This document shows, piece by piece, positions 1 through 64,000 of a DNA stretch of 64,000 nt. Origin of the DNA: a virus. Every line of letters starts with the position of its first letter. Position 1 is the stretch's first letter. The DNA lies in IMG/VR virus record IMGVR_UViG_3300008117_000001, one strand, 5' to 3'. Made by a program: the position numbers and the translations under genes. Below the pieces are notes generated by a model. The model had not been told where the DNA came from and ran no database searches. It saw nothing but the letters and a program-made list of their open reading frames with translations.

Positions 1-2
1 AA

Positions 3-3000
3 AATACAGCTGTCGATGAATTAGCAATCCTGCTGGGCGCTGACTATTTTAATATTCCAAACAATCCACAACTAGGTGGGCAAGGCGTTCCTATAACTAA
101 TGCAATTGAAAGAAGAAAAGCAGTAGAGTTTATAAGAAAAAATTATATAGATTTAATAGCCGCAGAAAACGAGTCAGACGCCGGAATCATTCAATACTTT
201 AACTCAACAATTGCTGATGCACTTAATGGTATTAGAGAAAACTTTTTTGACTCTCCAGTAATTAATACAATTCTTGAATACGCGTTAGATAATTCCAAAA
301 AACCAGAAGAAGCCATTGCTCTAAATGAAAAAATTAAAACTCCAAAACAGCTTTTCCTTTTAATGGTTGGTTTATTTAGGCAAAAGCTTTGGAACTCAGC
401 CTATGGCAGAGCATGGTTGGTTTTGAAGCCTAACCGTAAAAGAGGTTTAATTACGAGTGGAGGCGGAGGATCTGACGGTCAGTGGTCATTCAAACCTATC
501 GATAGGATATTTGAGGCTTTCATAAATCCATATAGCCAGTACGCTAAGGATGACAATAAGTTCCTTCAATTATTAGTTTCAACAAAATCTGAGGGAACTG
601 GTGCTACGACATTTATTTCTGGAACACTTGAAGATATTGGTAATTTCTACGATAGAAATATCGGACCAATTATGACCGCAATAGGTGACGGTCTTTCTGG
701 TCTTCTTGGAATGTTCAAGCTTTCCATGATGCAAATGGGTTATGCCATCTCAGAGGTTGGCAATTTTAGTAAGCAAGCACATATTTTAAACAAAGTTCTG
801 AATGACTCTATTTATTATTCATTAGGAAGAGAGGGCACCTTATTAAGGGCTGTTGATAATCCGTTTACTCGCGAATATGGCGAACCCGTATTGGAAATCA
901 GACAGCCCTTCCAAAGAATCCATTATCTAAGTTCATTTTCTCATATTATATCAAATCAGATTCAAGAGAATTTGAATGGCGTGTCAACCGTAGTTACCGC
1001 AGTTTCAGATGGTAAATATCCAATTACAGTAGCTTTAGATAAAGGTGCTCCAGCAGAGCGTCAAACTGAAAAAACTGTTGAAACAGGTTTGTATTATGAT
1101 AATTTTGTAGGATCAGGTTTCTTGGGCGTACTTCATCCAATCATGCATCCAATGGAAACGATTAGAGGAATTGCGAAGAATGTTCAAGGAACACCTGATG
1201 AACTTTCCGCAAAAAGAATAGCCTTAGCTCACTTGAAGGAATCCATCAAAGATATATATGGTGGAGAGCTCATAGTTATAGGTAATGCAGATATTCGTCC
1301 GCATGACTTGGTTTATTTGTCAGATGTTTACGAAAGAATGTATGGAATTTTTGAGGTAGAGCAAGTTGTCCATCATTTTACTCCCGAAATGGGATACATT
1401 ACATCAATTACTCCGAATGCGCTTGTGACCGTAAATGATCCCGCTAGATGGTTCTTGACTTCTTGGATCAACTCTTGGTTCACTGTGCAAAATCTTAGAA
1501 ATGATACACGTTTCTACATGGATAATATAATGGCCTCAAATACTGGAATAAATGTAGGAGGAAATATATCTATAGATGGACTATCAGACGCTTTAGGCCC
1601 ACAAATGATTGGCGGTCTGCAGTTTACTCACGGATCTACGGCTTTAGTTAAAGATGTAATGGCAAATCAAACTGCTACGACTCTTCCAAAAAGAGCAGAA
1701 ACTGTCATTCAACAATATGGTTCTTCTGCGAGTAGAACAGTTTTTCAGGGAATGACAACGGCGCTAACTGGTGGCGTAGGCGTTGCCGCTGCGGCGGCGG
1801 GAGCTGGAGCAACTGGTGCAGCCGGTTTCGGAATTGCTTTGTCGGTACCGATAGTTGGCCAATTGGCATGGAAGGGATGGAAATGGATTAGGGATAATGT
1901 GCTAGATCAACACGGCTGCTATGTCCAATACCTAAATAAAAATGGTCAACCAATGGATGCAGGCTTATCCTACAATCAGGGAATGGTCGTTGGCAAGCAC
2001 CACTCTAAAGTATTGCTACCTGGACTTCTCGGCGCAAGAACTAAGGTTAGAACTCCAGAAGGAAATGTTTTTGTTAGAAGTGATGATCTCCTTAAGAGTC
2101 TTGGCTGGCAAGAAAAGCAGATAACAGATCTAGTTAGATACATAGACTATGAAAATGCTCTTGTTCATGCAAGGGTGTTGCAGTTGAGTGGCTTGGGGCC
2201 AGATAGAACTGATTTACAGCCATCATTATTTAGCGTTATCGCTAAGATAACTAAATTCAAAGATGGTGACACGTTTGATGTAGAAGATGTTATCTCTGGT
2301 GCAACATTTACCGTAAGATTTGATGGCATAAACTCAGGCGAAACAAATACATTTACCGTTACCTCAAATGATGGTGATCTAGGAGTAAGTTATAGCGATT
2401 CTTCGACCCCTTCAACAACAATGACATCAATTACTACTCCTGGAGGTAAAGCCAAAATATTTGTTCAGTCTAAATTGGAAAATAGATTGGTTGTTTTAAG
2501 AATAAGAATAAGTAACGCTGCGTCCAGCTCTGTTATATCTGAGTCAGATTTTGAAGCTGGCGCTGAACAAAATACTGTAGCTAATTATACCAAAGATGTT
2601 ACAGACTCAAAGAGAACTCTTGGAACAGTATGGTATTACCAGCCAGAGTCGATAGTTCAGTCGGCAAAGGACTTTGTAGAAAGCTGCTTTATAGGGAACC
2701 AAACTGGTGCTGGAGCCGAGCAAAAAATTAAGGATTCTTTCTTTAATTCAATATATCAAGATTCTCCCCTTTTCGTGAAAAAAGAATCTATATTGAGCGC
2801 ATTGTCCGTATTAGGGTTAGTTTATACTGCTCCAATATCCGTCTTGCTTGATACGAGTGTTAGATATGGATTAACAAATCAGCAGACAAATAAACTATAT
2901 AATGATTTAGTTCAATATAAAGTTCTAGAAGCTACTTACAATAAGACAAGAGAGTGGCCTACTATATTCTGGGACGAGTATTATGAAGACGGACATGCAG

Positions 3001-3128
3001 TTACCTTGAACTGGGAACTAGTAACAAATAATCTCGCTACAGTATACGCAAAGCAGCTACAAATAGAAGGCGATGCGGTGATTAGTGCAGAGGAATCGGC
3101 TTTGATTCCTAGAAGAATCGGTAGTTAA
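3..3128 (+). CDS. Baseplate hub / tail-tip protein (gpD/gp27-like) with C-terminal staphylococcal-nuclease-like domain; 5'-truncated by window edge
   Basis: Frame is open from position 3 (NTAVDELAIL...) into the listed 363 ORF, so the true start is upstream of the window. GNADIRPHDLVYL...FEVEQVVHHFTPEMGYITSIT resembles the C-terminal part of late-control-D/hub proteins. KDGDTFDV...VRFDGINSGE...KRTLGTVW...LNWELVTNNLATVY matches SNase motifs. It sits directly upstream of lysin, spike, gp25 and baseplate J genes. Confidence 0.7.
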   Translation, partial: NTAVDELAILLGADYFNIPNNPQLGGQGVPITNAIERRKAVEFIRKNYIDLIAAENESDAGIIQYFNSTIADALNGIRENFFDSPVINTILEYALDNSKKPEEAIALNEKIKTPKQLFLLMVGLFRQKLWNSAYGRAWLVLKPNRKRGLITSGGGGSDGQWSFKPIDRIFEAFINPYSQYAKDDNKFLQLLVSTKSEGTGATTFISGTLEDIGNFYDRNIGPIMTAIGDGLSGLLGMFKLSMMQMGYAISEVGNFSKQAHILNKVLNDSIYYSLGREGTLLRAVDNPFTREYGEPVLEIRQPFQRIHYLSSFSHIISNQIQENLNGVSTVVTAVSDGKYPITVALDKGAPAERQTEKTVETGLYYDNFVGSGFLGVLHPIMHPMETIRGIAKNVQGTPDELSAKRIALAHLKESIKDIYGGELIVIGNADIRPHDLVYLSDVYERMYGIFEVEQVVHHFTPEMGYITSITPNALVTVNDPARWFLTSWINSWFTVQNLRNDTRFYMDNIMASNTGINVGGNISIDGLSDALGPQMIGGLQFTHGSTALVKDVMANQTATTLPKRAETVIQQYGSSASRTVFQGMTTALTGGVGVAAAAAGAGATGAAGFGIALSVPIVGQLAWKGWKWIRDNVLDQHGCYVQYLNKNGQPMDAGLSYNQGMVVGKHHSKVLLPGLLGARTKVRTPEGNVFVRSDDLLKSLGWQEKQITDLVRYIDYENALVHARVLQLSGLGPDRTDLQPSLFSVIAKITKFKDGDTFDVEDVISGATFTVRFDGINSGETNTFTVTSNDGDLGVSYSDSSTPSTTMTSITTPGGKAKIFVQSKLENRLVVLRIRISNAASSSVISESDFEAGAEQNTVANYTKDVTDSKRTLGTVWYYQPESIVQSAKDFVESCFIGNQTGAGAEQKIKDSFFNSIYQDSPLFVKKESILSALSVLGLVYTAPISVLLDTSVRYGLTNQQTNKLYNDLVQYKVLEATYNKTREWPTIFWDEYYEDGHAVTLNWELVTNNLATVYAKQLQIEGDAVISAEESALIPRRIGS

Positions 3129-3137
3129 GGATAAATT

Positions 3138-5462
3138 ATGTCTTTTAGTATAAATGCGCAATCCCTTTCTGATAGTGCCTCTTTTGCAAAAACAATACAT
3201 GGTGATTTTTATCCTGGCGGAAAATCGCCAGTCCTCAATACCAGTGCTTCATTAGCTCCTCCCGCTACGGGTAGGACCTTAAGTTCATTTGATGTGACTG
3301 GAGTTATGGCAGGAGACCTTCTTAATAGAAGTAAAAAGTATCCAATAGCAGCGATGAATGCAAGCATATCTGGATCTTTAAATGGGCTAATTACAGGCGG
3401 AGCTGCAGCTGCATCTGCTACTACTCCTGAAAATGCCACAATCTCAATACCTAATCCGGAAGCAACAGATTTTAGTGTTGACGGAGAAGGTAATCCAACT
3501 GGCTCAAATAATGCAACCTTAACAGGAGCCGCCGCATGGAATAAAATTTTGTCAAAAAGTATGGTTGGAAAAAACATTGGAAATACTTTTGTGGAAAATT
3601 CCTTGCAAATTATAAGAAACACAATGATCTCTTCATCACAGGATGATGATCCATCTGATAACAATAGGGGTTCTGGCGGTTCTGGCTCTCCGGGAATAGG
3701 CGAGATGCAGAGTGCGGGAAGAAGAGATGTAGCCTTAATAGCGGAACTTACATTAGAGGAAAAGGGATGGTATCAGGAAAGGTTGACTTTATTAAGATCT
3801 AAATATGAGTCACAAATAAGTGACGATAGCTCTATGGGCGGATTTAGATTTGATATTCCAAATGAGTGGGCAGCTGATCCGAGAGATGTTTATAACGGTT
3901 CCTCGACTCATTTTCCTGATTCTAAGGTAGATAGTAGTCAAAGAATTCTGAGCGACGATCTCATACTACAATCGCCCACACTCGGAATATCAAATGCCTT
4001 TCTATCCGCAGCTCTAATAGAATTGTTAATACTTCTGCACGAAAAGAACTATTATATAGCAGGTGGATTTGGCGCAGGAAGAGACCCTAATCAACCTCAA
4101 TACATTAAGCCAGATAAATTTACCCCAGGAGATCACACTTTTGGTAGAGCTATAGATATACGAGAAGTCGGAAGAATAAATGAAGAATCCTTTAATGTTG
4201 AGACAACTAACGGCACTCCAAATCACGTTCCTGTATACGGCTCTGCCCTGGATATCTTAATAGAGGCGTTATCAGAGGTTCCACAATATTTAATCCCAGA
4301 TTCAATTGTTGTTAGTGATAAATTAGACTTGGGAATTATAGATGGTCTAGAGCCAGTTACTGCAGCTATTAAATTAAATAGGCCATACTTACAGTACTTG
4401 AACTTCCATGCGGACTCTAACCACAGGGATCATATACATTTAAGTTTTAGTGGAATGAGAGCCGGAAAATATGTTGGCCCAGGTGGAGCTATGACTATTT
4501 CAGCAACAAACGTAACATCTCGTCCGTCAAACCTAAGCGGTAGTGCAGACAGCCTGGAAAGACAGATTGAAAAACAGATGCGAGGTGGCGGATATGGTGG
4601 TTCTGGATCTAGCCCTGCAGATATGTTAGATGCAAACTATTATGGCCAATGGGATTTTAGTCTTGGACTAGAAGGAGTGTATGATGTGTTAACTCAAACC
4701 TGGTGCTCGCCGGAACTAGCAGCCTGTCTCGCTGCCGTTGCGGTTAGAGAGAGTAATTGCAGACCTACAGGGTTTTATATTGGTGATGACGATTTTATTT
4801 CTTTAGGATTTTTGCAGATCAATATGGGTGCGGGTGGCTACAAAAGATATTCTGAAACTAACAAAAAGTATGGAAGATATGATGGATTGGCTCACGGAAC
4901 TAAGACATATGAGTTAACAAATGCAACTGGCAAAACGCAAATGCAGGGGTGGCTTATTGCTTCAGCAAACTGGAGTTTGGTTTATCCTGGAGAAACAGTC
5001 CCAACTCAAGATACTTATAATAAAATGATAAATGATAAATACTACCTTTCTTTATTTTATAATGGGGGAGTTAAAAATAAAGTAATAGAAGAAATGAGGC
5101 CACTAGTTGATAGAAGGGTTTGGATACCTAGAAATCAAGCGTGGATGGCTTATACTGCGCGTACTGGTAAGCTTCCAGCCTTTGGTGATCCAAAGCTTGA
5201 TGGGTATCAGTTCCAGGTATGGGGAGACGGGTACAAAGATTATGGCTGGATGAATGGTGGCGTAAAGTTTCAGGACGCAGCAGATATTTATTCTGATAGA
5301 ACAGGAAAAACAGCAGCAGATCTTAAGACATGGTTAAGGAATGTATATGCGACTGATCCATCCGTCTTCTTGCCAATAGTTGCTAATTCCTCAGCTAAAT
5401 ATATAGAAAGATGGATGAATGGAGAAGTTTTTCCAAGAAATTATGCAAACGGAGATAGCTAG
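3138..5462 (+). CDS. Tail-associated peptidoglycan hydrolase (M15-type Zn peptidase + lytic transglycosylase/SLT domain)
   Basis: DHTFGRAIDI (HxxxxAxD) and HRDHIHLSF are M15 Zn-ligand motifs. AAVAVRESNCRP...SLGFLQIN matches the SLT catalytic E-S and GxxQ motifs. Position lies between hub and spike genes. Confidence 0.75.
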   Translation: MSFSINAQSLSDSASFAKTIHGDFYPGGKSPVLNTSASLAPPATGRTLSSFDVTGVMAGDLLNRSKKYPIAAMNASISGSLNGLITGGAAAASATTPENATISIPNPEATDFSVDGEGNPTGSNNATLTGAAAWNKILSKSMVGKNIGNTFVENSLQIIRNTMISSSQDDDPSDNNRGSGGSGSPGIGEMQSAGRRDVALIAELTLEEKGWYQERLTLLRSKYESQISDDSSMGGFRFDIPNEWAADPRDVYNGSSTHFPDSKVDSSQRILSDDLILQSPTLGISNAFLSAALIELLILLHEKNYYIAGGFGAGRDPNQPQYIKPDKFTPGDHTFGRAIDIREVGRINEESFNVETTNGTPNHVPVYGSALDILIEALSEVPQYLIPDSIVVSDKLDLGIIDGLEPVTAAIKLNRPYLQYLNFHADSNHRDHIHLSFSGMRAGKYVGPGGAMTISATNVTSRPSNLSGSADSLERQIEKQMRGGGYGGSGSSPADMLDANYYGQWDFSLGLEGVYDVLTQTWCSPELAACLAAVAVRESNCRPTGFYIGDDDFISLGFLQINMGAGGYKRYSETNKKYGRYDGLAHGTKTYELTNATGKTQMQGWLIASANWSLVYPGETVPTQDTYNKMINDKYYLSLFYNGGVKNKVIEEMRPLVDRRVWIPRNQAWMAYTARTGKLPAFGDPKLDGYQFQVWGDGYKDYGWMNGGVKFQDAADIYSDRTGKTAADLKTWLRNVYATDPSVFLPIVANSSAKYIERWMNGEVFPRNYANGDS

Positions 5463-5470
5463 GAGAAAAA

Positions 5471-5842
5471 ATGCCAGTTAATTACCCTAAATTTGACAAA
5501 AAAATACAAGACCAAATAGATGTAACGGAAATGCAAAAGGCCAGAAGTAGGCCCGGAGTCATTGCATCTTATGATAAGCGTCAAAACACAGCCGTTGTAA
5601 TACTTGAAGACCAGTACTCCCAGAATATTGGTAATGTTATAAAAAACGTAGTTTGTCCAGTAACCAATGGTGTTCAATCTGTCGCCCCAACACCAGGAAA
5701 CAGGTGCCTAGTGGGATTTCGCGACAACAATGAAGCTAAGCCATATATTATAAATTTCTACAACGATGCGGGAAATATGGGCAGCTATAGATATTACAAT
5801 ACTGTTAACACTGGAATACCCAATTTTATGGTCTGCTCATGA
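5471..5842 (+). CDS. Baseplate spike N-terminal OB-fold protein (gpV/gp5-like)
   Basis: RPGVIASYD...AVVIL...P.PGNRCLVGFRDNN..KPYII is the typical gpV/gp5 OB pattern, and synteny with gp25 and baseplate J agrees. Confidence 0.65.
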   Translation: MPVNYPKFDKKIQDQIDVTEMQKARSRPGVIASYDKRQNTAVVILEDQYSQNIGNVIKNVVCPVTNGVQSVAPTPGNRCLVGFRDNNEAKPYIINFYNDAGNMGSYRYYNTVNTGIPNFMVCS

Positions 5843-6483
5843 GTAAAGAGTCAATCGAAAGAGATAATTATCAGCAGCCAACTATTCCAATAGGCGCTGA
5901 GATTAGAAAAAGAAAAGAATTTTCAGAAAGAGAAGTTGGCTTAACGCACCCCGATCTGTCAAGTTTTATTAGACTTAATGACCGTGGCGACATAGAGATA
6001 TTTGCAGCACCGGGCATAGGTATTGTTATAAGCGCAAAATCTAAATCAATTTCTTTATTTGGAGATTCTGTTAGATTTTTTACAAAAGAAGATGGTTTAA
6101 GATGGAACAGCTACAACTTTAACTACTGCGCATCTTCCTATATAGAGCCAACTCTTGTTAAAATTAATCATAAAAATATTCATTCAGCTACAAATGGTAT
6201 AGCTTACTATTTAAATGGCATAGAAGAGTATGCGGATCAAGAAACTCAAACTCCCATTACTATAATAGGTGAGTTTGGTTTTGCTAGTAAGCAAGAGCAA
6301 GTTCAGCAAACATATGAGTCAGAGTATGATTTGACTGGGTTGACCGATGAGCAAATAGGGCTGCTTGAAATATATCAAACTGATCACTCAAAAGAACACA
6401 TATTGCTAATGGTCGAACTAATGAAAAGTGGAAACAGTTTTGAGGAGGCACATAGCCTCGCCTTAAAGGAAACAAATGAGTGA
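5839..6483 (+). CDS. Baseplate-region hypothetical protein (possible spike C-terminal part)
   Basis: ATGA overlap with the upstream gene. N-terminal IRLNDRGDIEIFA...IVIS beta-rich segment; synteny only. Confidence 0.45.
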   Translation: MSKESIERDNYQQPTIPIGAEIRKRKEFSEREVGLTHPDLSSFIRLNDRGDIEIFAAPGIGIVISAKSKSISLFGDSVRFFTKEDGLRWNSYNFNYCASSYIEPTLVKINHKNIHSATNGIAYYLNGIEEYADQETQTPITIIGEFGFASKQEQVQQTYESEYDLTGLTDEQIGLLEIYQTDHSKEHILLMVELMKSGNSFEEAHSLALKETNE

Positions 6484-6856
6484 TTTGTATTTAACGCTAA
6501 ATGGAGACTTTATGTTAGATGGCAATAAAGACATTGCCCTAGCACCCTCCTCTATGCATGAAGATGTCCAGCAAATTTACTTAAGAATAATGACTGAGCC
6601 TGGAGACTTCTATATATATCCTCAGCTTGGCGTTGACTTATCTAGGCTTTATGGCTTACCACAAACAAAAGAAACGGCTGAGTTTGGTAAGGCATTGATA
6701 ATGGCTGGCATTCAAAAGGAAGGCCTTTTTAAGGGTAGGGGTATTCAAATTAAGGCAGTACCAACTAGCAGAGATGTGATTAGATTTGATATTCATATAA
6801 TATCTGATATTAATGAGCCAATAATTCTTTCTGTTAGTCAAACTTTAGGAGTATAA
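6476..6856 (+). CDS. gp25-like baseplate wedge / sheath initiator
   Basis: DLYL..GDF..D...DIAL...QQIYLRIMTEPGDFYIYPQLGVDL, 126 aa, immediately before baseplate J. Confidence 0.75.
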   Translation: MSDLYLTLNGDFMLDGNKDIALAPSSMHEDVQQIYLRIMTEPGDFYIYPQLGVDLSRLYGLPQTKETAEFGKALIMAGIQKEGLFKGRGIQIKAVPTSRDVIRFDIHIISDINEPIILSVSQTLGV

Positions 6857-6858
6857 TA

Positions 6859-8028
6859 ATGCCAATATATGGAATAAAAAATAAAGCTGATATATTAGTT
6901 AATGTTTTAAACGGCTTACAAAAAAACGCAGGCATATCTGCAGTCTACCCGGGCTCTATAGCTAGAGCGTTTGCGGAAGCTTTCACTAGTGAAGTTTCTG
7001 ATCTTTATGAGGCATTAAGATTCAACCTTACCCAAGGTGATCTAATGACAGCATCAGGTCGTAACCTTGACTTAATAGGCGATTTATATGGCATAACTAG
7101 AAGAAATATTAGCGATTATTCAAGTCAAGATCGTGAATCTTTTAATATTCAGTTTTTTATAGACAAGCCACATAGTTCCGATGTCACTATACCATCAGGG
7201 ACTTTAGTATATAATGATGTGTCTAATTTTATTACAAAACAATATACTTATAAGCTAGCTGGAGATGTAATTATAGGCAGAGGATCTACCAGAGCTTACG
7301 GAAGAGTTGACCCTAACTTTACGGACAACGCCTATGTGGCGCCCGTAAGTACGCTTACTAAACATAACGCATTTTCTCCCGCAGGAGTAATTATATTTTG
7401 CTCAAACCCCAAAGAAGTATATTCCAATACAAGCGCAGAGTCAGACACTAATTTTAGAAGAAGAATCATAGCTTCCATAAAGGCTAAGGCGCCTGGTACA
7501 GTTGAGTCTGTAAGATTTGCTGCTCTAGCGGTCAGAGGGGTCAGGGACGTTAGAATTAGAGAGGGCACGTATGGCGTTGGCTCCTGTGACGTAATAATCG
7601 TACCAGAAACAGCTACCGATATGTCTAATCTCCCTCAAAGAGTCATGGTTGCTGTAAGTGCAGTAAAGCCAATTGGTGTTAGATTTAATGTCAGAATTGC
7701 AGAAAGAGTTAGCATCAACATAGAGGCTACCATTACTTTGCCGATGGGCTTGAGCGAAAATCTGGCTAGCGGAGTCAGAAACCAAGCATCGCTCTTTGTG
7801 AAGAGATACTTGAATTCGCTTACTGTAGGCGATATGGTTTCTATGTCAGAGATTGAAAGACAAATTAAATTATCATCAGATTATATTCGCAGCTGCTATA
7901 TAAGCGCAATGCTTGCGGACGGCTCAAATATGCCACTCGTTGATTTTTCGTTAGATACAGTTAAAAAATATCCAGTAGCAGGCGCAATAAACATTAGTTC
8001 TGTTATAATGGGTGGAACAAATTATTAA
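6859..8028 (+). CDS. Baseplate J-like wedge protein
   Basis: TASGRNLDLIGDLYGITR, ESDTNFRRRI and AL.VRGVRDV...G.G.CDVII are characteristic baseplate-J segments. Confidence 0.85.
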   Translation: MPIYGIKNKADILVNVLNGLQKNAGISAVYPGSIARAFAEAFTSEVSDLYEALRFNLTQGDLMTASGRNLDLIGDLYGITRRNISDYSSQDRESFNIQFFIDKPHSSDVTIPSGTLVYNDVSNFITKQYTYKLAGDVIIGRGSTRAYGRVDPNFTDNAYVAPVSTLTKHNAFSPAGVIIFCSNPKEVYSNTSAESDTNFRRRIIASIKAKAPGTVESVRFAALAVRGVRDVRIREGTYGVGSCDVIIVPETATDMSNLPQRVMVAVSAVKPIGVRFNVRIAERVSINIEATITLPMGLSENLASGVRNQASLFVKRYLNSLTVGDMVSMSEIERQIKLSSDYIRSCYISAMLADGSNMPLVDFSLDTVKKYPVAGAINISSVIMGGTNY

Positions 8029-8053
8029 TTTACAAATTAATATTTAAGGATAA

Positions 8054-11000
8054 TTGATGAAGCAGTATTTGTTACTTTTAAAAAGTGGGGACTTCAATAA
8101 GTCTGGCAACACATGGACAAGTAGTGCTATAAACCTATACAAAAATAGCTCTTTCACCAATTATTCTTATGTCAGATCAAGGTATGGCCTCAATACAATA
8201 GGTGATAATACCTATGTTGGACTTGAGCTCACTTCCCCATCTTATAACGGCGACGTTGCAACGCCGCTATCAGACAATGCAGCATACGTAACAGATATCG
8301 GTGAAATCGTTTATGACGACGCCACACCATCTCTTTTGAGATTCATAGACACAACATCCAAGATAGACGTTCTAGCCTACAAGCATTTATTCACCAATCT
8401 TCCTGGAACAGAAGTCCCAACTTTTAATCTTCAGATGTATGAATCAGATTCGGAGGATGGTCCGTGGTTAAAGTCGATTCTGTCTTTTGATTCAAATGTC
8501 ATCTTTGTTAGGGACTGCAAACCTTGGATAAAAATAGAGTTAGAAATATTTACTGAAACTTTAGATACTAGCGATTTAGGTCTTTTATTTTATTTGGAAA
8601 TTGGTATACATGATCCAATTGCCCCTGTAGCGTCTGAACATGCAAGAAATATTCTAAAGAGATTCCCAACATGGACAGATATGTTTGCGGATTCGGAAAA
8701 TCCAGCAACTCCGTCCTTGTTTGTCCCCAGCTCTACCGCTGGAAAATTTTTAACAGCTCTTGTCCAAGAGTCTCTTGATAACTTTGATAACGAATTAAAC
8801 CTATATGACATCAACCACTATATATCAAGCGCAGATGAAAACATGCTGGCTTGGGCCTATGTGTCTTACGATGTTCCTGTTAATATCCTAAAGGTTTTAG
8901 GCGATGATGTTCCGTTAATACAGATGGATAGTCTAGCTTCTTTTTATAAGTCTCAATTGACTGATTATGTATATTATTACAGTCAGACGAATAAGCAAAT
9001 AATATGTATGCGAGAGTTTTCATCATTAACAATCAATGATGTTGAATATGATCAGTATCCCCTGCATGTTCCAAATAACTTTGATGAGTTCGGTGCAAAG
9101 GTAGGTCTTCCTAGACTTCTATTGGAGACTAATGCCAGATACAAAAAGAGAATTCTTGACGTAGCTTTAAACTATCCAGCAGCGCATATAGATGGATTCA
9201 AGAGAACAGTAAGAAGAGAGCTAGACATTTGGAAGGCCTACGGTGTTGAGCCAGATTCTAATTATATTGGAGCCACTCCGGATGTTATTGAAATTTCTGA
9301 CATGGAAAAAACAACTCCATGGTTCACTCCTTCTGGCAAACCTTTAAAGCCATTTGTTGATTTAATTGAAAGCATAAATGAAAGATACCCATCAAATATT
9401 GGCTATGTAAGATGGGAAGAAGGTTATTGGGATTACGGCGGAGCAGACGGAGAAGGAATATCTTCAATCCCTGCAATATACGATGTCGAAACTAGCGCAT
9501 CGCCACAATATTATCAACCAGGCGTTGGCGACTATGCTGACGCTAAATTAATACTGGAAGCAGAAGAAAAAGCTACAACATCTTTTTCTGGTTATGCATC
9601 CATTTCCGGTGTTTACATAGATGGGATTGAAGAGGTATATGCTCCGATAAAAGTTGATTACTCATGGTATCTTTCTTATTTAAAGAGAGTTCCAGATTAT
9701 GAGGCTGGAAGAAGAAAGTCTGGAGTCTCCCAAGATGTTGGAGTCGGCTTAACATATGAAATATCAATGGCTACGCACAATTTCTACGCCACACCATCTA
9801 CATTCTATGTTAATTTAAACTATCTAGATAGAGATGATTTCTATGTTGGAAATAGATTGCCACAAAATCATCCTGCTAGTCCAGAATATAATTTAATTAG
9901 AATATTCAATGATGACGGATACACGTTATCTTCTTTGCAGTTTAGAGATAAGACATATAACAATATCTACTACAATGCCTCTAGTTCTCCTAGTGTAAAC
10001 ACAATTAATTTTGATGATGTAGATTCTGTTAAAATAGTCTTTTCAAATGGAGGATGGAATCATATTACTCAGTCGTATGATAAGTCTTTGGCTACAGCAA
10101 ATTACCGCGTTGCTTTCACTAGATCTACTCCAAATACAACGTGGTATGCCAATCCATCTTATGGTCAGTCTGCAGAGTTGGCGTCACCAACTCAATTCTC
10201 TTACAGAGACGCTAGCATTAGAATAGGTTCGACAGTATATGAGACAAAAGTAGAAAGTTTTAATACACAAACAATTACTTCTTCTTTTTACTTGAATAAT
10301 AATAATGATTTAACTGAATCTGGCACCCAAAATTACTCTATGCAAATAGATAGTTTGGTAAATAGGTTGATTATTCCTCCGGAAGCAACACCGCAATATA
10401 TACATATTGATAACGTTAAACCTCTTGGTTTAACCTATTTTAATGGCGACACTTTGATAAGTGATATTTATGGTGGCGCAGTTATAAATCCAGACGATAA
10501 CGAAAGATACCTGGTTCCTTCCTCTCCAAATATAAGCTATAAAACATATAATTCTTCAAATGTAGAAATTTCTACGCCGGAATACTTTGATTCCGCTACA
10601 ATAAACTATAATGCAACCCCTTCATATTTTACTTTTGAGTCGGCAAGTAATAATTTTTATCCGATTTATTTTACAAAATACAGTTCATTTACATCTCAAA
10701 CTACTCCTCAGCTATTTAGTGGATACATAGATTCTCTGGAAAATGTTTATGAAAGTACAGATGAAGCAAACAATATATTCTTTAATTCAGATGATTTTCT
10801 AAAAAAGATATCTTTATCTAAAGATTCTTTTGGGTTAGATTCAGACACCACTTATATTGTCAAGGATGCACAGCTAATATCCGAAACACAATATATTGAT
10901 CCATATGTCAATAACAAAAATTCTTTGATTCTAGGTTTGACTAGCGCATTTGCAGACAACGAAAATGTTGATATTGATGTAAGAATTGCTAGAGATGCCC

Positions 11001-12652
11001 AAGATGTAGTTCAAAATAATCCAGCACTTCATACGGGTTGGTTATATTTAGATGAAAACGAATATTACATATACTCTAATCCTGTCACAGATTCTGCTAC
11101 AGGAAGATTCTTTTCTCTGCCACTCAGTCAGTATCCTAGATCTGGCTCACCGATAATGGTGACAGTTGGTGAAGAAAATTATAGAAATATTCTTTTCGAA
11201 GACGCAGCAACGCCGGGTAATATTGTATTTAATAATACAGAAGATATTTATGGCAATGTAAGCAATGCCATTTATCTAGCATATGAAAATGTTGAAAACA
11301 TTTCAGTTAAAGACTCATATACTGGAGTTGAGTTATTTAGCAATTTATCAACCTCTACAAATGAACTCAGCTGCTTCAGTGAGGCCACACCGTCGGTTTA
11401 TGGAAGAAAATACACCGTCAATTACGATGTAAAAAATGCCTGGTATGTTGATAAAAATGTATACGATGAGAATACTGATAGCTATAATTCAAATATCTAC
11501 TTTAGCTCCACTCCTAATGCAAGTGAAATCTACTCTATTACCTATGAGTCTTCGCTAAATGACAATACCTATTCCATAGATCTATCCTTAGTCCCATCTA
11601 CCAATCCTATAGATGAAGGATTCATTTATGTGTCAAAAACAGACTACCCATTTAGTTCCGCCAAAACATTATTGTCTCCTGCAAATATATCCAATTCACA
11701 AGATGACTTGATGTATCTAACTATAATATCTTACGATGAAAATAATAATTTCAAGCCTGGTCAAACCTTCCATGTTTATGGAGATATAGTTTCAGCTACA
11801 CCAGCTTATGTCACAACAAATGACAATGGAATAGGGAAAGCCATAATTAGATATTCGTATACCGGAGAAGAAGTATACGAGTCAAGCAATTTATATGTAT
11901 CTGGAATTGGTTCGGCAACTCCATATGGTGGCATAAATAGCCAGAGTCAAGGTTATGTGACATCAGTGCCATTTGGTGTAAATATATCAGATCCCAAGAT
12001 CCTAAGATTAAAAGCCGCTCCATCTTCTCTGATAATCAACGCCGGCTCAGATCAAGGTATCTCCATAGTGGGACAGGTGGTTTGGGATGATCAGCCTTGG
12101 CCCAAGGTACTGCCTGTTTCCTGGAATAAGGCTAGAACACTAAAAGATTTGTTTGCAGCAACACCAGACTATACAACGTATACTTCTTCGGATGGAAAAT
12201 TGGAAATAGCCAATATTGCAACTGCGCAAGACTCAGCGACTCCGGGATACTGGTTTGCTAGAGTAAATATTTCAAATGAAGAGTACGCTAAAAGCATTTT
12301 GTTGGCAGATCAAGAAATTAATGCAGGACAAGACGTTACTATATCTGGAGATGTTATTTATTGGTATGAATCCTATGATACAATTCAGTATGACCAAGAA
12401 TTAAGCCCACCCTTACCCAATATTTATACTTCAAATAAACAGCAAGGTTCAGAAATCATAGCAACTCCTAACTTTGTTTATAAGCATAGCGATTCAAATA
12501 CTATTGTTTATAGTAGCGCAACTCCGAATTGGAGTCCGCCAAGATGGGTGCCGTTAAGAAAGTATGACCAATATCAAATGGGAATTTTTGGCTCAACACC
12601 AAACCATATATCTGATTATGAGTTAGTTCACCCGGATCATGAGGAACAATGA
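8054..12652 (+). CDS. Very large baseplate wedge/tail structural protein (1532 aa) with 15 Ala-Thr-Pro motifs
   Basis: Follows baseplate J. FDEFGAKVGLPRL..ETNARYKKRI resembles the wedge (gpI-like) motif. C-terminal VTTNDNGIGKAIIRY suggests an Ig-like (Big_1) strand pattern. Confidence 0.6.
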   Translation: MMKQYLLLLKSGDFNKSGNTWTSSAINLYKNSSFTNYSYVRSRYGLNTIGDNTYVGLELTSPSYNGDVATPLSDNAAYVTDIGEIVYDDATPSLLRFIDTTSKIDVLAYKHLFTNLPGTEVPTFNLQMYESDSEDGPWLKSILSFDSNVIFVRDCKPWIKIELEIFTETLDTSDLGLLFYLEIGIHDPIAPVASEHARNILKRFPTWTDMFADSENPATPSLFVPSSTAGKFLTALVQESLDNFDNELNLYDINHYISSADENMLAWAYVSYDVPVNILKVLGDDVPLIQMDSLASFYKSQLTDYVYYYSQTNKQIICMREFSSLTINDVEYDQYPLHVPNNFDEFGAKVGLPRLLLETNARYKKRILDVALNYPAAHIDGFKRTVRRELDIWKAYGVEPDSNYIGATPDVIEISDMEKTTPWFTPSGKPLKPFVDLIESINERYPSNIGYVRWEEGYWDYGGADGEGISSIPAIYDVETSASPQYYQPGVGDYADAKLILEAEEKATTSFSGYASISGVYIDGIEEVYAPIKVDYSWYLSYLKRVPDYEAGRRKSGVSQDVGVGLTYEISMATHNFYATPSTFYVNLNYLDRDDFYVGNRLPQNHPASPEYNLIRIFNDDGYTLSSLQFRDKTYNNIYYNASSSPSVNTINFDDVDSVKIVFSNGGWNHITQSYDKSLATANYRVAFTRSTPNTTWYANPSYGQSAELASPTQFSYRDASIRIGSTVYETKVESFNTQTITSSFYLNNNNDLTESGTQNYSMQIDSLVNRLIIPPEATPQYIHIDNVKPLGLTYFNGDTLISDIYGGAVINPDDNERYLVPSSPNISYKTYNSSNVEISTPEYFDSATINYNATPSYFTFESASNNFYPIYFTKYSSFTSQTTPQLFSGYIDSLENVYESTDEANNIFFNSDDFLKKISLSKDSFGLDSDTTYIVKDAQLISETQYIDPYVNNKNSLILGLTSAFADNENVDIDVRIARDAQDVVQNNPALHTGWLYLDENEYYIYSNPVTDSATGRFFSLPLSQYPRSGSPIMVTVGEENYRNILFEDAATPGNIVFNNTEDIYGNVSNAIYLAYENVENISVKDSYTGVELFSNLSTSTNELSCFSEATPSVYGRKYTVNYDVKNAWYVDKNVYDENTDSYNSNIYFSSTPNASEIYSITYESSLNDNTYSIDLSLVPSTNPIDEGFIYVSKTDYPFSSAKTLLSPANISNSQDDLMYLTIISYDENNNFKPGQTFHVYGDIVSATPAYVTTNDNGIGKAIIRYSYTGEEVYESSNLYVSGIGSATPYGGINSQSQGYVTSVPFGVNISDPKILRLKAAPSSLIINAGSDQGISIVGQVVWDDQPWPKVLPVSWNKARTLKDLFAATPDYTTYTSSDGKLEIANIATAQDSATPGYWFARVNISNEEYAKSILLADQEINAGQDVTISGDVIYWYESYDTIQYDQELSPPLPNIYTSNKQQGSEIIATPNFVYKHSDSNTIVYSSATPNWSPPRWVPLRKYDQYQMGIFGSTPNHISDYELVHPDHEEQ

Positions 12653-15600
12653 TGGAAAAATTTGTTAACTTGACAGATTCCAATAATGAAAAATCAATTA
12701 AGATTGGCCAGAATGCCCCAAGTGATTCCGCTGTTCTAGCTTGGTTTAATGTAGATCCAATTTCTCCTGAAAAAAATGTCACAATATTTGATTTATCAGG
12801 GACTATATTGGAAAATCGCATCCCACTTTCTGGTCAATCAGAACTAATGTATGCGGACGAGTTTGGCATTTTGACAAGGCCAGATGGGTCATCTATTATT
12901 TCAAATAACAACATAAGCGTTAGCAATGTATTTGTGGATAAAATTACATCTTCACAAAAAGTTGATCCTCTGCAAGTAGATAGTGATAATTTTGCTCATC
13001 ATTATTATGTCAGCAGATACTTTACTGTACTGCCAGCTGTCTTTTCTGTCATAACCTTAAATGATTATCTTGATAGCGCACGTATTTCGGAAGTTGGCAT
13101 AAAGATTATAGATCAGTATGGAAAAGAATACGTAGACGAAGACACCAATAAGCCTAAGTATAAAATATTATTGGAACCATTTAAAACTGATTATAATATA
13201 AACGATTCCGAACTTCCATACAAAATTTTAGTCTTCTTAGATACTACAACACCTGTTGGTCTAAAGTTAATTTATAATAAATTTGAAGTAGATGAAAAAG
13301 GAAAAAGACACAATCATCAGCTCAGGTATACCGAAAATATTAATTCGGTCCCAATGTTTAAGGAGCTACCAGAAGAGTCGTTTGTTATAGATCCAAATTA
13401 TATTGGATCAAATATTTTTTCTATTAAAAAAGTGGACAACAGATTCGTAAACACATATGGTCAATCTAATGTAATCAAAAATGGTTATCAAGCCATAGTG
13501 CCAAGCAAGGCTATTAAGGATTATAGAACATATGAAGTATTCAATTGGAGAATAATAGGCAGGGTTAAAAGAGCTCTTAATTTAACAGAAGTAAACTTTG
13601 GTTCCAATAGAACAGTAAATTCTTGCATACTATACTCTGGCGAAACTAGCAGTTCAAACATCAACCCATACACAATATATAGATTACAAAATTCACCTTT
13701 TAACTTATCTAACTTTAATTTTCAAAATCCATTAGCCAATACACAAAACAAAAACACCAGTGCGTACTGGCTTACAAATATTGATACCGTCAGCACGCAA
13801 GACTTATCTCAGTATGACATTATTTTTTGGTCACCAGATTTTTCAGTTACTCCACTTCAGGCGCAAAAGATCAATGATTACATCACAAATAAGTTTGGCA
13901 CTATATTCTTAGACTTAAGCAATTGCCCCAATGCTCAAAGATTGTTCTGTGGTTCACAATTGCAAATGGCCGAGTCAGTATCGGCAACCACCGCATCGAT
14001 GAATGCTGATAATTATATTATAGATTCCAATAAAAATGGTGGCTGGGATATAAATGATAACATTTTTGAAAAAACTTATTATGGTATATTTGGGTCTAGG
14101 TATACAAGAGATTTAAATCCTAAGACATATAAGTATTTTTCCAATACGACTTCTGGCAATAGTTTTGTTAAGGTTGGACCAACAACAGGATCCCAACAAA
14201 CTATAGGTACTGCTATATCATATTCTCCAGCTGTAGATAACTTATCTAAGGGCAATGTCATAGCTACAACCTTTCCTGTGATGGAATACTGCAATAAAGT
14301 GTATTCATTGTCAGCATCGGAAATACCAGTTAATGATAACAATGAAAGTACACACGCCGGAAATATTGAAACAGAAAATGTACTGCCAGCAATTATAGAA
14401 GGGCCGTTCAAACTGCTGTACAATACAATTTCTTATGCCCTTTATTCAAAGGCTAGATCGCAACAATCTTCTTCCGTCATATCTTCTTTAACTAATTTTG
14501 TTACAGACTGGAATTCATCATGGGTCATGTATAGTGACGCCCTGGATGACTCTGAGAAAAATGATTTTGAAATAACTCCAATTTCACCTTCAACATCAGT
14601 ATATGCCAGAGTACTGACCAAGAACGCAGCGTCAAGCAATACTAGTTTATTTAATTATTTTAAAGAAAAAATGTCATTAAAATTACCAGCAACACAAGTA
14701 TCAATTTTGTCAGAGATATCTGTTAATGATGTGGATTTTTTCATTGAAGTAACTAATCCTGATGTTTTAATTAAAGACGCAACCAAATTGTCGGACACTG
14801 ATTTGGCAAATATCAATGTACCATCTTCGTATAGTTTACATGAGATAAATGAATCAACCGGAGATACTGCGCATCCAGCAAATGCTGCAGCGTATGCATA
14901 TACCATAAAGTACTCAAAATCCCTTACTCCTATTTCCGGGATGGGACCATACGCCTTGCTGGAAAGGCCTATAAATAGTTCTTCAAGTAGACAGCTGCTA
15001 AGTGGATTTAATCCTTCTTCTGGTTTTCATTCGTATTCGTTTAGATTAAAGTCTTCTTTTGTTTCATATGAAGGAATTGATCAGCCGACAGTTTTCCAAA
15101 CTAAGTTAAATGGCGAATTAACATATGATTTAATGGGCACCATAAAGAGAACTAGAACTACTGTTATTGTTCCAGAGCCAGCGCTGAGAACTTTAAAGAC
15201 TTCTTCTATAAAATCTGCTATCGATGATTATGATTTATTAAGAGCTCAATCTACTTCTGAAACATCTAACGTATTCCCTTATACGGGCGACATCGAAATA
15301 CATGGCGAAACAAGAATATGGAAGCAGGGATGGGATTCGTCTGGTGATGGAACTGAAAGATTCTTGTCCATAGAAGATGCGCGTGCGGTAGGGGACTACC
15401 TTAGCTCTTTGTACATTTCAAATTATTATCAGCTAAATCCGCCAACAATCTATGCGTCGCCAGACAGAATTGAGCAAAGAATAAACAAAATACCAACATC
15501 TGTTGAAGTAGCAGCGCAAACCATTCCGCAGATGACATCTAGCTCTGATTTCAAGTCGATCAGTCTTGATTATCATAATCAGAATAAAATTCAGCTAGCT

Positions 15601-15867
15601 GGTCCAGGATATGACTCATTTATAATTGCCGAATGGAGATATTGGCTGAAAGATGGATCAATGTCAGGAAGATCTTATGATATTGGCATTGTATCAAAAT
15701 ATAGCCTAGGTGAATACAGCGTTCACATCGGTAAAGCTAAATCAGACGGTAAAGTACAAATGCTACTTAACTCTGGCAAGATAAGCCTCCAGCAACTAAA
15801 AGAAAAGTTGGGCCCAAGAGTTATTATACCAGCTGAATTTTTGACGAGAACAGCAAGAACATCTTAA
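12649..15867 (+). CDS. Large virion structural protein (1072 aa), central GATase-like/DUF4159-type alpha/beta segment
   Basis: Lies in the structural operon with ATGA overlap; S/N/T-rich. DLSQYDIIFWS...QKINDYITNKFGTIFLD resembles class-I-GATase-like folds. Confidence 0.5.
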   Translation: MMEKFVNLTDSNNEKSIKIGQNAPSDSAVLAWFNVDPISPEKNVTIFDLSGTILENRIPLSGQSELMYADEFGILTRPDGSSIISNNNISVSNVFVDKITSSQKVDPLQVDSDNFAHHYYVSRYFTVLPAVFSVITLNDYLDSARISEVGIKIIDQYGKEYVDEDTNKPKYKILLEPFKTDYNINDSELPYKILVFLDTTTPVGLKLIYNKFEVDEKGKRHNHQLRYTENINSVPMFKELPEESFVIDPNYIGSNIFSIKKVDNRFVNTYGQSNVIKNGYQAIVPSKAIKDYRTYEVFNWRIIGRVKRALNLTEVNFGSNRTVNSCILYSGETSSSNINPYTIYRLQNSPFNLSNFNFQNPLANTQNKNTSAYWLTNIDTVSTQDLSQYDIIFWSPDFSVTPLQAQKINDYITNKFGTIFLDLSNCPNAQRLFCGSQLQMAESVSATTASMNADNYIIDSNKNGGWDINDNIFEKTYYGIFGSRYTRDLNPKTYKYFSNTTSGNSFVKVGPTTGSQQTIGTAISYSPAVDNLSKGNVIATTFPVMEYCNKVYSLSASEIPVNDNNESTHAGNIETENVLPAIIEGPFKLLYNTISYALYSKARSQQSSSVISSLTNFVTDWNSSWVMYSDALDDSEKNDFEITPISPSTSVYARVLTKNAASSNTSLFNYFKEKMSLKLPATQVSILSEISVNDVDFFIEVTNPDVLIKDATKLSDTDLANINVPSSYSLHEINESTGDTAHPANAAAYAYTIKYSKSLTPISGMGPYALLERPINSSSSRQLLSGFNPSSGFHSYSFRLKSSFVSYEGIDQPTVFQTKLNGELTYDLMGTIKRTRTTVIVPEPALRTLKTSSIKSAIDDYDLLRAQSTSETSNVFPYTGDIEIHGETRIWKQGWDSSGDGTERFLSIEDARAVGDYLSSLYISNYYQLNPPTIYASPDRIEQRINKIPTSVEVAAQTIPQMTSSSDFKSISLDYHNQNKIQLAGPGYDSFIIAEWRYWLKDGSMSGRSYDIGIVSKYSLGEYSVHIGKAKSDGKVQMLLNSGKISLQQLKEKLGPRVIIPAEFLTRTARTS

Positions 15868-15879
15868 TTAAGGAATACT

Positions 15880-18624
15880 ATGGCTACGCACGAATACGTT
15901 AAATATATACAGTACACACTGGGTGCTGCAGGTTTCTATACAAAAGCAGTAGATGGAGATTATGGTTCATCAACCGCTTCCGCAGTAAGATCTTTTCAGA
16001 TTGCAAATAATCAAAGATACATTGACGGAAAAGTTGACAGTGAAACTAAATGGTATTTGGCCAAATATTGGCTTAATTTAATTGCAACAGATAATCAGTT
16101 ATTTGAATCCTGGAAAACGTTTGCCTCAGAGGATATTAGAAAATATATACAAAAGGTTGAAGAGATGGGTTTGGCGCCAGATATTGGTTCTGGTAAAACC
16201 TATAGAAAAACAACATTCACCGGAGTTGCTGGGCCAAGTCTGGCTTCTGATGTAATATTTTTTGAAATACCTCAATCAGTTCTAAGTGTTGAAAAAATAA
16301 TCATAGTTCCAGATCAAGACATTAGATGGAGAAATTATAAGGCCATTTCTTTTGGTTGGCATTCATCTTTTTCTACAAATATATTTGAATATCCAAACAT
16401 TGAGGCGCTGGATCTATCTGCGGTATCAACCAATATAGAAATTCCAATGAACGGAAGATCTGCAGAAAGCGTAAGATATGTATGGGTAAATCTTGTTGGT
16501 GGCGGAATATACGGCCTAGGTCAGGGTGAGGGGTTTGGCATTTCTGAAATCAATGTTGCAGCATTGGTAAAAGATCCAGATATAACACAGGTAGTAGATT
16601 ATGAGGACCCAATTAGAATTAACGTAAAAGCTAATTTTATTACTTCCTTAAACGATGTCACTCCATCTTCTCCGGCCTTGATTAATATTTCCAATGTAGA
16701 AAGAGTTTCGGCTCAGCAAACTCAATATGTTTCATCTCTTAGTTATTCTCCAGATGGAGTGAATCAAAGAGAATTAACTTTTACCAGTGAATCTGGTGTT
16801 AATCTTAATAGTGTTGACTACTTGTTGACTGGTGAGTATGAAATAAAGATTCCTAATTTTAGAAATAATGTGGTAGCTGGAACTTTTTCTTTGCAAAATT
16901 TAACTCTATCGGATACAACAAGTCTAGGTCAAACAGTTTCTGGTTCACCAATATCGATAAGGCAAACGCAAGAAAATAATGTTATACTAGAAACATCTAG
17001 CACATTTTATGGAGATGCACTTACCAGAACCACTGAGATAGACCTTTCTTCTGGTTATAGATTAAAGAATCGCCTGGGACAAATATTTCCTGAAGGAAAA
17101 AATTCAATTAATTATGGTGATGGAATATTGCTTCTATGCGATTCTAATGGCAAGCCAATAGGGCTGCCAACACTAGCGCAAATATCAGCATCAGTGTCAA
17201 ATCCTCAAACATTTTCTCAAGAAGAAAGGGATATAGCTTACGGTTATTTCTCGTTAGTTAATGAACTTCCTTCTGACGGTTTTAGATATGGTTTCTATGA
17301 TTTAAGTACCCAAGAGCTATTAGGGCATTCTTTAAGTTATGTCGACTTTTATACGAGGTCATCTTTTACTAATTTTGAAAATATATACATAGCCATTTGC
17401 GCCTTAGACTCAGATGGAGCGAATGGTGATAACGAGTTTGTTGGACAAAATAATTCAACAACATTTATTCCAACAAGAATACCATTGAAGTATTTAACTC
17501 CAATCTATTCCGTTAAGCACGGTGGTGGATCCGCTGTTCAAATAAATAACATTAGCGCCAATTTGTCAAAATTCGATGCATGGGAACTCCCAATCTCTAA
17601 TGGTTCTTTTAATAAGAAAATTAAAATAAAATCTTCAGTTCAATATACAGATTGGAAATCCATATATTCCGGACAAGAAATGTTGGCAGAATATTCTACA
17701 ATGGATTTATCTGATGTCTCTTGGTCTAAGATATATGGTTATGGTTACTATGATGTCGTTAACGAAAATCCTTTAATCATAGACAGTAAATCTATTAAAT
17801 TAAGAAGAACGCCAATTTTAAGTTGGAATCATAAAACAGATTACCGTCAGTCAATAGGTGGAATTGTCCGTCAAGAAGTTAACATTTATACTAGATCAAC
17901 GATTGATTCTCCTTGGGTGAAGGTCGATGACTCGTTGATATCAGATGTAGATTGTGAAAATGGATTAATCAAATTCAAAAAACGAATTATACCCAGCGAA
18001 ACAACACTGGTAAAAGTTGATTATTCTACAATAAACAAAAATTCTCTAGTTAGACACATTAATGGTACGCCTATACCGTTAAACCCATTTTTAAACTCTG
18101 ATAGCATACAATTTGATGAGCCAATGTATGTTTACTTGACGCCTAAAAATATCTATAAAAAGAATTCACCTAATCAGTCTGATGTAAATGTATTTAGTTA
18201 TGAAAAAGTAACAGAATTTCAATACAGCAATCCGGTTAATTTTACCTATAGTTCAACAATATTTGATGAAACATCAATAGACTACGATCCGTTTGCCCTG
18301 TGTGTAGCTATTATATATGTTACAAATAATCCAAATAAAGTTAAACCTAAATTATTTGACTTAAGATTAAGAGGAGGCGGAATTAAGGCTGACATTGAAA
18401 ACTCAGATATAATTAACGAAGTTCCTGAAATTCTATCCCATTGGGATACCTATCCCGCAAGCGGAACATCCTATATGAACGGTGGATATGTTATAATTAG
18501 AGTGCCTGAAAATGTTAAACAAAACTTTACTTCGCCACAAGAAATATATAATATTATTAGAAATAACTTAACAGCCGGAATTGTTTTCGATTTGCAAAAC
18601 ATGGAAGGGGAAGATTGGTCTTAA
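15880..18624 (+). CDS. Virion structural protein with N-terminal peptidoglycan-binding (PG_binding_1-like) domain
   Basis: VKYIQYTL...GFY..AVDGDYGSSTASAVRSFQ.....IDGKVDSET is the canonical PGBD pattern; AAGGAA RBS upstream. Confidence 0.7.
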   Translation: MATHEYVKYIQYTLGAAGFYTKAVDGDYGSSTASAVRSFQIANNQRYIDGKVDSETKWYLAKYWLNLIATDNQLFESWKTFASEDIRKYIQKVEEMGLAPDIGSGKTYRKTTFTGVAGPSLASDVIFFEIPQSVLSVEKIIIVPDQDIRWRNYKAISFGWHSSFSTNIFEYPNIEALDLSAVSTNIEIPMNGRSAESVRYVWVNLVGGGIYGLGQGEGFGISEINVAALVKDPDITQVVDYEDPIRINVKANFITSLNDVTPSSPALINISNVERVSAQQTQYVSSLSYSPDGVNQRELTFTSESGVNLNSVDYLLTGEYEIKIPNFRNNVVAGTFSLQNLTLSDTTSLGQTVSGSPISIRQTQENNVILETSSTFYGDALTRTTEIDLSSGYRLKNRLGQIFPEGKNSINYGDGILLLCDSNGKPIGLPTLAQISASVSNPQTFSQEERDIAYGYFSLVNELPSDGFRYGFYDLSTQELLGHSLSYVDFYTRSSFTNFENIYIAICALDSDGANGDNEFVGQNNSTTFIPTRIPLKYLTPIYSVKHGGGSAVQINNISANLSKFDAWELPISNGSFNKKIKIKSSVQYTDWKSIYSGQEMLAEYSTMDLSDVSWSKIYGYGYYDVVNENPLIIDSKSIKLRRTPILSWNHKTDYRQSIGGIVRQEVNIYTRSTIDSPWVKVDDSLISDVDCENGLIKFKKRIIPSETTLVKVDYSTINKNSLVRHINGTPIPLNPFLNSDSIQFDEPMYVYLTPKNIYKKNSPNQSDVNVFSYEKVTEFQYSNPVNFTYSSTIFDETSIDYDPFALCVAIIYVTNNPNKVKPKLFDLRLRGGGIKADIENSDIINEVPEILSHWDTYPASGTSYMNGGYVIIRVPENVKQNFTSPQEIYNIIRNNLTAGIVFDLQNMEGEDWS

Positions 18625-21219
18625 ATGATACACGCATTACCAGAAACAATTAGCTTATACTCTTCCGCTTCCAGGGCTACAGTCTCCTCTCTAATCAGAG
18701 ATATGAGGCTTGAAAAAACTGACTTAAATTTCCTGGTAACTAAAATGTCAAACATGACTGTTGACCTCAATTACTCAGGCGCTAAGGTGCCAGCTTTTGC
18801 TCTCTTAACGAAAGAAGCAATGGTTGACGCATTCAGGAATGCCTACCTAAGAATGCAGAACCTTTTTAATGCAGCTAATGCTACGGGCATCGCTCTGAAT
18901 TCTATTGTTGGAGTATTTAGTTCTGAAATAGAAAAAGTTGAAGAAGATTTAGATAAACTTCAAGTATTTATAGATAATTATGAATTTATTTCTGGTAAAG
19001 ACGATCTATTTAACGCTAACTACATAGAAAAATTTGACAGTTTCTTTAACGACTATAGGGCAGATGGCACACAATTTCCTATTCCAGATAGAGATGGTGT
19101 TTCTTTTGGCGAGACAAACAACGCGTACATAGATCCAGTTAGTGGAACTTTAAAAATTGGTAAAGGTCAAGACGTAAAAAATATTATTAGAAATATAAAA
19201 TCAATAAATATTACAAACAACTACAATAACTACGTGACAACTGATTCAAGTTTTGAGAATTTATTCAATGATAACTTTTTTGATTCATGGTCAGTAACCG
19301 TTAAGGCTCCAGCAATATTATCAGCTCAGCTAAAAGATTATATCAAATACTTCAACTATGATTATTCAAATGTTTCTGGGGCAATATCCGCAGTTGAGAT
19401 AAATCTACAAAGGCCTATTAATATTGATACGATTAGATTCCAGCCAAATCAGTCAACTAACTTTAGACTTCTTCAAGCAGTTGTCTATCATAACTCTCCC
19501 GTTGATGCAAACAATATTGCGCCATCTGAAAATTACACTGTCCTCTTAAATGGTCCGGCTTTATTGAACAGAGTTTTTGATTTAAGATTCAATAAAAAAT
19601 CTATTAAAAAAATTATATTTATATTTAATCAGCAAGATTATGTAAAAAATAGTAGATCACCAATTAATTCAGAATTAAATTCTAAGGCTTTAGATTCTTT
19701 TGTTAAAGCTGTTATTAATGATCGAAAAGCTCGCTTTAGTAAGTTCCAAGATATTATTTATTGGTTCTTTAAAAGAAAAAGTACGGTTAAAGGTATCTCT
19801 AAAAATAAGAAAACAGATATCGACTACTATGCGTACAGATTCCCGCAAGAATTTGATAGCTATATCTATAATTTAGATGAACAAATAAAAGAATTTAATA
19901 ATCTAACTATAGAAGATAAAAATGTTTTTACAAACACTCCTATTTTTGTAAATGCAATCAATACAATGTTAAATACTTTTTCTGGTAAGTATAAAATATT
20001 TGATTCAGATAAATACATTGAAGGAATAACAGCAGGATCGTCACTATTCTCTTCCGGCTTCATGCTCGGTTCCAGCAGTAACGCTAGATCAACTGGGTAT
20101 CAGCAATATGACACCGGTGCTTTGGCGCCACCATTAACCTCTATAGACTCTCAGCTTTCTGTGCTAGAATCAAACCTTGGTTATGAATATAGTTTCTCCC
20201 TTAAATCTATAGAATTTATTGAAACACTCAACCAAAACACTGATAAAGCTGTTTTTGTCAGTAGAAAAATTCCTGTTAACGGACAGGTTGTCGCAGCAAA
20301 AGCTAAGCCATATTTCCTTAACAACAATGCCGGCGTCTCAAATGTTGATAGAAACATATTGGCTCCAGCATCATATGAACTATCTTTATCAAATAAACCT
20401 ATCCCTTCAAGTGAATCTGATTGGATACCTATCTCTAGCCATGGCAATACTTTTGTTCAATCAGAAATATTATTTACTAACGATATAACAAGAAAAGCTC
20501 AGTTGAGATTTAAGGCCAAGAATGATTCCATAGCGCTTTATAAGGATGGTGTCTTAATTCCAAGAGTTTCCACAAACTACATTTACAGCACTGCCGATAA
20601 TACTATATCTATTTCGCAGGATGTATTTAATATAAATAGTAGATTTATAGTTTCTTACGATTTAGATTTTTCTGGTTCTGCCCCTGATGAAGTTGACTTT
20701 ATAAAAAGAAATGTTATCCTTCAATCTTTAACAAATTATTCTTCGGAAAATAGTTCTGGAGAAATGTTTGGATCAACAGATATAAATTCTTCAGTAAAGT
20801 TAAGCTACTCACCATATGTGGATAGAGATAGTTATTCTAGAATTATTTACAATAAATCAACTGGAACTACTTTTGTTAGCAATAACGCAGGCTATTCTCC
20901 TGTGACAGTTATTCTTTCTGATGGAACTGTGGCTATTAATTTGACAAATTATTCTTTGTCTTCAGAAAAAGTATCTTTCTACTCTACGGAAGAAACTCTC
21001 TTTATACAGAGTGGCAGAAATCTTGTATTCAATAGGCCAATTAATCAGCCGTTCACAGTTTACTATCAATATATACCAAATAATTTGCGGTTTAGACTGG
21101 TTATAAGAAAGAATATTATTGATTCTTCTGACCCAATATCTGTAGATAGTGTAATTATAAAAATGAAAACTATCAATAATGATCCATATTATGAAAAACT
21201 AAATTCTTTAACATTATAA
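18625..21219 (+). CDS. Virion structural protein (paralogue family with 21230, 23383, 25917)
   Basis: N-terminal helical/coiled-coil region, beta-rich body, C-terminal LRFRLVIR...P..VDSVIIK motif shared with neighbours. Confidence 0.55.
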   Translation: MIHALPETISLYSSASRATVSSLIRDMRLEKTDLNFLVTKMSNMTVDLNYSGAKVPAFALLTKEAMVDAFRNAYLRMQNLFNAANATGIALNSIVGVFSSEIEKVEEDLDKLQVFIDNYEFISGKDDLFNANYIEKFDSFFNDYRADGTQFPIPDRDGVSFGETNNAYIDPVSGTLKIGKGQDVKNIIRNIKSINITNNYNNYVTTDSSFENLFNDNFFDSWSVTVKAPAILSAQLKDYIKYFNYDYSNVSGAISAVEINLQRPINIDTIRFQPNQSTNFRLLQAVVYHNSPVDANNIAPSENYTVLLNGPALLNRVFDLRFNKKSIKKIIFIFNQQDYVKNSRSPINSELNSKALDSFVKAVINDRKARFSKFQDIIYWFFKRKSTVKGISKNKKTDIDYYAYRFPQEFDSYIYNLDEQIKEFNNLTIEDKNVFTNTPIFVNAINTMLNTFSGKYKIFDSDKYIEGITAGSSLFSSGFMLGSSSNARSTGYQQYDTGALAPPLTSIDSQLSVLESNLGYEYSFSLKSIEFIETLNQNTDKAVFVSRKIPVNGQVVAAKAKPYFLNNNAGVSNVDRNILAPASYELSLSNKPIPSSESDWIPISSHGNTFVQSEILFTNDITRKAQLRFKAKNDSIALYKDGVLIPRVSTNYIYSTADNTISISQDVFNINSRFIVSYDLDFSGSAPDEVDFIKRNVILQSLTNYSSENSSGEMFGSTDINSSVKLSYSPYVDRDSYSRIIYNKSTGTTFVSNNAGYSPVTVILSDGTVAINLTNYSLSSEKVSFYSTEETLFIQSGRNLVFNRPINQPFTVYYQYIPNNLRFRLVIRKNIIDSSDPISVDSVIIKMKTINNDPYYEKLNSLTL

Positions 21220-21229
21220 AGAGAATATT

Positions 21230-23386
21230 ATGACACAATTATCAGCAAGCACAATGCCATACCAGCAAATGGTTCACAAAGTGGGCCAATTGATTACCGC
21301 AATAAATTCTGCTTCTCTTATTACAAAAGATGAAATAGCAGAACAGTATATAAATATATTAAATGAAATTAAGAATCAAATAGGTGCACCTTTAGCTTCC
21401 TATTCTCCCTTTATTAAAGGTGAGCCTCCCAGGTCTGAAAAGTTTAACAAATTCTTTGCAGAGTACGCCCAAGATGTCTCTGTATTATCGAAGCAAATTG
21501 ACTACCTTAATGCCAAAACAATAAGTGTATTTAATTTATTTTCCAAAGAAATCGAAGGAGAAAAAAGATACTCAGAAAGAATAGCATCAAAGTGCAAGAT
21601 TTTGCAAATGTATTCTCGTAGCCCATCTGATGATTTAATATATATCGGTGATTCATTTGAAAATGATGACCTTATCGACTACACAAAAATAGCAAAAGGA
21701 TCCAATCCATTAATCAGAGGAGGGATTGCATCATTCGCAATAGAATCCTCTAAAAGATGGGTGCCCGATGCAATAGAGGTGGTATCGGGAAATGGGTTCA
21801 TAGGAAATAGCCACCAAGTGGTTAAGGCTAATAATGATGAAAATACTTCAGAATATAAATACGTTTTTGAAAACAATAAAACATTAAATAACTTAAGAAG
21901 CATAGTCGACAATAACCCTCTTTCCTATTTTGAGTACGAAAATATTAATGTTGATAAATCAACAGCAAGACCACCATTAACGACCATTGCACAAGAGAAC
22001 GAATTTAAGTTCCTAAAAACAGAAATGAATAGCTCAAATGCGAACGAGTCAAATACGATAGATTGGTCATCTCATCCGGAATCAGAACCGTTAACTCTTA
22101 AGTTAAAGTTAACATCAAATTCTGGCAGGATTGCAAATAGTATTGACATAACTCCATTTTTTGGGTCATCTAAGTACGTAGAAGTTACAGAAGTTTTAGT
22201 TTTTGCTAAAGATGGATCATCTGAAAATGTTTTAAAGAATACCATTTTTATAGGTTCATCTTTAGTTCCGTTGAATATTGAGTTAGCGCAAAATTATTTT
22301 TACAATAAAGCGACAGTACGTTTTCCCGAAAGACAAGTTTCTAAAATAGAGATATCCTTTAGGCAACCCACATATTCTAATATTGATATTAAGCATGTTT
22401 ATTGGAAGCCAAGTTCTACAAATGTGAATAATCCATTTGTTAATCTATCTAGATTTAACCCAGACGCTCTAAGTAGGGATATATATGAGTCAATTAAGTA
22501 TAATAAATATCAATTAATTCCAACTTTATCCAATCCAACCAAATATAAAACTACTACGCAAAATGTCGCTGACATTAATGTTGCCCTAAAAAAGAAGCCA
22601 ACTTCTCTGAATGCTTATTTTATAGCAGCTTCTTTTGTAAATGAATCAGCAACTCCTGTTAATTCAACTGTTTATTTCAATAGATGGAAAGTTGTTGGTG
22701 AAGAGGCTGAATTTATTTCTGAAATAATAAAAGACGAAGACAGCTATATTACCAAGAACTACGATGCACCATCAGCTGCTCAAGAAGATTTAAACGATTT
22801 ACTTGACTTATACTTTGGCGCTACCCCATATGTGGATGAAGAACTTGGCACTCTGCAGGATATATCAATTGTGCAGCAGTCATTTGTTCCTATTCAAAAA
22901 GAAATTTCTTATAGAGTTATAGTTGAGCAAGAAGAGGAATTCTACAAGGCAAAGAGATGGGCCATAGGAATTAGGGATATTGACGTTTATCGGGAAACAT
23001 ACATAGATGAAATGCAGGTCATATCTTTCCCGTTTAAATTTGATTACCCGGTTGAATCAGTGATGCTGGATGTCCAGGCGTCTATAGATGAAGTGCATTC
23101 TGGAAGAACTAATATTCAAACATACATATCAGCAGATCAAGGTTCTAATTGGATAGAGGTTTCTCCGGTTCAACTAGATTTTACCGGCACCCCTGAAATA
23201 GTATTTTTTAACCAATCAATACTTGATGAGTACAGATTGTCTGGAGCGTCATACTTATCTTTCCCCATAATTCCAAAAGAAGTTAAAGATATCACTGTTA
23301 AAATAGTTGCACAGAAAAAGGGTGCGTATAACTTTACGCCAAATATATATTCATATCAATTAATAGCTAAGGTAAAACGGTCATGA
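21230..23386 (+). CDS. Virion structural protein (paralogue family)
   Basis: GEPPRSEKFN...QDVSVL N-terminus, ISFPF...VESVMLDV...YISADQGSNWIEVSP and C-terminal TPNIYSYQL. Confidence 0.55.
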   Translation: MTQLSASTMPYQQMVHKVGQLITAINSASLITKDEIAEQYINILNEIKNQIGAPLASYSPFIKGEPPRSEKFNKFFAEYAQDVSVLSKQIDYLNAKTISVFNLFSKEIEGEKRYSERIASKCKILQMYSRSPSDDLIYIGDSFENDDLIDYTKIAKGSNPLIRGGIASFAIESSKRWVPDAIEVVSGNGFIGNSHQVVKANNDENTSEYKYVFENNKTLNNLRSIVDNNPLSYFEYENINVDKSTARPPLTTIAQENEFKFLKTEMNSSNANESNTIDWSSHPESEPLTLKLKLTSNSGRIANSIDITPFFGSSKYVEVTEVLVFAKDGSSENVLKNTIFIGSSLVPLNIELAQNYFYNKATVRFPERQVSKIEISFRQPTYSNIDIKHVYWKPSSTNVNNPFVNLSRFNPDALSRDIYESIKYNKYQLIPTLSNPTKYKTTTQNVADINVALKKKPTSLNAYFIAASFVNESATPVNSTVYFNRWKVVGEEAEFISEIIKDEDSYITKNYDAPSAAQEDLNDLLDLYFGATPYVDEELGTLQDISIVQQSFVPIQKEISYRVIVEQEEEFYKAKRWAIGIRDIDVYRETYIDEMQVISFPFKFDYPVESVMLDVQASIDEVHSGRTNIQTYISADQGSNWIEVSPVQLDFTGTPEIVFFNQSILDEYRLSGASYLSFPIIPKEVKDITVKIVAQKKGAYNFTPNIYSYQLIAKVKRS

Positions 23387-25527
23387 ACATAGCGAGTGTA
23401 CAAAAGTTAAAGTTTCTTAATAATGTAAATAAATTATTGTATTCCTCTGGAACTAGACCTAGTGAAATAGAAATTAGAAAATTATTTAATGATTATTTTT
23501 CTATCTATAAGTTAGGTTATCCAATACCTATGGATTATGACATTTTTACTAGAAAGAATGTTTTTGATCATGAAGATTTAAATGAGTTAATGATTAAAGC
23601 TCTATTTAATTTAGAAGTAGCTTATGACTGCACAACTGAAAATAATTACCAGATGATGTCGACAATAACTGCTCTTAATAAGAGATTAGAAAATCTTAAA
23701 TCTAAACGGAGAGAGCTTGAGGCAAAAGTCGATGAGTTGATTTTTGCTATAAATAATTCTGATGGATTTTTCTATTCTTACTTAGAAAATTTTACATCAA
23801 CTAAGGATATTGACCTAACTTTAACTGACGCCTTTGTTGATGTCAAGGCTGGTAATGTAACAATACCCATAATTAATTCTGGTGTATTTGACATGATAAC
23901 ATCATCATTAATTAGCCCGTCTAGTGTAACACTTTCTGTTGATCTAAATGGAACACAGGTCGTTAGCCCATCTGTAATTTCTGATTTGGAAAATGTTACA
24001 GATGGATTAACTGATACATACTGGTCTTATAGATATGAGTCATCACAACTTGGAGTGGTCAGCGCGATTATAACAATCCCTGTCAATTCTAATTATGTAA
24101 TATCTAAAATTGAAGGAACTTTGCTAGCTTCTTCTGGTGTAGGAATCGGAGTCTTGGCAAAGCCTCTAAACCCAGAAATGCCAGAACAAAATATAATCAA
24201 GGATTCTAGATCTGATTATGACAGATTCTCATTTAACTTAAATCCATTAAACTATTCGAGTATTACATTAATATTATTTAAAACATTCCCTGATGAAATT
24301 TTAAATAATTCTGATAAACCATATATTTATGAGTTTGGCTTAAGAGATATATATATCGGCTCAAAATATCACGATAGAAGAGCTACAATAGTTTCTTCTC
24401 CAATATCAATACCTGAAGTTGACAATGGTCTACTTTCTATAGAATCAGTTAGTCTCAGCGTTCAGCATCAGATTGGCCCAGGTTATGATATTGACTACTT
24501 TATTGCTGCAGATGTTCCTGGGTCAACTGGAGTCGATGGATTTAATTGGATAGCAATTAATCCAGAAAATTCTTTATCAACCTCAAATCCAACCATCGTA
24601 AATCTACAAACAACAAATAGAAATACTAAGCTAATTTATGATGGCGCTGGAGTGGCAGGTGGCTATGAGTTGATAGATTTGAATTCTACTTCGAATAATG
24701 TGAACGAGCTAAATCCAAGTACCAATATATATTCAGGTAAAACTGTTTATAGAATTTGCAACGTTGGAACAGATGAGATAAAGCAACCATTTATTTTAAA
24801 TGGAATTAATTCAATAAGAAACTATGCTCTATTGAGATCTTCAAATTCCAATATAACGGAGCAGTATTACAAATCCTTAAATATATGGACTCAAAAAATA
24901 TCACAGTCTTCATCAGACATTACTCAAACTAGTCCTATTGAAAACCAACTTAATTCAATAAGTCCTGGATTTAATGGAATATGTTCTGGATTGCTAGAAG
25001 CAAGTGTTTCTACAGTGAGAGAAAATACAGTTATACATACGGTTACCAAGAGTAGGGAAGATTTTACTTTGGCGATATATCTAAATGATGTACTGATTGC
25101 AGACTTGCCAGCTGGAGTTTTATCTAAAGACATTGAGTGGAATTTTAAAACAGGAATAAATTACATTAAAATAACCTATGATAAAAACTTTGAGGGTCTT
25201 ATCACGTTCAATATTATGTCTGGAAGAAGACTATCCGATTATGGAACCGTCTTCCTGGATTACTATTCTTACTTGGACCCTTATGAGTTCAGACAAAGAG
25301 TATCGCAGAGTAATTACGTTTTCACTGTAGATAGTGCATTTGGTGCGCAAGAAGTTTTATGTTCAAGACATTTGTCTGGCAGATCTCAAATAGTTTATTA
25401 TGGAGAAAACTCAACTGCAGTTAGGGCAGTTAGATATAGGGCTGATTTATATAGGGATAAGAATCCTTTAATTTCTCCAATAATAGATAATGTAAGAATT
25501 AAATTTAGACACAACGAAGAAGGATAA
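23383..25527 (+). CDS. Virion structural protein (paralogue family)
   Basis: N-terminal coiled coil (LNKRLENLKSKRRELEAKVDEL), VSSPISI...IESVSLSV...YFIAAD...NWIAINP and C-terminal SPIIDNVRIKF. Confidence 0.55.
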   Translation: MNIASVQKLKFLNNVNKLLYSSGTRPSEIEIRKLFNDYFSIYKLGYPIPMDYDIFTRKNVFDHEDLNELMIKALFNLEVAYDCTTENNYQMMSTITALNKRLENLKSKRRELEAKVDELIFAINNSDGFFYSYLENFTSTKDIDLTLTDAFVDVKAGNVTIPIINSGVFDMITSSLISPSSVTLSVDLNGTQVVSPSVISDLENVTDGLTDTYWSYRYESSQLGVVSAIITIPVNSNYVISKIEGTLLASSGVGIGVLAKPLNPEMPEQNIIKDSRSDYDRFSFNLNPLNYSSITLILFKTFPDEILNNSDKPYIYEFGLRDIYIGSKYHDRRATIVSSPISIPEVDNGLLSIESVSLSVQHQIGPGYDIDYFIAADVPGSTGVDGFNWIAINPENSLSTSNPTIVNLQTTNRNTKLIYDGAGVAGGYELIDLNSTSNNVNELNPSTNIYSGKTVYRICNVGTDEIKQPFILNGINSIRNYALLRSSNSNITEQYYKSLNIWTQKISQSSSDITQTSPIENQLNSISPGFNGICSGLLEASVSTVRENTVIHTVTKSREDFTLAIYLNDVLIADLPAGVLSKDIEWNFKTGINYIKITYDKNFEGLITFNIMSGRRLSDYGTVFLDYYSYLDPYEFRQRVSQSNYVFTVDSAFGAQEVLCSRHLSGRSQIVYYGENSTAVRAVRYRADLYRDKNPLISPIIDNVRIKFRHNEEG

Positions 25528-25528
25528 A

Positions 25529-25924
25529 ATGGCTATCAGCTATAGAAATTCTAATAAAATAAATAGGATAATTGAACCACTTTATCAAATAGATAGAGTA
25601 AAGCTCAAGTCTCCCAGAAGTAGTTTAATGGAAAATTTAGAAAGCAATTTGTTAAAGATAGATTTTTCTAGAATACTAAAACATTTGGATGAAATAGATG
25701 ATTCAATCCTAGATAAGATAACATATTTTGTTGGAGATATAACAGACTATACAGAGCAGGCTAGGTTAGACGATGGTATAGCTTACGACTTTCCTGGCAT
25801 ACAGACATATATTGATGAAGCAAGTCCAGCATTAGAAGAACTGACAATAGATACCACTAATAAATTGAGTGGTAAATTGTCTAGATTAATTAATAAAGTT
25901 TCTAGATTAGAAAACGGTGAATGA
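25529..25924 (+). CDS. Hypothetical structural protein
   Basis: 131-aa ORF tightly packed in the structural operon. Confidence 0.5.
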   Translation: MAISYRNSNKINRIIEPLYQIDRVKLKSPRSSLMENLESNLLKIDFSRILKHLDEIDDSILDKITYFVGDITDYTEQARLDDGIAYDFPGIQTYIDEASPALEELTIDTTNKLSGKLSRLINKVSRLENGE

Positions 25925-27179
25925 TATGGCAGATATATTAAAGACTAAAAAAAGAGATTACAAATATAATGGTCCTGTAGATAGTTCCGATTATAACGCA
26001 AGAATAGAGGAAAATTATCAGGATCTAGTTTATCTTTATAATCGGGCAAATATCATAGATGCCAAGTTGGCTACGGCTTTTGAAAGAGTTTTAAAAGATC
26101 ATGTATTCCTAGCTAATGCAATACAGGACTTAAGTGATAGAGTAACAGCTTTAGAGTCTGCTTCGAATGTATTGTCAATATATTCTTTCTCGCAGCTTGA
26201 CTACGCCAATTTTGTTGGCACAAGTTTTGCTGTTTCTGGAACAGAGCTATTAAGTTTTGATCCAATTTATAATATTGTAACTTTGCCAAAGGTTTCAAGC
26301 GGTTCATTCTCTAAGCTAAAATTTGGCCAATCAGGAGTAGGTCAAATAGTGCCTGATTATTTTAAGACTAGAATCGACATATCCTATGCTGGAGTTGACA
26401 CTTCTGGGGCAGTTATAGACAGTACTCCAATATACAATTGCATACTGGATGCTCCAGATAAGGTTTGGAGAAGAACGGTGGTTTCAGACACCAACCCAAC
26501 AACTGGGGCACAGCTAATGCTGTATGTTCAAATACCCAACGATGCGGTAGGTATATTAAAGTCTAATGTCATAAAACTAAATCCTTTCCCATCTTTTGGC
26601 TGCGAAATATATTCAATTGAATATACAACGGTAGATAATCCATCTTTGTCATCTTCAGATACTTGGATACCCCTAAATAAGAATAGCTTCTATGATTCCG
26701 TACCCTCTGCAATAGGCAAGGTTGCTCCTGGTGGATGGTCAGTCCTTGGTTCTGATTCTATAAAAAACTCTGGTCCCCTCTGCTTCCAGTTTCCAGAGGC
26801 AAACATAACCGCCATAAGAGTAAAGATGCATCAAAAGAATTATTTAACAGAGACATCAAAATATGTATATACATATGGTTTGTCTGATCTTGATGTGAAG
26901 TATGAAAAGTATCTACAGACTGGAAAAATGATTATAAAGTATTCTGCCCCAGCTGGCGAGGTAATAGAAGAAGTGACAAATGTCTCACCAAAAATATATA
27001 ACGTAGCAGAAAGCCAATTGGACGAAGCGTTTAGTTATAGGATTATATATGACGACGCCGGCACTTATAGCCTAACTAATCCGGGTGCAAATAATCATGT
27101 TTGGATAGAGGTAACTCTTAATCAGCTAGATGACAAGACTGCCCCGGTTCTTTCTGATTTAATCATTGAATATATCTAA
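25917..27179 (+). CDS. Virion structural protein (paralogue family)
   Basis: GPVDSSDYNARIEENYQDLVYLY N-terminus, coiled coil and C-terminal APVLSDLIIEY. Confidence 0.55.
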   Translation: MNDMADILKTKKRDYKYNGPVDSSDYNARIEENYQDLVYLYNRANIIDAKLATAFERVLKDHVFLANAIQDLSDRVTALESASNVLSIYSFSQLDYANFVGTSFAVSGTELLSFDPIYNIVTLPKVSSGSFSKLKFGQSGVGQIVPDYFKTRIDISYAGVDTSGAVIDSTPIYNCILDAPDKVWRRTVVSDTNPTTGAQLMLYVQIPNDAVGILKSNVIKLNPFPSFGCEIYSIEYTTVDNPSLSSSDTWIPLNKNSFYDSVPSAIGKVAPGGWSVLGSDSIKNSGPLCFQFPEANITAIRVKMHQKNYLTETSKYVYTYGLSDLDVKYEKYLQTGKMIIKYSAPAGEVIEEVTNVSPKIYNVAESQLDEAFSYRIIYDDAGTYSLTNPGANNHVWIEVTLNQLDDKTAPVLSDLIIEYI

Positions 27180-27186
27180 CTTAAAA

Positions 27187-27194
27187 TTACTATA
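27187..27194 (+). promoter_or_regulatory. Candidate phage late-promoter motif TTACTATA
   Basis: Intergenic, 39 nt before the ATG at 27226. The same 8-mer recurs at similar spacing before four other genes. Confidence 0.6.
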
Positions 27195-27225
27195 AGTATA
27201 CGGATTTCTGACAAGGAGAAAATAA

Positions 27226-27858
27226 ATGGCTACTTTTTATGTAGGACCTAGACCAGTTTTAAAGGGTAGATCATCGTCCGAGATGGTAAACCCATACACT
27301 ACAATGACTGGAAAGTCTAAGGGTACTGGAACATATTCTTTCTACCCACTTTATAGCACTAGTCACGTTTTAGACGGTGCCCCTGACAATCATTTTGCAC
27401 CTGGAACAGGTCAGTTCCCAGGTAATAGATTCTTGTCACAGGTGTTTAACGGAACATCACTTTATATCCACCCTCTATCTGGCACCTTCCCAGATGGCAC
27501 TGGAACATACGATGGCGCAAGATTCCGACCTCTAGAATATAAGGGTCTTGCTGGCGCTCAGGCCTTCCCTTCTGATTATGGTCACGCCGGAACAAGAGTT
27601 AGAGAATATTCTCTTTACAATAATTACATCTTTGACGGCGTAACATCTGCTAATATATTTGCTGACACTGGCCATGGACCAAGAACTGAAGCCGGAGGTG
27701 CTCCGGCATCGTTTGGCTTGTTCAAGCCAAGTGAGTTCCAGGGTGTAACAAGCTCTGTTATATTCACTTCTGGTTATGGTCAAGCTAATACAACTGGAGA
27801 CTATGGTCGTGAAAAAGTTCAAGAGTGGTATGGGGTCCCTTCGGCTCAAGCTCTCTGA
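27226..27858 (+). CDS. Gly/Tyr/Pro-rich hypothetical, probably abundant virion protein
   Basis: Strong AAGGAG RBS, own TTACTATA motif, end of the structural module. Confidence 0.55.
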   Translation: MATFYVGPRPVLKGRSSSEMVNPYTTMTGKSKGTGTYSFYPLYSTSHVLDGAPDNHFAPGTGQFPGNRFLSQVFNGTSLYIHPLSGTFPDGTGTYDGARFRPLEYKGLAGAQAFPSDYGHAGTRVREYSLYNNYIFDGVTSANIFADTGHGPRTEAGGAPASFGLFKPSEFQGVTSSVIFTSGYGQANTTGDYGREKVQEWYGVPSAQAL

Positions 27859-28108
27859 TGCTATAAGTTCCCCTTTGATTCTTGAAAAAGAAGAAAGAAA
27901 AAGTGGTACAATCGCTTGGGGAGGATTAGTATTAGGAATTATAGCGTATGACATATACGCTATAAAGTCCAAAAAGATTGAGACCTTAACTAGATCTTTT
28001 TGGAGATTAACTGAAAAACCATTAACAGGAATAATACCAGTAGGAGCGTGGTTAGGTTTAACTTTTCATCTTCTTATAGAGAAGTTGGTTCGAAAAAAGT
28101 ATTCTTAA
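27830..28108 (+). CDS. Small membrane protein (start uncertain)
   Basis: Two hydrophobic segments (AWGGLVLGIIAYD; GIIPVGAWLGLTFHLLI); adjacent to the holin. Confidence 0.55.
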   Translation: MGSLRLKLSDAISSPLILEKEERKSGTIAWGGLVLGIIAYDIYAIKSKKIETLTRSFWRLTEKPLTGIIPVGAWLGLTFHLLIEKLVRKKYS

Positions 28109-28120
28109 CAAAGGAGTTGT

Positions 28121-28321
28121 ATGACTAAATTATATAAAGATATTATTGAAAGAGCAGTTTGGACAGCAGTTCAGGCTTTTGTAGCTGTTTATACAGTTGG
28201 TGGTGTTGATGAGCTTAAGTCTGCTGCAACAGCTGCTGTTGCTGCTGGCATAAGCGTAATTAAAGGTTTTGCCGCCACAAAGATTGGTGACGCAGAAAGT
28301 GCAGCAACTTTGAAAGGCTGA
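28121..28321 (+). CDS. Holin (r1t/actinophage-type)
   Basis: KDIIERAVWTAVQAFVAV...AATAAVAAGISVIKG is the typical actinophage holin pattern; AAGGAG RBS. Confidence 0.75.
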   Translation: MTKLYKDIIERAVWTAVQAFVAVYTVGGVDELKSAATAAVAAGISVIKGFAATKIGDAESAATLKG

Positions 28322-28347
28322 TTTAGCATTACATAACGGCTATGGCG

Positions 28348-28356
28348 TGATATAAT
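28348..28356 (+). promoter_or_regulatory. Extended -10 promoter (TGnTATAAT)
   Basis: TGATATAAT lies in the intergenic gap between the structural and nucleotide-metabolism modules. Confidence 0.45.
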
Positions 28357-28382
28357 ATATCCGTCAGAAAGCCGATAGAGCA

Positions 28383-28417
28383 ACGGCCCCGTCTGAAATC
28401 GACGGGGCTGTCTCTTT
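28383..28417 (+). terminator. GC-rich hairpin / intrinsic terminator
   Basis: GCCCCGTC-tgaaatc-GACGGGGC (8-bp perfect stem, extendable) followed by TGTCTCTTT. Confidence 0.65.
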
Positions 28418-28473
28418 ATACTGGCAAATATATATGTTTAAACCAATTTATGTGAGCTTATTTAGGATTGAGG

Positions 28474-29181
28474 ATGTCTATACAAGAAGTTCAGGAAGCA
28501 ATTACAAACAAGACACTGCCATTATCTGTTGCAGAAAAATATCTAAGACTATATGTTGCTGACGTTAGTTGGGAGCAGCCAATCAAGACTTTATGGACAA
28601 ATTCTGTCAACAAACTTCGTAACGAAGATTTGGCTAAGGAGCATGTCAAAAAGGCAATCAGCTGTGCAACGATTTTGCCCTTTGTGGAAAAAACTGCAAT
28701 ACCAGATCCTCCTACCAACCTATTGTTCTGGTGCACTGGATGGGCACAATTTAACAAGCATGATTGGTTTTCCATGTATCTTGATATATTAGAGGAAGAC
28801 TTAAAAGTTGTACTTCTTAGAAATCAAGCAATTGAAGTTGGCATTATAGACCCCATAGATATTTCTCCGATAACAAGACAGGCTTACAATTGGCTATATC
28901 AAAAGGCCGAAGAAAATGAAAATTGCTCAAACATTGATATGAGTGCGCTAAAGGTAAAGTTATCAAATCTAGTCAAAGCTTATGGTGGAGCAGTCATTTG
29001 CAATATATTTATTAACCATAAGTCAAATGTAGATAAAGTATTCAACTGGAGAAGTGGATACTTTTTTGAAAAACAAATACATAAGGTTTATTCAATAGAC
29101 CAAATAAAGAAAATAAAATTAGCAGAATTAAATAAAACAAACAGTCAATATATTAAAAAGGTAGGAGTACAAAATGTCTGA
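28474..29181 (+). CDS. Hypothetical protein
   Basis: Long ORF with GAGG RBS overlapping the nrdJ start; no motif recognised. Confidence 0.6.
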   Translation: MSIQEVQEAITNKTLPLSVAEKYLRLYVADVSWEQPIKTLWTNSVNKLRNEDLAKEHVKKAISCATILPFVEKTAIPDPPTNLLFWCTGWAQFNKHDWFSMYLDILEEDLKVVLLRNQAIEVGIIDPIDISPITRQAYNWLYQKAEENENCSNIDMSALKVKLSNLVKAYGGAVICNIFINHKSNVDKVFNWRSGYFFEKQIHKVYSIDQIKKIKLAELNKTNSQYIKKVGVQNV

Positions 29182-31231
29182 GGGTTCATCAATGTTTACT
29201 TTTCGTTTAAGTGATGATTTTGTGGAAGCGTATAAGAAATTAAAAGCACCATTTGGCTATACGGACGCTGCGGGTAATTCTGTTGGCGAAATTACGTTTC
29301 TAAGAACATATTCAAGAATGAAAGAAGATGGCACAAAAGAAACATGGGTAGATGTATGTGAAAGAGTTATTAATGGGATGTACTCCCTACAAAAGGAGCA
29401 TTGCAAGAAGAATAGACTTCCGTGGAATGACATTAAGGCTCAGTCTTCTGCAAAAGAGGCTTTTGATAGATTGTTCAATTTAAAGTGGACACCGCCAGGT
29501 AGAGGACTATGGGTCATGGGCACACCTATTGTTATGGTACAAAAGAACTCCGCTGCTTTACAGAACTGCGCTTTTGTGAGTACATCAGAAATGACCAAGT
29601 TAAATCCCGCTAAGCCGTTTGGATTTTTGATGGAGGCATCTATGTTGGGCGTTGGCGTGGGATTTGATGATAAGGGCGCAGATAAAGATTTCAACATATA
29701 TGAACCAACCAAATCGATGGTTATTGACACAATTGAGGACTCTCGTGAAGGATGGGTTAATTCTGTAGTTTCCTTGATTAACTCTTATTTAAAGCCAGAT
29801 CAAAACCTTTTGCAGTTTGACTACTCCTTGATTAGACCATCCGGTACTCCAATTAAAACATTTGGTGGTACAGCAGCTGGCCCAGATCCATTGATCAAAC
29901 TGCATAATCATATTAGAAGAATGTTTGATGGAAGAGCTGGACAAAAACTAACTAGAGTAGACATAGCTGACATTGGTAACACCATAGGTGTTTGTGTTGT
30001 ATCCGGTAATGTTCGCAGATCCGCCGAACTTTTAATTGGTCGTTTAGATGATCAAGACTTCCTTAATTTAAAAAATTCTGATAAGTTTCCAGAAAGAAAC
30101 TCTTACTCCGCCGAATCTCCAGGCTGGGGCTGGATGTCAAATAATTCCGTAGAAACATCTGTTGGTACAGATTTGTCTTCAATTGTTGACGGTATATCTA
30201 GAAATGGAGAACCTGGTGTCATATGGATGGACATGTCAAGAAAGTATGGCCGATTGGCTGATCCGCCAAATAATAAAGACCATCGTGTAGCAGGCTATAA
30301 TCCATGCGCAGAGCAGTCCCTAGAGTCCTACGAGTGTTGTACGCTAGTTGAGACATATCTAAATAGACATGACTCCTTAGAAGACTTTAAGAGAACACTG
30401 AAGTTTGCCTATCTGTATGCAAAGACTGTTACCTTGCTCCCAACTCACTGGGAGGAAACAAACGCTATCATGCAAAGAAATCGCAGAATTGGCACATCTG
30501 TTTCGGGTGTCGCTAACTTTGCTGACAGATTAGGTTTGCCAGTACTAAGAGAGTGGCTTGACAATGGGTACCAGACCGTTCAGAGATATGACAATATTTA
30601 TTCAGAATGGCTTGGTATACGTGAATCAATCAAGACCACAACAGTTAAGCCATCTGGCACTGTATCTATTTTAGCTGGCGAATCTCCTGGCGTACACTGG
30701 ACTCCTGGTGGCAAATACTTTTTGAGAGCAATAAGATTTGCAAATGACGACCCCATGCTTCCACTGTTCCAAATGGCTAATTATAGAGTGGAACCTGCAT
30801 CTGAGTCTCCAGATACTACTTCTGTTGTATTCTTCCCTATCAAGTCTGATGCACGTAGATCAGAAAAAGATGTAACAATATTTGAAAAAATGTCTTTGGC
30901 TGCAACAGCACAAAGATATTGGTCGGATAACTCTGTTTCTGTAACTATATCTTTTGACTCTGAGGAAGAAAAGCATCATGTGGGTACCGTTTTGCATATG
31001 TATGACGGTCAGCTCAAAACCGTATCATTCTTGCCTCAAGGCAACTTTGTATATCCACAAATGCCATATACTCAAATAGAGCAAAATGACTATGATGAGT
31101 CATCAAAAAATCTATTACCAATTGATTTAGATGGAATTTATGCTGGACTTGCAGCAGATGCGATAGGCGAACAGTATTGTACAACAGATTCTTGCGAGAT
31201 TAAATTTATAAAAGATAACGCAAAGGTGTAA
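29174..31231 (+). CDS. nrdJ: Class II (adenosylcobalamin-dependent) ribonucleotide reductase, monomeric RTPR type
   Basis: WTPPGRGLW, NCAFV, GVGVGFD, VVSGNVRRSAE, GYNPCAEQSLESYECCTLVE, TTVKPSGTVS and C-terminal YCTTDSC; no intein-sized insertion. Confidence 0.93.
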   Translation: MSEGSSMFTFRLSDDFVEAYKKLKAPFGYTDAAGNSVGEITFLRTYSRMKEDGTKETWVDVCERVINGMYSLQKEHCKKNRLPWNDIKAQSSAKEAFDRLFNLKWTPPGRGLWVMGTPIVMVQKNSAALQNCAFVSTSEMTKLNPAKPFGFLMEASMLGVGVGFDDKGADKDFNIYEPTKSMVIDTIEDSREGWVNSVVSLINSYLKPDQNLLQFDYSLIRPSGTPIKTFGGTAAGPDPLIKLHNHIRRMFDGRAGQKLTRVDIADIGNTIGVCVVSGNVRRSAELLIGRLDDQDFLNLKNSDKFPERNSYSAESPGWGWMSNNSVETSVGTDLSSIVDGISRNGEPGVIWMDMSRKYGRLADPPNNKDHRVAGYNPCAEQSLESYECCTLVETYLNRHDSLEDFKRTLKFAYLYAKTVTLLPTHWEETNAIMQRNRRIGTSVSGVANFADRLGLPVLREWLDNGYQTVQRYDNIYSEWLGIRESIKTTTVKPSGTVSILAGESPGVHWTPGGKYFLRAIRFANDDPMLPLFQMANYRVEPASESPDTTSVVFFPIKSDARRSEKDVTIFEKMSLAATAQRYWSDNSVSVTISFDSEEEKHHVGTVLHMYDGQLKTVSFLPQGNFVYPQMPYTQIEQNDYDESSKNLLPIDLDGIYAGLAADAIGEQYCTTDSCEIKFIKDNAKV

Positions 31232-31232
31232 C

Positions 31233-31580
31233 ATGTCAGAAGATCCTGATTTTGAAAAAAAGTTTTCTGAAATAATTAATTCAGAAGAGTTAAAAGATTT
31301 TTCAGAAACATATTCTAAAGATAGCCCACTAACTGTCAAGGATTTGCTTTTAATGCAGAGATCTTTAATCGATGCCTTAAGCAATATTGCTGAAATAATT
31401 GAAGACTTAAACAATGGTGAGCTAGATTTTGCACAGCCTGGTAGTGAAGAGTTTGAAAAATTGGGTTTGTTGTATAGAATGTCTGAAGACTTTAATGATT
31501 CTATAAGTGAAAATTTTGTTATTTTTACAATCGAAGATGATGAAGATGATGATGAGGATTTTGAAAATGGAGAAAACTAA
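31233..31580 (+). CDS. Acidic hypothetical protein
   Basis: 115 aa with a D/E-rich tail, tightly packed. Confidence 0.55.
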   Translation: MSEDPDFEKKFSEIINSEELKDFSETYSKDSPLTVKDLLLMQRSLIDALSNIAEIIEDLNNGELDFAQPGSEEFEKLGLLYRMSEDFNDSISENFVIFTIEDDEDDDEDFENGEN

Positions 31581-32268
31581 TAATTTGATTGAAGTACTAG
31601 ACAAGGGTTATGTTAGACTTGTCGACGTTATGGGCTCAGACCTTTCAATAGTTAATGCCGCTAGAGCATCGTTTGCGAAAGAATCAACAGAAATGTCGGT
31701 ATCTGATGCACGACTGCTGCATTTCCTTGCTAGAGAAAATCACATGTCACCCTTTAGACATGCGTTTGCAACGTTTGAATTCAAGGCTCCCTTAATGGTT
31801 GCTCGTCAGCACTGGAAGTATGTTGTGGGATCTGATCACACAATGGATTCGTGGAATGAGTCAAGTAGACGTTATATCACTATGGATCCAGAATTTCATA
31901 TTCCCTCAAAGGATGACTGGAGATTGGCCCCAGACAATAAAAAGCAGGGGTCCGGTGGCCCAGTTGATCCTTGGACTGGAGCAATTCTGTCTCAGCAACT
32001 ACTGGATTATATAGAGCAAGGAGAAGCTCATTATGTTATGGCTATAAACTCAGGAGTGGCGCCAGAGCAGGCTAGACTTTTCCTCCCTGCGTATGGCATG
32101 TATGTCATATATAGATGGTCATGTAGTCTTCAGTCAATAGCATTGTTTCTTTCTCAAAGACTAGCCGAAGACTCGCAAAAAGAAATACAATTATACGCTG
32201 CGGCGGTTAGGGATTTAGTTATAGATAAGTTTCCTGTTTCAATACCACTACTTGTTGGCGAGTTATGA
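31567..32268 (+). CDS. thyX: Flavin-dependent thymidylate synthase
   Basis: VLDKGYVRLVD.MGSDLSIVNAARASF, HMSPFRHA..TFEFKAPLMVARQ, WNESSRRY, GVAPEQARLFLP and SQKEIQLYA. Start taken as the ATG at 31567. Confidence 0.9.
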   Translation: MEKTNNLIEVLDKGYVRLVDVMGSDLSIVNAARASFAKESTEMSVSDARLLHFLARENHMSPFRHAFATFEFKAPLMVARQHWKYVVGSDHTMDSWNESSRRYITMDPEFHIPSKDDWRLAPDNKKQGSGGPVDPWTGAILSQQLLDYIEQGEAHYVMAINSGVAPEQARLFLPAYGMYVIYRWSCSLQSIALFLSQRLAEDSQKEIQLYAAAVRDLVIDKFPVSIPLLVGEL

Positions 32269-32438
32269 TAGCTGTAGAAATATTAAAGTTGTTAATATTT
32301 TCTTTTCTACTTAATTGGTGTATATCATTACAGATATTCCAACAATCATTAGATGGATCTAGAAGAAAAGAGAAAATTGTAGCGGTAGTTCTTGGTATTA
32401 TTGCGGGCGCTATTGCTGGTGGGTTATTAGTATGGTAG
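32265..32438 (+). CDS. Small two-TM membrane protein (57 aa, not in ORF track)
   Basis: MIAVEILKLLIFSFLLNWCISL...KIVAVVLGIIAGAIAGGLLVW; ATGA overlap with thyX fills the gap exactly. Confidence 0.55.
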   Translation: MIAVEILKLLIFSFLLNWCISLQIFQQSLDGSRRKEKIVAVVLGIIAGAIAGGLLVW

Positions 32439-32902
32439 TTGATTTCGTATCAAGAAAAGATTTTCAGTACATGAATTTATGTATAGAAATATCTAAAATA
32501 TTTTCTACATGCGCTAAAAGAAAATACTCTGCAATACTAGTCGATGACCTTGGTCATGTTGTTGGTATGGGCTATAATGGTGGGGCCAGTGGCCTTAAGC
32601 ACTGTGAAGATGGCGGGTGCCCAAGATATTTAGAGAATTCACCAAATGGTTCAATATATGATAATTGCATAGCTGTGCACGCAGAAGCTAACGCCCTTCT
32701 TCATTCAGATTATTCTGCAAGACCGAAAAAGATGTATGTCAATGGACCGCCATGCTTCTCTTGTGCAAAGCTAATTGCAAATTCAACAGTTGAAACTGTA
32801 TACTATATTTCCGATACCTCGTACAGCAATTGGTGTGAGGTTAGGGAGTTTTTGAAAAAATGCTCAGTAAAAACTATAGAGGTAAAAAGTGCCAGCAGCT
32901 AA
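32432..32902 (+). CDS. dCMP deaminase
   Basis: STCAKRKYSAIL, MGYNG, HAEANAL and PCFSCAKLI Zn-deaminase motifs. Confidence 0.9.
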   Translation: MVVDFVSRKDFQYMNLCIEISKIFSTCAKRKYSAILVDDLGHVVGMGYNGGASGLKHCEDGGCPRYLENSPNGSIYDNCIAVHAEANALLHSDYSARPKKMYVNGPPCFSCAKLIANSTVETVYYISDTSYSNWCEVREFLKKCSVKTIEVKSASS

Positions 32903-33095
32903 GCTAAACTATATTTTAGTCTACAAAGATCACAGCCAAGTATACGGTTGTTCTTCAAAAAAAATTGCAATAGAAAGTCCACCACCAGAGGGTTATTCTG
33001 TAGATGATAAAAATGTTTTCTTTATTACATTTGAACCAGATACAGATAGCATAAGTATACATAAAGTAAATAACCAGGAAGAAAGTAATGAGTAA
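32889..33095 (+). CDS. Hypothetical protein
   Basis: GTG-start ORF overlapping neighbours, GAGG RBS. Confidence 0.5.
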   Translation: MPAAKLNYILVYKDHSQVYGCSSKKIAIESPPPEGYSVDDKNVFFITFEPDTDSISIHKVNNQEESNE

Positions 33096-33321
33096 GAAAC
33101 AATCATATAAGAAAAAAATTAGTCTGAAATTAAATGTGGACGAAACAGCCATTGTTATTCCATATGATGTGGCTTTGCATATAGCAGAGACCTACGATTT
33201 TGTTTCCATGGAAACAGAAGAAGAGCACGTGCAATACTACAAAGATGTTGCAGACTTGGTTAGGGCACAGGCAAGTGAGAATCGCCACGAGTTTCAAGAT
33301 GATGAATATGAAGAATGGTGA
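33088..33321 (+). CDS. Hypothetical protein
   Basis: 77-aa ORF overlapping neighbours. Confidence 0.5.
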   Translation: MSKKQSYKKKISLKLNVDETAIVIPYDVALHIAETYDFVSMETEEEHVQYYKDVADLVRAQASENRHEFQDDEYEEW

Positions 33322-33571
33322 AAAGTTAACTTTTTTGTTGGTAATGTTTGCTATTGGCTCCGTCATTGGCAAGTCTCATTCTAGAAAAAAGCTCATAGAA
33401 AAAATTAATGAACCAAATATTGGGCAATATCTAAATAGATTAATTGAATTTTACGATTCAAATACAATAGATATAGTTGAGGATGAGTTCCTTAATTTAG
33501 TCGATTTTGGTATGAGTCCCAAAAACGCCTTCAGTGCAATCACAAATATTGAAAGAGTAAACAATGATTGA
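33302..33571 (+). CDS. Hypothetical protein with N-terminal TM segment (start approximate)
   Basis: LTFLLVMFAIGSVIG hydrophobic stretch; fills the gap before the GT2 gene. Confidence 0.5.
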   Translation: MNMKNGEKLTFLLVMFAIGSVIGKSHSRKKLIEKINEPNIGQYLNRLIEFYDSNTIDIVEDEFLNLVDFGMSPKNAFSAITNIERVNND

Positions 33572-34355
33572 TTTATGTGTAGTTAACTATAATACAAGAC
33601 CATTATTGAATAGGTTTTTAGACTGCCTTCATAATGATCTTCATAACCATCCTAGAGTTTGGAATCTTTACATTGCAGATAATGATTCTACGGACGATAG
33701 TGTAGACTGGCTAAAGTATAATTATCAAAGATATAGAATTAGGAAATTCTATCAAAACTATAATATTGGTTACTCCGCCGCATGCAATCAGTTAGCAGCT
33801 GAGGGTTCATCTGACATTATCTGCTTACTGAACGCTGACGTATGGATGGATAATGAAAACTTGGTTAAAGTAGCAAATATTTTTGATGAGAATCCAGATA
33901 TTCATATTCTAGGTCCTAAACAGAGAGACGAAAACGGTCTCATCACGCATGCCGGTATTATTGGCACCAATACGGCACCAAAGCATCGTGGCTGGCGTCA
34001 AAGCGATTTTAATGATGAATTATATAGAGATAGAATTAATTGCGTTACAGTATCTGGATCTGCATATTTTATTCGTCGTGAAGTATGGAATGCACTGACA
34101 AATCATCCAAAGTATCGAGAAATGTATCCTGATGCAACTGGCGCATTCCTTCCTACACCGCATTATTATGAAGAAACCTGGTGCTCTTACTTTGCTAGAC
34201 ATCTAGGTTATAACGTAGTCTATGATGGAAGCGTTTCTATTGGTCATAGCTGGCACAAATCATCTGCCGTAGGCGGAGAGGCTGATTCCAAATTCAAAGA
34301 AAGTCAATCAATATTTCGTAAAGCTTGCGACTATATGGGAATAGAAAGAGATTAA
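33564..34355 (+). CDS. GT2 glycosyltransferase (WbbL/rhamnosyltransferase-like)
   Basis: DLCVVNYNT, IADNDSTDDS, NIGYSAACN, LLNADV (DxD equivalent), VSGSAYFIRREVW and YYEET. Confidence 0.85.
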   Translation: MIDLCVVNYNTRPLLNRFLDCLHNDLHNHPRVWNLYIADNDSTDDSVDWLKYNYQRYRIRKFYQNYNIGYSAACNQLAAEGSSDIICLLNADVWMDNENLVKVANIFDENPDIHILGPKQRDENGLITHAGIIGTNTAPKHRGWRQSDFNDELYRDRINCVTVSGSAYFIRREVWNALTNHPKYREMYPDATGAFLPTPHYYEETWCSYFARHLGYNVVYDGSVSIGHSWHKSSAVGGEADSKFKESQSIFRKACDYMGIERD

Positions 34356-34356
34356 T

Positions 34357-35244
34357 TTGCCACTAAAGACATATGGCTCATTATTTTCTGGTGTTGGTGG
34401 TATAGATTTAGGGTTAGATTCCGCTAAATTAGAGTGTGCATTTCAGGTTGAAATAGATGAAAACTGTCAACAAACTCTAAAATATCATTGGCCTCATGTT
34501 GCACTTTATGGAGACATAAAAAATATTAAAGGCTATGAATTGCCATTCGTTGATCTAATTGCCTTCGGTTCGCCATGTCAAGATCTATCTACTGCGGGAG
34601 GGAAAAGCGGTCTGCTTGGCAGTAAGTCAGTCTTATTCTATGAAGCTGTTAGGGTAATAAAAGAAATGAGAGAAAAATCAAATGGAGAATATCCAAAATG
34701 GACAATCTGGGAAAATGTCACAGGATCCCTGTCATCTAACTCAGGCTCAGATTTCAAGCAAGTTCTCTGGCAAATGGATGAAGCAGGGGCGCTTTTCAGC
34801 GAATGGGCAGTTTTGGATGCTAGATACTTTGGAGTGCCCCAGCGACGTAGAAGAATCTATTTGCTCTCTGTCTTTGATCCTGCAATCGCGGGAAGATGTC
34901 CTGATAAAATATTACCTATCAAAGAAAGCAGCTCAGGGAATCTTGCGAAGAATACTAAGGGAAAACAAGACGATGCCACAGAACTTGCTAGCTGCCTTAG
35001 AAGCGGTGGCCAAGGAGGAATCCCCTCAAGTAGAGGGGAAAATCTAGTATTAGAGGAGTCCTTACAAAAAGTACGTAGATTAACACCTCTTGAGTGCGAA
35101 AGACTTATGGGCTGGAACGATAACCATACAATTTATAGAGCGGACGGAAAAGAGAATTCAGATAACGCAAGATATAAAATGTGTGGCAACGGTGCAGTTA
35201 GCCCAGTTATAAAATGGATAGCAGAAAAAATAATTAACATATAA
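34357..35244 (+). CDS. DNA (cytosine-5)-methyltransferase
   Basis: SLFSGVGGIDLG (I), GSPCQDLS (IV), WENV (VI), PQRRRRIY (VIII), RRLTPLECERLMG (IX) and YKMCGNG (X). Confidence 0.92.
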   Translation: MPLKTYGSLFSGVGGIDLGLDSAKLECAFQVEIDENCQQTLKYHWPHVALYGDIKNIKGYELPFVDLIAFGSPCQDLSTAGGKSGLLGSKSVLFYEAVRVIKEMREKSNGEYPKWTIWENVTGSLSSNSGSDFKQVLWQMDEAGALFSEWAVLDARYFGVPQRRRRIYLLSVFDPAIAGRCPDKILPIKESSSGNLAKNTKGKQDDATELASCLRSGGQGGIPSSRGENLVLEESLQKVRRLTPLECERLMGWNDNHTIYRADGKENSDNARYKMCGNGAVSPVIKWIAEKIINI

Positions 35245-35257
35245 AAAAGGAATTGAT

Positions 35258-35656
35258 ATGAAAGATAAATTAAACCCCTGGATTTACAATGCAGAGGTCA
35301 AGAAGACAATTGATGGTGATACCTTCGATATTGTTATTGATCTTGGTTTTGATGTTTTGAAGAAAGGTAGAGTTCGCCTTTATGGAGTTAATACTCCAGA
35401 GAGTCGCACTTCCAATATTGAAGAAAAGAAAATGGGCTTAGCCGCAAAAGAATTTACTGATCAATGGTTGACAGCTGCAAATCATAAGGTTAAGATAGAA
35501 ACTATCATTGACAAGAACGAAAAGTATGGAAGAGTTCTAGCAAAAGTATGGAATGAAGCCGGAGAGTGTCTCAATGATGCTATAATAGCTTCTGGTCTAG
35601 CCAGAGAATACTTTGGTGTAGGCGACAAAACATTTACTGAATTCAAAAAGGATTAA
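35258..35656 (+). CDS. Thermonuclease (SNase-like) nuclease
   Basis: IDGDTFDIVIDLGF...RVRLYGVNTPE...EKYGRVLA...LNDAIIASGLA. Confidence 0.88.
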   Translation: MKDKLNPWIYNAEVKKTIDGDTFDIVIDLGFDVLKKGRVRLYGVNTPESRTSNIEEKKMGLAAKEFTDQWLTAANHKVKIETIIDKNEKYGRVLAKVWNEAGECLNDAIIASGLAREYFGVGDKTFTEFKKD

Positions 35657-35657
35657 A

Positions 35658-36077
35658 GTGCAAACATTCTTACCTTATGCTGATTTCCAAAAGTCAGTAG
35701 AAGTATTAGACTACCGTAGATTGGGGAAACAACGTGTTGAGACATTTCAAGTTCTTAATATTTTACTTGAGAGAACGCCTACGAAAGGTTGGCGAAATCA
35801 TCCAGTCACGTTAATGTGGACTGGCTATGAGTCTGCCTTGAAGTTGTATCAAAATATAACTATTAGAGAGTGGATTCGCAGAGGGTATAATAATAACATG
35901 TCTTATGAAGAGATAGATCCAGGCACTGTGGTTATGCCAGTTTGGTTTGGCGATGAACAGTTCCACAGATCACACAGATCAAATCTCCTTCGAAAAGATT
36001 TCAAATATTATTCACAATACTTTGATGAACCAAATGATCTAGAATATTACTGGCCAGGAGCAACGTATGCCGCTTAA
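35658..36077 (+). CDS. Pyrimidine-dimer DNA glycosylase / endonuclease V-like protein
   Basis: MQTFLPY.DF...LDYRRLGKQRVE..Q...GWRNHP..LMW.GYE.AL..Y...W..RG...HRSHRSNLLRKD. Confidence 0.85.
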   Translation: MQTFLPYADFQKSVEVLDYRRLGKQRVETFQVLNILLERTPTKGWRNHPVTLMWTGYESALKLYQNITIREWIRRGYNNNMSYEEIDPGTVVMPVWFGDEQFHRSHRSNLLRKDFKYYSQYFDEPNDLEYYWPGATYAA

Positions 36078-36471
36078 AATATTTTTGTCTGGAGCCATAG
36101 AAGGCGTAGAAGAGTATGGTCGTAGTTGGAGAAAATCTGCTACTGAAAAGCTTCATCTTTTTGGCTATGATGTATTAGACCCCACTTTAATTTTTGATAA
36201 AGAATATGAAACTCCAGAAGAAATTGTTGAAAAAAATTTGTTTCTACAACGTAGAGCAGATATAATACTTGTCGAATATATGATAAAAGATCGCCCATAT
36301 ATAGGAACTGATTTTGAGTTAGCTTGGGCTAAATTCAATAATCAGCCAGCAGTAGTTTTCTGCTGTGACGCAAATAAAGATAGGGTTTATTTGAAATATA
36401 TGGCCACAAAGCTTGCACTATCAATGCAAGATGCGATAGAATATATCGCAGTCAATTATCCATCAAATTAA
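36067..36471 (+). CDS. Nucleoside 2-deoxyribosyltransferase / nucleotide N-glycosidase-like protein
   Basis: KIFLSGAI, YDVLDP, ADIILV and GTDFELAWA. Confidence 0.7.
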   Translation: MPLKIFLSGAIEGVEEYGRSWRKSATEKLHLFGYDVLDPTLIFDKEYETPEEIVEKNLFLQRRADIILVEYMIKDRPYIGTDFELAWAKFNNQPAVVFCCDANKDRVYLKYMATKLALSMQDAIEYIAVNYPSN

Positions 36472-36485
36472 CGAAAGGTAATACA

Positions 36486-36680
36486 ATGTCAGATAATAAG
36501 TTGAAGTATTTCACAGTAACAGCAACCTCAATCGTCAAGGCTAATAATAAGACCGAGGCGGAAAAGCTTGCAATGTCGACTGGTCGTCGTCCAGTTGGAG
36601 TTGCTGGAGAGGTAATCTTCAAGGACGTTGAGATCGAGCGCATTTCGGCTGTTGAGGCCCACGATCAGCTCGTCGGCTGA
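36486..36680 (+). CDS. Small hypothetical protein with host-like (GC-richer) codon usage
   Basis: GAAAGG RBS; codons such as ATC, GAC, GAG, CGC and GTC contrast with AT-rich neighbours; strong hairpin downstream. Confidence 0.7.
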   Translation: MSDNKLKYFTVTATSIVKANNKTEAEKLAMSTGRRPVGVAGEVIFKDVEIERISAVEAHDQLVG

Positions 36681-36706
36681 GTAGTTCAGCAAACGTATTT
36701 GTTTAT

Positions 36707-36741
36707 GCTTGAGGGGGAGAGATCCCCCTCAAGCTACTTTT
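36707..36741 (+). terminator. Intrinsic terminator
   Basis: GCTTGAGGGGGA-gaga-TCCCCCTCAAGC perfect 12-bp stem, GNRA loop, followed by TACTTTT. Confidence 0.8.
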
Positions 36742-36757
36742 AAAGATTGGATATTTT

Positions 36758-37450
36758 ATGATAATAGCTCAAATGATAGGCAAAAATGAATCTGATAGAT
36801 TCTTAGAAAACGTTCTAGAAAGACTGTCTTCACAGGTTGATAAAATTATTTTTACTGATGACTGTTCCGATGACAACACTCCGGAAATAGCATCAAAGTA
36901 TGCCGAGGTGTTTCAGAGTCCAGAGCCCTTATTCCGAGTACATGAGGGTAAGCTCAGAGCATTTGCTTGGTCAAATTTGGAAAAGTTTGCTTCTGTTGGC
37001 GACTGGATTGTTGCTATAGATTGCGACGAAATGTTATATCACGTAAATGATTTACCTATAAGAGATGTATTGGCTCAATCGCCAAATGATATTGTCAATG
37101 TTAGATTTTATCATATGTGGAACGAATCTCAGTATAGAGTAGACAAATTGTGGGCGCCTAATAATAGCTCAAGAATTTTTAGATTCCTTCCTAACGGCGG
37201 CTTTGCCGACAGACAGCTTGCTTGCGGATCGGAACCAACGTATGTCGTTGACTGGGTTCGACAAAGAAACTGGTGGCTAAACTCAGGTTTAGTTATGCAG
37301 CACTTGGGATACATAAAGGATTCAGACAAGAAAGATAAGTATTCAAGATATTCAGAAATAGATGGTGGCAAATATCATAACGGAGATCACATCAACTCAA
37401 TATTGGACGAAAGCCCAGTCTTAATTGACTGGGGTACGTTTGGAATTTAA
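36758..37450 (+). CDS. GT2 glycosyltransferase
   Basis: MIGKNESDRFLENVL...IIFTDDCSDDNT...WIVAIDCDEML...HLGY. Confidence 0.82.
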   Translation: MIIAQMIGKNESDRFLENVLERLSSQVDKIIFTDDCSDDNTPEIASKYAEVFQSPEPLFRVHEGKLRAFAWSNLEKFASVGDWIVAIDCDEMLYHVNDLPIRDVLAQSPNDIVNVRFYHMWNESQYRVDKLWAPNNSSRIFRFLPNGGFADRQLACGSEPTYVVDWVRQRNWWLNSGLVMQHLGYIKDSDKKDKYSRYSEIDGGKYHNGDHINSILDESPVLIDWGTFGI

Positions 37451-37462
37451 TTAGGAGAAAAA

Positions 37463-38104
37463 ATGACTTGTCTAAATCCAGCTGAATCAATAACTAATCT
37501 AACTTTAGCGTTAGAAAAACACAAAAAGTTTTCTTATATTAATGTAACTAAGTCTGCAATTATTGCACTTAGTAAGAATTCTGATAACTCTTTTCCATCT
37601 CATTTTGCAAAAAGCGTCATAGCTTCATTGAAGAACAACGATCCGATGATGATGAAGGCTATATCTCACTCGTTAGTTTCTGATATAGAAGATGGAAAGC
37701 ATTATAAGATAGGCCTACATAAGAATGGTACATATTACTATTCAAATATTTTTGAATATTATTATATGAACAATAAAGATGTTTATAATTCAACCGTGAA
37801 TTATTACATAAAAAACTCACCAAGTGTTGTAATCACTTTCCATGATAAAAAGCTAATACAAAAACATTTTGGCAATAGTGCCCACATAATCAACGTTGCA
37901 TATACAAACTATTACGAAAAGCTAGATAACATATATGCCCAGTTGACAGAGTTTGAAGGCGGAGTAGATTACTGCATCATGGATTGCGGAGTGCTTGGTT
38001 TGGCGCTTGCTTCCAAAATTTGGGATAATCTAAATATGTCAATATTAGATTTTGGCAAAACATTAAGTTTGAGCAAGACTCCTCAAACAGTAAGTGTGGC
38101 ATGA
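37463..38104 (+). CDS. Possible GT-D-fold glycosyltransferase-like protein
   Basis: C-terminal DYCIMDCGVLGLALASKIW...SILDFG resembles the GT-D/DUF1792-like C-terminus; adjacent to a GT2 gene. Confidence 0.45.
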   Translation: MTCLNPAESITNLTLALEKHKKFSYINVTKSAIIALSKNSDNSFPSHFAKSVIASLKNNDPMMMKAISHSLVSDIEDGKHYKIGLHKNGTYYYSNIFEYYYMNNKDVYNSTVNYYIKNSPSVVITFHDKKLIQKHFGNSAHIINVAYTNYYEKLDNIYAQLTEFEGGVDYCIMDCGVLGLALASKIWDNLNMSILDFGKTLSLSKTPQTVSVA

Positions 38105-38757
38105 AAAAAGAATACAAAAAGCTAGAAGAAGATGACATAGAATTCCTTACTGATCTTCTTTTTGATACGTCTTTATCTGTTAGCGAAATCGCAAAGCAAT
38201 TAAATGTCTCTATAGCTGAAGTTAATAAAAAAATCAATTCTCTTGGTTTATCTTGGTTAAAAAACTCTAGAAAAAAAATGTCTAGAGGCCAAACAGCTCT
38301 GACTTTAATTATGAAAAAGCTCCTTCCTGGAGAAGAAATTATTAACGAATATCATATTGGTGACAAGTTAAAGTTTGATGTATTTTGTGCTAAGTATAAA
38401 ATAGCGGCAGAGTATCATGGCAGACAGCACTTTTACTACACTAGTAGATTTTTTGAGTCAAAGTATGATTTTGAACAAGCTAAAAAAAGAGATGAAAAAA
38501 AAGTCCAGTATTGCCTAGATAATGGAATAGCTCTAATAGTTTTTAGGTACAATGATCTGCTAACTGAGCAGGCTGTATATGATAGAATGTTAACAGCAAT
38601 AAGAGAAACTGATCATGTTTCAAAGCCAGTTCACAAGACTTCCATAAAGTCTAATCCAGCTTATCAAGAAGCAAAAAAGAAAAATTCTGAGTACAAGAAA
38701 AAACTATACAGAAAAATAAAAGGTTCAAAAATTGATGATCGCAGAAGAAGTACCTGA
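38101..38757 (+). CDS. HTH + DUF559/Vsr-like endonuclease domain protein
   Basis: LSVSEIAKQLNVS HTH; LKFDVF...IAAEYHGRQHF...KRDEKKVQYC.DNGIALIVFRY. Confidence 0.7.
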   Translation: MKKEYKKLEEDDIEFLTDLLFDTSLSVSEIAKQLNVSIAEVNKKINSLGLSWLKNSRKKMSRGQTALTLIMKKLLPGEEIINEYHIGDKLKFDVFCAKYKIAAEYHGRQHFYYTSRFFESKYDFEQAKKRDEKKVQYCLDNGIALIVFRYNDLLTEQAVYDRMLTAIRETDHVSKPVHKTSIKSNPAYQEAKKKNSEYKKKLYRKIKGSKIDDRRRST

Positions 38758-40195
38758 TCTAGAAAAGTCACCGATAGAGTATCATGCGTTCTCATTATGC
38801 CTTAAGCAGCCTGGGGCTGTACAATTCTTTAATGACAATCTTCCTAGTGACATAGTAGGAATTATTCATGGAGAAAAAGGCGTACATGAGTTTTATGAAG
38901 CGTTGCTGGGATTCTATCGTGCCACGGCATTAGATGTAGTAGATCCTGTAGCATTTAAAGTTTGGCTTCAGTCAGAAACAGATATTTATAATGCTCTTGG
39001 TGGCGACACCGGACTATCAATCATGCTTGACTTTGTTCTTGGTATTGATGTTGGAAGTAAGGAGTCTGTTTTAGAGCTAATTAAGCACAAAGCAAATAAG
39101 CGAAAACAGATAAATTATCTACAAGAACTACAGATACTAATAAACAAAAAGGGCCTTAAGTCTGAAGAAGATACCTCAAGAATATCAGAGTTAACTTCAA
39201 AGATTAAAGACTTGGAAAACTCTATAAAGTACAATCCATTTGATAAGCTAACCACTGCTTCAGATATTATGTCTAGGGCGGATGATCTGCTCGATATACC
39301 AAGCTTTATGCCAACGCAATTTAAGGCTCTAAATAAAGCAATGGGTTATACTGAAGATGGTGGATTTTTTAAGGGAGCTGTTCATGCAATCATTGCTCCA
39401 TCAGGAAAAGGCAAAAGTACATTTGCAAAGTGTTTGGCCAATCATTGGTTAGACACTGGTCATAGAGTTCTGTATGTAAATTTCGAAGAAGCTGTTGGCC
39501 ACTGGGAAAGAATATTGATGACCCAGATTATAGGTAAGAATGTATATTCTGAAGCGGAAAAGTGGTCAGAAAAAGAAAAGCTAGATTACATATCTATTTT
39601 TAAGTCTAGATTAGAAAAATGGGGTGATCGCCTTATGGTTAGGCATGACCCTGATACCCCATATTTTGAGGATCTGGAATTTTGGCTTAGAGATTTAATA
39701 GGCCATGCAGACAAGGTTCCTGATGTTTTGATCATCGACACAATACAGTCGATGTTTACCAGAGGCAATGGAAAAGGCAAGCCACGATGGGGCGAATTTG
39801 AAGAGATGATGGTTAAGCTGGAAAAGCTAGCTAGAGATATGAATTGCGCTCTAATAATAACTGCGCAAGAAAACGCCAATCGAATGAAAGAAAGAAGAGA
39901 GGTTGTCCAGCAATCTGACACTGGTGGCTCTCTTGCTATTCAGCAAAAGTGTGCAGTAACTATCTTTATCACCGAAAAACGTTTGGCGACCCAAGATGAA
40001 ACCGAAGATGAGAATATCATGCAGCTGCAGATACCAAAGAATAGAATAACTGGTTCTGCTTTTCTTTATGATCCACCATTGGTTCGTTATAATGATGAAA
40101 AGAAAATATATGAAGACTATCAAGTTGTTGATGAAAATTCATATACTGAAAGTACAGATTTGCAAGATCTGCTTAATGGAGAAGGATTTGATTGA
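38732..40195 (+). CDS. dnaB: Replicative DnaB-like (SF4) helicase
   Basis: Walker A IIAPSGKGKST, VLYVNFEE, Walker B LIIDTIQ, LIITAQEN, AIQQKC and IPKNR. Confidence 0.85.
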   Translation: MMIAEEVPDLEKSPIEYHAFSLCLKQPGAVQFFNDNLPSDIVGIIHGEKGVHEFYEALLGFYRATALDVVDPVAFKVWLQSETDIYNALGGDTGLSIMLDFVLGIDVGSKESVLELIKHKANKRKQINYLQELQILINKKGLKSEEDTSRISELTSKIKDLENSIKYNPFDKLTTASDIMSRADDLLDIPSFMPTQFKALNKAMGYTEDGGFFKGAVHAIIAPSGKGKSTFAKCLANHWLDTGHRVLYVNFEEAVGHWERILMTQIIGKNVYSEAEKWSEKEKLDYISIFKSRLEKWGDRLMVRHDPDTPYFEDLEFWLRDLIGHADKVPDVLIIDTIQSMFTRGNGKGKPRWGEFEEMMVKLEKLARDMNCALIITAQENANRMKERREVVQQSDTGGSLAIQQKCAVTIFITEKRLATQDETEDENIMQLQIPKNRITGSAFLYDPPLVRYNDEKKIYEDYQVVDENSYTESTDLQDLLNGEGFD

Positions 40196-40980
40196 TGTTA
40201 GATTTAACTACTGATTCAATAAAAGACTTTCAAACTTGTGAAAGATTATATGATTATAGGTATCAGGAAAAACTTCCAGAGACAATTTACTCTAGAGATC
40301 TTTATACATTGAAGTTTGAAAATAGTTTAAAGAGTATAATAAATTTTTTTTGGTTTAAAAAACAAGCGGGGATTACACCTTCTTATTCTTCTCTTCTAAA
40401 TAGATGGGAAAAAATCTGGTTTCCAAAAGATACAACCCATTATGATCTAATGACAGAGCAGCATGAAAGTGCATACGGCAATATGTCGAGCTTAACTACA
40501 CAGGCAGCAAATACTCTTCTTAATTTTCACGACACATATAGTCAACTAGACGCAATTCCAATTTCTATTGGGGATGAATACGTTGTGACTGTAGATAAAA
40601 CGGTGAGAATACATGATAAATTTGATTTAATATACAGACATGCTGGACAAAATTATGTTGTTAAATTCATTTTTAATTACAAAAACAGTTATAGGCAGAT
40701 CTATCAAGTTGATTTTTCTTCAATGTATTTAGCTTTTAAAAATCTTCATTCTGAAAAGCTGTCATCAACAAAGTTTGGTTATGTAGATTTAATGTCTACT
40801 AATTTAAAATTTAATGAATACGAAATAACTGAACAGGATATTGAGTCAATTAATTATTGGTGCGCTACAATAGAAGACAAAGATATTTTTGCACCTAGAA
40901 GAGGTTTAACGTATTATTGCAAAAAGTGCCCATTTGATACACCTTGTTCAAAATGGTCTTTCCCAAGTCAAGTAAAGTAA
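40192..40980 (+). CDS. PD-(D/E)XK/AddB-like fold protein with Fe-S Cys pattern, catalytic motif apparently degenerate
   Basis: S.KDFQTC at the N-terminus and YCKKCPFDTPC at the C-terminus; expected (D/E)YK is replaced by VVKFIF. Confidence 0.6.
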   Translation: MMLDLTTDSIKDFQTCERLYDYRYQEKLPETIYSRDLYTLKFENSLKSIINFFWFKKQAGITPSYSSLLNRWEKIWFPKDTTHYDLMTEQHESAYGNMSSLTTQAANTLLNFHDTYSQLDAIPISIGDEYVVTVDKTVRIHDKFDLIYRHAGQNYVVKFIFNYKNSYRQIYQVDFSSMYLAFKNLHSEKLSSTKFGYVDLMSTNLKFNEYEITEQDIESINYWCATIEDKDIFAPRRGLTYYCKKCPFDTPCSKWSFPSQVK

Positions 40981-41001
40981 AGGTAAAGTGAGTATTGTAT
41001 T

Positions 41002-41679
41002 ATGGCTAAAAATTTCTTAGATGAAATTCTAAAAGAAGATAAAAAAAGTGTTTTTGAAACAGAAAACGACGTATTGAATCAACTGATAGATGAGATAAAT
41101 CTAATTACTGATGACGCAATAGTTTCTTTTGTTAGGTCTGTTTTATTGAAAGCAGAAATTTTTTGGGACATTCCTTCTAGTTTTTCTGGAAAGTATCATC
41201 CAGCAGATGAGCATGGTCATGGTGGCAATGTCCTGCACACAAAAAGAGTAGTCAGAGTTGCTTGCATTTTAGCTGATTCTTATTCTTTATCAGATGATGA
41301 AAGAAATGTAATCATAGCTGCATGCTTGCTTCATGATGTAACTAAGGGTATTCCGGATTTTAATGATCCATCTTCTTTTCACTATGACCCAATGCACCCT
41401 TATACGGTGGCTAAATTTGTGCAGAACTGCCAGATGTATGATAAAGAATATGGAAATGATTCCCAGTCAACAAGTCTGTTTATAGCAGAAGAGTCTATAC
41501 AGGCGATACTAAGACTAGTTAGGTGCCACCTAGGGCCATGGTCTCCGGTTCCAGAAACATATCCAATTACGTACCTAGATTATATTGTGCACATTGCTGA
41601 TAATATAGCAAGTAAGATCCATACAGTTATAGAAGATAGTGAGCTTATAAATGAAAAATGGAGAAAGCAAGCTGACTAA
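41002..41679 (+). CDS. HD-domain phosphohydrolase
   Basis: SGKYHP, GGNVLHT, IIAACLLHDVTK, CHLGPW and VHIADNIAS. Confidence 0.85.
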   Translation: MAKNFLDEILKEDKKSVFETENDVLNQLIDEINLITDDAIVSFVRSVLLKAEIFWDIPSSFSGKYHPADEHGHGGNVLHTKRVVRVACILADSYSLSDDERNVIIAACLLHDVTKGIPDFNDPSSFHYDPMHPYTVAKFVQNCQMYDKEYGNDSQSTSLFIAEESIQAILRLVRCHLGPWSPVPETYPITYLDYIVHIADNIASKIHTVIEDSELINEKWRKQAD

Positions 41680-41833
41680 AGATCAGCGTATTGTAAATAG
41701 AACGTTTATTTTAAATCATTTAGATGATATAATCAAAGAGTCAGTATATTACAGAACGAATGCAGACAACATCTCGGAAGAGGTTGTTGCAAAAATTAAT
41801 ATTTATAGCGATACCAAGGTGAAGATACTGTGA
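41651..41833 (+). CDS. Hypothetical protein
   Basis: 60-aa ORF bridging the HD gene and primase with overlaps at both ends. Confidence 0.45.
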   Translation: MKNGESKLTKDQRIVNRTFILNHLDDIIKESVYYRTNADNISEEVVAKINIYSDTKVKIL

Positions 41834-43026
41834 AGATGCCAGATGACCAGTCTAAATATATTTCTAACTGGAAATACTTTGAAATAGCAAAGTATGTTAA
41901 GAATTTAGATAGAGTTATTAGAATTAAGAATAACGATCTCCCAGTTCTAATAACTGATGTGGAGTTAGACAATTTTGTAAAACAAAACGATAACACAGGG
42001 TTATACACTTCAATATGGAGATATAACGACAAGAGCCTGGATTCTGCTACTAGATTAGCTTCTCTTTACTTTGATATTGATAATAAAGATCAACAAAAGT
42101 CTTTAAATGACTGCATAAAGCTTTATGAATATTTGTCTAATTTTATACCCAAACATTCTATCGTTGTTTACTTTACAGGGAAAAAGGGTTTCCACATTGA
42201 ATGTGAAGCAATAGCCCTTGGTATAAACCCATCAAACAACTTACCAAATATATTTAGATTCATAGCAGAAAATATTAAATCTAAATTAGGCATTGAATCT
42301 TTAGATTTTAGCGTATATGACGCAAGAAGAATGTGGAGATTAGCTGGCAGTATACACCAGGAGACTGGTTTATATAAAAATATAATTTCTGAAGAAAGAT
42401 TAAAATCCGGCCTAGAAGCAATTATAGATTATTGCAAGAGCCCCTCTGAAAACATAGTGCCAGAGCAGCAGTTCAGCGCCAAAGCCAATGAGTGGTTTAG
42501 GGGTTTTACGTACGAGTTAGAAGTGCACAAGGAAAAGTCTAAAGATTTTATTGGTTACTTCAATAAGCATGGATCGTCTGCATTTAAATCATTTCAAGAA
42601 TCAGAAAAAGAGTTCACCCCTAAAAGTCTAGTAGAAAATTGCCATGCCGTTAAAAGACTGTGGCAACAAGCTATAGAAAAAAAATATCTAGAACATGAAG
42701 CAAGACTATTTCTATGCTCCATCCTGACATATAACGATGAATCTGTAAAGTTTCTTCATGGCATATTAAGTAATTGCGATGATTACAACATTGAGAAAAC
42801 TAATAGTCACATAAATGACTGGATCAAAAGAAGACAGCTTGGAATAGGCGGCAGACCTTACACGTGCGAAAGAGCTAATGCTGTGGGTGTTGGTTGTGGA
42901 GAATGTTCTTTGGAGAAAAGAAATAAGTGGATTAAAGTTGGGGACAAATACGTGGAAACGCAAGATCAATCTTCACCTTCTCCAGTCCGCTTTGCATATA
43001 AAAGTATAAAAAAAGGAGGTGAATAA
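41830..43026 (+). CDS. Archaeo-eukaryotic primase (AEP) with C-terminal PriL-like Cys domain
   Basis: LYFDID (motif I), YFTGKKGFHI (motif II), DFSVYDARRMWRL (motif III); C-terminal C..V...LEHEARLFL...YTCE...GC.EC. Confidence 0.8.
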   Translation: MKMPDDQSKYISNWKYFEIAKYVKNLDRVIRIKNNDLPVLITDVELDNFVKQNDNTGLYTSIWRYNDKSLDSATRLASLYFDIDNKDQQKSLNDCIKLYEYLSNFIPKHSIVVYFTGKKGFHIECEAIALGINPSNNLPNIFRFIAENIKSKLGIESLDFSVYDARRMWRLAGSIHQETGLYKNIISEERLKSGLEAIIDYCKSPSENIVPEQQFSAKANEWFRGFTYELEVHKEKSKDFIGYFNKHGSSAFKSFQESEKEFTPKSLVENCHAVKRLWQQAIEKKYLEHEARLFLCSILTYNDESVKFLHGILSNCDDYNIEKTNSHINDWIKRRQLGIGGRPYTCERANAVGVGCGECSLEKRNKWIKVGDKYVETQDQSSPSPVRFAYKSIKKGGE

Positions 43027-43028
43027 AA

Positions 43029-43235
43029 ATGGATAATATAAAAGATCCGGATGATGTGGTTGGTGTTTGTTCTGAGTGTAAGTCAGATCAACCAGACAGC
43101 TACATGTATAGAAGTCCTTTTGCCCAAGAGGGAAAGGCAGTGCCCTGCAAGTACTGTGGTGGCGTTGTAATAATTACCTATAGAGAAACAAGAGATCAAT
43201 CTTTAAATGAGTCAGACAGAGGTAGAGGCATTTGA
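43029..43235 (+). CDS. Small zinc-ribbon protein
   Basis: CSEC...CKYC; AAGGAGG RBS. Confidence 0.65.
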   Translation: MDNIKDPDDVVGVCSECKSDQPDSYMYRSPFAQEGKAVPCKYCGGVVIITYRETRDQSLNESDRGRGI

Positions 43236-46200
43236 TGAAAAACTGGACTAATCTCCATAACCATACCGTTTTCTCAATGCTAGATGGACACGGTGACATA
43301 GAAGAATATTTGACTAGAGCTAAGTCTTTGGGCATGAAAGGTTTAGCTACTACTGATCATGGAAACATTCATTCATGGCTAGACTTTTATGACGCTGGCA
43401 CATCGATAGGGGTAAAGCCAATTCTCGGTTCTGAATTTTATCAAGCTAGAAAATCTAGATTTGATAGAGATGAAGAAGAAAGATCTGGCCCTTCTAAAAA
43501 CGAATGGGAACAGAGAGGTCCATATCACATAACCATTTTAGCTAAAAATAAAATAGGTTATAAAAATATTATCAAAATGTCTTCTAGGTCCTTTCTTGAG
43601 GGATATTACGTAAAGCCTAGAATTGACCATGATTTAATTTCTGAACATGCGGAAGGAATAATTGTACTCTCTGGATGTTTGAATAGCGAAATCTGTCAAG
43701 CTCTACTTAGAGATGATTACAACTTTGCACTCGCTGCTGCTAAAAAGATGCAAGATATAGTTGGCAAAGAAAACTATTTCATAGAAGTTCAAGACCATGG
43801 CTTAGGTGAACAAAGAAAAGTATTTAATCAATTAGTACAAATTGCAGAAACTATAGGTGCAAAAGTTGTTCCTAGTGGTGACTGCCATTATGTCCATAAG
43901 TGCGATGCTAGAGCGCATGACATCATGTTGTGCGTTGCAACAAACGCTAACATTCATACACCTAATAGATTTTCATTTAGTGGCGAAGAATTTTATCTAC
44001 AGTCGTACGATGAAATGTCATCTAAATTTAATCCAGACTGGCTAAAAAACAGTATGGATGTTTGTGACATGGTTGATTTAAACTTAACCTTTGGGGATAT
44101 CCACTTTCCTGATTTCCCTATACCAACTCTTGAAACTTCTGTAGAATACTTTGATAGATTAGCTTGGACTGGCTTGCGTGAAAGATATGGGGATCCACTT
44201 CCTCAGCATATTATTGATAGAGCAAATCACGAAATTCGTGTTGTAAAAGAAATGGGATTCACTGAATACTTTCTTGTAGTTTCAGATCTTGTTAATTGGG
44301 CTAAAAATAATAATGTAAGAGTTGGCTGGGGAAGAGGATCTGCAGCTGGAAGTATTCTATCCTACGCATTCAAAATTACTAATTTAGACCCTATCAAGTT
44401 TGGATTGATGTTTGAACGATTCCTCGTTGAGGGTAGAAAGTCAATGCCCGACATTGACCTAGACTTTGACGATAGGTATCGTGATGAAGTTATCAATTAC
44501 GCTAGAACTAAGTATGGATCTGATCATGTAGCGCATATCTGCACATTCAACAGAACAGGGGCTAGACAGTCAATTAGAGACGCAGCAAGAGCCTTAGGAT
44601 ATGATTTTTCTGCAGGCGATGCAGTTGCGAAACTTGTTCCTCCTCCAGTTCTTGGCGTTTCCAAGAATCTTTCTGAGTGCATGGAAGTTCAAGATTTTAA
44701 ACAGCTGTATGAAAAAGATACTGACGCAAAAAGCATAGTGGATGCTGCCTTTGGTTTAGAGGGCCTAGTTCGACAAACGGGCATGCACGCAGCTGGTATT
44801 GTTATATCAAGAGATGCGCTAACGGAATACTTGCCTATTATGCAAAAGGGCGCTAATAGCCCCATGGTGACACAATGGGACATGGGTAGAGTGGAGCAAT
44901 GCGGCCTGTTAAAGATTGACTTCTTGGGCCTAAGAAATCTTGGCATTATAGATTCATGTGTGAAGTTAATAAAAAAACATCACGATATAGATATAGACAT
45001 AGATCAAATACCACTTGATGACCATAATACTTATGAGCAGTTATGTCGTGGTAATTGCATCGGAGTTTTCCAGCTGGAATCTTCAGGAATGCGTCAACTA
45101 ATGATGCAGCTTCAGCCTAAAAACATAGAAGACATAATGGCCCTAATTTCTCTTTATCGTCCGGGCCCAATGGGCTCTGGAATGGATAGGGAGTATATTG
45201 ACCGCAAGCATGGTCGCAGTAAGGTTAAATACGAGCATCCTAAGTTAGAAAAGGTATTGGGCCCATCTCTTGGCATTATGTTATACCAGGAAGATGTTCT
45301 TGGAGTTGCTAGAGAGCTAGCGGGTTTTACATCCGCTGAAGCTGATGATCTAAGAAAAGTCATCGGAAAAAAGCTTATGGACAAAATAGCTAATATGCGA
45401 TCAAAATTTGTTCAAGACTGCATCAAAAATTCAGGAATAAGCGATACTTTAGCTAATAAAATATTTTCCGACATAGAATATTTTGGTGGCTATGGTTTCA
45501 ACAGAGCGCACGCAGCGAGCTATGCAATGATTAGCTATATTACTGCATATCTAAAAACAAATTATACAGTGGAATATATGGCAGCTTTGATGTCTTCTGT
45601 TGTAGGGAACAAGGACAAGCAATCATTATATTTGGCAGACTGTAGAAAATTAGGCGTTAACGTTATGCCGCCGTCAATAAATTACTCTGGCATAGACTTT
45701 GAGGTATTAGATTCCAATTCTATTATTTTTGGCTTATCTGCAATTAACGGAATCGGTAACTCTATAGCAGAAAATATAGTTTCAATTAGGGATCAGTCAA
45801 AGCCATACACAAACATGCATGATTTTTTCAGAAGATGTGGGGCAACTCTTTTGAAAAAGAGCACATTGGAACATTTAGCTAAAGCTGGTGCACTTGATGA
45901 ATTATTTAATATAGAGGATAACGAGTTAAATAGAATTCAAGAAATCAAACTTCTTGAGATAGAAAAAGAAGAATTAGGGATATATGTTACCGACCATCCT
46001 GTTAATGGAATATGGGACATTTTATCTAAAAAAATTGATTATGAAATATTTGACTTATCAGAACTATCTAATAATACTCAAGTAAAAATTGGTGGAATAT
46101 TAAGCGATGTAAAACCCATGGTGACAAAAAAGGGAATGAAAATGTATAAGTTAATATTGGAAGATATATCTTCTGATATTGAAATTATTGTATTCCCAAA

Positions 46201-46567
46201 GTCATTAAAAAATTTGGGTGAAACACCTTTCTCTAAAGGTGACATATTAATAGTTAATGGTTCAGTAAATAAAGAGGGCGACGAAGAAAATTCAATAGTT
46301 AAGTTATATTATAACTCTTCTGAAAAAGTTGATTCAAAAATATTCTCCAGCGGTAAGGCAATAATATTAGAGATAGATGAAAACTTTTCTCCATCATTAA
46401 TTGAAAAAATATATGGTATAATTGAATCAACAAAAGGTGATAAACCAGTATTCATGCAAATGACTAATGGTAATCACAAATATATATTTAAATTTAAGAA
46501 TAATACATCATCAAAAGTTCAATCTGTTATAGAAAATATTATTAGAATGGAGAAAGAAAATGTCTAG
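43232..46567 (+). CDS. dnaE: DNA polymerase III alpha subunit (family C)
   Basis: LHNHTVFSMLDG PHP domain, ATTDHG, GRGSAAGS, SMPDIDLDF, HAAGIVIS, LKIDFLGLRNL, YGFNRAHAASY and C-terminal OB domain. Confidence 0.96.
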   Translation: MMKNWTNLHNHTVFSMLDGHGDIEEYLTRAKSLGMKGLATTDHGNIHSWLDFYDAGTSIGVKPILGSEFYQARKSRFDRDEEERSGPSKNEWEQRGPYHITILAKNKIGYKNIIKMSSRSFLEGYYVKPRIDHDLISEHAEGIIVLSGCLNSEICQALLRDDYNFALAAAKKMQDIVGKENYFIEVQDHGLGEQRKVFNQLVQIAETIGAKVVPSGDCHYVHKCDARAHDIMLCVATNANIHTPNRFSFSGEEFYLQSYDEMSSKFNPDWLKNSMDVCDMVDLNLTFGDIHFPDFPIPTLETSVEYFDRLAWTGLRERYGDPLPQHIIDRANHEIRVVKEMGFTEYFLVVSDLVNWAKNNNVRVGWGRGSAAGSILSYAFKITNLDPIKFGLMFERFLVEGRKSMPDIDLDFDDRYRDEVINYARTKYGSDHVAHICTFNRTGARQSIRDAARALGYDFSAGDAVAKLVPPPVLGVSKNLSECMEVQDFKQLYEKDTDAKSIVDAAFGLEGLVRQTGMHAAGIVISRDALTEYLPIMQKGANSPMVTQWDMGRVEQCGLLKIDFLGLRNLGIIDSCVKLIKKHHDIDIDIDQIPLDDHNTYEQLCRGNCIGVFQLESSGMRQLMMQLQPKNIEDIMALISLYRPGPMGSGMDREYIDRKHGRSKVKYEHPKLEKVLGPSLGIMLYQEDVLGVARELAGFTSAEADDLRKVIGKKLMDKIANMRSKFVQDCIKNSGISDTLANKIFSDIEYFGGYGFNRAHAASYAMISYITAYLKTNYTVEYMAALMSSVVGNKDKQSLYLADCRKLGVNVMPPSINYSGIDFEVLDSNSIIFGLSAINGIGNSIAENIVSIRDQSKPYTNMHDFFRRCGATLLKKSTLEHLAKAGALDELFNIEDNELNRIQEIKLLEIEKEELGIYVTDHPVNGIWDILSKKIDYEIFDLSELSNNTQVKIGGILSDVKPMVTKKGMKMYKLILEDISSDIEIIVFPKSLKNLGETPFSKGDILIVNGSVNKEGDEENSIVKLYYNSSEKVDSKIFSSGKAIILEIDENFSPSLIEKIYGIIESTKGDKPVFMQMTNGNHKYIFKFKNNTSSKVQSVIENIIRMEKENV

Positions 46568-46925
46568 TATTGGGCCAACAATAAATCCAGTTGAAAAATG
46601 GTGCTGGTCGTTCTGTCCCTCCTGCAATAGATGCCAGGACAAGGGTAGATATACACGCTGCAATGGATGCAGTGGAAGATATGATCCAGACCTAAAGATA
46701 TCTGTTGATAACGAAGATTTTTGCGATTGTAAAAACGGCGTTTTAAGATGGAAAACAAAACAAGGAAAATTAATTCTTACAAGATTTAAATCAAACCCTT
46801 TTAAGGGTCAGGTTAGATATGAAAAGAAAACGGAAGATGAAAGAGATTGGGATTCTTACGTAAACGATATGCGAGAAAAATTGGATGATCCAAATTGGAA
46901 TCCAGTAACTATTTACGAGGAGTAA
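46560..46925 (+). CDS. Cys-rich hypothetical protein
   Basis: WCWSFCPSCNRC...CNGC...CDC; overlaps the dnaE stop. Confidence 0.6.
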   Translation: MSSIGPTINPVEKWCWSFCPSCNRCQDKGRYTRCNGCSGRYDPDLKISVDNEDFCDCKNGVLRWKTKQGKLILTRFKSNPFKGQVRYEKKTEDERDWDSYVNDMREKLDDPNWNPVTIYEE

Positions 46926-46928
46926 AAA

Positions 46929-47150
46929 ATGATACCAGCAATTGTTCAAAAGGGAAACATAAAGCTAACGGAATATAGTGATCCAACGTACGGATATGAA
47001 GACAAGCTCTTTATTCAATGTACGTGTGTTGGTTTCTATCTTACGAAGAATGATCTAAAAGATTTATTAACTGTTGTTCATTACTATCTAAATGCAGATG
47101 ACATTACCGAAGTTTCTGTTTCTATAGGAGGTGAAAATGTGGCCCTATGA
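46929..47150 (+). CDS. Hypothetical protein
   Basis: GAGGAG RBS, 73 aa. Confidence 0.55.
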   Translation: MIPAIVQKGNIKLTEYSDPTYGYEDKLFIQCTCVGFYLTKNDLKDLLTVVHYYLNADDITEVSVSIGGENVAL

Positions 47151-47301
47151 AGAAAGTGATCACATGGAAATAGGTGAATCAGGATGGGTTTCTATTAAAA
47201 GTGGTGGCTATAAAAATATTTACAATGGACACACAATAGATGAAAATGGAAAAGAATACGATGAAAATGGATTATTGATATTTGATCCAGACGAAGAGTA
47301 A
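47137..47301 (+). CDS. Small acidic hypothetical protein (54 aa, not in ORF track)
   Basis: AGGAGGTG RBS then MWPYEESDH...DENGKEYDENGLLIFDPDEE; fills the gap before the nuclease. Confidence 0.6.
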   Translation: MWPYEESDHMEIGESGWVSIKSGGYKNIYNGHTIDENGKEYDENGLLIFDPDEE

Positions 47302-47314
47302 TTAGGAGTTATTT

Positions 47315-48112
47315 TTGAGTTCAATTAAAATTAAAAGTTATAGTGATTTACAAGATCTAGAACTATTATCTTTGGTAGACTTTTCCTATTCTAGAATAGA
47401 TACATATCAACAGTGTCCGGCTAAATACTTTTATTCTTATATAGCTAAAGAGCCACGGTTATTTAATCCTCCAGCTGTACTGGGCAATATAGTTCACGCT
47501 GTTCTAGAAAATGTTTTAGATAATGATAAAACGCTAGACCTAAACGAATTAGAAGAGGAATATAATAAAAATATTCCCATTTGGGACCCAGAAGATAATA
47601 TACCAAAAGATTTAATATCAGTTGGATCTGTTATCCTACAGGAATTTTATGATGAATATTCTGATAAGAAATTTAATATTTATGAAAAAGAATTAGGATT
47701 TGATTTCATTATAGGGTCATATCGCATAATAGGCTTTATAGATAGGGTCGATATTGTCGGTGATAGGGTAAATATTATTGACTATAAAACTGGCAAATGG
47801 GAAGTCACCCTCAAGGATATTGCAAATAATTTACAGCTAGGCATATATGCACTGGCTATGCACAATATCTTTCCAGAGAAAGAGATATACGCCGAGCTGC
47901 ACTACTTAAGATCTGGTAAAAAGAAAGGCCATCTTTTCACACCTGAAGATATTGAAAATGTAAAGTTAAAATTAATAAGTTCCATAACAAAGATTATCAA
48001 TGATACAAACTTTACCGCAACATCAAATGTGCGGATCTGCTCGTACTGTGATCACGCAAAGAGTGGGGCTTGTCCAACTGGTGTTTTTAGGAACAAAAAG
48101 AGTAATGGATAA
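47315..48112 (+). CDS. PD-(D/E)XK exonuclease (RecB/AddB/Cas4-like, Fe-S)
   Basis: SYSRIDTYQQCP, GNIVHAVLE, GFIDRVD, IIDYKTG, QLGIYA and C-terminal CSYCDHAKSGAC. Confidence 0.88.
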   Translation: MSSIKIKSYSDLQDLELLSLVDFSYSRIDTYQQCPAKYFYSYIAKEPRLFNPPAVLGNIVHAVLENVLDNDKTLDLNELEEEYNKNIPIWDPEDNIPKDLISVGSVILQEFYDEYSDKKFNIYEKELGFDFIIGSYRIIGFIDRVDIVGDRVNIIDYKTGKWEVTLKDIANNLQLGIYALAMHNIFPEKEIYAELHYLRSGKKKGHLFTPEDIENVKLKLISSITKIINDTNFTATSNVRICSYCDHAKSGACPTGVFRNKKSNG

Positions 48113-48146
48113 AAAAAAAGACCGGGGTTTCCCCCGGCCTTTTTTT
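48111..48146. terminator. Bidirectional intrinsic terminator between convergent genes
   Basis: On the minus strand: GGCCGGGG-gaaa-CCCCGGTC followed by a T9 run; A/T runs flank both sides. Confidence 0.8.
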
Positions 48147-48162
48147 ATTATTGAAGCAACAA

Positions 48163-48339
48163 TCAGAAGTCTGTTACAGGATTTTCCTCAGCAGAGAGCC
48201 AAAGGTCGAAATCCTCAAACTCAGTTACCATTTTGACAGCCGACTGGTGGTCGAAACCAAGAACCTTGGTCATGTCGTCAATGATCTCTTCGTTGATCGT
48301 CTGATTGATGCTGTTGATGATTGTCTTTAAAGTGTTCAT
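48163..48339 (-). CDS. Small hypothetical protein (58 aa), only convincing minus-strand gene
   Basis: MNTLKTIINSINQ...; strongly C-ending codons (ATC, AAC, GAC, TTC); dedicated terminator downstream. Confidence 0.7.
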   Translation of the reverse strand: MNTLKTIINSINQTINEEIIDDMTKVLGFDHQSAVKMVTEFEDFDLWLSAEENPVTDF

Positions 48340-48447
48340 GGTGAACAGTGTACTCTCTTTCTTTTGGATTTGCAACCTATTTTGATTTTTTTACCAAGAT
48401 AGTGTATACTTTATGTATGAATTATCTTGATGCATAAAGGATACACA

Positions 48448-49014
48448 ATGACCATACAGATTGTCAACCCAGAAGAGTTTTTTTTGGAGAAATCTTCTTT
48501 TAAAAAACATCCCAATTTGAAAAACATCAGGAACAAATCTATTGATTCTGAGATAATTGAAAACGACGCTGTAATTTCCAGGAAAAAAGGAAACGCGTAT
48601 CAGTATACCAAAACTGGATACAGAAAAGATATAGACATGAATGTCCGTTCTAGCTGGGAAGCAAATTTTGTTAGAGTATTAAGAATCTATAAAATTGATT
48701 TTCAATTTGAACCTACTGTTTTTTCTTTCCCAATTAAGAGGGGAACCAAAGGATATACTCCAGACTTTCTTTTAAATAGAAATAACGATTGGGTAGAAAT
48801 AAAAGGATACCTAGATGATAAGAGTAAGATAAAATTAAAAAGGTTTAAGAGATATTATCCAGATGAATTTGAAAACTTTACCTGCGTCATAAGTAAGTAT
48901 TCAAACGACGCAAAGAACTTTATGAAAGATTTAGAAGTACCAAATATTATTTTTTACGAAGATTTTAGAGATTATTACAGCGAATATATAGTTTGCTGGG
49001 AAGGAAAAAAATGA
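48448..49014 (+). CDS. PD-(D/E)XK endonuclease (T7 endo I/TnsA-like, possible resolvase)
   Basis: VRSSWEANF...FQFEP...YTPDFLL...WVEIKGY. Confidence 0.75.
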   Translation: MTIQIVNPEEFFLEKSSFKKHPNLKNIRNKSIDSEIIENDAVISRKKGNAYQYTKTGYRKDIDMNVRSSWEANFVRVLRIYKIDFQFEPTVFSFPIKRGTKGYTPDFLLNRNNDWVEIKGYLDDKSKIKLKRFKRYYPDEFENFTCVISKYSNDAKNFMKDLEVPNIIFYEDFRDYYSEYIVCWEGKK

Positions 49015-49877
49015 CAAGTTATAAAGAACAATATTATTCTTTAGCAGAAGACGAGATGCAAAAACTAATAGCAGATAGCAAAAGGGGTTCGCAAAAAGCT
49101 CAAGCAGAACTGCTACAAGTCTTTAGTAACTTTTTAACGAAATATATTTCGTTACTGTATCACTGTAAGTTTAATTTAAATGATTATGACATTAGAAGGT
49201 TTATATCTTTATTCATAAAAGATCCTTCTACCCGATTCGCTTTGATGAAAAATAAAATAAAGGGCAATAATCTAAAAGTCGTAAATGAAACAATGCGGGG
49301 CATTCATTATATGACTAAAAGATATGGCGATGAAGAAGATATTCGGCAGACAGTTTACATGACGTTCTTCCAATGCCTAGGCAGGTACGAAAGAAAGGAT
49401 TCAGCAAAGGGGCCGATACCGTTTAGTGGATTTTTATATAGTTACTTTTTTTATCTTCTAAAGAAAAATGTGGATACATTTTTAATTGATCAACTTGGCA
49501 GAAAGACTTTCCCACTCCTTGATGACGAAGCAACAAACGATGAAAGTGACGAAGATTATGTTGTTGGGTTTAAGGCTGATCCAATAGAGTACAGCATGGA
49601 AAAACTAATGGCAACTGATAAAATAGATGAATTCTGGGTTTTGGGAGAGAAAGTAGAAGGACCATTTGATAAGCTATCCATACAAGAAAGACAGCTTTTA
49701 AAGTGGAGATACATTGATGGAAAAAGATCTAGCCAAATATCTCAAATTGTCAATGAGCATCCAAATACCGTAAGAGAGCATTTGTCTAAAGTTAGAGAAA
49801 AAATTAAACAAACCCTTTTGGAAGACGAGTTCTCGTATGAAGAACTTTACTATCTGTTAAAAATGGAGACTAAATGA
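49011..49877 (+). CDS. Phage sigma-70-like transcription factor
   Basis: Region-2-like (AQAELLQVF; EEDIRQTVYMTFFQCLGRYE; FSGFLYSY) and region-4 HTH (LSIQERQLLKWRYIDGKRSSQISQIVNEHPNTVREHLSKVREKIK). Confidence 0.7.
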   Translation: MTSYKEQYYSLAEDEMQKLIADSKRGSQKAQAELLQVFSNFLTKYISLLYHCKFNLNDYDIRRFISLFIKDPSTRFALMKNKIKGNNLKVVNETMRGIHYMTKRYGDEEDIRQTVYMTFFQCLGRYERKDSAKGPIPFSGFLYSYFFYLLKKNVDTFLIDQLGRKTFPLLDDEATNDESDEDYVVGFKADPIEYSMEKLMATDKIDEFWVLGEKVEGPFDKLSIQERQLLKWRYIDGKRSSQISQIVNEHPNTVREHLSKVREKIKQTLLEDEFSYEELYYLLKMETK

Positions 49878-50392
49878 ATAGTTCAACTCTTGAAAAGCTT
49901 CAGGAAATGTTACAGCAGTTCCTTGGCCCTCAGCTAAAAGAAGTTATAGACGCCTACAATGACAACGATAATTCATACAAATACTTTATCGAAATTCCGG
50001 AAACTGATGTCGTAGATTTAGGCATAGAAAAGATAGCTTCACTGGTCGCTAGAACGTCTAATGTTTACGGTAGAGCAGCTAGATTTGCGGGAATAGCTAG
50101 AGCTCAGTACAAGATATTGGAAGGGAAATATAAGAAAGTTTACAAATCAAATCGTGTAGGAAAAAACGAAGCAGAGCGAGAGGCTGCAGCTATGGACGCT
50201 GCAGAGGATGAATACTTTGCTCTAGTAACATGTGAGGCAATTGTCAATCTGGCTGAAGCCATGGAATCCGCTGCAAGAATAGCATCGGAGTCAGCTAGAA
50301 AGTTGATGGACAAAATACAGTCCATGCAAGTTGCCTCATTTAGAGAAGACAAAGGCTCTTTTATGGAGTCTGATTTTTTTAGCACATACTAA
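49874..50392 (+). CDS. Helical hypothetical protein (possibly UvsY-like recombination mediator)
   Basis: All-helical AARFAGIARAQYKILEGKYK...EAEREAAA pattern; the resemblance is weak. Confidence 0.35.
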   Translation: MNSSTLEKLQEMLQQFLGPQLKEVIDAYNDNDNSYKYFIEIPETDVVDLGIEKIASLVARTSNVYGRAARFAGIARAQYKILEGKYKKVYKSNRVGKNEAEREAAAMDAAEDEYFALVTCEAIVNLAEAMESAARIASESARKLMDKIQSMQVASFREDKGSFMESDFFSTY

Positions 50393-50402
50393 AGGATAAT
50401 AT

Positions 50403-50627
50403 ATGTTTATAGGTTACTATAAGAGTGTTGCTTCTTCTAAGGAGTTTTACTCGTCCAAAAGAAGTGATTTAAATTTTCCAATTCAAGTTGAATATGAAGG
50501 CGATAGATATCTGTTAAATAAAACCATACAGGTATCTTCTGAATCTCAAGAAAAAAATATTATTAACACCGCCAAGAAATACGGAATTAAATATGACATT
50601 AGAATTGACTCAGGAGCAAACAGCTGA
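50403..50627 (+). CDS. Hypothetical protein
   Basis: AAGGA RBS, 74 aa. Confidence 0.5.
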   Translation: MFIGYYKSVASSKEFYSSKRSDLNFPIQVEYEGDRYLLNKTIQVSSESQEKNIINTAKKYGIKYDIRIDSGANS

Positions 50628-50748
50628 TTTAAAGTCAGAAATTGAAAACTTTTTGTTTGAAATATCTTCCCAAGACAGGGAATTATATTCTAGACAAGAG
50701 GTAGAAAATATGCTCCTTGACATATATTCTTTGCTTAAAACAAACTGA
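50593..50748 (+). CDS. Small hypothetical protein (51 aa, not in ORF track)
   Basis: MTLELTQEQTADLKSEIENFLFEISS...LLKTN fills the gap before RNase H. Confidence 0.45.
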   Translation: MTLELTQEQTADLKSEIENFLFEISSQDRELYSRQEVENMLLDIYSLLKTN

Positions 50749-50760
50749 AAACGGTGTTAA

Positions 50761-51195
50761 ATGAACATAGAAGTTTTTTGTGATGGCGCATCACGAGGCC
50801 AGGGCCAAAAAAAATTTGGAGAGGCAGCATGTGCTGTCGTGGTCTATAAAAATAGAAAAAAGATAGCACAGTTCGCTAGAGGACTCGGCCCAAGAACTAA
50901 CAATGAAGCAGAGTATGAGGCTGTAATAGCTGGCCTTCTGATATGCTCTATGGCTGATTTAGTGGACCCTATTATATATACTGATTCCTCTACGGTTGCT
51001 AGCCAGATAAATGGTAAGGCTAAGTGCAGGAGTCGTTCATTAATTCCTCTGTTGATGACTATAGAGGAAATAAAAGATGAGTTTAACTTTCGTGTAGTTC
51101 AAGTAAAAAGATCTTTTGTCTGGGAGCCTGACGCACTAGCAAATACGTTTCTTGACGAATTAGAACTAAGAAAAGAACACATTTCCAAGATGTAA
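50761..51195 (+). CDS. rnhA: Ribonuclease HI
   Basis: VFCDGASRG, TNNEAEYEAVIAGL, IYTDS and ADALAN-like PDALAN. Confidence 0.88.
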   Translation: MNIEVFCDGASRGQGQKKFGEAACAVVVYKNRKKIAQFARGLGPRTNNEAEYEAVIAGLLICSMADLVDPIIYTDSSTVASQINGKAKCRSRSLIPLLMTIEEIKDEFNFRVVQVKRSFVWEPDALANTFLDELELRKEHISKM

Positions 51196-51196
51196 C

Positions 51197-51205
51197 TGCT
51201 ATAAT
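51197..51205 (+). promoter_or_regulatory. Extended -10 promoter, probable leaderless transcript
   Basis: TGCTATAAT ends 7 nt before the ATG at 51213, with no Shine-Dalgarno in between. Confidence 0.55.
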
Positions 51206-51212
51206 AGATAGT

Positions 51213-52004
51213 ATGATTTTAGATAAAAAATATTACAAAGAATATCCTTTGATAATTGGTTTGGCTGGCAAAGCTGCTAGCGGTAAAACCTCTGTTGCTG
51301 AAAGCATAGTCCCTAAGGCGTCTGTTAATCCGGTAAGTAATTCCATAATATGGGATCACATATTCTTTACGCTACCACTCTATGAGATTGCCTCTATTAA
51401 AAGAACCACATTAGGTCTTCGTCAAAAAGATCGTCAGCTATTTGCTATTCATCAAGTTTTGTTTGATTTATTTGGCGGTAGTGCCCTAGGTAATATACCG
51501 GACTATAGGCACTTTACTGATTTAGTTGAACAGATATACGCTCTGCCAATAGAGCAAGAGCCACTAAAGCCAAGAAGCTTCCTGCAAAAAGCAGGAGATC
51601 TATGCAGACTATATGATCCCGAATGCTTCGCTAAATGGGTAATCTACAAGGCATCGAAAATGCATAGAAGTATTATATCTGCCGATTCATACGAGGAAAA
51701 TGAGCTTCCTGTTGGAATTATTATTTCCGACGTTCGTTTTGTAAATGAGGCTAGCAAGATATTAGGTCATCCAAATGGAATGGTGATCTACTTTGACGCT
51801 TCAGATGAAACTAGAAATGCTAGAATGATGAAGAGAGACGGCATGCTTATGACGGAAGCTCAATCTTCTCATGTATCGGAGCAAGAATGTGACTTGGTAA
51901 AAGGTCTAGCATCTGCTATAATAAATACAGACAACATGTCGATGGAAGATCAAGCTTCTCAGACAATACAAATAATAAACGGATATATAAACGCGTATGC
52001 CTAA
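51213..52004 (+). CDS. Deoxynucleoside monophosphate kinase
   Basis: IIGLAGKAASGKTS P-loop, PRSFLQKAG, IIISDVRFVNEA and SHVSE. Confidence 0.82.
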   Translation: MILDKKYYKEYPLIIGLAGKAASGKTSVAESIVPKASVNPVSNSIIWDHIFFTLPLYEIASIKRTTLGLRQKDRQLFAIHQVLFDLFGGSALGNIPDYRHFTDLVEQIYALPIEQEPLKPRSFLQKAGDLCRLYDPECFAKWVIYKASKMHRSIISADSYEENELPVGIIISDVRFVNEASKILGHPNGMVIYFDASDETRNARMMKRDGMLMTEAQSSHVSEQECDLVKGLASAIINTDNMSMEDQASQTIQIINGYINAYA

Positions 52005-52317
52005 AATAACCAAAACAGCAATGGAGCAATCTATAGATTCTCCCTTAGATCAGGTGGTGAACCTTTTGAGTAATGAAGTATCTTTAACAAGTTCTCCCAT
52101 AGTAATATGTGGGGTAAATAGAAAAATCAATATTGGAAACTTTGAAAATATTGATGTCTATGCAGGAGTGACAATACCCTTGCATGGAGTTTCATTTGAA
52201 GATAAAGAGGCGCTTACTTCGGCAATAGAGGAGGCTGTATCCTATGGTTTTTCTCTTGCGTCAAAAGAAACTGGTGAGCGCTACATGCTGATAAAAGATT
52301 CCCAGCAGGGTAAATAA
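51997..52317 (+). CDS. Hypothetical protein
   Basis: RKINIGNFENIDV segment; overlaps the kinase stop. Confidence 0.55.
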   Translation: MPKITKTAMEQSIDSPLDQVVNLLSNEVSLTSSPIVICGVNRKINIGNFENIDVYAGVTIPLHGVSFEDKEALTSAIEEAVSYGFSLASKETGERYMLIKDSQQGK

Positions 52318-52329
52318 TAAGCAAGTTAA

Positions 52330-52337
52330 TTACTATA
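52330..52337 (+). promoter_or_regulatory. Candidate late-promoter motif TTACTATA
   Basis: Intergenic, 36 nt before ATG 52366. Confidence 0.6.
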
Positions 52338-52365
52338 AATTCACCAATAGCAAGAAGAGGATAAA

Positions 52366-52635
52366 ATGATTAATTTAATTAAGAAGATTTTTGGTTTGAA
52401 AAAGACTAAAACGATTACTCCTGCTGTTAGCACACCAAAGCCTGTGTTAGCAGAAGTTAAGGCTGAGCCAAAACCTTCAGTGAAGCCAGTTTCGCCCGTA
52501 AAAGATGAAACCTGCATTGACAAGAAACCAACTGCCAAAAAGCCTGGCAGACCAAAGGGGCAAGGTTCTTCTTCTGCCAAGAAGCCAGCTGCTAAAAAAG
52601 CTCCTGCTGCACAAAAACAAAATAAAAATATCTAA
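52366..52635 (+). CDS. Lys/Pro/Ala-rich small basic protein (histone-H1-like tail)
   Basis: KKPTAKKPGRPK and KKPAAKKAPAAQK. Confidence 0.65.
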   Translation: MINLIKKIFGLKKTKTITPAVSTPKPVLAEVKAEPKPSVKPVSPVKDETCIDKKPTAKKPGRPKGQGSSSAKKPAAKKAPAAQKQNKNI

Positions 52636-52657
52636 TATTAAACATTTTAATAGCAGT

Positions 52658-52709
52658 AAAGACTAGTTATATAGTGGCAGAAATGTTACTATATAACTAG
52701 TCTTTTTTT
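52658..52709 (+). terminator. Long hairpin terminator overlapping a TTACTATA motif
   Basis: AAAGACTAGTTATATAGTGGCA-gaaa-TGTTACTATATAACTAGTCTTT, a 22-bp stem with 2 G-U pairs, then a T tract. Confidence 0.75.
52686..52693 (+). promoter_or_regulatory. Candidate late-promoter motif TTACTATA
   Basis: In the 3' arm of the hairpin, 43 nt before ATG 52729. Confidence 0.55.
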
Positions 52710-52728
52710 ATTAGTAAGGTGGTTAATT

Positions 52729-52875
52729 ATGGCCGATAAAGGTTGGGGTAATAAAACATCCTCAGAAAAAAATTATTATAAACTACTCAAAGATTCTGTC
52801 ATGAATGTTATTGATACCAAGAAAACTGGTGGTCAATATTCAAGTCATTGGACAAAAAACAATAATGGCAAGTAA
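52729..52875 (+). CDS. Small basic hypothetical protein (48 aa, not in ORF track)
   Basis: TAAGGTGG RBS; MADKGWGNKTSSEK...WTKNNNGK. Confidence 0.55.
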   Translation: MADKGWGNKTSSEKNYYKLLKDSVMNVIDTKKTGGQYSSHWTKNNNGK

Positions 52876-53038
52876 GAAGAAAGCAGCTTATCAAAAAAAG
52901 ATTAAGTCTGTTATGGGAGAATTCGGTAGGGGCACCTTGCATTCAGGAAAAGGTGGTCCAGTAGTTAAATCCAAAAAGCAAGCAATAGCTATTGCAATAT
53001 CGTCAGCTGATAGATTGAAGAAGAAGCGTAAAAAATAA
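52865..53038 (+). CDS. Small basic protein (DUF6496-like)
   Basis: KIKSVMGEFGRGTLHSGKGGPVVKSKKQAIAIAIS, recalled as the DUF6496 pattern; ends LKKKRKK. Confidence 0.7.
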   Translation: MASKKKAAYQKKIKSVMGEFGRGTLHSGKGGPVVKSKKQAIAIAISSADRLKKKRKK

Positions 53039-53151
53039 TGGCTTTTAAGAAATCTATCTACATTAGTGGACCAAGAATGGGAACAAATAATCAAAAAAGT
53101 AATGGTCCAGTTCTTTCTGCTAGGCCAAAGAAAAAAAGAAAAAAGAAATAA
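53038..53151 (+). CDS. Tiny basic protein (37 aa, not in ORF track)
   Basis: TAATG overlap; MAFKKSIYISGPRMG...RPKKKRKKK. Confidence 0.55.
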   Translation: MAFKKSIYISGPRMGTNNQKSNGPVLSARPKKKRKKK

Positions 53152-53178
53152 CTTTATTTTATTGATTTAGGACTAGAT

Positions 53179-53418
53179 ATGGCTCAAATTAAAAAGAAAA
53201 AAGATAAGTTTCGAGTAGCAGTTCCTGGACAGGCTGGAGAATTTCCCCCTATAGCTAATGATCATGGCGAAAGATTTATACCCAAAAAGGGTAATAAAGA
53301 AAAAAATCACATGGAAACTAAAGATAAAAAGTATCGTGCCATAAAAAAAACCGTTGGCAGAACAATTTCTAAACCCTCTGGTAAAAAGTCAAATAGCTCT
53401 AAGCGAAGGAGTAGCTAA
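53179..53418 (+). CDS. Small basic protein
   Basis: MAQIKKKKDK...KKSNSSKRRSS; AGGA RBS. Confidence 0.6.
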   Translation: MAQIKKKKDKFRVAVPGQAGEFPPIANDHGERFIPKKGNKEKNHMETKDKKYRAIKKTVGRTISKPSGKKSNSSKRRSS

Positions 53419-53729
53419 TGCCAGCTAAAAAAGATTCACGATTAACTAAAGCTGGTGTTTCTGGTTTTAACAAACCAAAGCGTACACCTAGTCATCCTAC
53501 AAAATCTCACATTGTAGTAGCTAAGCAGGGGGATCAAATTAAGACAATACGTTTTGGTCAACAGGGTGTTAAAACAAATCAAACTGTTGGTCAGAGAAAA
53601 GCTTTTGCCTCACGCCATGCAAAGAATATTTCCAAAGGCAAGATGTCGGCTGCATACTGGGCCAATAAAGTTAAATGGAGCCCCAGCAAAACTCAGTCAC
53701 CCTCAAAGAAATGGGTTAAGGGATCTTGA
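53418..53729 (+). CDS. Small basic protein of a family common in aquatic phages
   Basis: AGVSGFNKPKRTPSHPTKSH.V.AK.G...IRFGQQG...F..RH...SAAYWANKVKW. Confidence 0.7.
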   Translation: MPAKKDSRLTKAGVSGFNKPKRTPSHPTKSHIVVAKQGDQIKTIRFGQQGVKTNQTVGQRKAFASRHAKNISKGKMSAAYWANKVKWSPSKTQSPSKKWVKGS

Positions 53730-53730
53730 C

Positions 53731-53994
53731 ATGGAAGCCATCATTGTTGCTGTCATCGCTGCTGTAGGCGGAATTCTTGCAGCTCTTGTTCAGAAGAGTA
53801 GAACTGAAAATAAAAATGATCACAATGTTGTTGCAACAATGCTGATAGATGTTAAGGATGAAATACTTAATTTACATCATAAGATAGATCATGTTGACGA
53901 ACAGGTGGACAAGGTAGATGATCAAATGCATGATCATATGATGTGGCATTATAAGAAATCAAGCGAAAACAAAAGCAAAGTAAAGGGGGTGTAA
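53731..53994 (+). CDS. Membrane-anchored coiled-coil protein (actinophage lysis-region type)
   Basis: N-terminal TM (IIVAVIAAVGGILAALV) followed by a His/Asp-rich heptad region. Confidence 0.65.
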   Translation: MEAIIVAVIAAVGGILAALVQKSRTENKNDHNVVATMLIDVKDEILNLHHKIDHVDEQVDKVDDQMHDHMMWHYKKSSENKSKVKGV

Positions 53995-53996
53995 TT

Positions 53997-54119
53997 ATGT
54001 CTGGTCATACTGGTATGGGTAAGAAAAAAATGGGTGGATCCAAGAAAATGGGCACTAAGAAGATGGGCGCCAAGAAAATGGGCGGTTCCAAGAAAATGGG
54101 TGGCAAGAAGATGTACTGA
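53997..54119 (+). CDS. 40-aa Lys/Met/Gly repeat peptide (KKMG)n (not in ORF track)
   Basis: MSGHTGMGKKKMGGSKKMGTKKMGAKKMGGSKKMGGKKMY; GGGGGTG upstream as RBS. Confidence 0.6.
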   Translation: MSGHTGMGKKKMGGSKKMGTKKMGAKKMGGSKKMGGKKMY

Positions 54120-54159
54120 AATTAATTTTCAGTCTTAGTTTAAGATTAAGGTAATAATT

Positions 54160-54291
54160 ATGGCAATGAAGAAGAAAGCAAGTGCTGCAAAAGGATCAAC
54201 TTCAAAAAAGATGGCTGGTCTTACTCCAGCTCAGAAGAAGCTTCCTCCATTTATTCAGTCAGCAATATTAAAAAAGAAAAAGAAAAAGTAA
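54160..54291 (+). CDS. Tiny basic protein (43 aa, not in ORF track)
   Basis: TAAGGT RBS; MAMKKKASAAK...LTPAQKKLPPFIQSAILKKKKKK. Confidence 0.6.
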   Translation: MAMKKKASAAKGSTSKKMAGLTPAQKKLPPFIQSAILKKKKKK

Positions 54292-54310
54292 TCTAATCAT
54301 TTCAATTAAA

Positions 54311-54346
54311 GAGGGTTATGGTAAAAACGCCATAGCCTTCTTTTTT
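54311..54346 (+). terminator. Intrinsic terminator
   Basis: GAGGGTTATGG-8nt-CCATAGCCTTC, an 11-bp stem with 2 G-U pairs, followed by T6. Confidence 0.7.
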
Positions 54347-54356
54347 ATTTGTATCA

Positions 54357-54364
54357 TTACTATA
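54357..54364 (+). promoter_or_regulatory. Candidate late-promoter motif TTACTATA
   Basis: Intergenic, 41 nt before ATG 54398, just after a terminator. Confidence 0.6.
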
Positions 54365-54397
54365 TCTTCTGCGGACAACTTAAAGATCGAGGGAGAT

Positions 54398-55741
54398 ATG
54401 TCTAAATTTAAAAACATCTTATCAGTATTATCAATTACTCTAGGTATCGGACTGCTTATCAGTCCAGTTAGCAATTCATCCGTGGCCTTAGCTACCAGTG
54501 GTGGTGGTGGCCCAATTGTGTTGGATGGAATGGATCCAGTTTGCCACTCTGGATGGGAAAGTACTGGTCAATATATAGCCAAGGTTTTAAAGAAGGTGCA
54601 TGATGGTGCGCGAAATTTAAATAATGGACATATCGCCATTGTTGGCTCAAACGCTACTACAACCTCATGTGGAGCTGACTGGGCTACCCAATTAAGTACA
54701 CAGTTTTTAGCTGAATTTTCTACTGCACCTCAGATTGATTTTTATGTTACAGATTCAGAAATAAGCACATTCTTCAGTAGCACAATCACCTCTAATCCTC
54801 CAGCGGTATTATGGATACCGGACAACTGGAATCGCGCTTCCAGTACAGAAGATATTTTTACAGCTAACGCAGAAAAGATAGCAGACTTTGTCAATGGTGG
54901 CGGTGGTCTTTTTGCTAACTTTGGTTCATATGGATGGCTAACAGCCCTGTTACCGCAAGCAGTATACAATAATGGTGGATGCAACGGGGGGCCAGAAGCT
55001 ACAACAGACGGTATTGCTGATTTTGGTCTTAGTAATACACTTGTCGCTGCATGCTGGCACGGTTATTTTACTGGTAATGTGGGCACATTAAAAACACTTG
55101 TAGACTATCCATATCCTAGCGCAAGTGACTCTAGAAAGTCTGTTTCTATTGGAGGCGGAAGCGTTTCTCTTCCTAGCTCTTTTATTCTTTCTTATAGCCC
55201 TCAGCAACCTCGTGCTGGTGAGCCAATTACAATTACCGCTACTGCGCAAACTTTAGCAGGAGTTCCACAGGCTGGAGTTACGGTTTCCATGACCGTCTCC
55301 TCTGGACCAGATTCAGGGCAAACTTTTACTGCAACCACAGATTCTAATGGAATAGCTAACATTACAGTTAATACAGCATCTCAAGGTACAGCAGTGTATA
55401 CCGCTAGTGCAACGGTTAACGGTGTAGTTAAAGTTGTTTCAATTACAGTTTCCTGGGACCCTCCTGCCCCCACTACCACTATTGAAACGACAACTACCGT
55501 TGTTGCAACTGTTCCGGAAACAACTACAACTGAACCACAAATAATTGTAGATCCAACCACAACCACAATTCATGACCATAGCACTCATGACCATGGGACA
55601 GAGGATACCATAAGTGCACCTCTTCCAACAACTGGGCAAGATAGCAATTCTTCCATGGGCATTGGCGCTTTCTTGATTACTATAGGCATATCAATATTTA
55701 TGTTTAATCGAAAGGTTTTAAAGAATGGCAAAGCCAACTGA
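54398..55741 (+). CDS. Secreted, LPXTG (sortase)-anchored surface protein with GATase-like domain, Ig-like (Big_1) domain and Thr-rich stalk
   Basis: Signal peptide (MSKFKNILSVLSITLGIGLLISPV..VALA); IADFVNGGGGLF; TTDSNGIANIT Ig strand; TTTIETTTTVVATVPETTTTE; HDHSTHDHG; LPTTG + TM (MGIGAFLITIGISIFMF) + NRK tail. Confidence 0.8.
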   Translation: MSKFKNILSVLSITLGIGLLISPVSNSSVALATSGGGGPIVLDGMDPVCHSGWESTGQYIAKVLKKVHDGARNLNNGHIAIVGSNATTTSCGADWATQLSTQFLAEFSTAPQIDFYVTDSEISTFFSSTITSNPPAVLWIPDNWNRASSTEDIFTANAEKIADFVNGGGGLFANFGSYGWLTALLPQAVYNNGGCNGGPEATTDGIADFGLSNTLVAACWHGYFTGNVGTLKTLVDYPYPSASDSRKSVSIGGGSVSLPSSFILSYSPQQPRAGEPITITATAQTLAGVPQAGVTVSMTVSSGPDSGQTFTATTDSNGIANITVNTASQGTAVYTASATVNGVVKVVSITVSWDPPAPTTTIETTTTVVATVPETTTTEPQIIVDPTTTTIHDHSTHDHGTEDTISAPLPTTGQDSNSSMGIGAFLITIGISIFMFNRKVLKNGKAN

Positions 55742-55937
55742 TAAAAAATGGATTCAGAAAGCAATTAAAAGACCTGGAGCTTTTACGGCTAAAGCTAAAA
55801 AAGCTGGAAAAACACCAGCAGCCTATGCGTCAGCTGTAACCAAGAATCCTGGTAGATACAGCAAGCTGACTGTCCAGCAGGCAAATTTTGCTAAGACTTT
55901 GAAAAAGATTACAAATAAAAATAAGAAAAAGAAGTGA
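55725..55937 (+). CDS. Small basic protein
   Basis: KKWIQKAIKRPGAFTAKAKKAG...QANFAKTLKK...KNKKKK. Confidence 0.65.
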   Translation: MAKPTDKKWIQKAIKRPGAFTAKAKKAGKTPAAYASAVTKNPGRYSKLTVQQANFAKTLKKITNKNKKKK

Positions 55938-55954
55938 TTTAGGAGATTAAGATT

Positions 55955-56767
55955 ATGATTTATCCATACATTAAACACGTTGTCCCAACTGCATTAAAGG
56001 CGCATAAGAATGGTCAGCTTCCTGAAAATCTGCTAGCTAATGTTAAGACTGGTGGACGGATGTATGCACCTGTAGCTGAAGAGTTCAATAAGATGTACGA
56101 CGCTGCAATGGCTGCTGGTTTTAAGCTTCGCAATGTTGGAGATTATCGTTCATTTAAGAGTCAGTTGGATATGTTTCTTTCTCGCTACTCCACAACAGAT
56201 CAGGGTCGTAGCCCACAGGTAACCCGTCAATATGAAGGTAAGACCTGGTATTTAAAGCCGGGTAATGCTCCGTCAGCTGCACCAGATCCCACTGGAGTCA
56301 AGGGCTCAAATCATGGTTGGGGTACAGCCATAGATCTTGGTTACGAGGCTAATGGGAAACTACAGTCAATGGGCGGAGCCTGCTTCGAGTGGATGTGTGC
56401 AAATGCTCCTAAGTGGGGCTTTTATCTTCAAACATCAGATAAGAACTCAAAAGAATTCGAAGCTTGGCACTGGCAGTACTGCCTAGGGGACGCTAAGCCA
56501 GATGGTTCAGCAGCAGCTCCAGTTGAAGCCATTGTTCCTTCCGGTGGATCAGTTGAGGCTGGCCCTATGGTATTCAATTATCCTGGAACACCAGTTAAGT
56601 TAGGCTCAAAAGGCGCAGCTGCTGCTTTAGTTCAGGGTGTTATCGGCGCTAAGACCGATGGCGACTTTGGTCCTAAGTCTGTTGAAGCCCTTAAAAAATG
56701 GCAAGCAGCAAATGGTTTAAAGGCTGACGGTGTTGTTGGTCCGGTGACATGGGATAAAATGTTCTGA
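55955..56767 (+). CDS. Endolysin: M15 (VanY-like) peptidase + C-terminal peptidoglycan-binding domain
   Basis: YRSF..Q, SNHGWGTAIDL and EAWHWQY; C-terminal DGDFGPKSVEALKKWQAANGLKADGVVGPVTW. Confidence 0.88.
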   Translation: MIYPYIKHVVPTALKAHKNGQLPENLLANVKTGGRMYAPVAEEFNKMYDAAMAAGFKLRNVGDYRSFKSQLDMFLSRYSTTDQGRSPQVTRQYEGKTWYLKPGNAPSAAPDPTGVKGSNHGWGTAIDLGYEANGKLQSMGGACFEWMCANAPKWGFYLQTSDKNSKEFEAWHWQYCLGDAKPDGSAAAPVEAIVPSGGSVEAGPMVFNYPGTPVKLGSKGAAAALVQGVIGAKTDGDFGPKSVEALKKWQAANGLKADGVVGPVTWDKMF

Positions 56768-56958
56768 TGAAAAAAATAATACTTGTATTAACTGCAATTG
56801 TCGGAGCTTTTTGCATGGGTCTTTTAAGTGGTTGTAACGATTCGTATCGTTACCCATGTCAGGATCCAGCTAATTGGGAGAGTGCGGATTGTAAGCCACC
56901 TATTTGTGAAGCTTCTGGAACATGTCCAGAGGATATTTATGGGAGTATACCAGAATGA
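56767..56958 (+). CDS. Small Cys-rich lipoprotein
   Basis: Signal peptide with LLSGC lipobox, then RYPCQDP..W...DCKPPICEASGTC; overlaps the endolysin stop. Confidence 0.7.
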   Translation: MKKIILVLTAIVGAFCMGLLSGCNDSYRYPCQDPANWESADCKPPICEASGTCPEDIYGSIPE

Positions 56959-57260
56959 GTAATGTAAAAAAAAGATATACAAACAGTGAAATTAAAGCTA
57001 GAATGGTCTTCTTTGTAGGTGCAACTTTAGCTTTTACCTTTGCAGTCATAGTTGTTGGCGTTATGTATGCGCTTGTATTTGTGACTCAACCAATTGATCA
57101 GCAGTCGCCAAATGACAAGGCCTTTATTGATTCCCTATTAGTTCCAATCGTTCTATTCCTTTCCGGATGTCTTTCCGGCGTGCTTGCAGCTAATGGCCTA
57201 AAGGACAAAGAGAAGTCAAGCGGTAGCGGCTATGGAGTATATGATCAGGATCAAGAGTAA
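56955..57260 (+). CDS. Two-TM membrane protein (lysis-cassette associated)
   Basis: MVFFVGATLAFTFAVIVVGVMYALVFV and LLVPIVLFLSGCLSGVLA; ATGA overlap with the lipoprotein gene. Confidence 0.7.
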   Translation: MSNVKKRYTNSEIKARMVFFVGATLAFTFAVIVVGVMYALVFVTQPIDQQSPNDKAFIDSLLVPIVLFLSGCLSGVLAANGLKDKEKSSGSGYGVYDQDQE

Positions 57261-57436
57261 TGGCACAAAGAAGAAATGTAGCAAAAAATCCTAAGCTATG
57301 GAGTCAAGCTAAATCTATGGCTAGATCAAAGTTTGATGTTTACCCTTCTGCCTATGCTAACGCATGGGCGGTAAAATGGTATAAGTCCAAGGGTGGAGCA
57401 TGGAGAACGACATCTGCACCTAAAAAGAAAAAGTGA
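57260..57436 (+). CDS. Small basic protein (58 aa, not in ORF track)
   Basis: TAATG overlap; NPKLWSQAKS.ARSKFDVYPSAYANAWAVKWYKSKGG.W...PKKKK. Confidence 0.7.
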   Translation: MAQRRNVAKNPKLWSQAKSMARSKFDVYPSAYANAWAVKWYKSKGGAWRTTSAPKKKK

Positions 57437-57442
57437 TATACT

Positions 57443-57721
57443 ATGGCTGGACCAAAAGGTGTTGGTTTAACTAAATGGTTTAATCAGAAATGGGTTAACA
57501 TTGGTGCTCCAAAAAAGAATGGCAAGTGGCAGCCTTGTGGAACGTCTGGCAAAGGTGGCGGTTATGCAAAGTGCCTTCCTGTCGCCAAAGCCAATTCACT
57601 ATCCTCTTCTCAGCGGAGAAGTGCGGTTCAAAGAAAAAGGTCTCAAGGCACTCCTTCGAAAGGTGTTAAAGGGCAAGCTCCAAAAAATGTTGCTACCTTT
57701 AAAAAGAAAAAGAAAAAATAA
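57443..57721 (+). CDS. Small basic protein
   Basis: GLTKWFNQKWVNIG.PKK.GKWQPCG...KCLP...LSSSQRRSAVQRKR...FKKKKKK. Confidence 0.7.
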   Translation: MAGPKGVGLTKWFNQKWVNIGAPKKNGKWQPCGTSGKGGGYAKCLPVAKANSLSSSQRRSAVQRKRSQGTPSKGVKGQAPKNVATFKKKKKK

Positions 57722-57927
57722 TGGATGAAGTTTTTTCTGGCTTTATGCCAGCAATAAAAAATATTGAAATTACTGGTCAGACACCAATGATAACTGGAGA
57801 TGGATCATTAATTAATGGGCACATAGTAAAGATAACTTTGGGCGACGACAAAGAAATAATACTTTCGCTCATGGAGGATCAGCTTCAAAAATTGTTTTTT
57901 GTTATATTGAAAGTGTTAAACGCATAA
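57721..57927 (+). CDS. Hypothetical protein
   Basis: TAATG overlap, 68 aa. Confidence 0.5.
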   Translation: MDEVFSGFMPAIKNIEITGQTPMITGDGSLINGHIVKITLGDDKEIILSLMEDQLQKLFFVILKVLNA

Positions 57928-57938
57928 TTACTTATTAT

Positions 57939-57980
57939 AATGGTGGCACGATGTGACAGTATGAGCATCGTGCCACCATT
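57939..57980. repeat. Perfect 15-bp inverted repeat (terminator or operator)
   Basis: AATGGTGGCACGATG-12nt-CATCGTGCCACCATT, intergenic, with a weak T tail. Confidence 0.75.
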
Positions 57981-57982
57981 TG

Positions 57983-57991
57983 TGTTATAAT
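57983..57991 (+). promoter_or_regulatory. Extended -10 promoter (TGnTATAAT)
   Basis: TGTTATAAT immediately downstream of the inverted repeat and upstream of the exonuclease. Confidence 0.45.
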
Positions 57992-58047
57992 GTATAAGTA
58001 TATGTAGTATTCAACCGATGTTACTCAAATAAAGAGACGGTGCTATT

Positions 58048-58806
58048 ATGGCAAAAATTTTATATTATGATATAGAAACAGCTCCAAACTTAAGTTATGT
58101 TTGGGGTCACTTTGAACAAAATGTTATTGAGCACGACAGAGAATGGTATCTGCTATGCGTTTCCTATAGATGGGAAGGCGACAGTAAGACACAGGTGTGT
58201 TCTTTAATTGATTTTCCTGACGCATATAAAAAAGATCCAGAAAATGACTTCTTTGTTGCCAAGAAGCTATGGGAATTAATAGATGAAGCCGATATTGTTA
58301 TTGCTCATAATGGCGATAGATTTGATATGCGCAAAGCAAACGCTAGATTTGTTTACCACAATCTTGGTCCAACATCTCCAGTTAAACAAATTGATACCTT
58401 AAAAGTTGCTAGAAGATATTTCATGTTTAATAGCAATAAGTTAGATCACCTTGGTCAGCACTTGGGTGTTGGAAGAAAAGTTGATACGGGCGGCTTTGAA
58501 ACATGGGCCGGATGTATGCGTGGTGATTTGAAAGCCTGGAAACTAATGACCAAGTATGCAAAGCAGGATGTCGATTTGTTACGTAAAGTTTATATGAAGC
58601 TAAGACCTTGGATGACTAATCATCCAAATCTCAACGTTTATTCTGGCGAATGCAGTTGTCCGACATGTGGGTCAGACGACCTCCAGCGTAGAGGTCAACG
58701 CTATACTCAAATAGGAACCTATCAACAGTGGTTCTGTAACTCATGTGGAGCATGGAGCAGAACTAGATTGTTAGAAGATGTAGAGCGCCCAGGCATAGTT
58801 CCCTGA
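58048..58806 (+). CDS. RNase H-fold DEDD 3'-5' exonuclease with C-terminal Zn ribbon
   Basis: ILYYDIETAP, IAHNGDRFD, IDTLKVAR, SNKLDHL and YAKQDV; CPTCG...FCNSCG. Confidence 0.85.
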   Translation: MAKILYYDIETAPNLSYVWGHFEQNVIEHDREWYLLCVSYRWEGDSKTQVCSLIDFPDAYKKDPENDFFVAKKLWELIDEADIVIAHNGDRFDMRKANARFVYHNLGPTSPVKQIDTLKVARRYFMFNSNKLDHLGQHLGVGRKVDTGGFETWAGCMRGDLKAWKLMTKYAKQDVDLLRKVYMKLRPWMTNHPNLNVYSGECSCPTCGSDDLQRRGQRYTQIGTYQQWFCNSCGAWSRTRLLEDVERPGIVP

Positions 58807-58814
58807 TATATTTA

Positions 58815-58905
58815 GGAGAGGTGCCAGAGCACGGTTGAATGGAACATCCTGCTAAGATGTCGACACCCTTAAAAGTGTCCGTGGGTTCAAATCCCACCCT
58901 CTCCG
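58815..58905 (+). tRNA. trnS: tRNA-Ser (anticodon GCT), long variable arm, CCA not encoded
   Basis: Acceptor GGAGAGG/CCTCTCC + G discriminator; anticodon arm ACATC-ctGCTaa-GATGT; variable arm GACAC/GTGTC; T arm GTGGG-TTCAAAT-CCCAC. Confidence 0.92.
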
Positions 58906-58932
58906 CAAAATGTTTTTGTAAAAAGGAAAGAT

Positions 58933-59673
58933 ATGAATAATCCAGAAGTGTCAGTTGTATTAACTAGCTATAATAAGCCAAGCTATTTAGAAAAAGCAAT
59001 ACATTCAGTCATTCAGCAAACCTACGATAATATTCATTTAATTATTGCAGAAGACAATTCCCCAAACACAAAAGTCATGGATGTAATTCGTGATGTTGTT
59101 GATAATTATCGTGGAGATAAAAGAATAACATTCTTTAATTCATTTATCAAAGAGCAAGATAGGTTAAATACCGCCAGATATGCTACTCAGATAAACACCG
59201 CAGTTCGTTTATATTCAAGATCAAAATACATTTGCTATTTGGCGGACGATGACTTTTATTATCCTGAGATGATTGAGAAAATGGTTTTTTCAGCGGAAAA
59301 AAATAAACATGATGTTGTCTTCTGCGCACAACACATCCTAGATGCAGATGGCAATATTGATGGCTGGGGATTAGATGGTAGAGGCGTTAGATGGTTTAGT
59401 TCACCTTTGGAAAGAGGCGCTGATAAGTTAGACCATAATCAAGTCATGACAACTAGAAGAGTGTTTGATTTAGTAGACGGATGGGACGATCACCCGCACG
59501 CCTGGTCCGGCGCTGATGCATACTTCTTTGATAGAATAGAAAAAAATGGATTCTTATTTCATCCAATAGATTATGATAAACCTTTGCAGGGGAAAGTTTA
59601 TAGGGAAAAGTCAGTGCAGTGGAACTGCACAAACGGTTTCATGCCGACAATGGGAGAAGATAGAAATGTCTAA
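58933..59673 (+). CDS. GT2 glycosyltransferase (SpsA-like)
   Basis: VSVVLTSYNKPSYLEKAIHSVIQQTY..IHLIIAEDNS, YICYLADDDFYYP and ADAYFF. Confidence 0.88.
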   Translation: MNNPEVSVVLTSYNKPSYLEKAIHSVIQQTYDNIHLIIAEDNSPNTKVMDVIRDVVDNYRGDKRITFFNSFIKEQDRLNTARYATQINTAVRLYSRSKYICYLADDDFYYPEMIEKMVFSAEKNKHDVVFCAQHILDADGNIDGWGLDGRGVRWFSSPLERGADKLDHNQVMTTRRVFDLVDGWDDHPHAWSGADAYFFDRIEKNGFLFHPIDYDKPLQGKVYREKSVQWNCTNGFMPTMGEDRNV

Positions 59674-60541
59674 TGTATGGGCAGTTGGAATGGCAAGAGA
59701 TGAGGGTGATATCATATATCACACCATGATTCATCTCGCTGCAAATAAAGTAAACGGAATTATTATTGCAGATAATTTATCCAAAGATAATACCTGGGAA
59801 CAAATGAATCTAGCCAAGGAGCACATACAATCGCATGGATGCGATACTCAAGTTGTTCTTTTAAAAGATGATGTTGTCGGATATACTCAAAGTGAAAAGA
59901 TGACCGCTCTAGCGCAAAGAGCTAGAGAAAATGGTGCACAGTGGATTATTCCTTTTGATATAGATGAAATTTGGTTTTCGCCAAATCAAACTCTTTCTGA
60001 TGCCTTCAGTCAACTAGATGCCGAAAACGTTGACGTATATAGAACGTTATACACAAATCATTCCGTAACAGAATATGACACCCCAGGGAAATCGCCATTT
60101 CATTCAATGCAATATAAATGGGATCTCCCAACAAACCATAAGAGCTGCTTTAGGTTTAGAAAAAACGATGCTTTTGTCAAGATTTCAAATGGAAATCATT
60201 TTGTTCAACATAACGGTGGGAATATTGGCGCTAATGTCAACGTTTACATTGACGATTATGGTCATGATCGGATTGTTTTTGGTCCACAGATTCTTGCCAT
60301 TAGACATTTCCAGTGGAGATCTCTTGATCATTTTATTAAAAAAGTGACGAATGCCTATGAAGCGTGTAAAGCTCTTCCTAGCAATCATGATTTATATAAA
60401 GGTGCTGCATGGTGGCAAGAGTTTGAAGAATTCGAAGCAAATGGCGTACCTGGCTTAGAAAAAATGTATTACAAAAATATTTTAGTACAGGGAGATTTGG
60501 GCAGATTGATACATGACCCAGCCCCAATAATGGAGTTGTGA
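59666..60541 (+). CDS. GT2 glycosyltransferase (Glyco_tranf_2_4-like)
   Basis: MARDEGDII, IIIADNLSKDNT, WIIPFDIDEIW and IRHFQWRS. Start taken as the ATG at 59666. Confidence 0.82.
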   Translation: MSNVWAVGMARDEGDIIYHTMIHLAANKVNGIIIADNLSKDNTWEQMNLAKEHIQSHGCDTQVVLLKDDVVGYTQSEKMTALAQRARENGAQWIIPFDIDEIWFSPNQTLSDAFSQLDAENVDVYRTLYTNHSVTEYDTPGKSPFHSMQYKWDLPTNHKSCFRFRKNDAFVKISNGNHFVQHNGGNIGANVNVYIDDYGHDRIVFGPQILAIRHFQWRSLDHFIKKVTNAYEACKALPSNHDLYKGAAWWQEFEEFEANGVPGLEKMYYKNILVQGDLGRLIHDPAPIMEL

Positions 60542-61197
60542 TGAATAAAGTTTCTTTGATAATAATAACTGACGGCAGACAAGCATGTATTTCTGAAACA
60601 ATACCGTCCATGCGTAAAAATTTAAACTATAATTTTTATGAGAAAATAATAATTAATGATTCAGCAGATCTTAGATATCATCAATATTTAATGTCTAATT
60701 ATCCAGATTTTCGTATAGTTTCACATGAAACTAGAAGAGGTTTGGCTGGAGCAGTACAGTCAGCATGGACTTCCGTTTCTCGTGATTCAGATTATATTTT
60801 TCATTTAGAAGATGACTTCTTGTTTAATCAGGAAATCAGTATTGAAAATCTTATATCACTTCTTGAATCTAATCCTAATCTTGTTCAAATGGCTTTGGTG
60901 CGCGCTCCGGTTAATCCGCCCGAAGAAGAGGTGGGCGGATTTGTCTTTCAACACTTAGAAGACTACACTCAAAAGGATGGCTTTTTTGAACATGGTAGAT
61001 TGTTTACTTTAAATCCTTGTTTGTATCCAATGTCTACCGTAAGAATGGGGTGGCCAGATCATGGTGGCGAATCTGAATTCACTTCAAAAGTTCACTCGTT
61101 AAATGACAGTTATAGATTTGGTTTTTATGGAGAAATATATGATAAGCCATATGTGACGCATATTGGTGGAAGAAGAAGTGAAGGATGGTTCCTATAA
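60538..61197 (+). CDS. GT2-like glycosyltransferase
   Basis: IIINDSAD, RRGLAGAVQSAW, YIFHLEDDFLF, FTLNPCLY and HIGGRRS. Confidence 0.78.
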   Translation: MMNKVSLIIITDGRQACISETIPSMRKNLNYNFYEKIIINDSADLRYHQYLMSNYPDFRIVSHETRRGLAGAVQSAWTSVSRDSDYIFHLEDDFLFNQEISIENLISLLESNPNLVQMALVRAPVNPPEEEVGGFVFQHLEDYTQKDGFFEHGRLFTLNPCLYPMSTVRMGWPDHGGESEFTSKVHSLNDSYRFGFYGEIYDKPYVTHIGGRRSEGWFL

Positions 61198-61908
61198 ATG
61201 CAAAAAGAAATTATAGTAAATAAAAATAATATTTCCTTTAAAGTAGAAGACAGCAAAGAGCTCCATCAAGATGTTGGTTATAATTTTTGGTCAGAAAAAT
61301 ATTCTTCTTGGGAGAATAGCACTTTTCAAGTATTAGATAAGTATTTATCAAAAGATAAAGATTATTTAGATATAGGCTCATGGGTTGGACCAACGGCAAT
61401 CTACGCTTCATTTCTAAGCAGAAGAGTATTTGCCGTAGAGCCAGACCCTACCGCCTATAAGATCCTGCAAAAAAATATTTCCTTAAACTCAATTACCAAT
61501 ATAATTCACTTTAACGCCGCTGCTTCAAATTTACAAACAGCTTACCTCAAACCAAATAGGTTCTTTGGAGATTCAATGACAAGAGTCTCAGAGAATGCAT
61601 CTTCGGGTATTGCTGTTAAAGCAATGGGTCTAGATGAGTTAATTTCGCTTGGAGATTTTTCTTTAATAAAAATTGATATTGAGGGACACGAGTTTCAACT
61701 AATCAAAGAATACATAAAAGTTTTAAACCAAGCAAAGATACCATTATTTTTATCTCTGCACACTCCCTTTTTTAATAATGGCGAATCCTTACTTAAAGAA
61801 CTCACGCAAAATCTTGCTAATACAAAACAGGTATTTGATGAGCAGGGTAGAAAAATAAGCTTAGAACAAATAGACAGTAGTTTTGGAAGTTATTTATTTT
61901 TGTGGTAG
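61198..61908 (+). CDS. FkbM-family SAM-dependent methyltransferase
   Basis: YLDIGSWVGPT, VFAVEPDP, FNAAAS and LIKIDIEGHE. Confidence 0.88.
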   Translation: MQKEIIVNKNNISFKVEDSKELHQDVGYNFWSEKYSSWENSTFQVLDKYLSKDKDYLDIGSWVGPTAIYASFLSRRVFAVEPDPTAYKILQKNISLNSITNIIHFNAAASNLQTAYLKPNRFFGDSMTRVSENASSGIAVKAMGLDELISLGDFSLIKIDIEGHEFQLIKEYIKVLNQAKIPLFLSLHTPFFNNGESLLKELTQNLANTKQVFDEQGRKISLEQIDSSFGSYLFLW

Positions 61909-61912
61909 TTTT

Positions 61913-62551
61913 ATGGATTTAATAATCATTGGAGCGGGCGGACATGCTGTTGACCTGACCTATCTATCTGAAAATGATAAATATATTAAATGGAACATTA
62001 TAGGTTATCTAGATGATGATCCGGTAAATAGGTATAGCGACAAGACGATAGGGCCGGTTTCATCGCTGAGCGTTTATTTAAATAAATATAAAAATTTAAA
62101 ATATTGTATTGCCATTAACTCCTCAATAATAAGAAAAAAAATAGACTTACTCTATGGAGACGATGAAAAGTCAGCTAATTTGATCCATGAGACAGCTTTA
62201 ATAGGTAGCGAGTGCTCATATGGTAATGGCATTACTATGGGGCCATATTCTTTATTAACAACAAATGTTAAGATAGGCAAGCATGTCCATATTAATTCTG
62301 CAGCGTCGATTAATCAATCTAGCTTTATAGGAGACTACTGCACGGTAAGTCCCGGCGTTAGGGTTTGTGGGGATGTTAAAGTTGGCGACACCACTTCTAT
62401 AGGGGCTGGCGCAGTGATTATTAATTTCAAATCAATAGGAAGAGAATGTACACTGGGCGCTGGCACTGTAGTCATAGATAATATAAGCGATCATACAACT
62501 GTAGTCGGAGTGCCCGGTAGGGAAATAAAGAAGTTTGGCGAATATATTTAA
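61913..62551 (+). CDS. NeuD/PglB-type sugar O-/N-acetyltransferase (hexapeptide repeat)
   Basis: LIIIGAGGHA, IIGYLDDD, IAI...IRKKI, LIHETALIG, left-handed beta-helix hexapeptides and VVGVPGR. Confidence 0.88.
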   Translation: MDLIIIGAGGHAVDLTYLSENDKYIKWNIIGYLDDDPVNRYSDKTIGPVSSLSVYLNKYKNLKYCIAINSSIIRKKIDLLYGDDEKSANLIHETALIGSECSYGNGITMGPYSLLTTNVKIGKHVHINSAASINQSSFIGDYCTVSPGVRVCGDVKVGDTTSIGAGAVIINFKSIGRECTLGAGTVVIDNISDHTTVVGVPGREIKKFGEYI

Positions 62552-62561
62552 GCTAGATTAG

Positions 62562-62569
62562 TTACTATA
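62562..62569 (+). promoter_or_regulatory. Candidate late-promoter motif TTACTATA
   Basis: Intergenic, 39 nt before ATG 62601. Confidence 0.6.
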
Positions 62570-62600
62570 TTGTTGTTAAATATTATGTAAGGAGTAAGTC

Positions 62601-62804
62601 ATGGCCGGAAAAAAACCCGCAAAGAAAAATGTATCCAATACACCCGTAGCTACTTTAAAAGTAGAGCAACCAGGTAAGCCAGTATTATATGTCGGATTAA
62701 AAGGTGTTTCCTTTACTTGTCCAACATGTAGTCGTCAACTCCAGCGAGGTATGGTTTACGAGCATAATAATCAAAAATTTTGTTCAAGAAATTGTATCAA
62801 GTAA
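62601..62804 (+). CDS. Small basic zinc-finger protein
   Basis: TAAGGAG RBS; CPTC...FCSRNC. Confidence 0.65.
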   Translation: MAGKKPAKKNVSNTPVATLKVEQPGKPVLYVGLKGVSFTCPTCSRQLQRGMVYEHNNQKFCSRNCIK

Positions 62805-62813
62805 TATATAGCA

Positions 62814-63983
62814 ATGTTTTTCCCTGCGCAAGAGTTTGAGCCAGAGTATGTACCAAAAGTTGGACTAACGCCATTTGAAGTTTCAAAAACAGTTTCCCAT
62901 AAAGGTACTCCAATATTTCAATTGACAGATACAGCCGATATGGCTAGTGATGATTTATTGAAATATCTTTCAGGATTAGATCCAAGAATTCTTGAGAATA
63001 TGCCACAAGAAGTAATGGATGAGATTAATTCTGGGAATATAAGCCATATTTTTCAAACTGATCCATCTACATCTCAAAAATATTTAGACATGACTCCTTC
63101 TGAGCAAAAAGCTCTTGAAGGCAAAGGGTCCATATACCTCAGAACAAAAGAGGGAAGAACAGCTAGATTTAAGCTTCCAGAAATATCTGACGGAGATGCT
63201 GGATGGAATGCCAATAAGGGTAATTCCATTTTTATGGATCAAACAATTTATGATACTACAGAAAATACAAGAAGCTTATCTGCAGCTGAAGCGCTTAAAA
63301 AAAATGTTCAAAGAGGAGAAAGGGCTGCAGAAACTGTAGATGAAAAAATATTAAGATCTAATGTAGTCGAAGAGATTTTATCTGGTTCAAAAACTTTAAC
63401 TGGCGCTGGCTCAGGAGTTGCCGTCCCTACCGCTACAGTGACTACTGGACCTACACCCGGAGCAGTTCCTCCAACACCTACGGTAACAACTGGGCCTACG
63501 CCCGGAGCAGTTCCTCCAACACCTACGGTAACAACTGGGCCTACGCCCGGAGCATTTCCTCCAACACCTACGGTAACAACTGGGCCAACTCCACCTAAGA
63601 AACCAATTGGCAGACCTGTTATATCAGCTAATACTACTGCTCCAACACCAACTGCTGCTGGAGCTCAGCAAACAGCACAAGCTACAACTCAATCAGGAAA
63701 TGCAACCCCACCACCAAAGGCTACAATACATTCCAATGCTCCAACGCCACCAAGGCCGTCTAGTGGTGCACCGGCAAAAGCACCTGGGAAAATGAGAGCA
63801 TTAGCTGATGATGTTTCTGCAGCAGTGACCAAAGGTCCAAACGGTGCCAGAAATTTAAAGATGCTCGGCATAGCTGGTGCCCTTGGTGTAGCTGGTTTTG
63901 GTTTATCTCGTGGCACTCGTTCTGTTCAAGACGAAAATGAAACAAATAAAAGATTAGAAATGCAGCGCAGAGGAATTATATAG
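62814..63983 (+). CDS. Pro/Thr-rich repeat protein with C-terminal Gly/Ala hydrophobic segment (possible virion/internal protein)
   Basis: (V/F)PPTPTVTTGPTPGA repeats; C-terminal LGIAGALGVAGFGLS. Confidence 0.6.
   Translation: MFFPAQEFEPEYVPKVGLTPFEVSKTVSHKGTPIFQLTDTADMASDDLLKYLSGLDPRILENMPQEVMDEINSGNISHIFQTDPSTSQKYLDMTPSEQKALEGKGSIYLRTKEGRTARFKLPEISDGDAGWNANKGNSIFMDQTIYDTTENTRSLSAAEALKKNVQRGERAAETVDEKILRSNVVEEILSGSKTLTGAGSGVAVPTATVTTGPTPGAVPPTPTVTTGPTPGAVPPTPTVTTGPTPGAFPPTPTVTTGPTPPKKPIGRPVISANTTAPTPTAAGAQQTAQATTQSGNATPPPKATIHSNAPTPPRPSSGAPAKAPGKMRALADDVSAAVTKGPNGARNLKMLGIAGALGVAGFGLSRGTRSVQDENETNKRLEMQRRGII
63423..63596 (+). repeat. Coding tandem repeat, 45-bp unit (about 3.8 copies)
   Basis: CCTCCAACACCTACGGTAACAACTGGGCC starts at 63468, 63513 and 63558, with a degenerate copy from 63423. 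Confidence 0.9.
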
Positions 63984-63993
63984 TATAATATCG

Positions 63994-64000
63994 TTACTAT
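63994..64000 (+). promoter_or_regulatory. Probable sixth TTACTAT(A) motif, cut by window end
   Basis: TTACTAT occurs just after the stop of 62814..63983, at the last bases of the window. Confidence 0.4.

What the first reader, a model, noticed from the sequence alone, without database searches (positions are those of the whole stretch)
8258..12526. Fifteen dispersed Ala-Thr-Pro tripeptides in one baseplate protein: candidate modification sequon of a phage virion-glycosylation system
Seen: the 1532-aa protein contains ATP 15 times (VATPL, DATPS, PATPS, GATPD, YATPS, EATPQ, NATPS, AATPG, EATPS, SATPA, SATPY, AATPD, SATPG, IATPN, SATPN), plus 4 STP and 3 ASP. A rough composition-based expectation for ATP is under one. 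The codons differ (e.g. GCA ACG CCG, GCC ACA CCA, GCT ACA CCA, GCG ACT CCG) and the flanks are unrelated, so this is selection on the peptide, not a DNA repeat. Two more occur in 21230 (SATPV, GATPY). Established: some mycobacteriophages (e.g. Che8) glycosylate their own virion proteins using encoded glycosyltransferases, and actinobacterial O-glycosylation favours Thr/Ser next to Pro. Inference: A-T-P is an acceptor sequon for this phage's five GT2 enzymes plus methyl/acetyl tailoring enzymes, giving a glycan-decorated baseplate. Alternatives are a Pro-directed phosphorylation site, a protease site or a chaperone/partner docking motif.
Basis: partly seen in the sequence, partly recalled or inferred. 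Interest (0 to 1): 0.85.

Follow-up and report, generated by a model that had tools for sequence, protein, structure and literature searches.

The report
Ala-Thr-Pro tag on phage baseplate
A giant baseplate protein of an uncultured, roughly 190-kb water phage carries 15 scattered copies of the three-residue tag Ala-Thr-Pro; relatives that have lost two particular phage sugar-transferase genes have also lost the tag, so it is most likely a sugar-attachment signal, though no chemistry has been done.

Summary
The 1531/1532-aa protein (8054/8057-12652) has 15 ATP against 0.35 expected (Poisson P about 7e-20). ATP is the only outlier tripeptide, and no other window ORF is clearly enriched. All of about 250 large homologues examined carry 5-21 ATP, except six that carry 0-1.

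Sites lie in coil, mostly just before beta-strands, in unrelated domains with no internal repeats. The six ATP-less proteins nest inside ATP-rich clades, so the motif was lost as a block at least twice. This argues for a trans-acting reader and against a purely structural motif.

In the one ATP-less phage with enough contig, the syntenic interval lacks two soluble GT2 genes (window 33564-34355 and 36758-37450). Its ATP-rich sister and every ATP-rich lineage tested have both. At former sites Thr falls to 4%, while Ala and Pro stay near 40%.

The best reading is a Thr O-glycosylation sequon read by these two GT2 enzymes (confidence 0.6).

This scan had already noted the motif on other DNA (13 notes in at least 11 genomes, four with follow-ups found). 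No chemistry exists.

The parts
8054..12652 (+). Gene for the ATP-rich baseplate-periphery protein (1532 aa from TTG 8054; probable true start ATG 8057, 1531 aa). Residues about 185-545 are the conserved core shared with short gpI-like wedge proteins. The C-terminal half is a string of Ig-like beta-sandwiches.
   Evidence: ORF. It lies directly after a gp6/Baseplate_J-like wedge gene (phrog_6). PHROG 21059 virion structural protein. More than 200 homologues. AF2 models with pLDDT 81 and 74; Foldseek matches to invasin, intimin and complement MG domains.
8258..8266 (+). ATP site 1 (res 69-71, VATPL). STP is as common as ATP here in relatives.
8321..8329 (+). ATP site 2 (res 90-92, DATPS). ATP in 55 of 73 aligned homologues; hairpin loop before a strand.
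8705..8713 (+). ATP site 3 (res 218-220, PATPS). Thr and Pro are invariant in alignment A1 (23 sequences); the column reads ATP 62, STP 10, TTP 1 of 73.
9272..9280 (+). ATP site 4 (res 407-409, GATPD). ATP in 60 of 73. This is the one site often still present in ATP-less relatives.
9788..9796 (+). ATP site 5 (res 579-581, YATPS). Immediately precedes a beta-strand.
10385..10393 (+). ATP site 6 (res 778-780, EATPQ). ATP 43 and STP 11 of 73.
10613..10621 (+). ATP site 7 (res 854-856, NATPS). Hairpin loop.
11207..11215 (+). ATP site 8 (res 1052-1054, AATPG). ATP in 59-60 of 73.
11384..11392 (+). ATP site 9 (res 1111-1113, EATPS). ATP in 51 of 73; long loop.
11795..11803 (+). ATP site 10 (res 1248-1250, SATPA).
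11915..11923 (+). ATP site 11 (res 1288-1290, SATPY). ATP 30 and STP 15 of 73.
12158..12166 (+). ATP site 12 (res 1369-1371, AATPD). Lies between a helix and a strand.
12236..12244 (+). ATP site 13 (res 1395-1397, SATPG). Directly before a strand.
12461..12469 (+). ATP site 14 (res 1470-1472, IATPN). ATP 44 and STP 10 of 73; low-confidence C-terminal tail of the model.
12518..12526 (+). ATP site 15 (res 1489-1491, SATPN).
33564..34355 (+). GT2a: soluble family-2 glycosyltransferase (263 aa). Candidate reader or writer of the motif.
   Evidence: Pfam PF00535, E 1.5e-15. No TM segment. 60-91% identical in 26 of 27 related records and in 6 of 6 that are at least 90% complete. 55-59% in distant ATP-rich lineages and 49% in the P0138 phage. 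Absent from the ATP-less P0173 phage interval.
36758..37450 (+). GT2b: soluble family-2 glycosyltransferase (230 aa). Second candidate enzyme.
   Evidence: Pfam PF00535/PF13704. Best solved relative is the GT domain of GmaR, the Listeria flagellin O-GlcNAc transferase, E 6.6e-8 (PMC9638930). Present in 25 of 27 records and 6 of 6 near-complete ones. 52-58% identical in distant ATP-rich lineages and 54% in the P0138 phage. Absent from the ATP-less interval.
37463..38104 (+). GT-D-like protein (213 aa). Possibly a lineage-specific extension enzyme; it does not travel with the motif everywhere.
   Evidence: Pfam PF22882, E 9.7e-8. 44-46% identical in G004 and G006. No match in G029-G033 or in the P0138 phage.
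21230..23386 (+). 718-aa virion structural protein with two ATP (SATPV, GATPY). A possible minor carrier of the same tag.
   Evidence: The G002 orthologue also has two ATP, at residues 474 and 531.
58933..62551 (+). Accessory island: GT2, GT2_4, GT2, FkbM-type methyltransferase and PglD-like acetyltransferase. The ATP motif does not require it. It might elaborate a glycan in this strain or serve something else.
   Evidence: Pfam. No homologue in G002, G004 or G006, although the flanking genes 58048 and 62814 are present in G002.

Best explanation
A-T-P, read loosely as [A/S/T]-[T/S]-P in this clade, is a short acceptor signal on loops of a peripheral baseplate protein built largely of Ig-like domains. 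A few other virion proteins carry it in smaller numbers. The Thr, or sometimes Ser, is O-glycosylated in the infected cell's cytoplasm before or during assembly, by two soluble phage family-2 glycosyltransferases. These are GT2a (33564-34355) and GT2b (36758-37450). One probably starts the glycan on the hydroxyl and the other extends it. Lineage-specific enzymes may decorate it further: the GT-D-like gene here, a third GT2 plus a methyltransferase in a soil relative, and possibly the island at 58.9-62.6 kb. Shown here: the enrichment, its conservation, its loop position, its loss as a block, and the co-loss of GT2a and GT2b. Inferred: that Thr is modified, that the modification is a sugar, and what the sugar does. 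The likeliest role is shielding or tuning the surface of the baseplate arm.
For: (1) Enrichment is about 40-fold and specific. There are 15 ATP against 0.35 expected. ATP is the only outlier tripeptide and its permutations are absent. Equally large neighbouring virion proteins have 0-1.
(2) It is family-wide. There are 6-20 ATP in 105 homologues, 5-20 in 152 IMG/VR loci and 7-21 in nearly all of 87 deep representatives. About 10 columns are kept in at least 43 of 73 sequences. ATP interchanges with STP, TTP, ASP and SSP, so a hydroxyl and the Pro are kept.
(3) It is not inherited from repeats. hhalign finds no similarity between 12 segments of the protein. Flanks are nearly unconstrained.
(4) All sites are in coil, mostly 0-3 residues before a beta-strand.
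(5) Block loss occurs. Six large homologues have 0-1 ATP and chance-level loose motifs. They nest within ATP-rich clades and starred branches force at least 2 losses.
(6) A matched pair was compared. The ATP-less P0173 phage is syntenic with the window over about 52 kb but has no GT2a, GT2b or any recorded GT Pfam hit between dCMP deaminase and DnaB. Its ATP-rich sister P0138 has 12 ATP and is 44-52% identical. It has GT2a (49%) and GT2b (54%) in that same interval.
(7) GT2a is in 26 of 27 and GT2b in 25 of 27 related records, and both are in 6 of 6 near-complete ones. The misses sit at contig ends. Both are also in five distant ATP-rich lineages.
(8) At 8 conserved ATP columns, ATP-less proteins keep A at 36% and P at 40% but T at only 4%. 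ATP-rich proteins keep 71%, 81% and 73%. Thr is therefore the residue whose constraint depends on the lost function.
(9) GT2a and GT2b have no TM segment. GT2b's best solved relative is a protein O-GlcNAc transferase.
(10) No ThyA-type hydroxymethylase occurs in five near-complete genomes, and the adjacent C5 methylase is not conserved. This argues against the usual DNA-glycosylation role for these GTs.
Against: No chemistry exists, so no sugar has been shown. The co-loss rests on one ATP-less lineage, and only about 52 kb of its genome could be read. Glycosyltransferases could lie elsewhere in it, and other genes could have been lost too. The other ATP-less lineages sit on contigs too short to check. 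GT2a and GT2b are core genes of the clade and sit among DNA-metabolism genes, so their universal presence alone does not discriminate. A phage with a 45%-identical GT2a homologue (GX15bay) shows no ATP enrichment. The similarity to GmaR covers only the N-terminal nucleotide-binding half of the fold. Only one protein is heavily tagged. Other virion proteins are enriched just about 2.7-fold, which is odd for a general surface shield. Solvent exposure could not be computed.
Confidence: 0.6

Rival explanations
1. A-T-P is a docking motif. A protein partner binds the many A-T-P loops without covalent modification. The partner could be another virion component, an assembly chaperone or a prolyl isomerase. 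Loss of that partner explains the block loss, and the loss of the GT genes is coincidental or secondary.
For: The block loss shows that a trans-acting reader exists but not what kind it is. Only one protein is heavily tagged, as expected for a dedicated partner. Only about 52 kb of the ATP-less genome was seen, so other losses are possible.
Against: No candidate partner gene is missing from the roughly 52-kb syntenic block, where the differences seen between the RNR gene and DnaB are the GT genes, small ORFs and mobile nucleases. A three-residue motif with free flanks is very short for protein-protein recognition but typical of enzyme sequons. Thr is replaced only by Ser at kept sites and disappears selectively after loss, which points to the hydroxyl.
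Confidence: 0.15
2. A-T-P is a purely structural element, a loop-to-strand cap with a small residue, a beta-branched hydroxyl residue and Pro. This fold family favours it, and nothing reads it.
For: Sites sit 0-3 residues before beta-strands, with aromatic residues at +2 and +4. Most sites are ancient and positionally conserved; strictly lineage-specific ATP is only about 2.5 times expectation. Ala and Pro partly persist in ATP-less relatives.
Against: Equally beta-rich neighbouring virion proteins have none. There is no repeat homology between the domains that carry it. Homologues with the same architecture and about 45% identity lose Thr at essentially all sites at once, at least twice independently. 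Independent structural caps should not behave like this.
Confidence: 0.1
3. The Pro, not the Thr, is modified. A phage 2OG/Fe(II) prolyl-4-hydroxylase-like enzyme hydroxylates it, with or without later glycosylation of the hydroxyproline. This would resemble Skp1 or plant [A/S/T]-Pro glycomodules (my knowledge, not tested here).
For: P4H-like PF13640 genes occur in 4 of 5 related large genomes, up to 7 copies. Pro is the most invariant motif position.
Against: The complete, terminally redundant genome G004 has no PF13640 match, yet its homologue has 8 ATP and 19 [AS]TP. Copy number varies from 0 to 7 and so does not track the motif. After loss of the system Thr is randomised while Pro is partly kept, the opposite of what is expected if Pro were the target.
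Confidence: 0.05
4. The sites are Pro-directed phosphorylation sites or protease sites.
For: S/T-P is the minimal motif of Pro-directed kinases (general knowledge).
Against: No kinase or dedicated protease turned up in the Pfam scan of window ORFs or in the interval that differs between ATP-rich and ATP-less phages. Fifteen cleavage sites in a structural protein is implausible. The strong preference for Ala at -1 has no parallel in these systems.
Confidence: 0.03

Closest known systems
Virion O-glycosylation of mycobacteriophages by phage-encoded glycosyltransferases (Freeman et al. 2023, Cell Host Microbe; known to me through the summary and citation in PMC12619734; the paper itself is not held)
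   Same: A tailed phage encodes its own soluble glycosyltransferases, which are thought to decorate its own virion proteins in the cytoplasm. The proposed role is a surface shield.
   Different: In that system the glycans sit on C-terminal stretches of capsid and tail-tube subunits (PMC12619734). Here a discrete three-residue signal is scattered through folded Ig-like domains of a baseplate protein. The phage lineage is unrelated: about 36% G+C, DnaE-type replication, aquatic and soil metagenomes. The case here is comparative only, with no mass spectrometry.
GmaR of Listeria monocytogenes, the flagellin O-GlcNAc transferase (PDB 22ao; PMC9638930)
   Same: It is the best solved sequence relative of GT2b (E 6.6e-8). 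It has a cytoplasmic GT-A/GT2-type domain that transfers a sugar directly to Ser/Thr of a folded structural protein.
   Different: The match covers only about 100 N-terminal residues. GmaR has TPR and anti-repressor domains that GT2b lacks. No A-T-P sequon is described for flagellin.
Mucin-type polypeptide GalNAc-transferases (GT27, GT-A fold); my knowledge, not tested here
   Same: They are GT-A enzymes that glycosylate Thr in preference to Ser, and Pro near the acceptor (+1/+3) favours them. This is similar in spirit to [A/S]-T-P.
   Different: They are eukaryotic, act in the Golgi lumen, carry lectin domains and have loose preferences with no strict sequon. No sequence relationship was shown here.
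Bacterial sequon-directed glycosylation: N-X-S/T (PglB; cytoplasmic HMW1C/NGT) and the Bacteroidota O-glycosylation motif D-(S/T)-(A/I/L/V/M/T); my knowledge
   Same: A minimal three-residue sequon is scattered over many sites in folded proteins.
   Different: The motif, the enzymes (oligosaccharyltransferases or GT41) and, for most of them, the compartment (periplasm) all differ. None of them uses A-T-P.

Membership tests
Glycosyltransferase family 2 (GT-A fold), for GT2a and GT2b | Match to Pfam Glycos_transf_2 above the curated cut-off | tested here: met
   GT2a scores 58.0 bits against a cut-off of 23.3. GT2b scores 38.8 bits, and 31.5 bits on PF13704.
Glycosyltransferase family 2 (GT-A fold), for GT2a and GT2b | Acidic DXD-type metal/nucleotide-sugar motif | tested here: inconclusive
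   GT2b has DCD at residue 88 and DSD at 188. GT2a has only DND at 39, the early acidic motif. No structure or alignment to characterised enzymes was made.
Direct cytoplasmic protein O-glycosyltransferases (GmaR-like; mycobacteriophage virion GTs) | Soluble enzyme with no membrane anchor, so it can meet virion proteins in the cytoplasm | tested here: met
   The highest 19-residue Kyte-Doolittle mean is 0.92 for GT2a and 0.74 for GT2b.
Direct cytoplasmic protein O-glycosyltransferases (GmaR-like; mycobacteriophage virion GTs) | Demonstrated transfer of a sugar to Ser/Thr of the protein substrate | not testable with these tools
   This needs mass spectrometry or an enzyme assay.
Protein modification sequon (enzyme-read short motif) | Motif enriched far above composition, at the peptide level and not the DNA level | tested here: met
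   15 ATP against 0.35 expected, with varied codons.
Protein modification sequon (enzyme-read short motif) | Motif present in unrelated structural contexts, so not inherited with a repeat | tested here: met
   hhalign of 12 segments gives no inter-segment match beyond overlaps. Conserved ATP sites also occur in unrelated virion proteins of G002, G004 and G006.
Protein modification sequon (enzyme-read short motif) | Presence of the motif co-varies with presence of the enzyme across genomes | tested here: met
   One ATP-less lineage lacks GT2a and GT2b at the syntenic place, and its ATP-rich sister has both. All ATP-rich lineages tested have both. This rests on a single negative lineage and partial genomes.
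Protein modification sequon (enzyme-read short motif) | Sites are solvent-exposed | tested here: inconclusive
   All sites are in coil in the AF2 models. No coordinates were available, so accessibility could not be computed.
T4-type DNA glycosylation (alternative role for the GTs) | A hydroxymethyl-pyrimidine pathway (ThyA-family dCMP/dUMP hydroxymethylase) that provides the acceptor | tested here: not met
   PF00303 is absent from five genomes that are 92-100% complete; the control search matched 10 of 14 reference genomes. The C5 methylase beside GT2a is absent from G004 and G006. TET/JBP-type routes were not searched.

The most novel reading that the evidence does not exclude
A strict three-residue O-glycosylation sequon (Ala-Thr-Pro) is read by a dedicated pair of soluble phage GT2 enzymes. 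The system is conserved across a large, uncultured, world-wide group of 150-270-kb aquatic and soil phages and has been discarded as a unit in some lineages. It would be the first defined sequon for cytoplasmic protein O-glycosylation in the bacterial/phage world, and a portable tag-plus-enzyme pair for glyco-engineering.
Probability: 0.45. Interest if true: 0.85.

Novelty: new variant of a known kind. Interest (0 to 1): 0.72.

Why it matters
Phage virion glycosylation has so far been documented in mycobacteriophages, and without a simple sequon. A minimal, position-independent Thr sequon with its two cognate soluble enzymes would give three things. It would make phage surface glycosylation predictable from sequence in metagenomes. 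It would provide a natural experiment, ATP-rich against ATP-less sister phages, on what a baseplate glycan coat does for adsorption, host range or protection from defences. It would offer a compact tag-and-enzyme pair for site-directed O-glycosylation of recombinant proteins in bacterial cytoplasm. It also shows that block loss of a short motif can be used as a comparative test for trans-acting readers.

Tried and rejected
(a) DNA repeat or compositional artefact: rejected, because codons vary and shuffles give at most 4 ATP.
(b) Internal domain repeats carrying the motif: rejected by hhalign.
(c) The island at 58.9-62.6 kb (GT, methyltransferase, acetyltransferase) as the required enzyme set: rejected, because it is absent from G002, G004 and G006.
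(d) The GT-D-like gene as a universal partner: rejected, because it is absent from G029-G033 and from the P0138 phage.
(f) Search for ATP-less homologues within the close family: none among 105 proteins and 152 IMG/VR loci. They appeared only in the exhaustive representative search.
(g) IMG/VR scan for the ATP-less lineages: only ATP-rich relatives were found.
(h) genome search and the fetch from genomes cannot reach Logan or ENA contigs. I therefore walked along the contigs gene by gene, which used all 12 look-ups.
(i) The other ATP-less lineages (P0143, P0158, P0175, P0181, P0182) are on contigs that end before the GT interval, so they remain untested.
(j) Cultured relatives: only remote Bacillus and Moorella jumbo phages. 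Their short homologue has no ATP (KLEB27-3 checked), and no cultured phage has GT2b.
(k) GX15bay has a 45% GT2a homologue but no ATP enrichment (7 against 4.2), so it is uninformative or mildly negative.
(l) Foldseek of the N-terminal half found no significant fold match.
(m) Literature searches found no description of an A-T-P sequon in phages. Freeman et al. 2023 is not held.

Full report
THE OBSERVATION.
- The ORF at 8054-12652 (+) gives 1532 aa from a TTG. The next codon is ATG (8057) and all homologues start MKQYLL, so the protein is probably 1531 aa.
The first site is at nt 8258 and the last ends at 12526. Codons are mixed.
- Composition predicts 0.35 occurrences (Poisson P about 7e-20), and 20,000 shuffles never gave more than 4.
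- ATP is the only outlier among all tripeptides. The next ones, TPS, SAT and TPN, are its own overlaps.
- The five permutations of A, T and P occur 0-1 times. 15 of 22 TP follow Ala.
- Of 54 window ORFs only this one is enriched. The 718-aa protein at 21230 has two ATP and the Pro-rich ORF at 62814 has one.

WHAT THE PROTEIN IS.
- It follows a gp6/Baseplate_J-like wedge gene (6859-8028, phrog_6) and matches a PHROG of virion structural proteins.
- Its residues about 185-545 are a conserved core shared with about 500-aa proteins that follow Baseplate_J in Bacillus and Moorella jumbo phages.
- An AlphaFold2 model of residues 760-1532 (pLDDT 81) is a chain of Ig-like beta-sandwiches. Foldseek matches invasin, intimin and complement MG domains, E down to 1e-7.
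- The N-terminal half (pLDDT 74) has no significant solved match.
- The phage has about 36% G+C and DnaE-type replication. It belongs to a group of uncultured phages on contigs of 150-270 kb from lakes, sea and soil.

THE MOTIF ACROSS RELATIVES.
- Every one of 105 homologues (30-99% identity) has 6-20 ATP against about 0.3 expected.
- In 152 IMG/VR loci the homologue has 5-20 ATP and 9-34 [AST][TS]P.
- In the first 80 of these loci, the equally large neighbouring hub and fibre-region proteins have 0-2 ATP and 0-6 of the loose motif, which is chance level.
- In a 73-sequence alignment about ten ATP columns are kept in at least 43 sequences. Thr219/Pro220 and Thr1153/Pro1154 are invariant. Variation runs almost only among ATP, STP, TTP, ASP and SSP.
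- Flanks are nearly free, with only weak N/S/D/G at +1 and Tyr at +2 and +4.
- Twelve segments of the protein show no profile-profile similarity to one another. The motif was therefore not copied with a repeat domain.
- In both models every site is in coil, usually 0-3 residues before a beta-strand.
- Strictly lineage-specific ATP sites are only about 2.5 times expectation. Most sites are old and maintained, not constantly re-invented.
- Across three whole relatives (G002, G004, G006) ATP totals 27-30 per proteome against about 12 expected. About a third to a half of these (8-13) lie in this one protein.
- In G002 and G004 the remaining virion-gene block is about 2.7-fold enriched and the non-structural genes are not.
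- A few small virion proteins keep ATP at the same positions in all three genomes. One is a 260-aa protein with three sites. Another is a neighbour of the sheath gene that ends ...ATPNx.

THE DECISIVE PATTERN.
- An exhaustive HMMER search with the core found 212 relatives.
- The 87 with E <= 1e-30 are nearly all large, and nearly all have 7-21 ATP.
- Six large homologues have 0-1 ATP and a chance-level loose motif: P0143, P0158, P0173, P0175, P0181 and P0182.
- On a quick maximum-likelihood tree these six nest inside ATP-rich clades. P0175 is sister to two proteins with 11 ATP each (support 100). The others share a clade (support 98) with proteins of 10-13 ATP. Well-supported branches force at least two losses.
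- A dozen or more independent loop motifs vanishing together, more than once, is hard to reconcile with a purely structural role. It is the signature of a shared trans-acting reader.

WHICH READER.
- I walked along the contigs of one ATP-less phage (P0173; about 52 kb from hub to endonuclease I) and of its ATP-rich sister (P0138; 12 ATP; proteins 44-52% identical). Both are collinear with the window.
- In the sister, the interval between dCMP deaminase and DnaB holds GT2a (49% identical to window 33564-34355), GT2b (54% to 36758-37450), a third GT2 and a methyltransferase.
- In the ATP-less phage the same interval keeps the flanking genes. The homologue of ORF 38101 is 54% identical and DnaB is 49%.
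- That interval holds no glycosyltransferase, by recorded Pfam hits or by tblastn at E <= 1e-3. Nor does the next 10 kb.
- In the window's own clade GT2a is found in 26 of 27 records, GT2b in 25 of 27, and both in 6 of 6 records at least 90% complete. The misses sit where the contig ends.
- Five distant ATP-rich lineages (13-18 ATP) also have both genes, adjacent to each other.
- The GT-D-like gene (37463) is absent from those lineages and from the P0138 phage.
- The window's island at 58933-62551 holds three GT2, an FkbM methyltransferase and a PglD-like acetyltransferase. It has no counterpart even in G002, whose baseplate protein is 87% identical with 13 ATP.

WHICH RESIDUE.
- At eight ATP columns conserved among ATP-rich members of that clade, the ATP-less proteins keep Ala in 36% of cells and Pro in 40%. 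They keep Thr in only 4%, and Thr or Ser in 8.5%.
- The ATP-rich figures are 71% for Ala, 81% for Pro and 73% for Thr.
- Ala and Pro seem to retain some structural value in the loop. Thr was held only by the lost function. This fits Thr as the acceptor.

THE ENZYMES.
- GT2a and GT2b are single-domain proteins with no membrane segment.
- GT2b's best solved relative is the glycosyltransferase domain of GmaR, which adds GlcNAc to Listeria flagellin (PMC9638930). The match is only to the N-terminal half of the fold.
- Both genes lie among DNA-metabolism genes (ThyX, dCMP deaminase, a C5 methylase, DenV-like and SNase-like genes, DnaB). A DNA-sugar role therefore had to be considered.
- No ThyA-family hydroxymethylase exists in five near-complete genomes, and the adjacent methylase is not conserved. 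The usual DNA route therefore has no support.

RIVALS.
- A non-covalent docking partner remains possible (0.15), because only part of the ATP-less genome was seen.
- A purely structural cap (0.10) conflicts with the block loss and with the absence of the motif from neighbouring proteins.
- Proline hydroxylation (0.05) conflicts with the complete genome G004, which has no P4H-like gene but an ATP-rich homologue. It also conflicts with the selective decay of Thr.

LIMITS.
- There is no chemistry.
- There is one informative negative lineage, and its genome is partial.
- The tree is a quick search and not a finished one.
- Solvent exposure was not computed.

EARLIER NOTES AND NOVELTY.
- Earlier notes of this scan report the same motif in at least 11 other genomes and reach the same reading.
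- I treated them as leads and reproduced the block loss and the co-loss of the glycosyltransferases independently. I added a matched sister control and the Thr-specific decay.
- I found no published description of an A-T-P sequon.
- Verdict: a real, strongly selected short motif, most likely an O-glycosylation sequon served by GT2a and GT2b. It is a new variant of phage virion glycosylation and awaits mass spectrometry.

Noticed in passing
window 8054-8059: The listed ORF starts at TTG 8054, but the next codon is ATG and all homologues begin MKQYLL. The real start is probably 8057.
   Followed up: partly
window 58933-62551: A five-gene island (GT2, GT2_4, GT2, FkbM methyltransferase, PglD-like acetyltransferase) is absent from the 87%-related genome G002, although the flanking genes 58048 and 62814 are present there. 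It looks like a recently gained sugar-modification cassette. Its target (glycan elaboration, host envelope or something else) is unknown.
   Followed up: partly
window 62814-63983: A 389-aa ORF with no Pfam match is rich in Thr-Pro (13 TP against 5.5 expected, including GNATPPPKA). The G002 counterpart is longer (521 aa).
   Followed up: no
window 15880-18624: A 914-aa protein in the fibre/baseplate block has an N-terminal about 60 residues that match endolysin PHROGs. Orthologous big neighbours in soil relatives carry PG_binding_1 and faint SLH hits. It may be a virion-borne wall-binding or lytic module.
   Followed up: no
window 33564-38757: GT2a and GT2b are embedded among DNA-repair and nucleotide genes: a C5 cytosine methylase at 34357, an SNase-like gene at 35258, a DenV-like pyrimidine-dimer glycosylase at 35658 and a deoxyribosyltransferase-like gene at 36067. 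The methylase and the deoxyribosyltransferase-like gene come and go between relatives.
   Followed up: partly
G002:C1:32411-33193 (L085:12411-13193); orthologues G004 108839-109615, G006 23632-24414: A 258-260-aa protein with no Pfam or PHROG match keeps three ATP sites at the same positions (about 44, 112, 232) in three genomes. The baseplate proteins of G004 and G006 are only about 37-38% identical to the window's. It is a second strongly tagged virion-block protein, outside this window.
   Followed up: partly
G002-G006 (whole records): P4H-like 2OG/Fe(II) oxygenase genes (PF13640) vary from 0 copies (G004) to 7 (G005) among related phages. This is a highly variable accessory family of unknown target.
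   Followed up: partly
L209/L210/L219 (ATP-less phage), interval between RNR and DnaB: Where the glycosyltransferase genes are missing, the interval carries Endonuclease VII, HNH_3 and LAGLIDADG homing-type nucleases and a D12 adenine methylase. Mobile nucleases may have driven the gene replacement.
   Followed up: no
P0138 versus the window's clade: In the soil-type ATP-rich relatives the motif is strict: P0138 has 12 ATP and no other [AST][TS]P. In the window's aquatic clade about half of the sites are S/T variants. This suggests different acceptor stringency of the enzymes.
   Followed up: no
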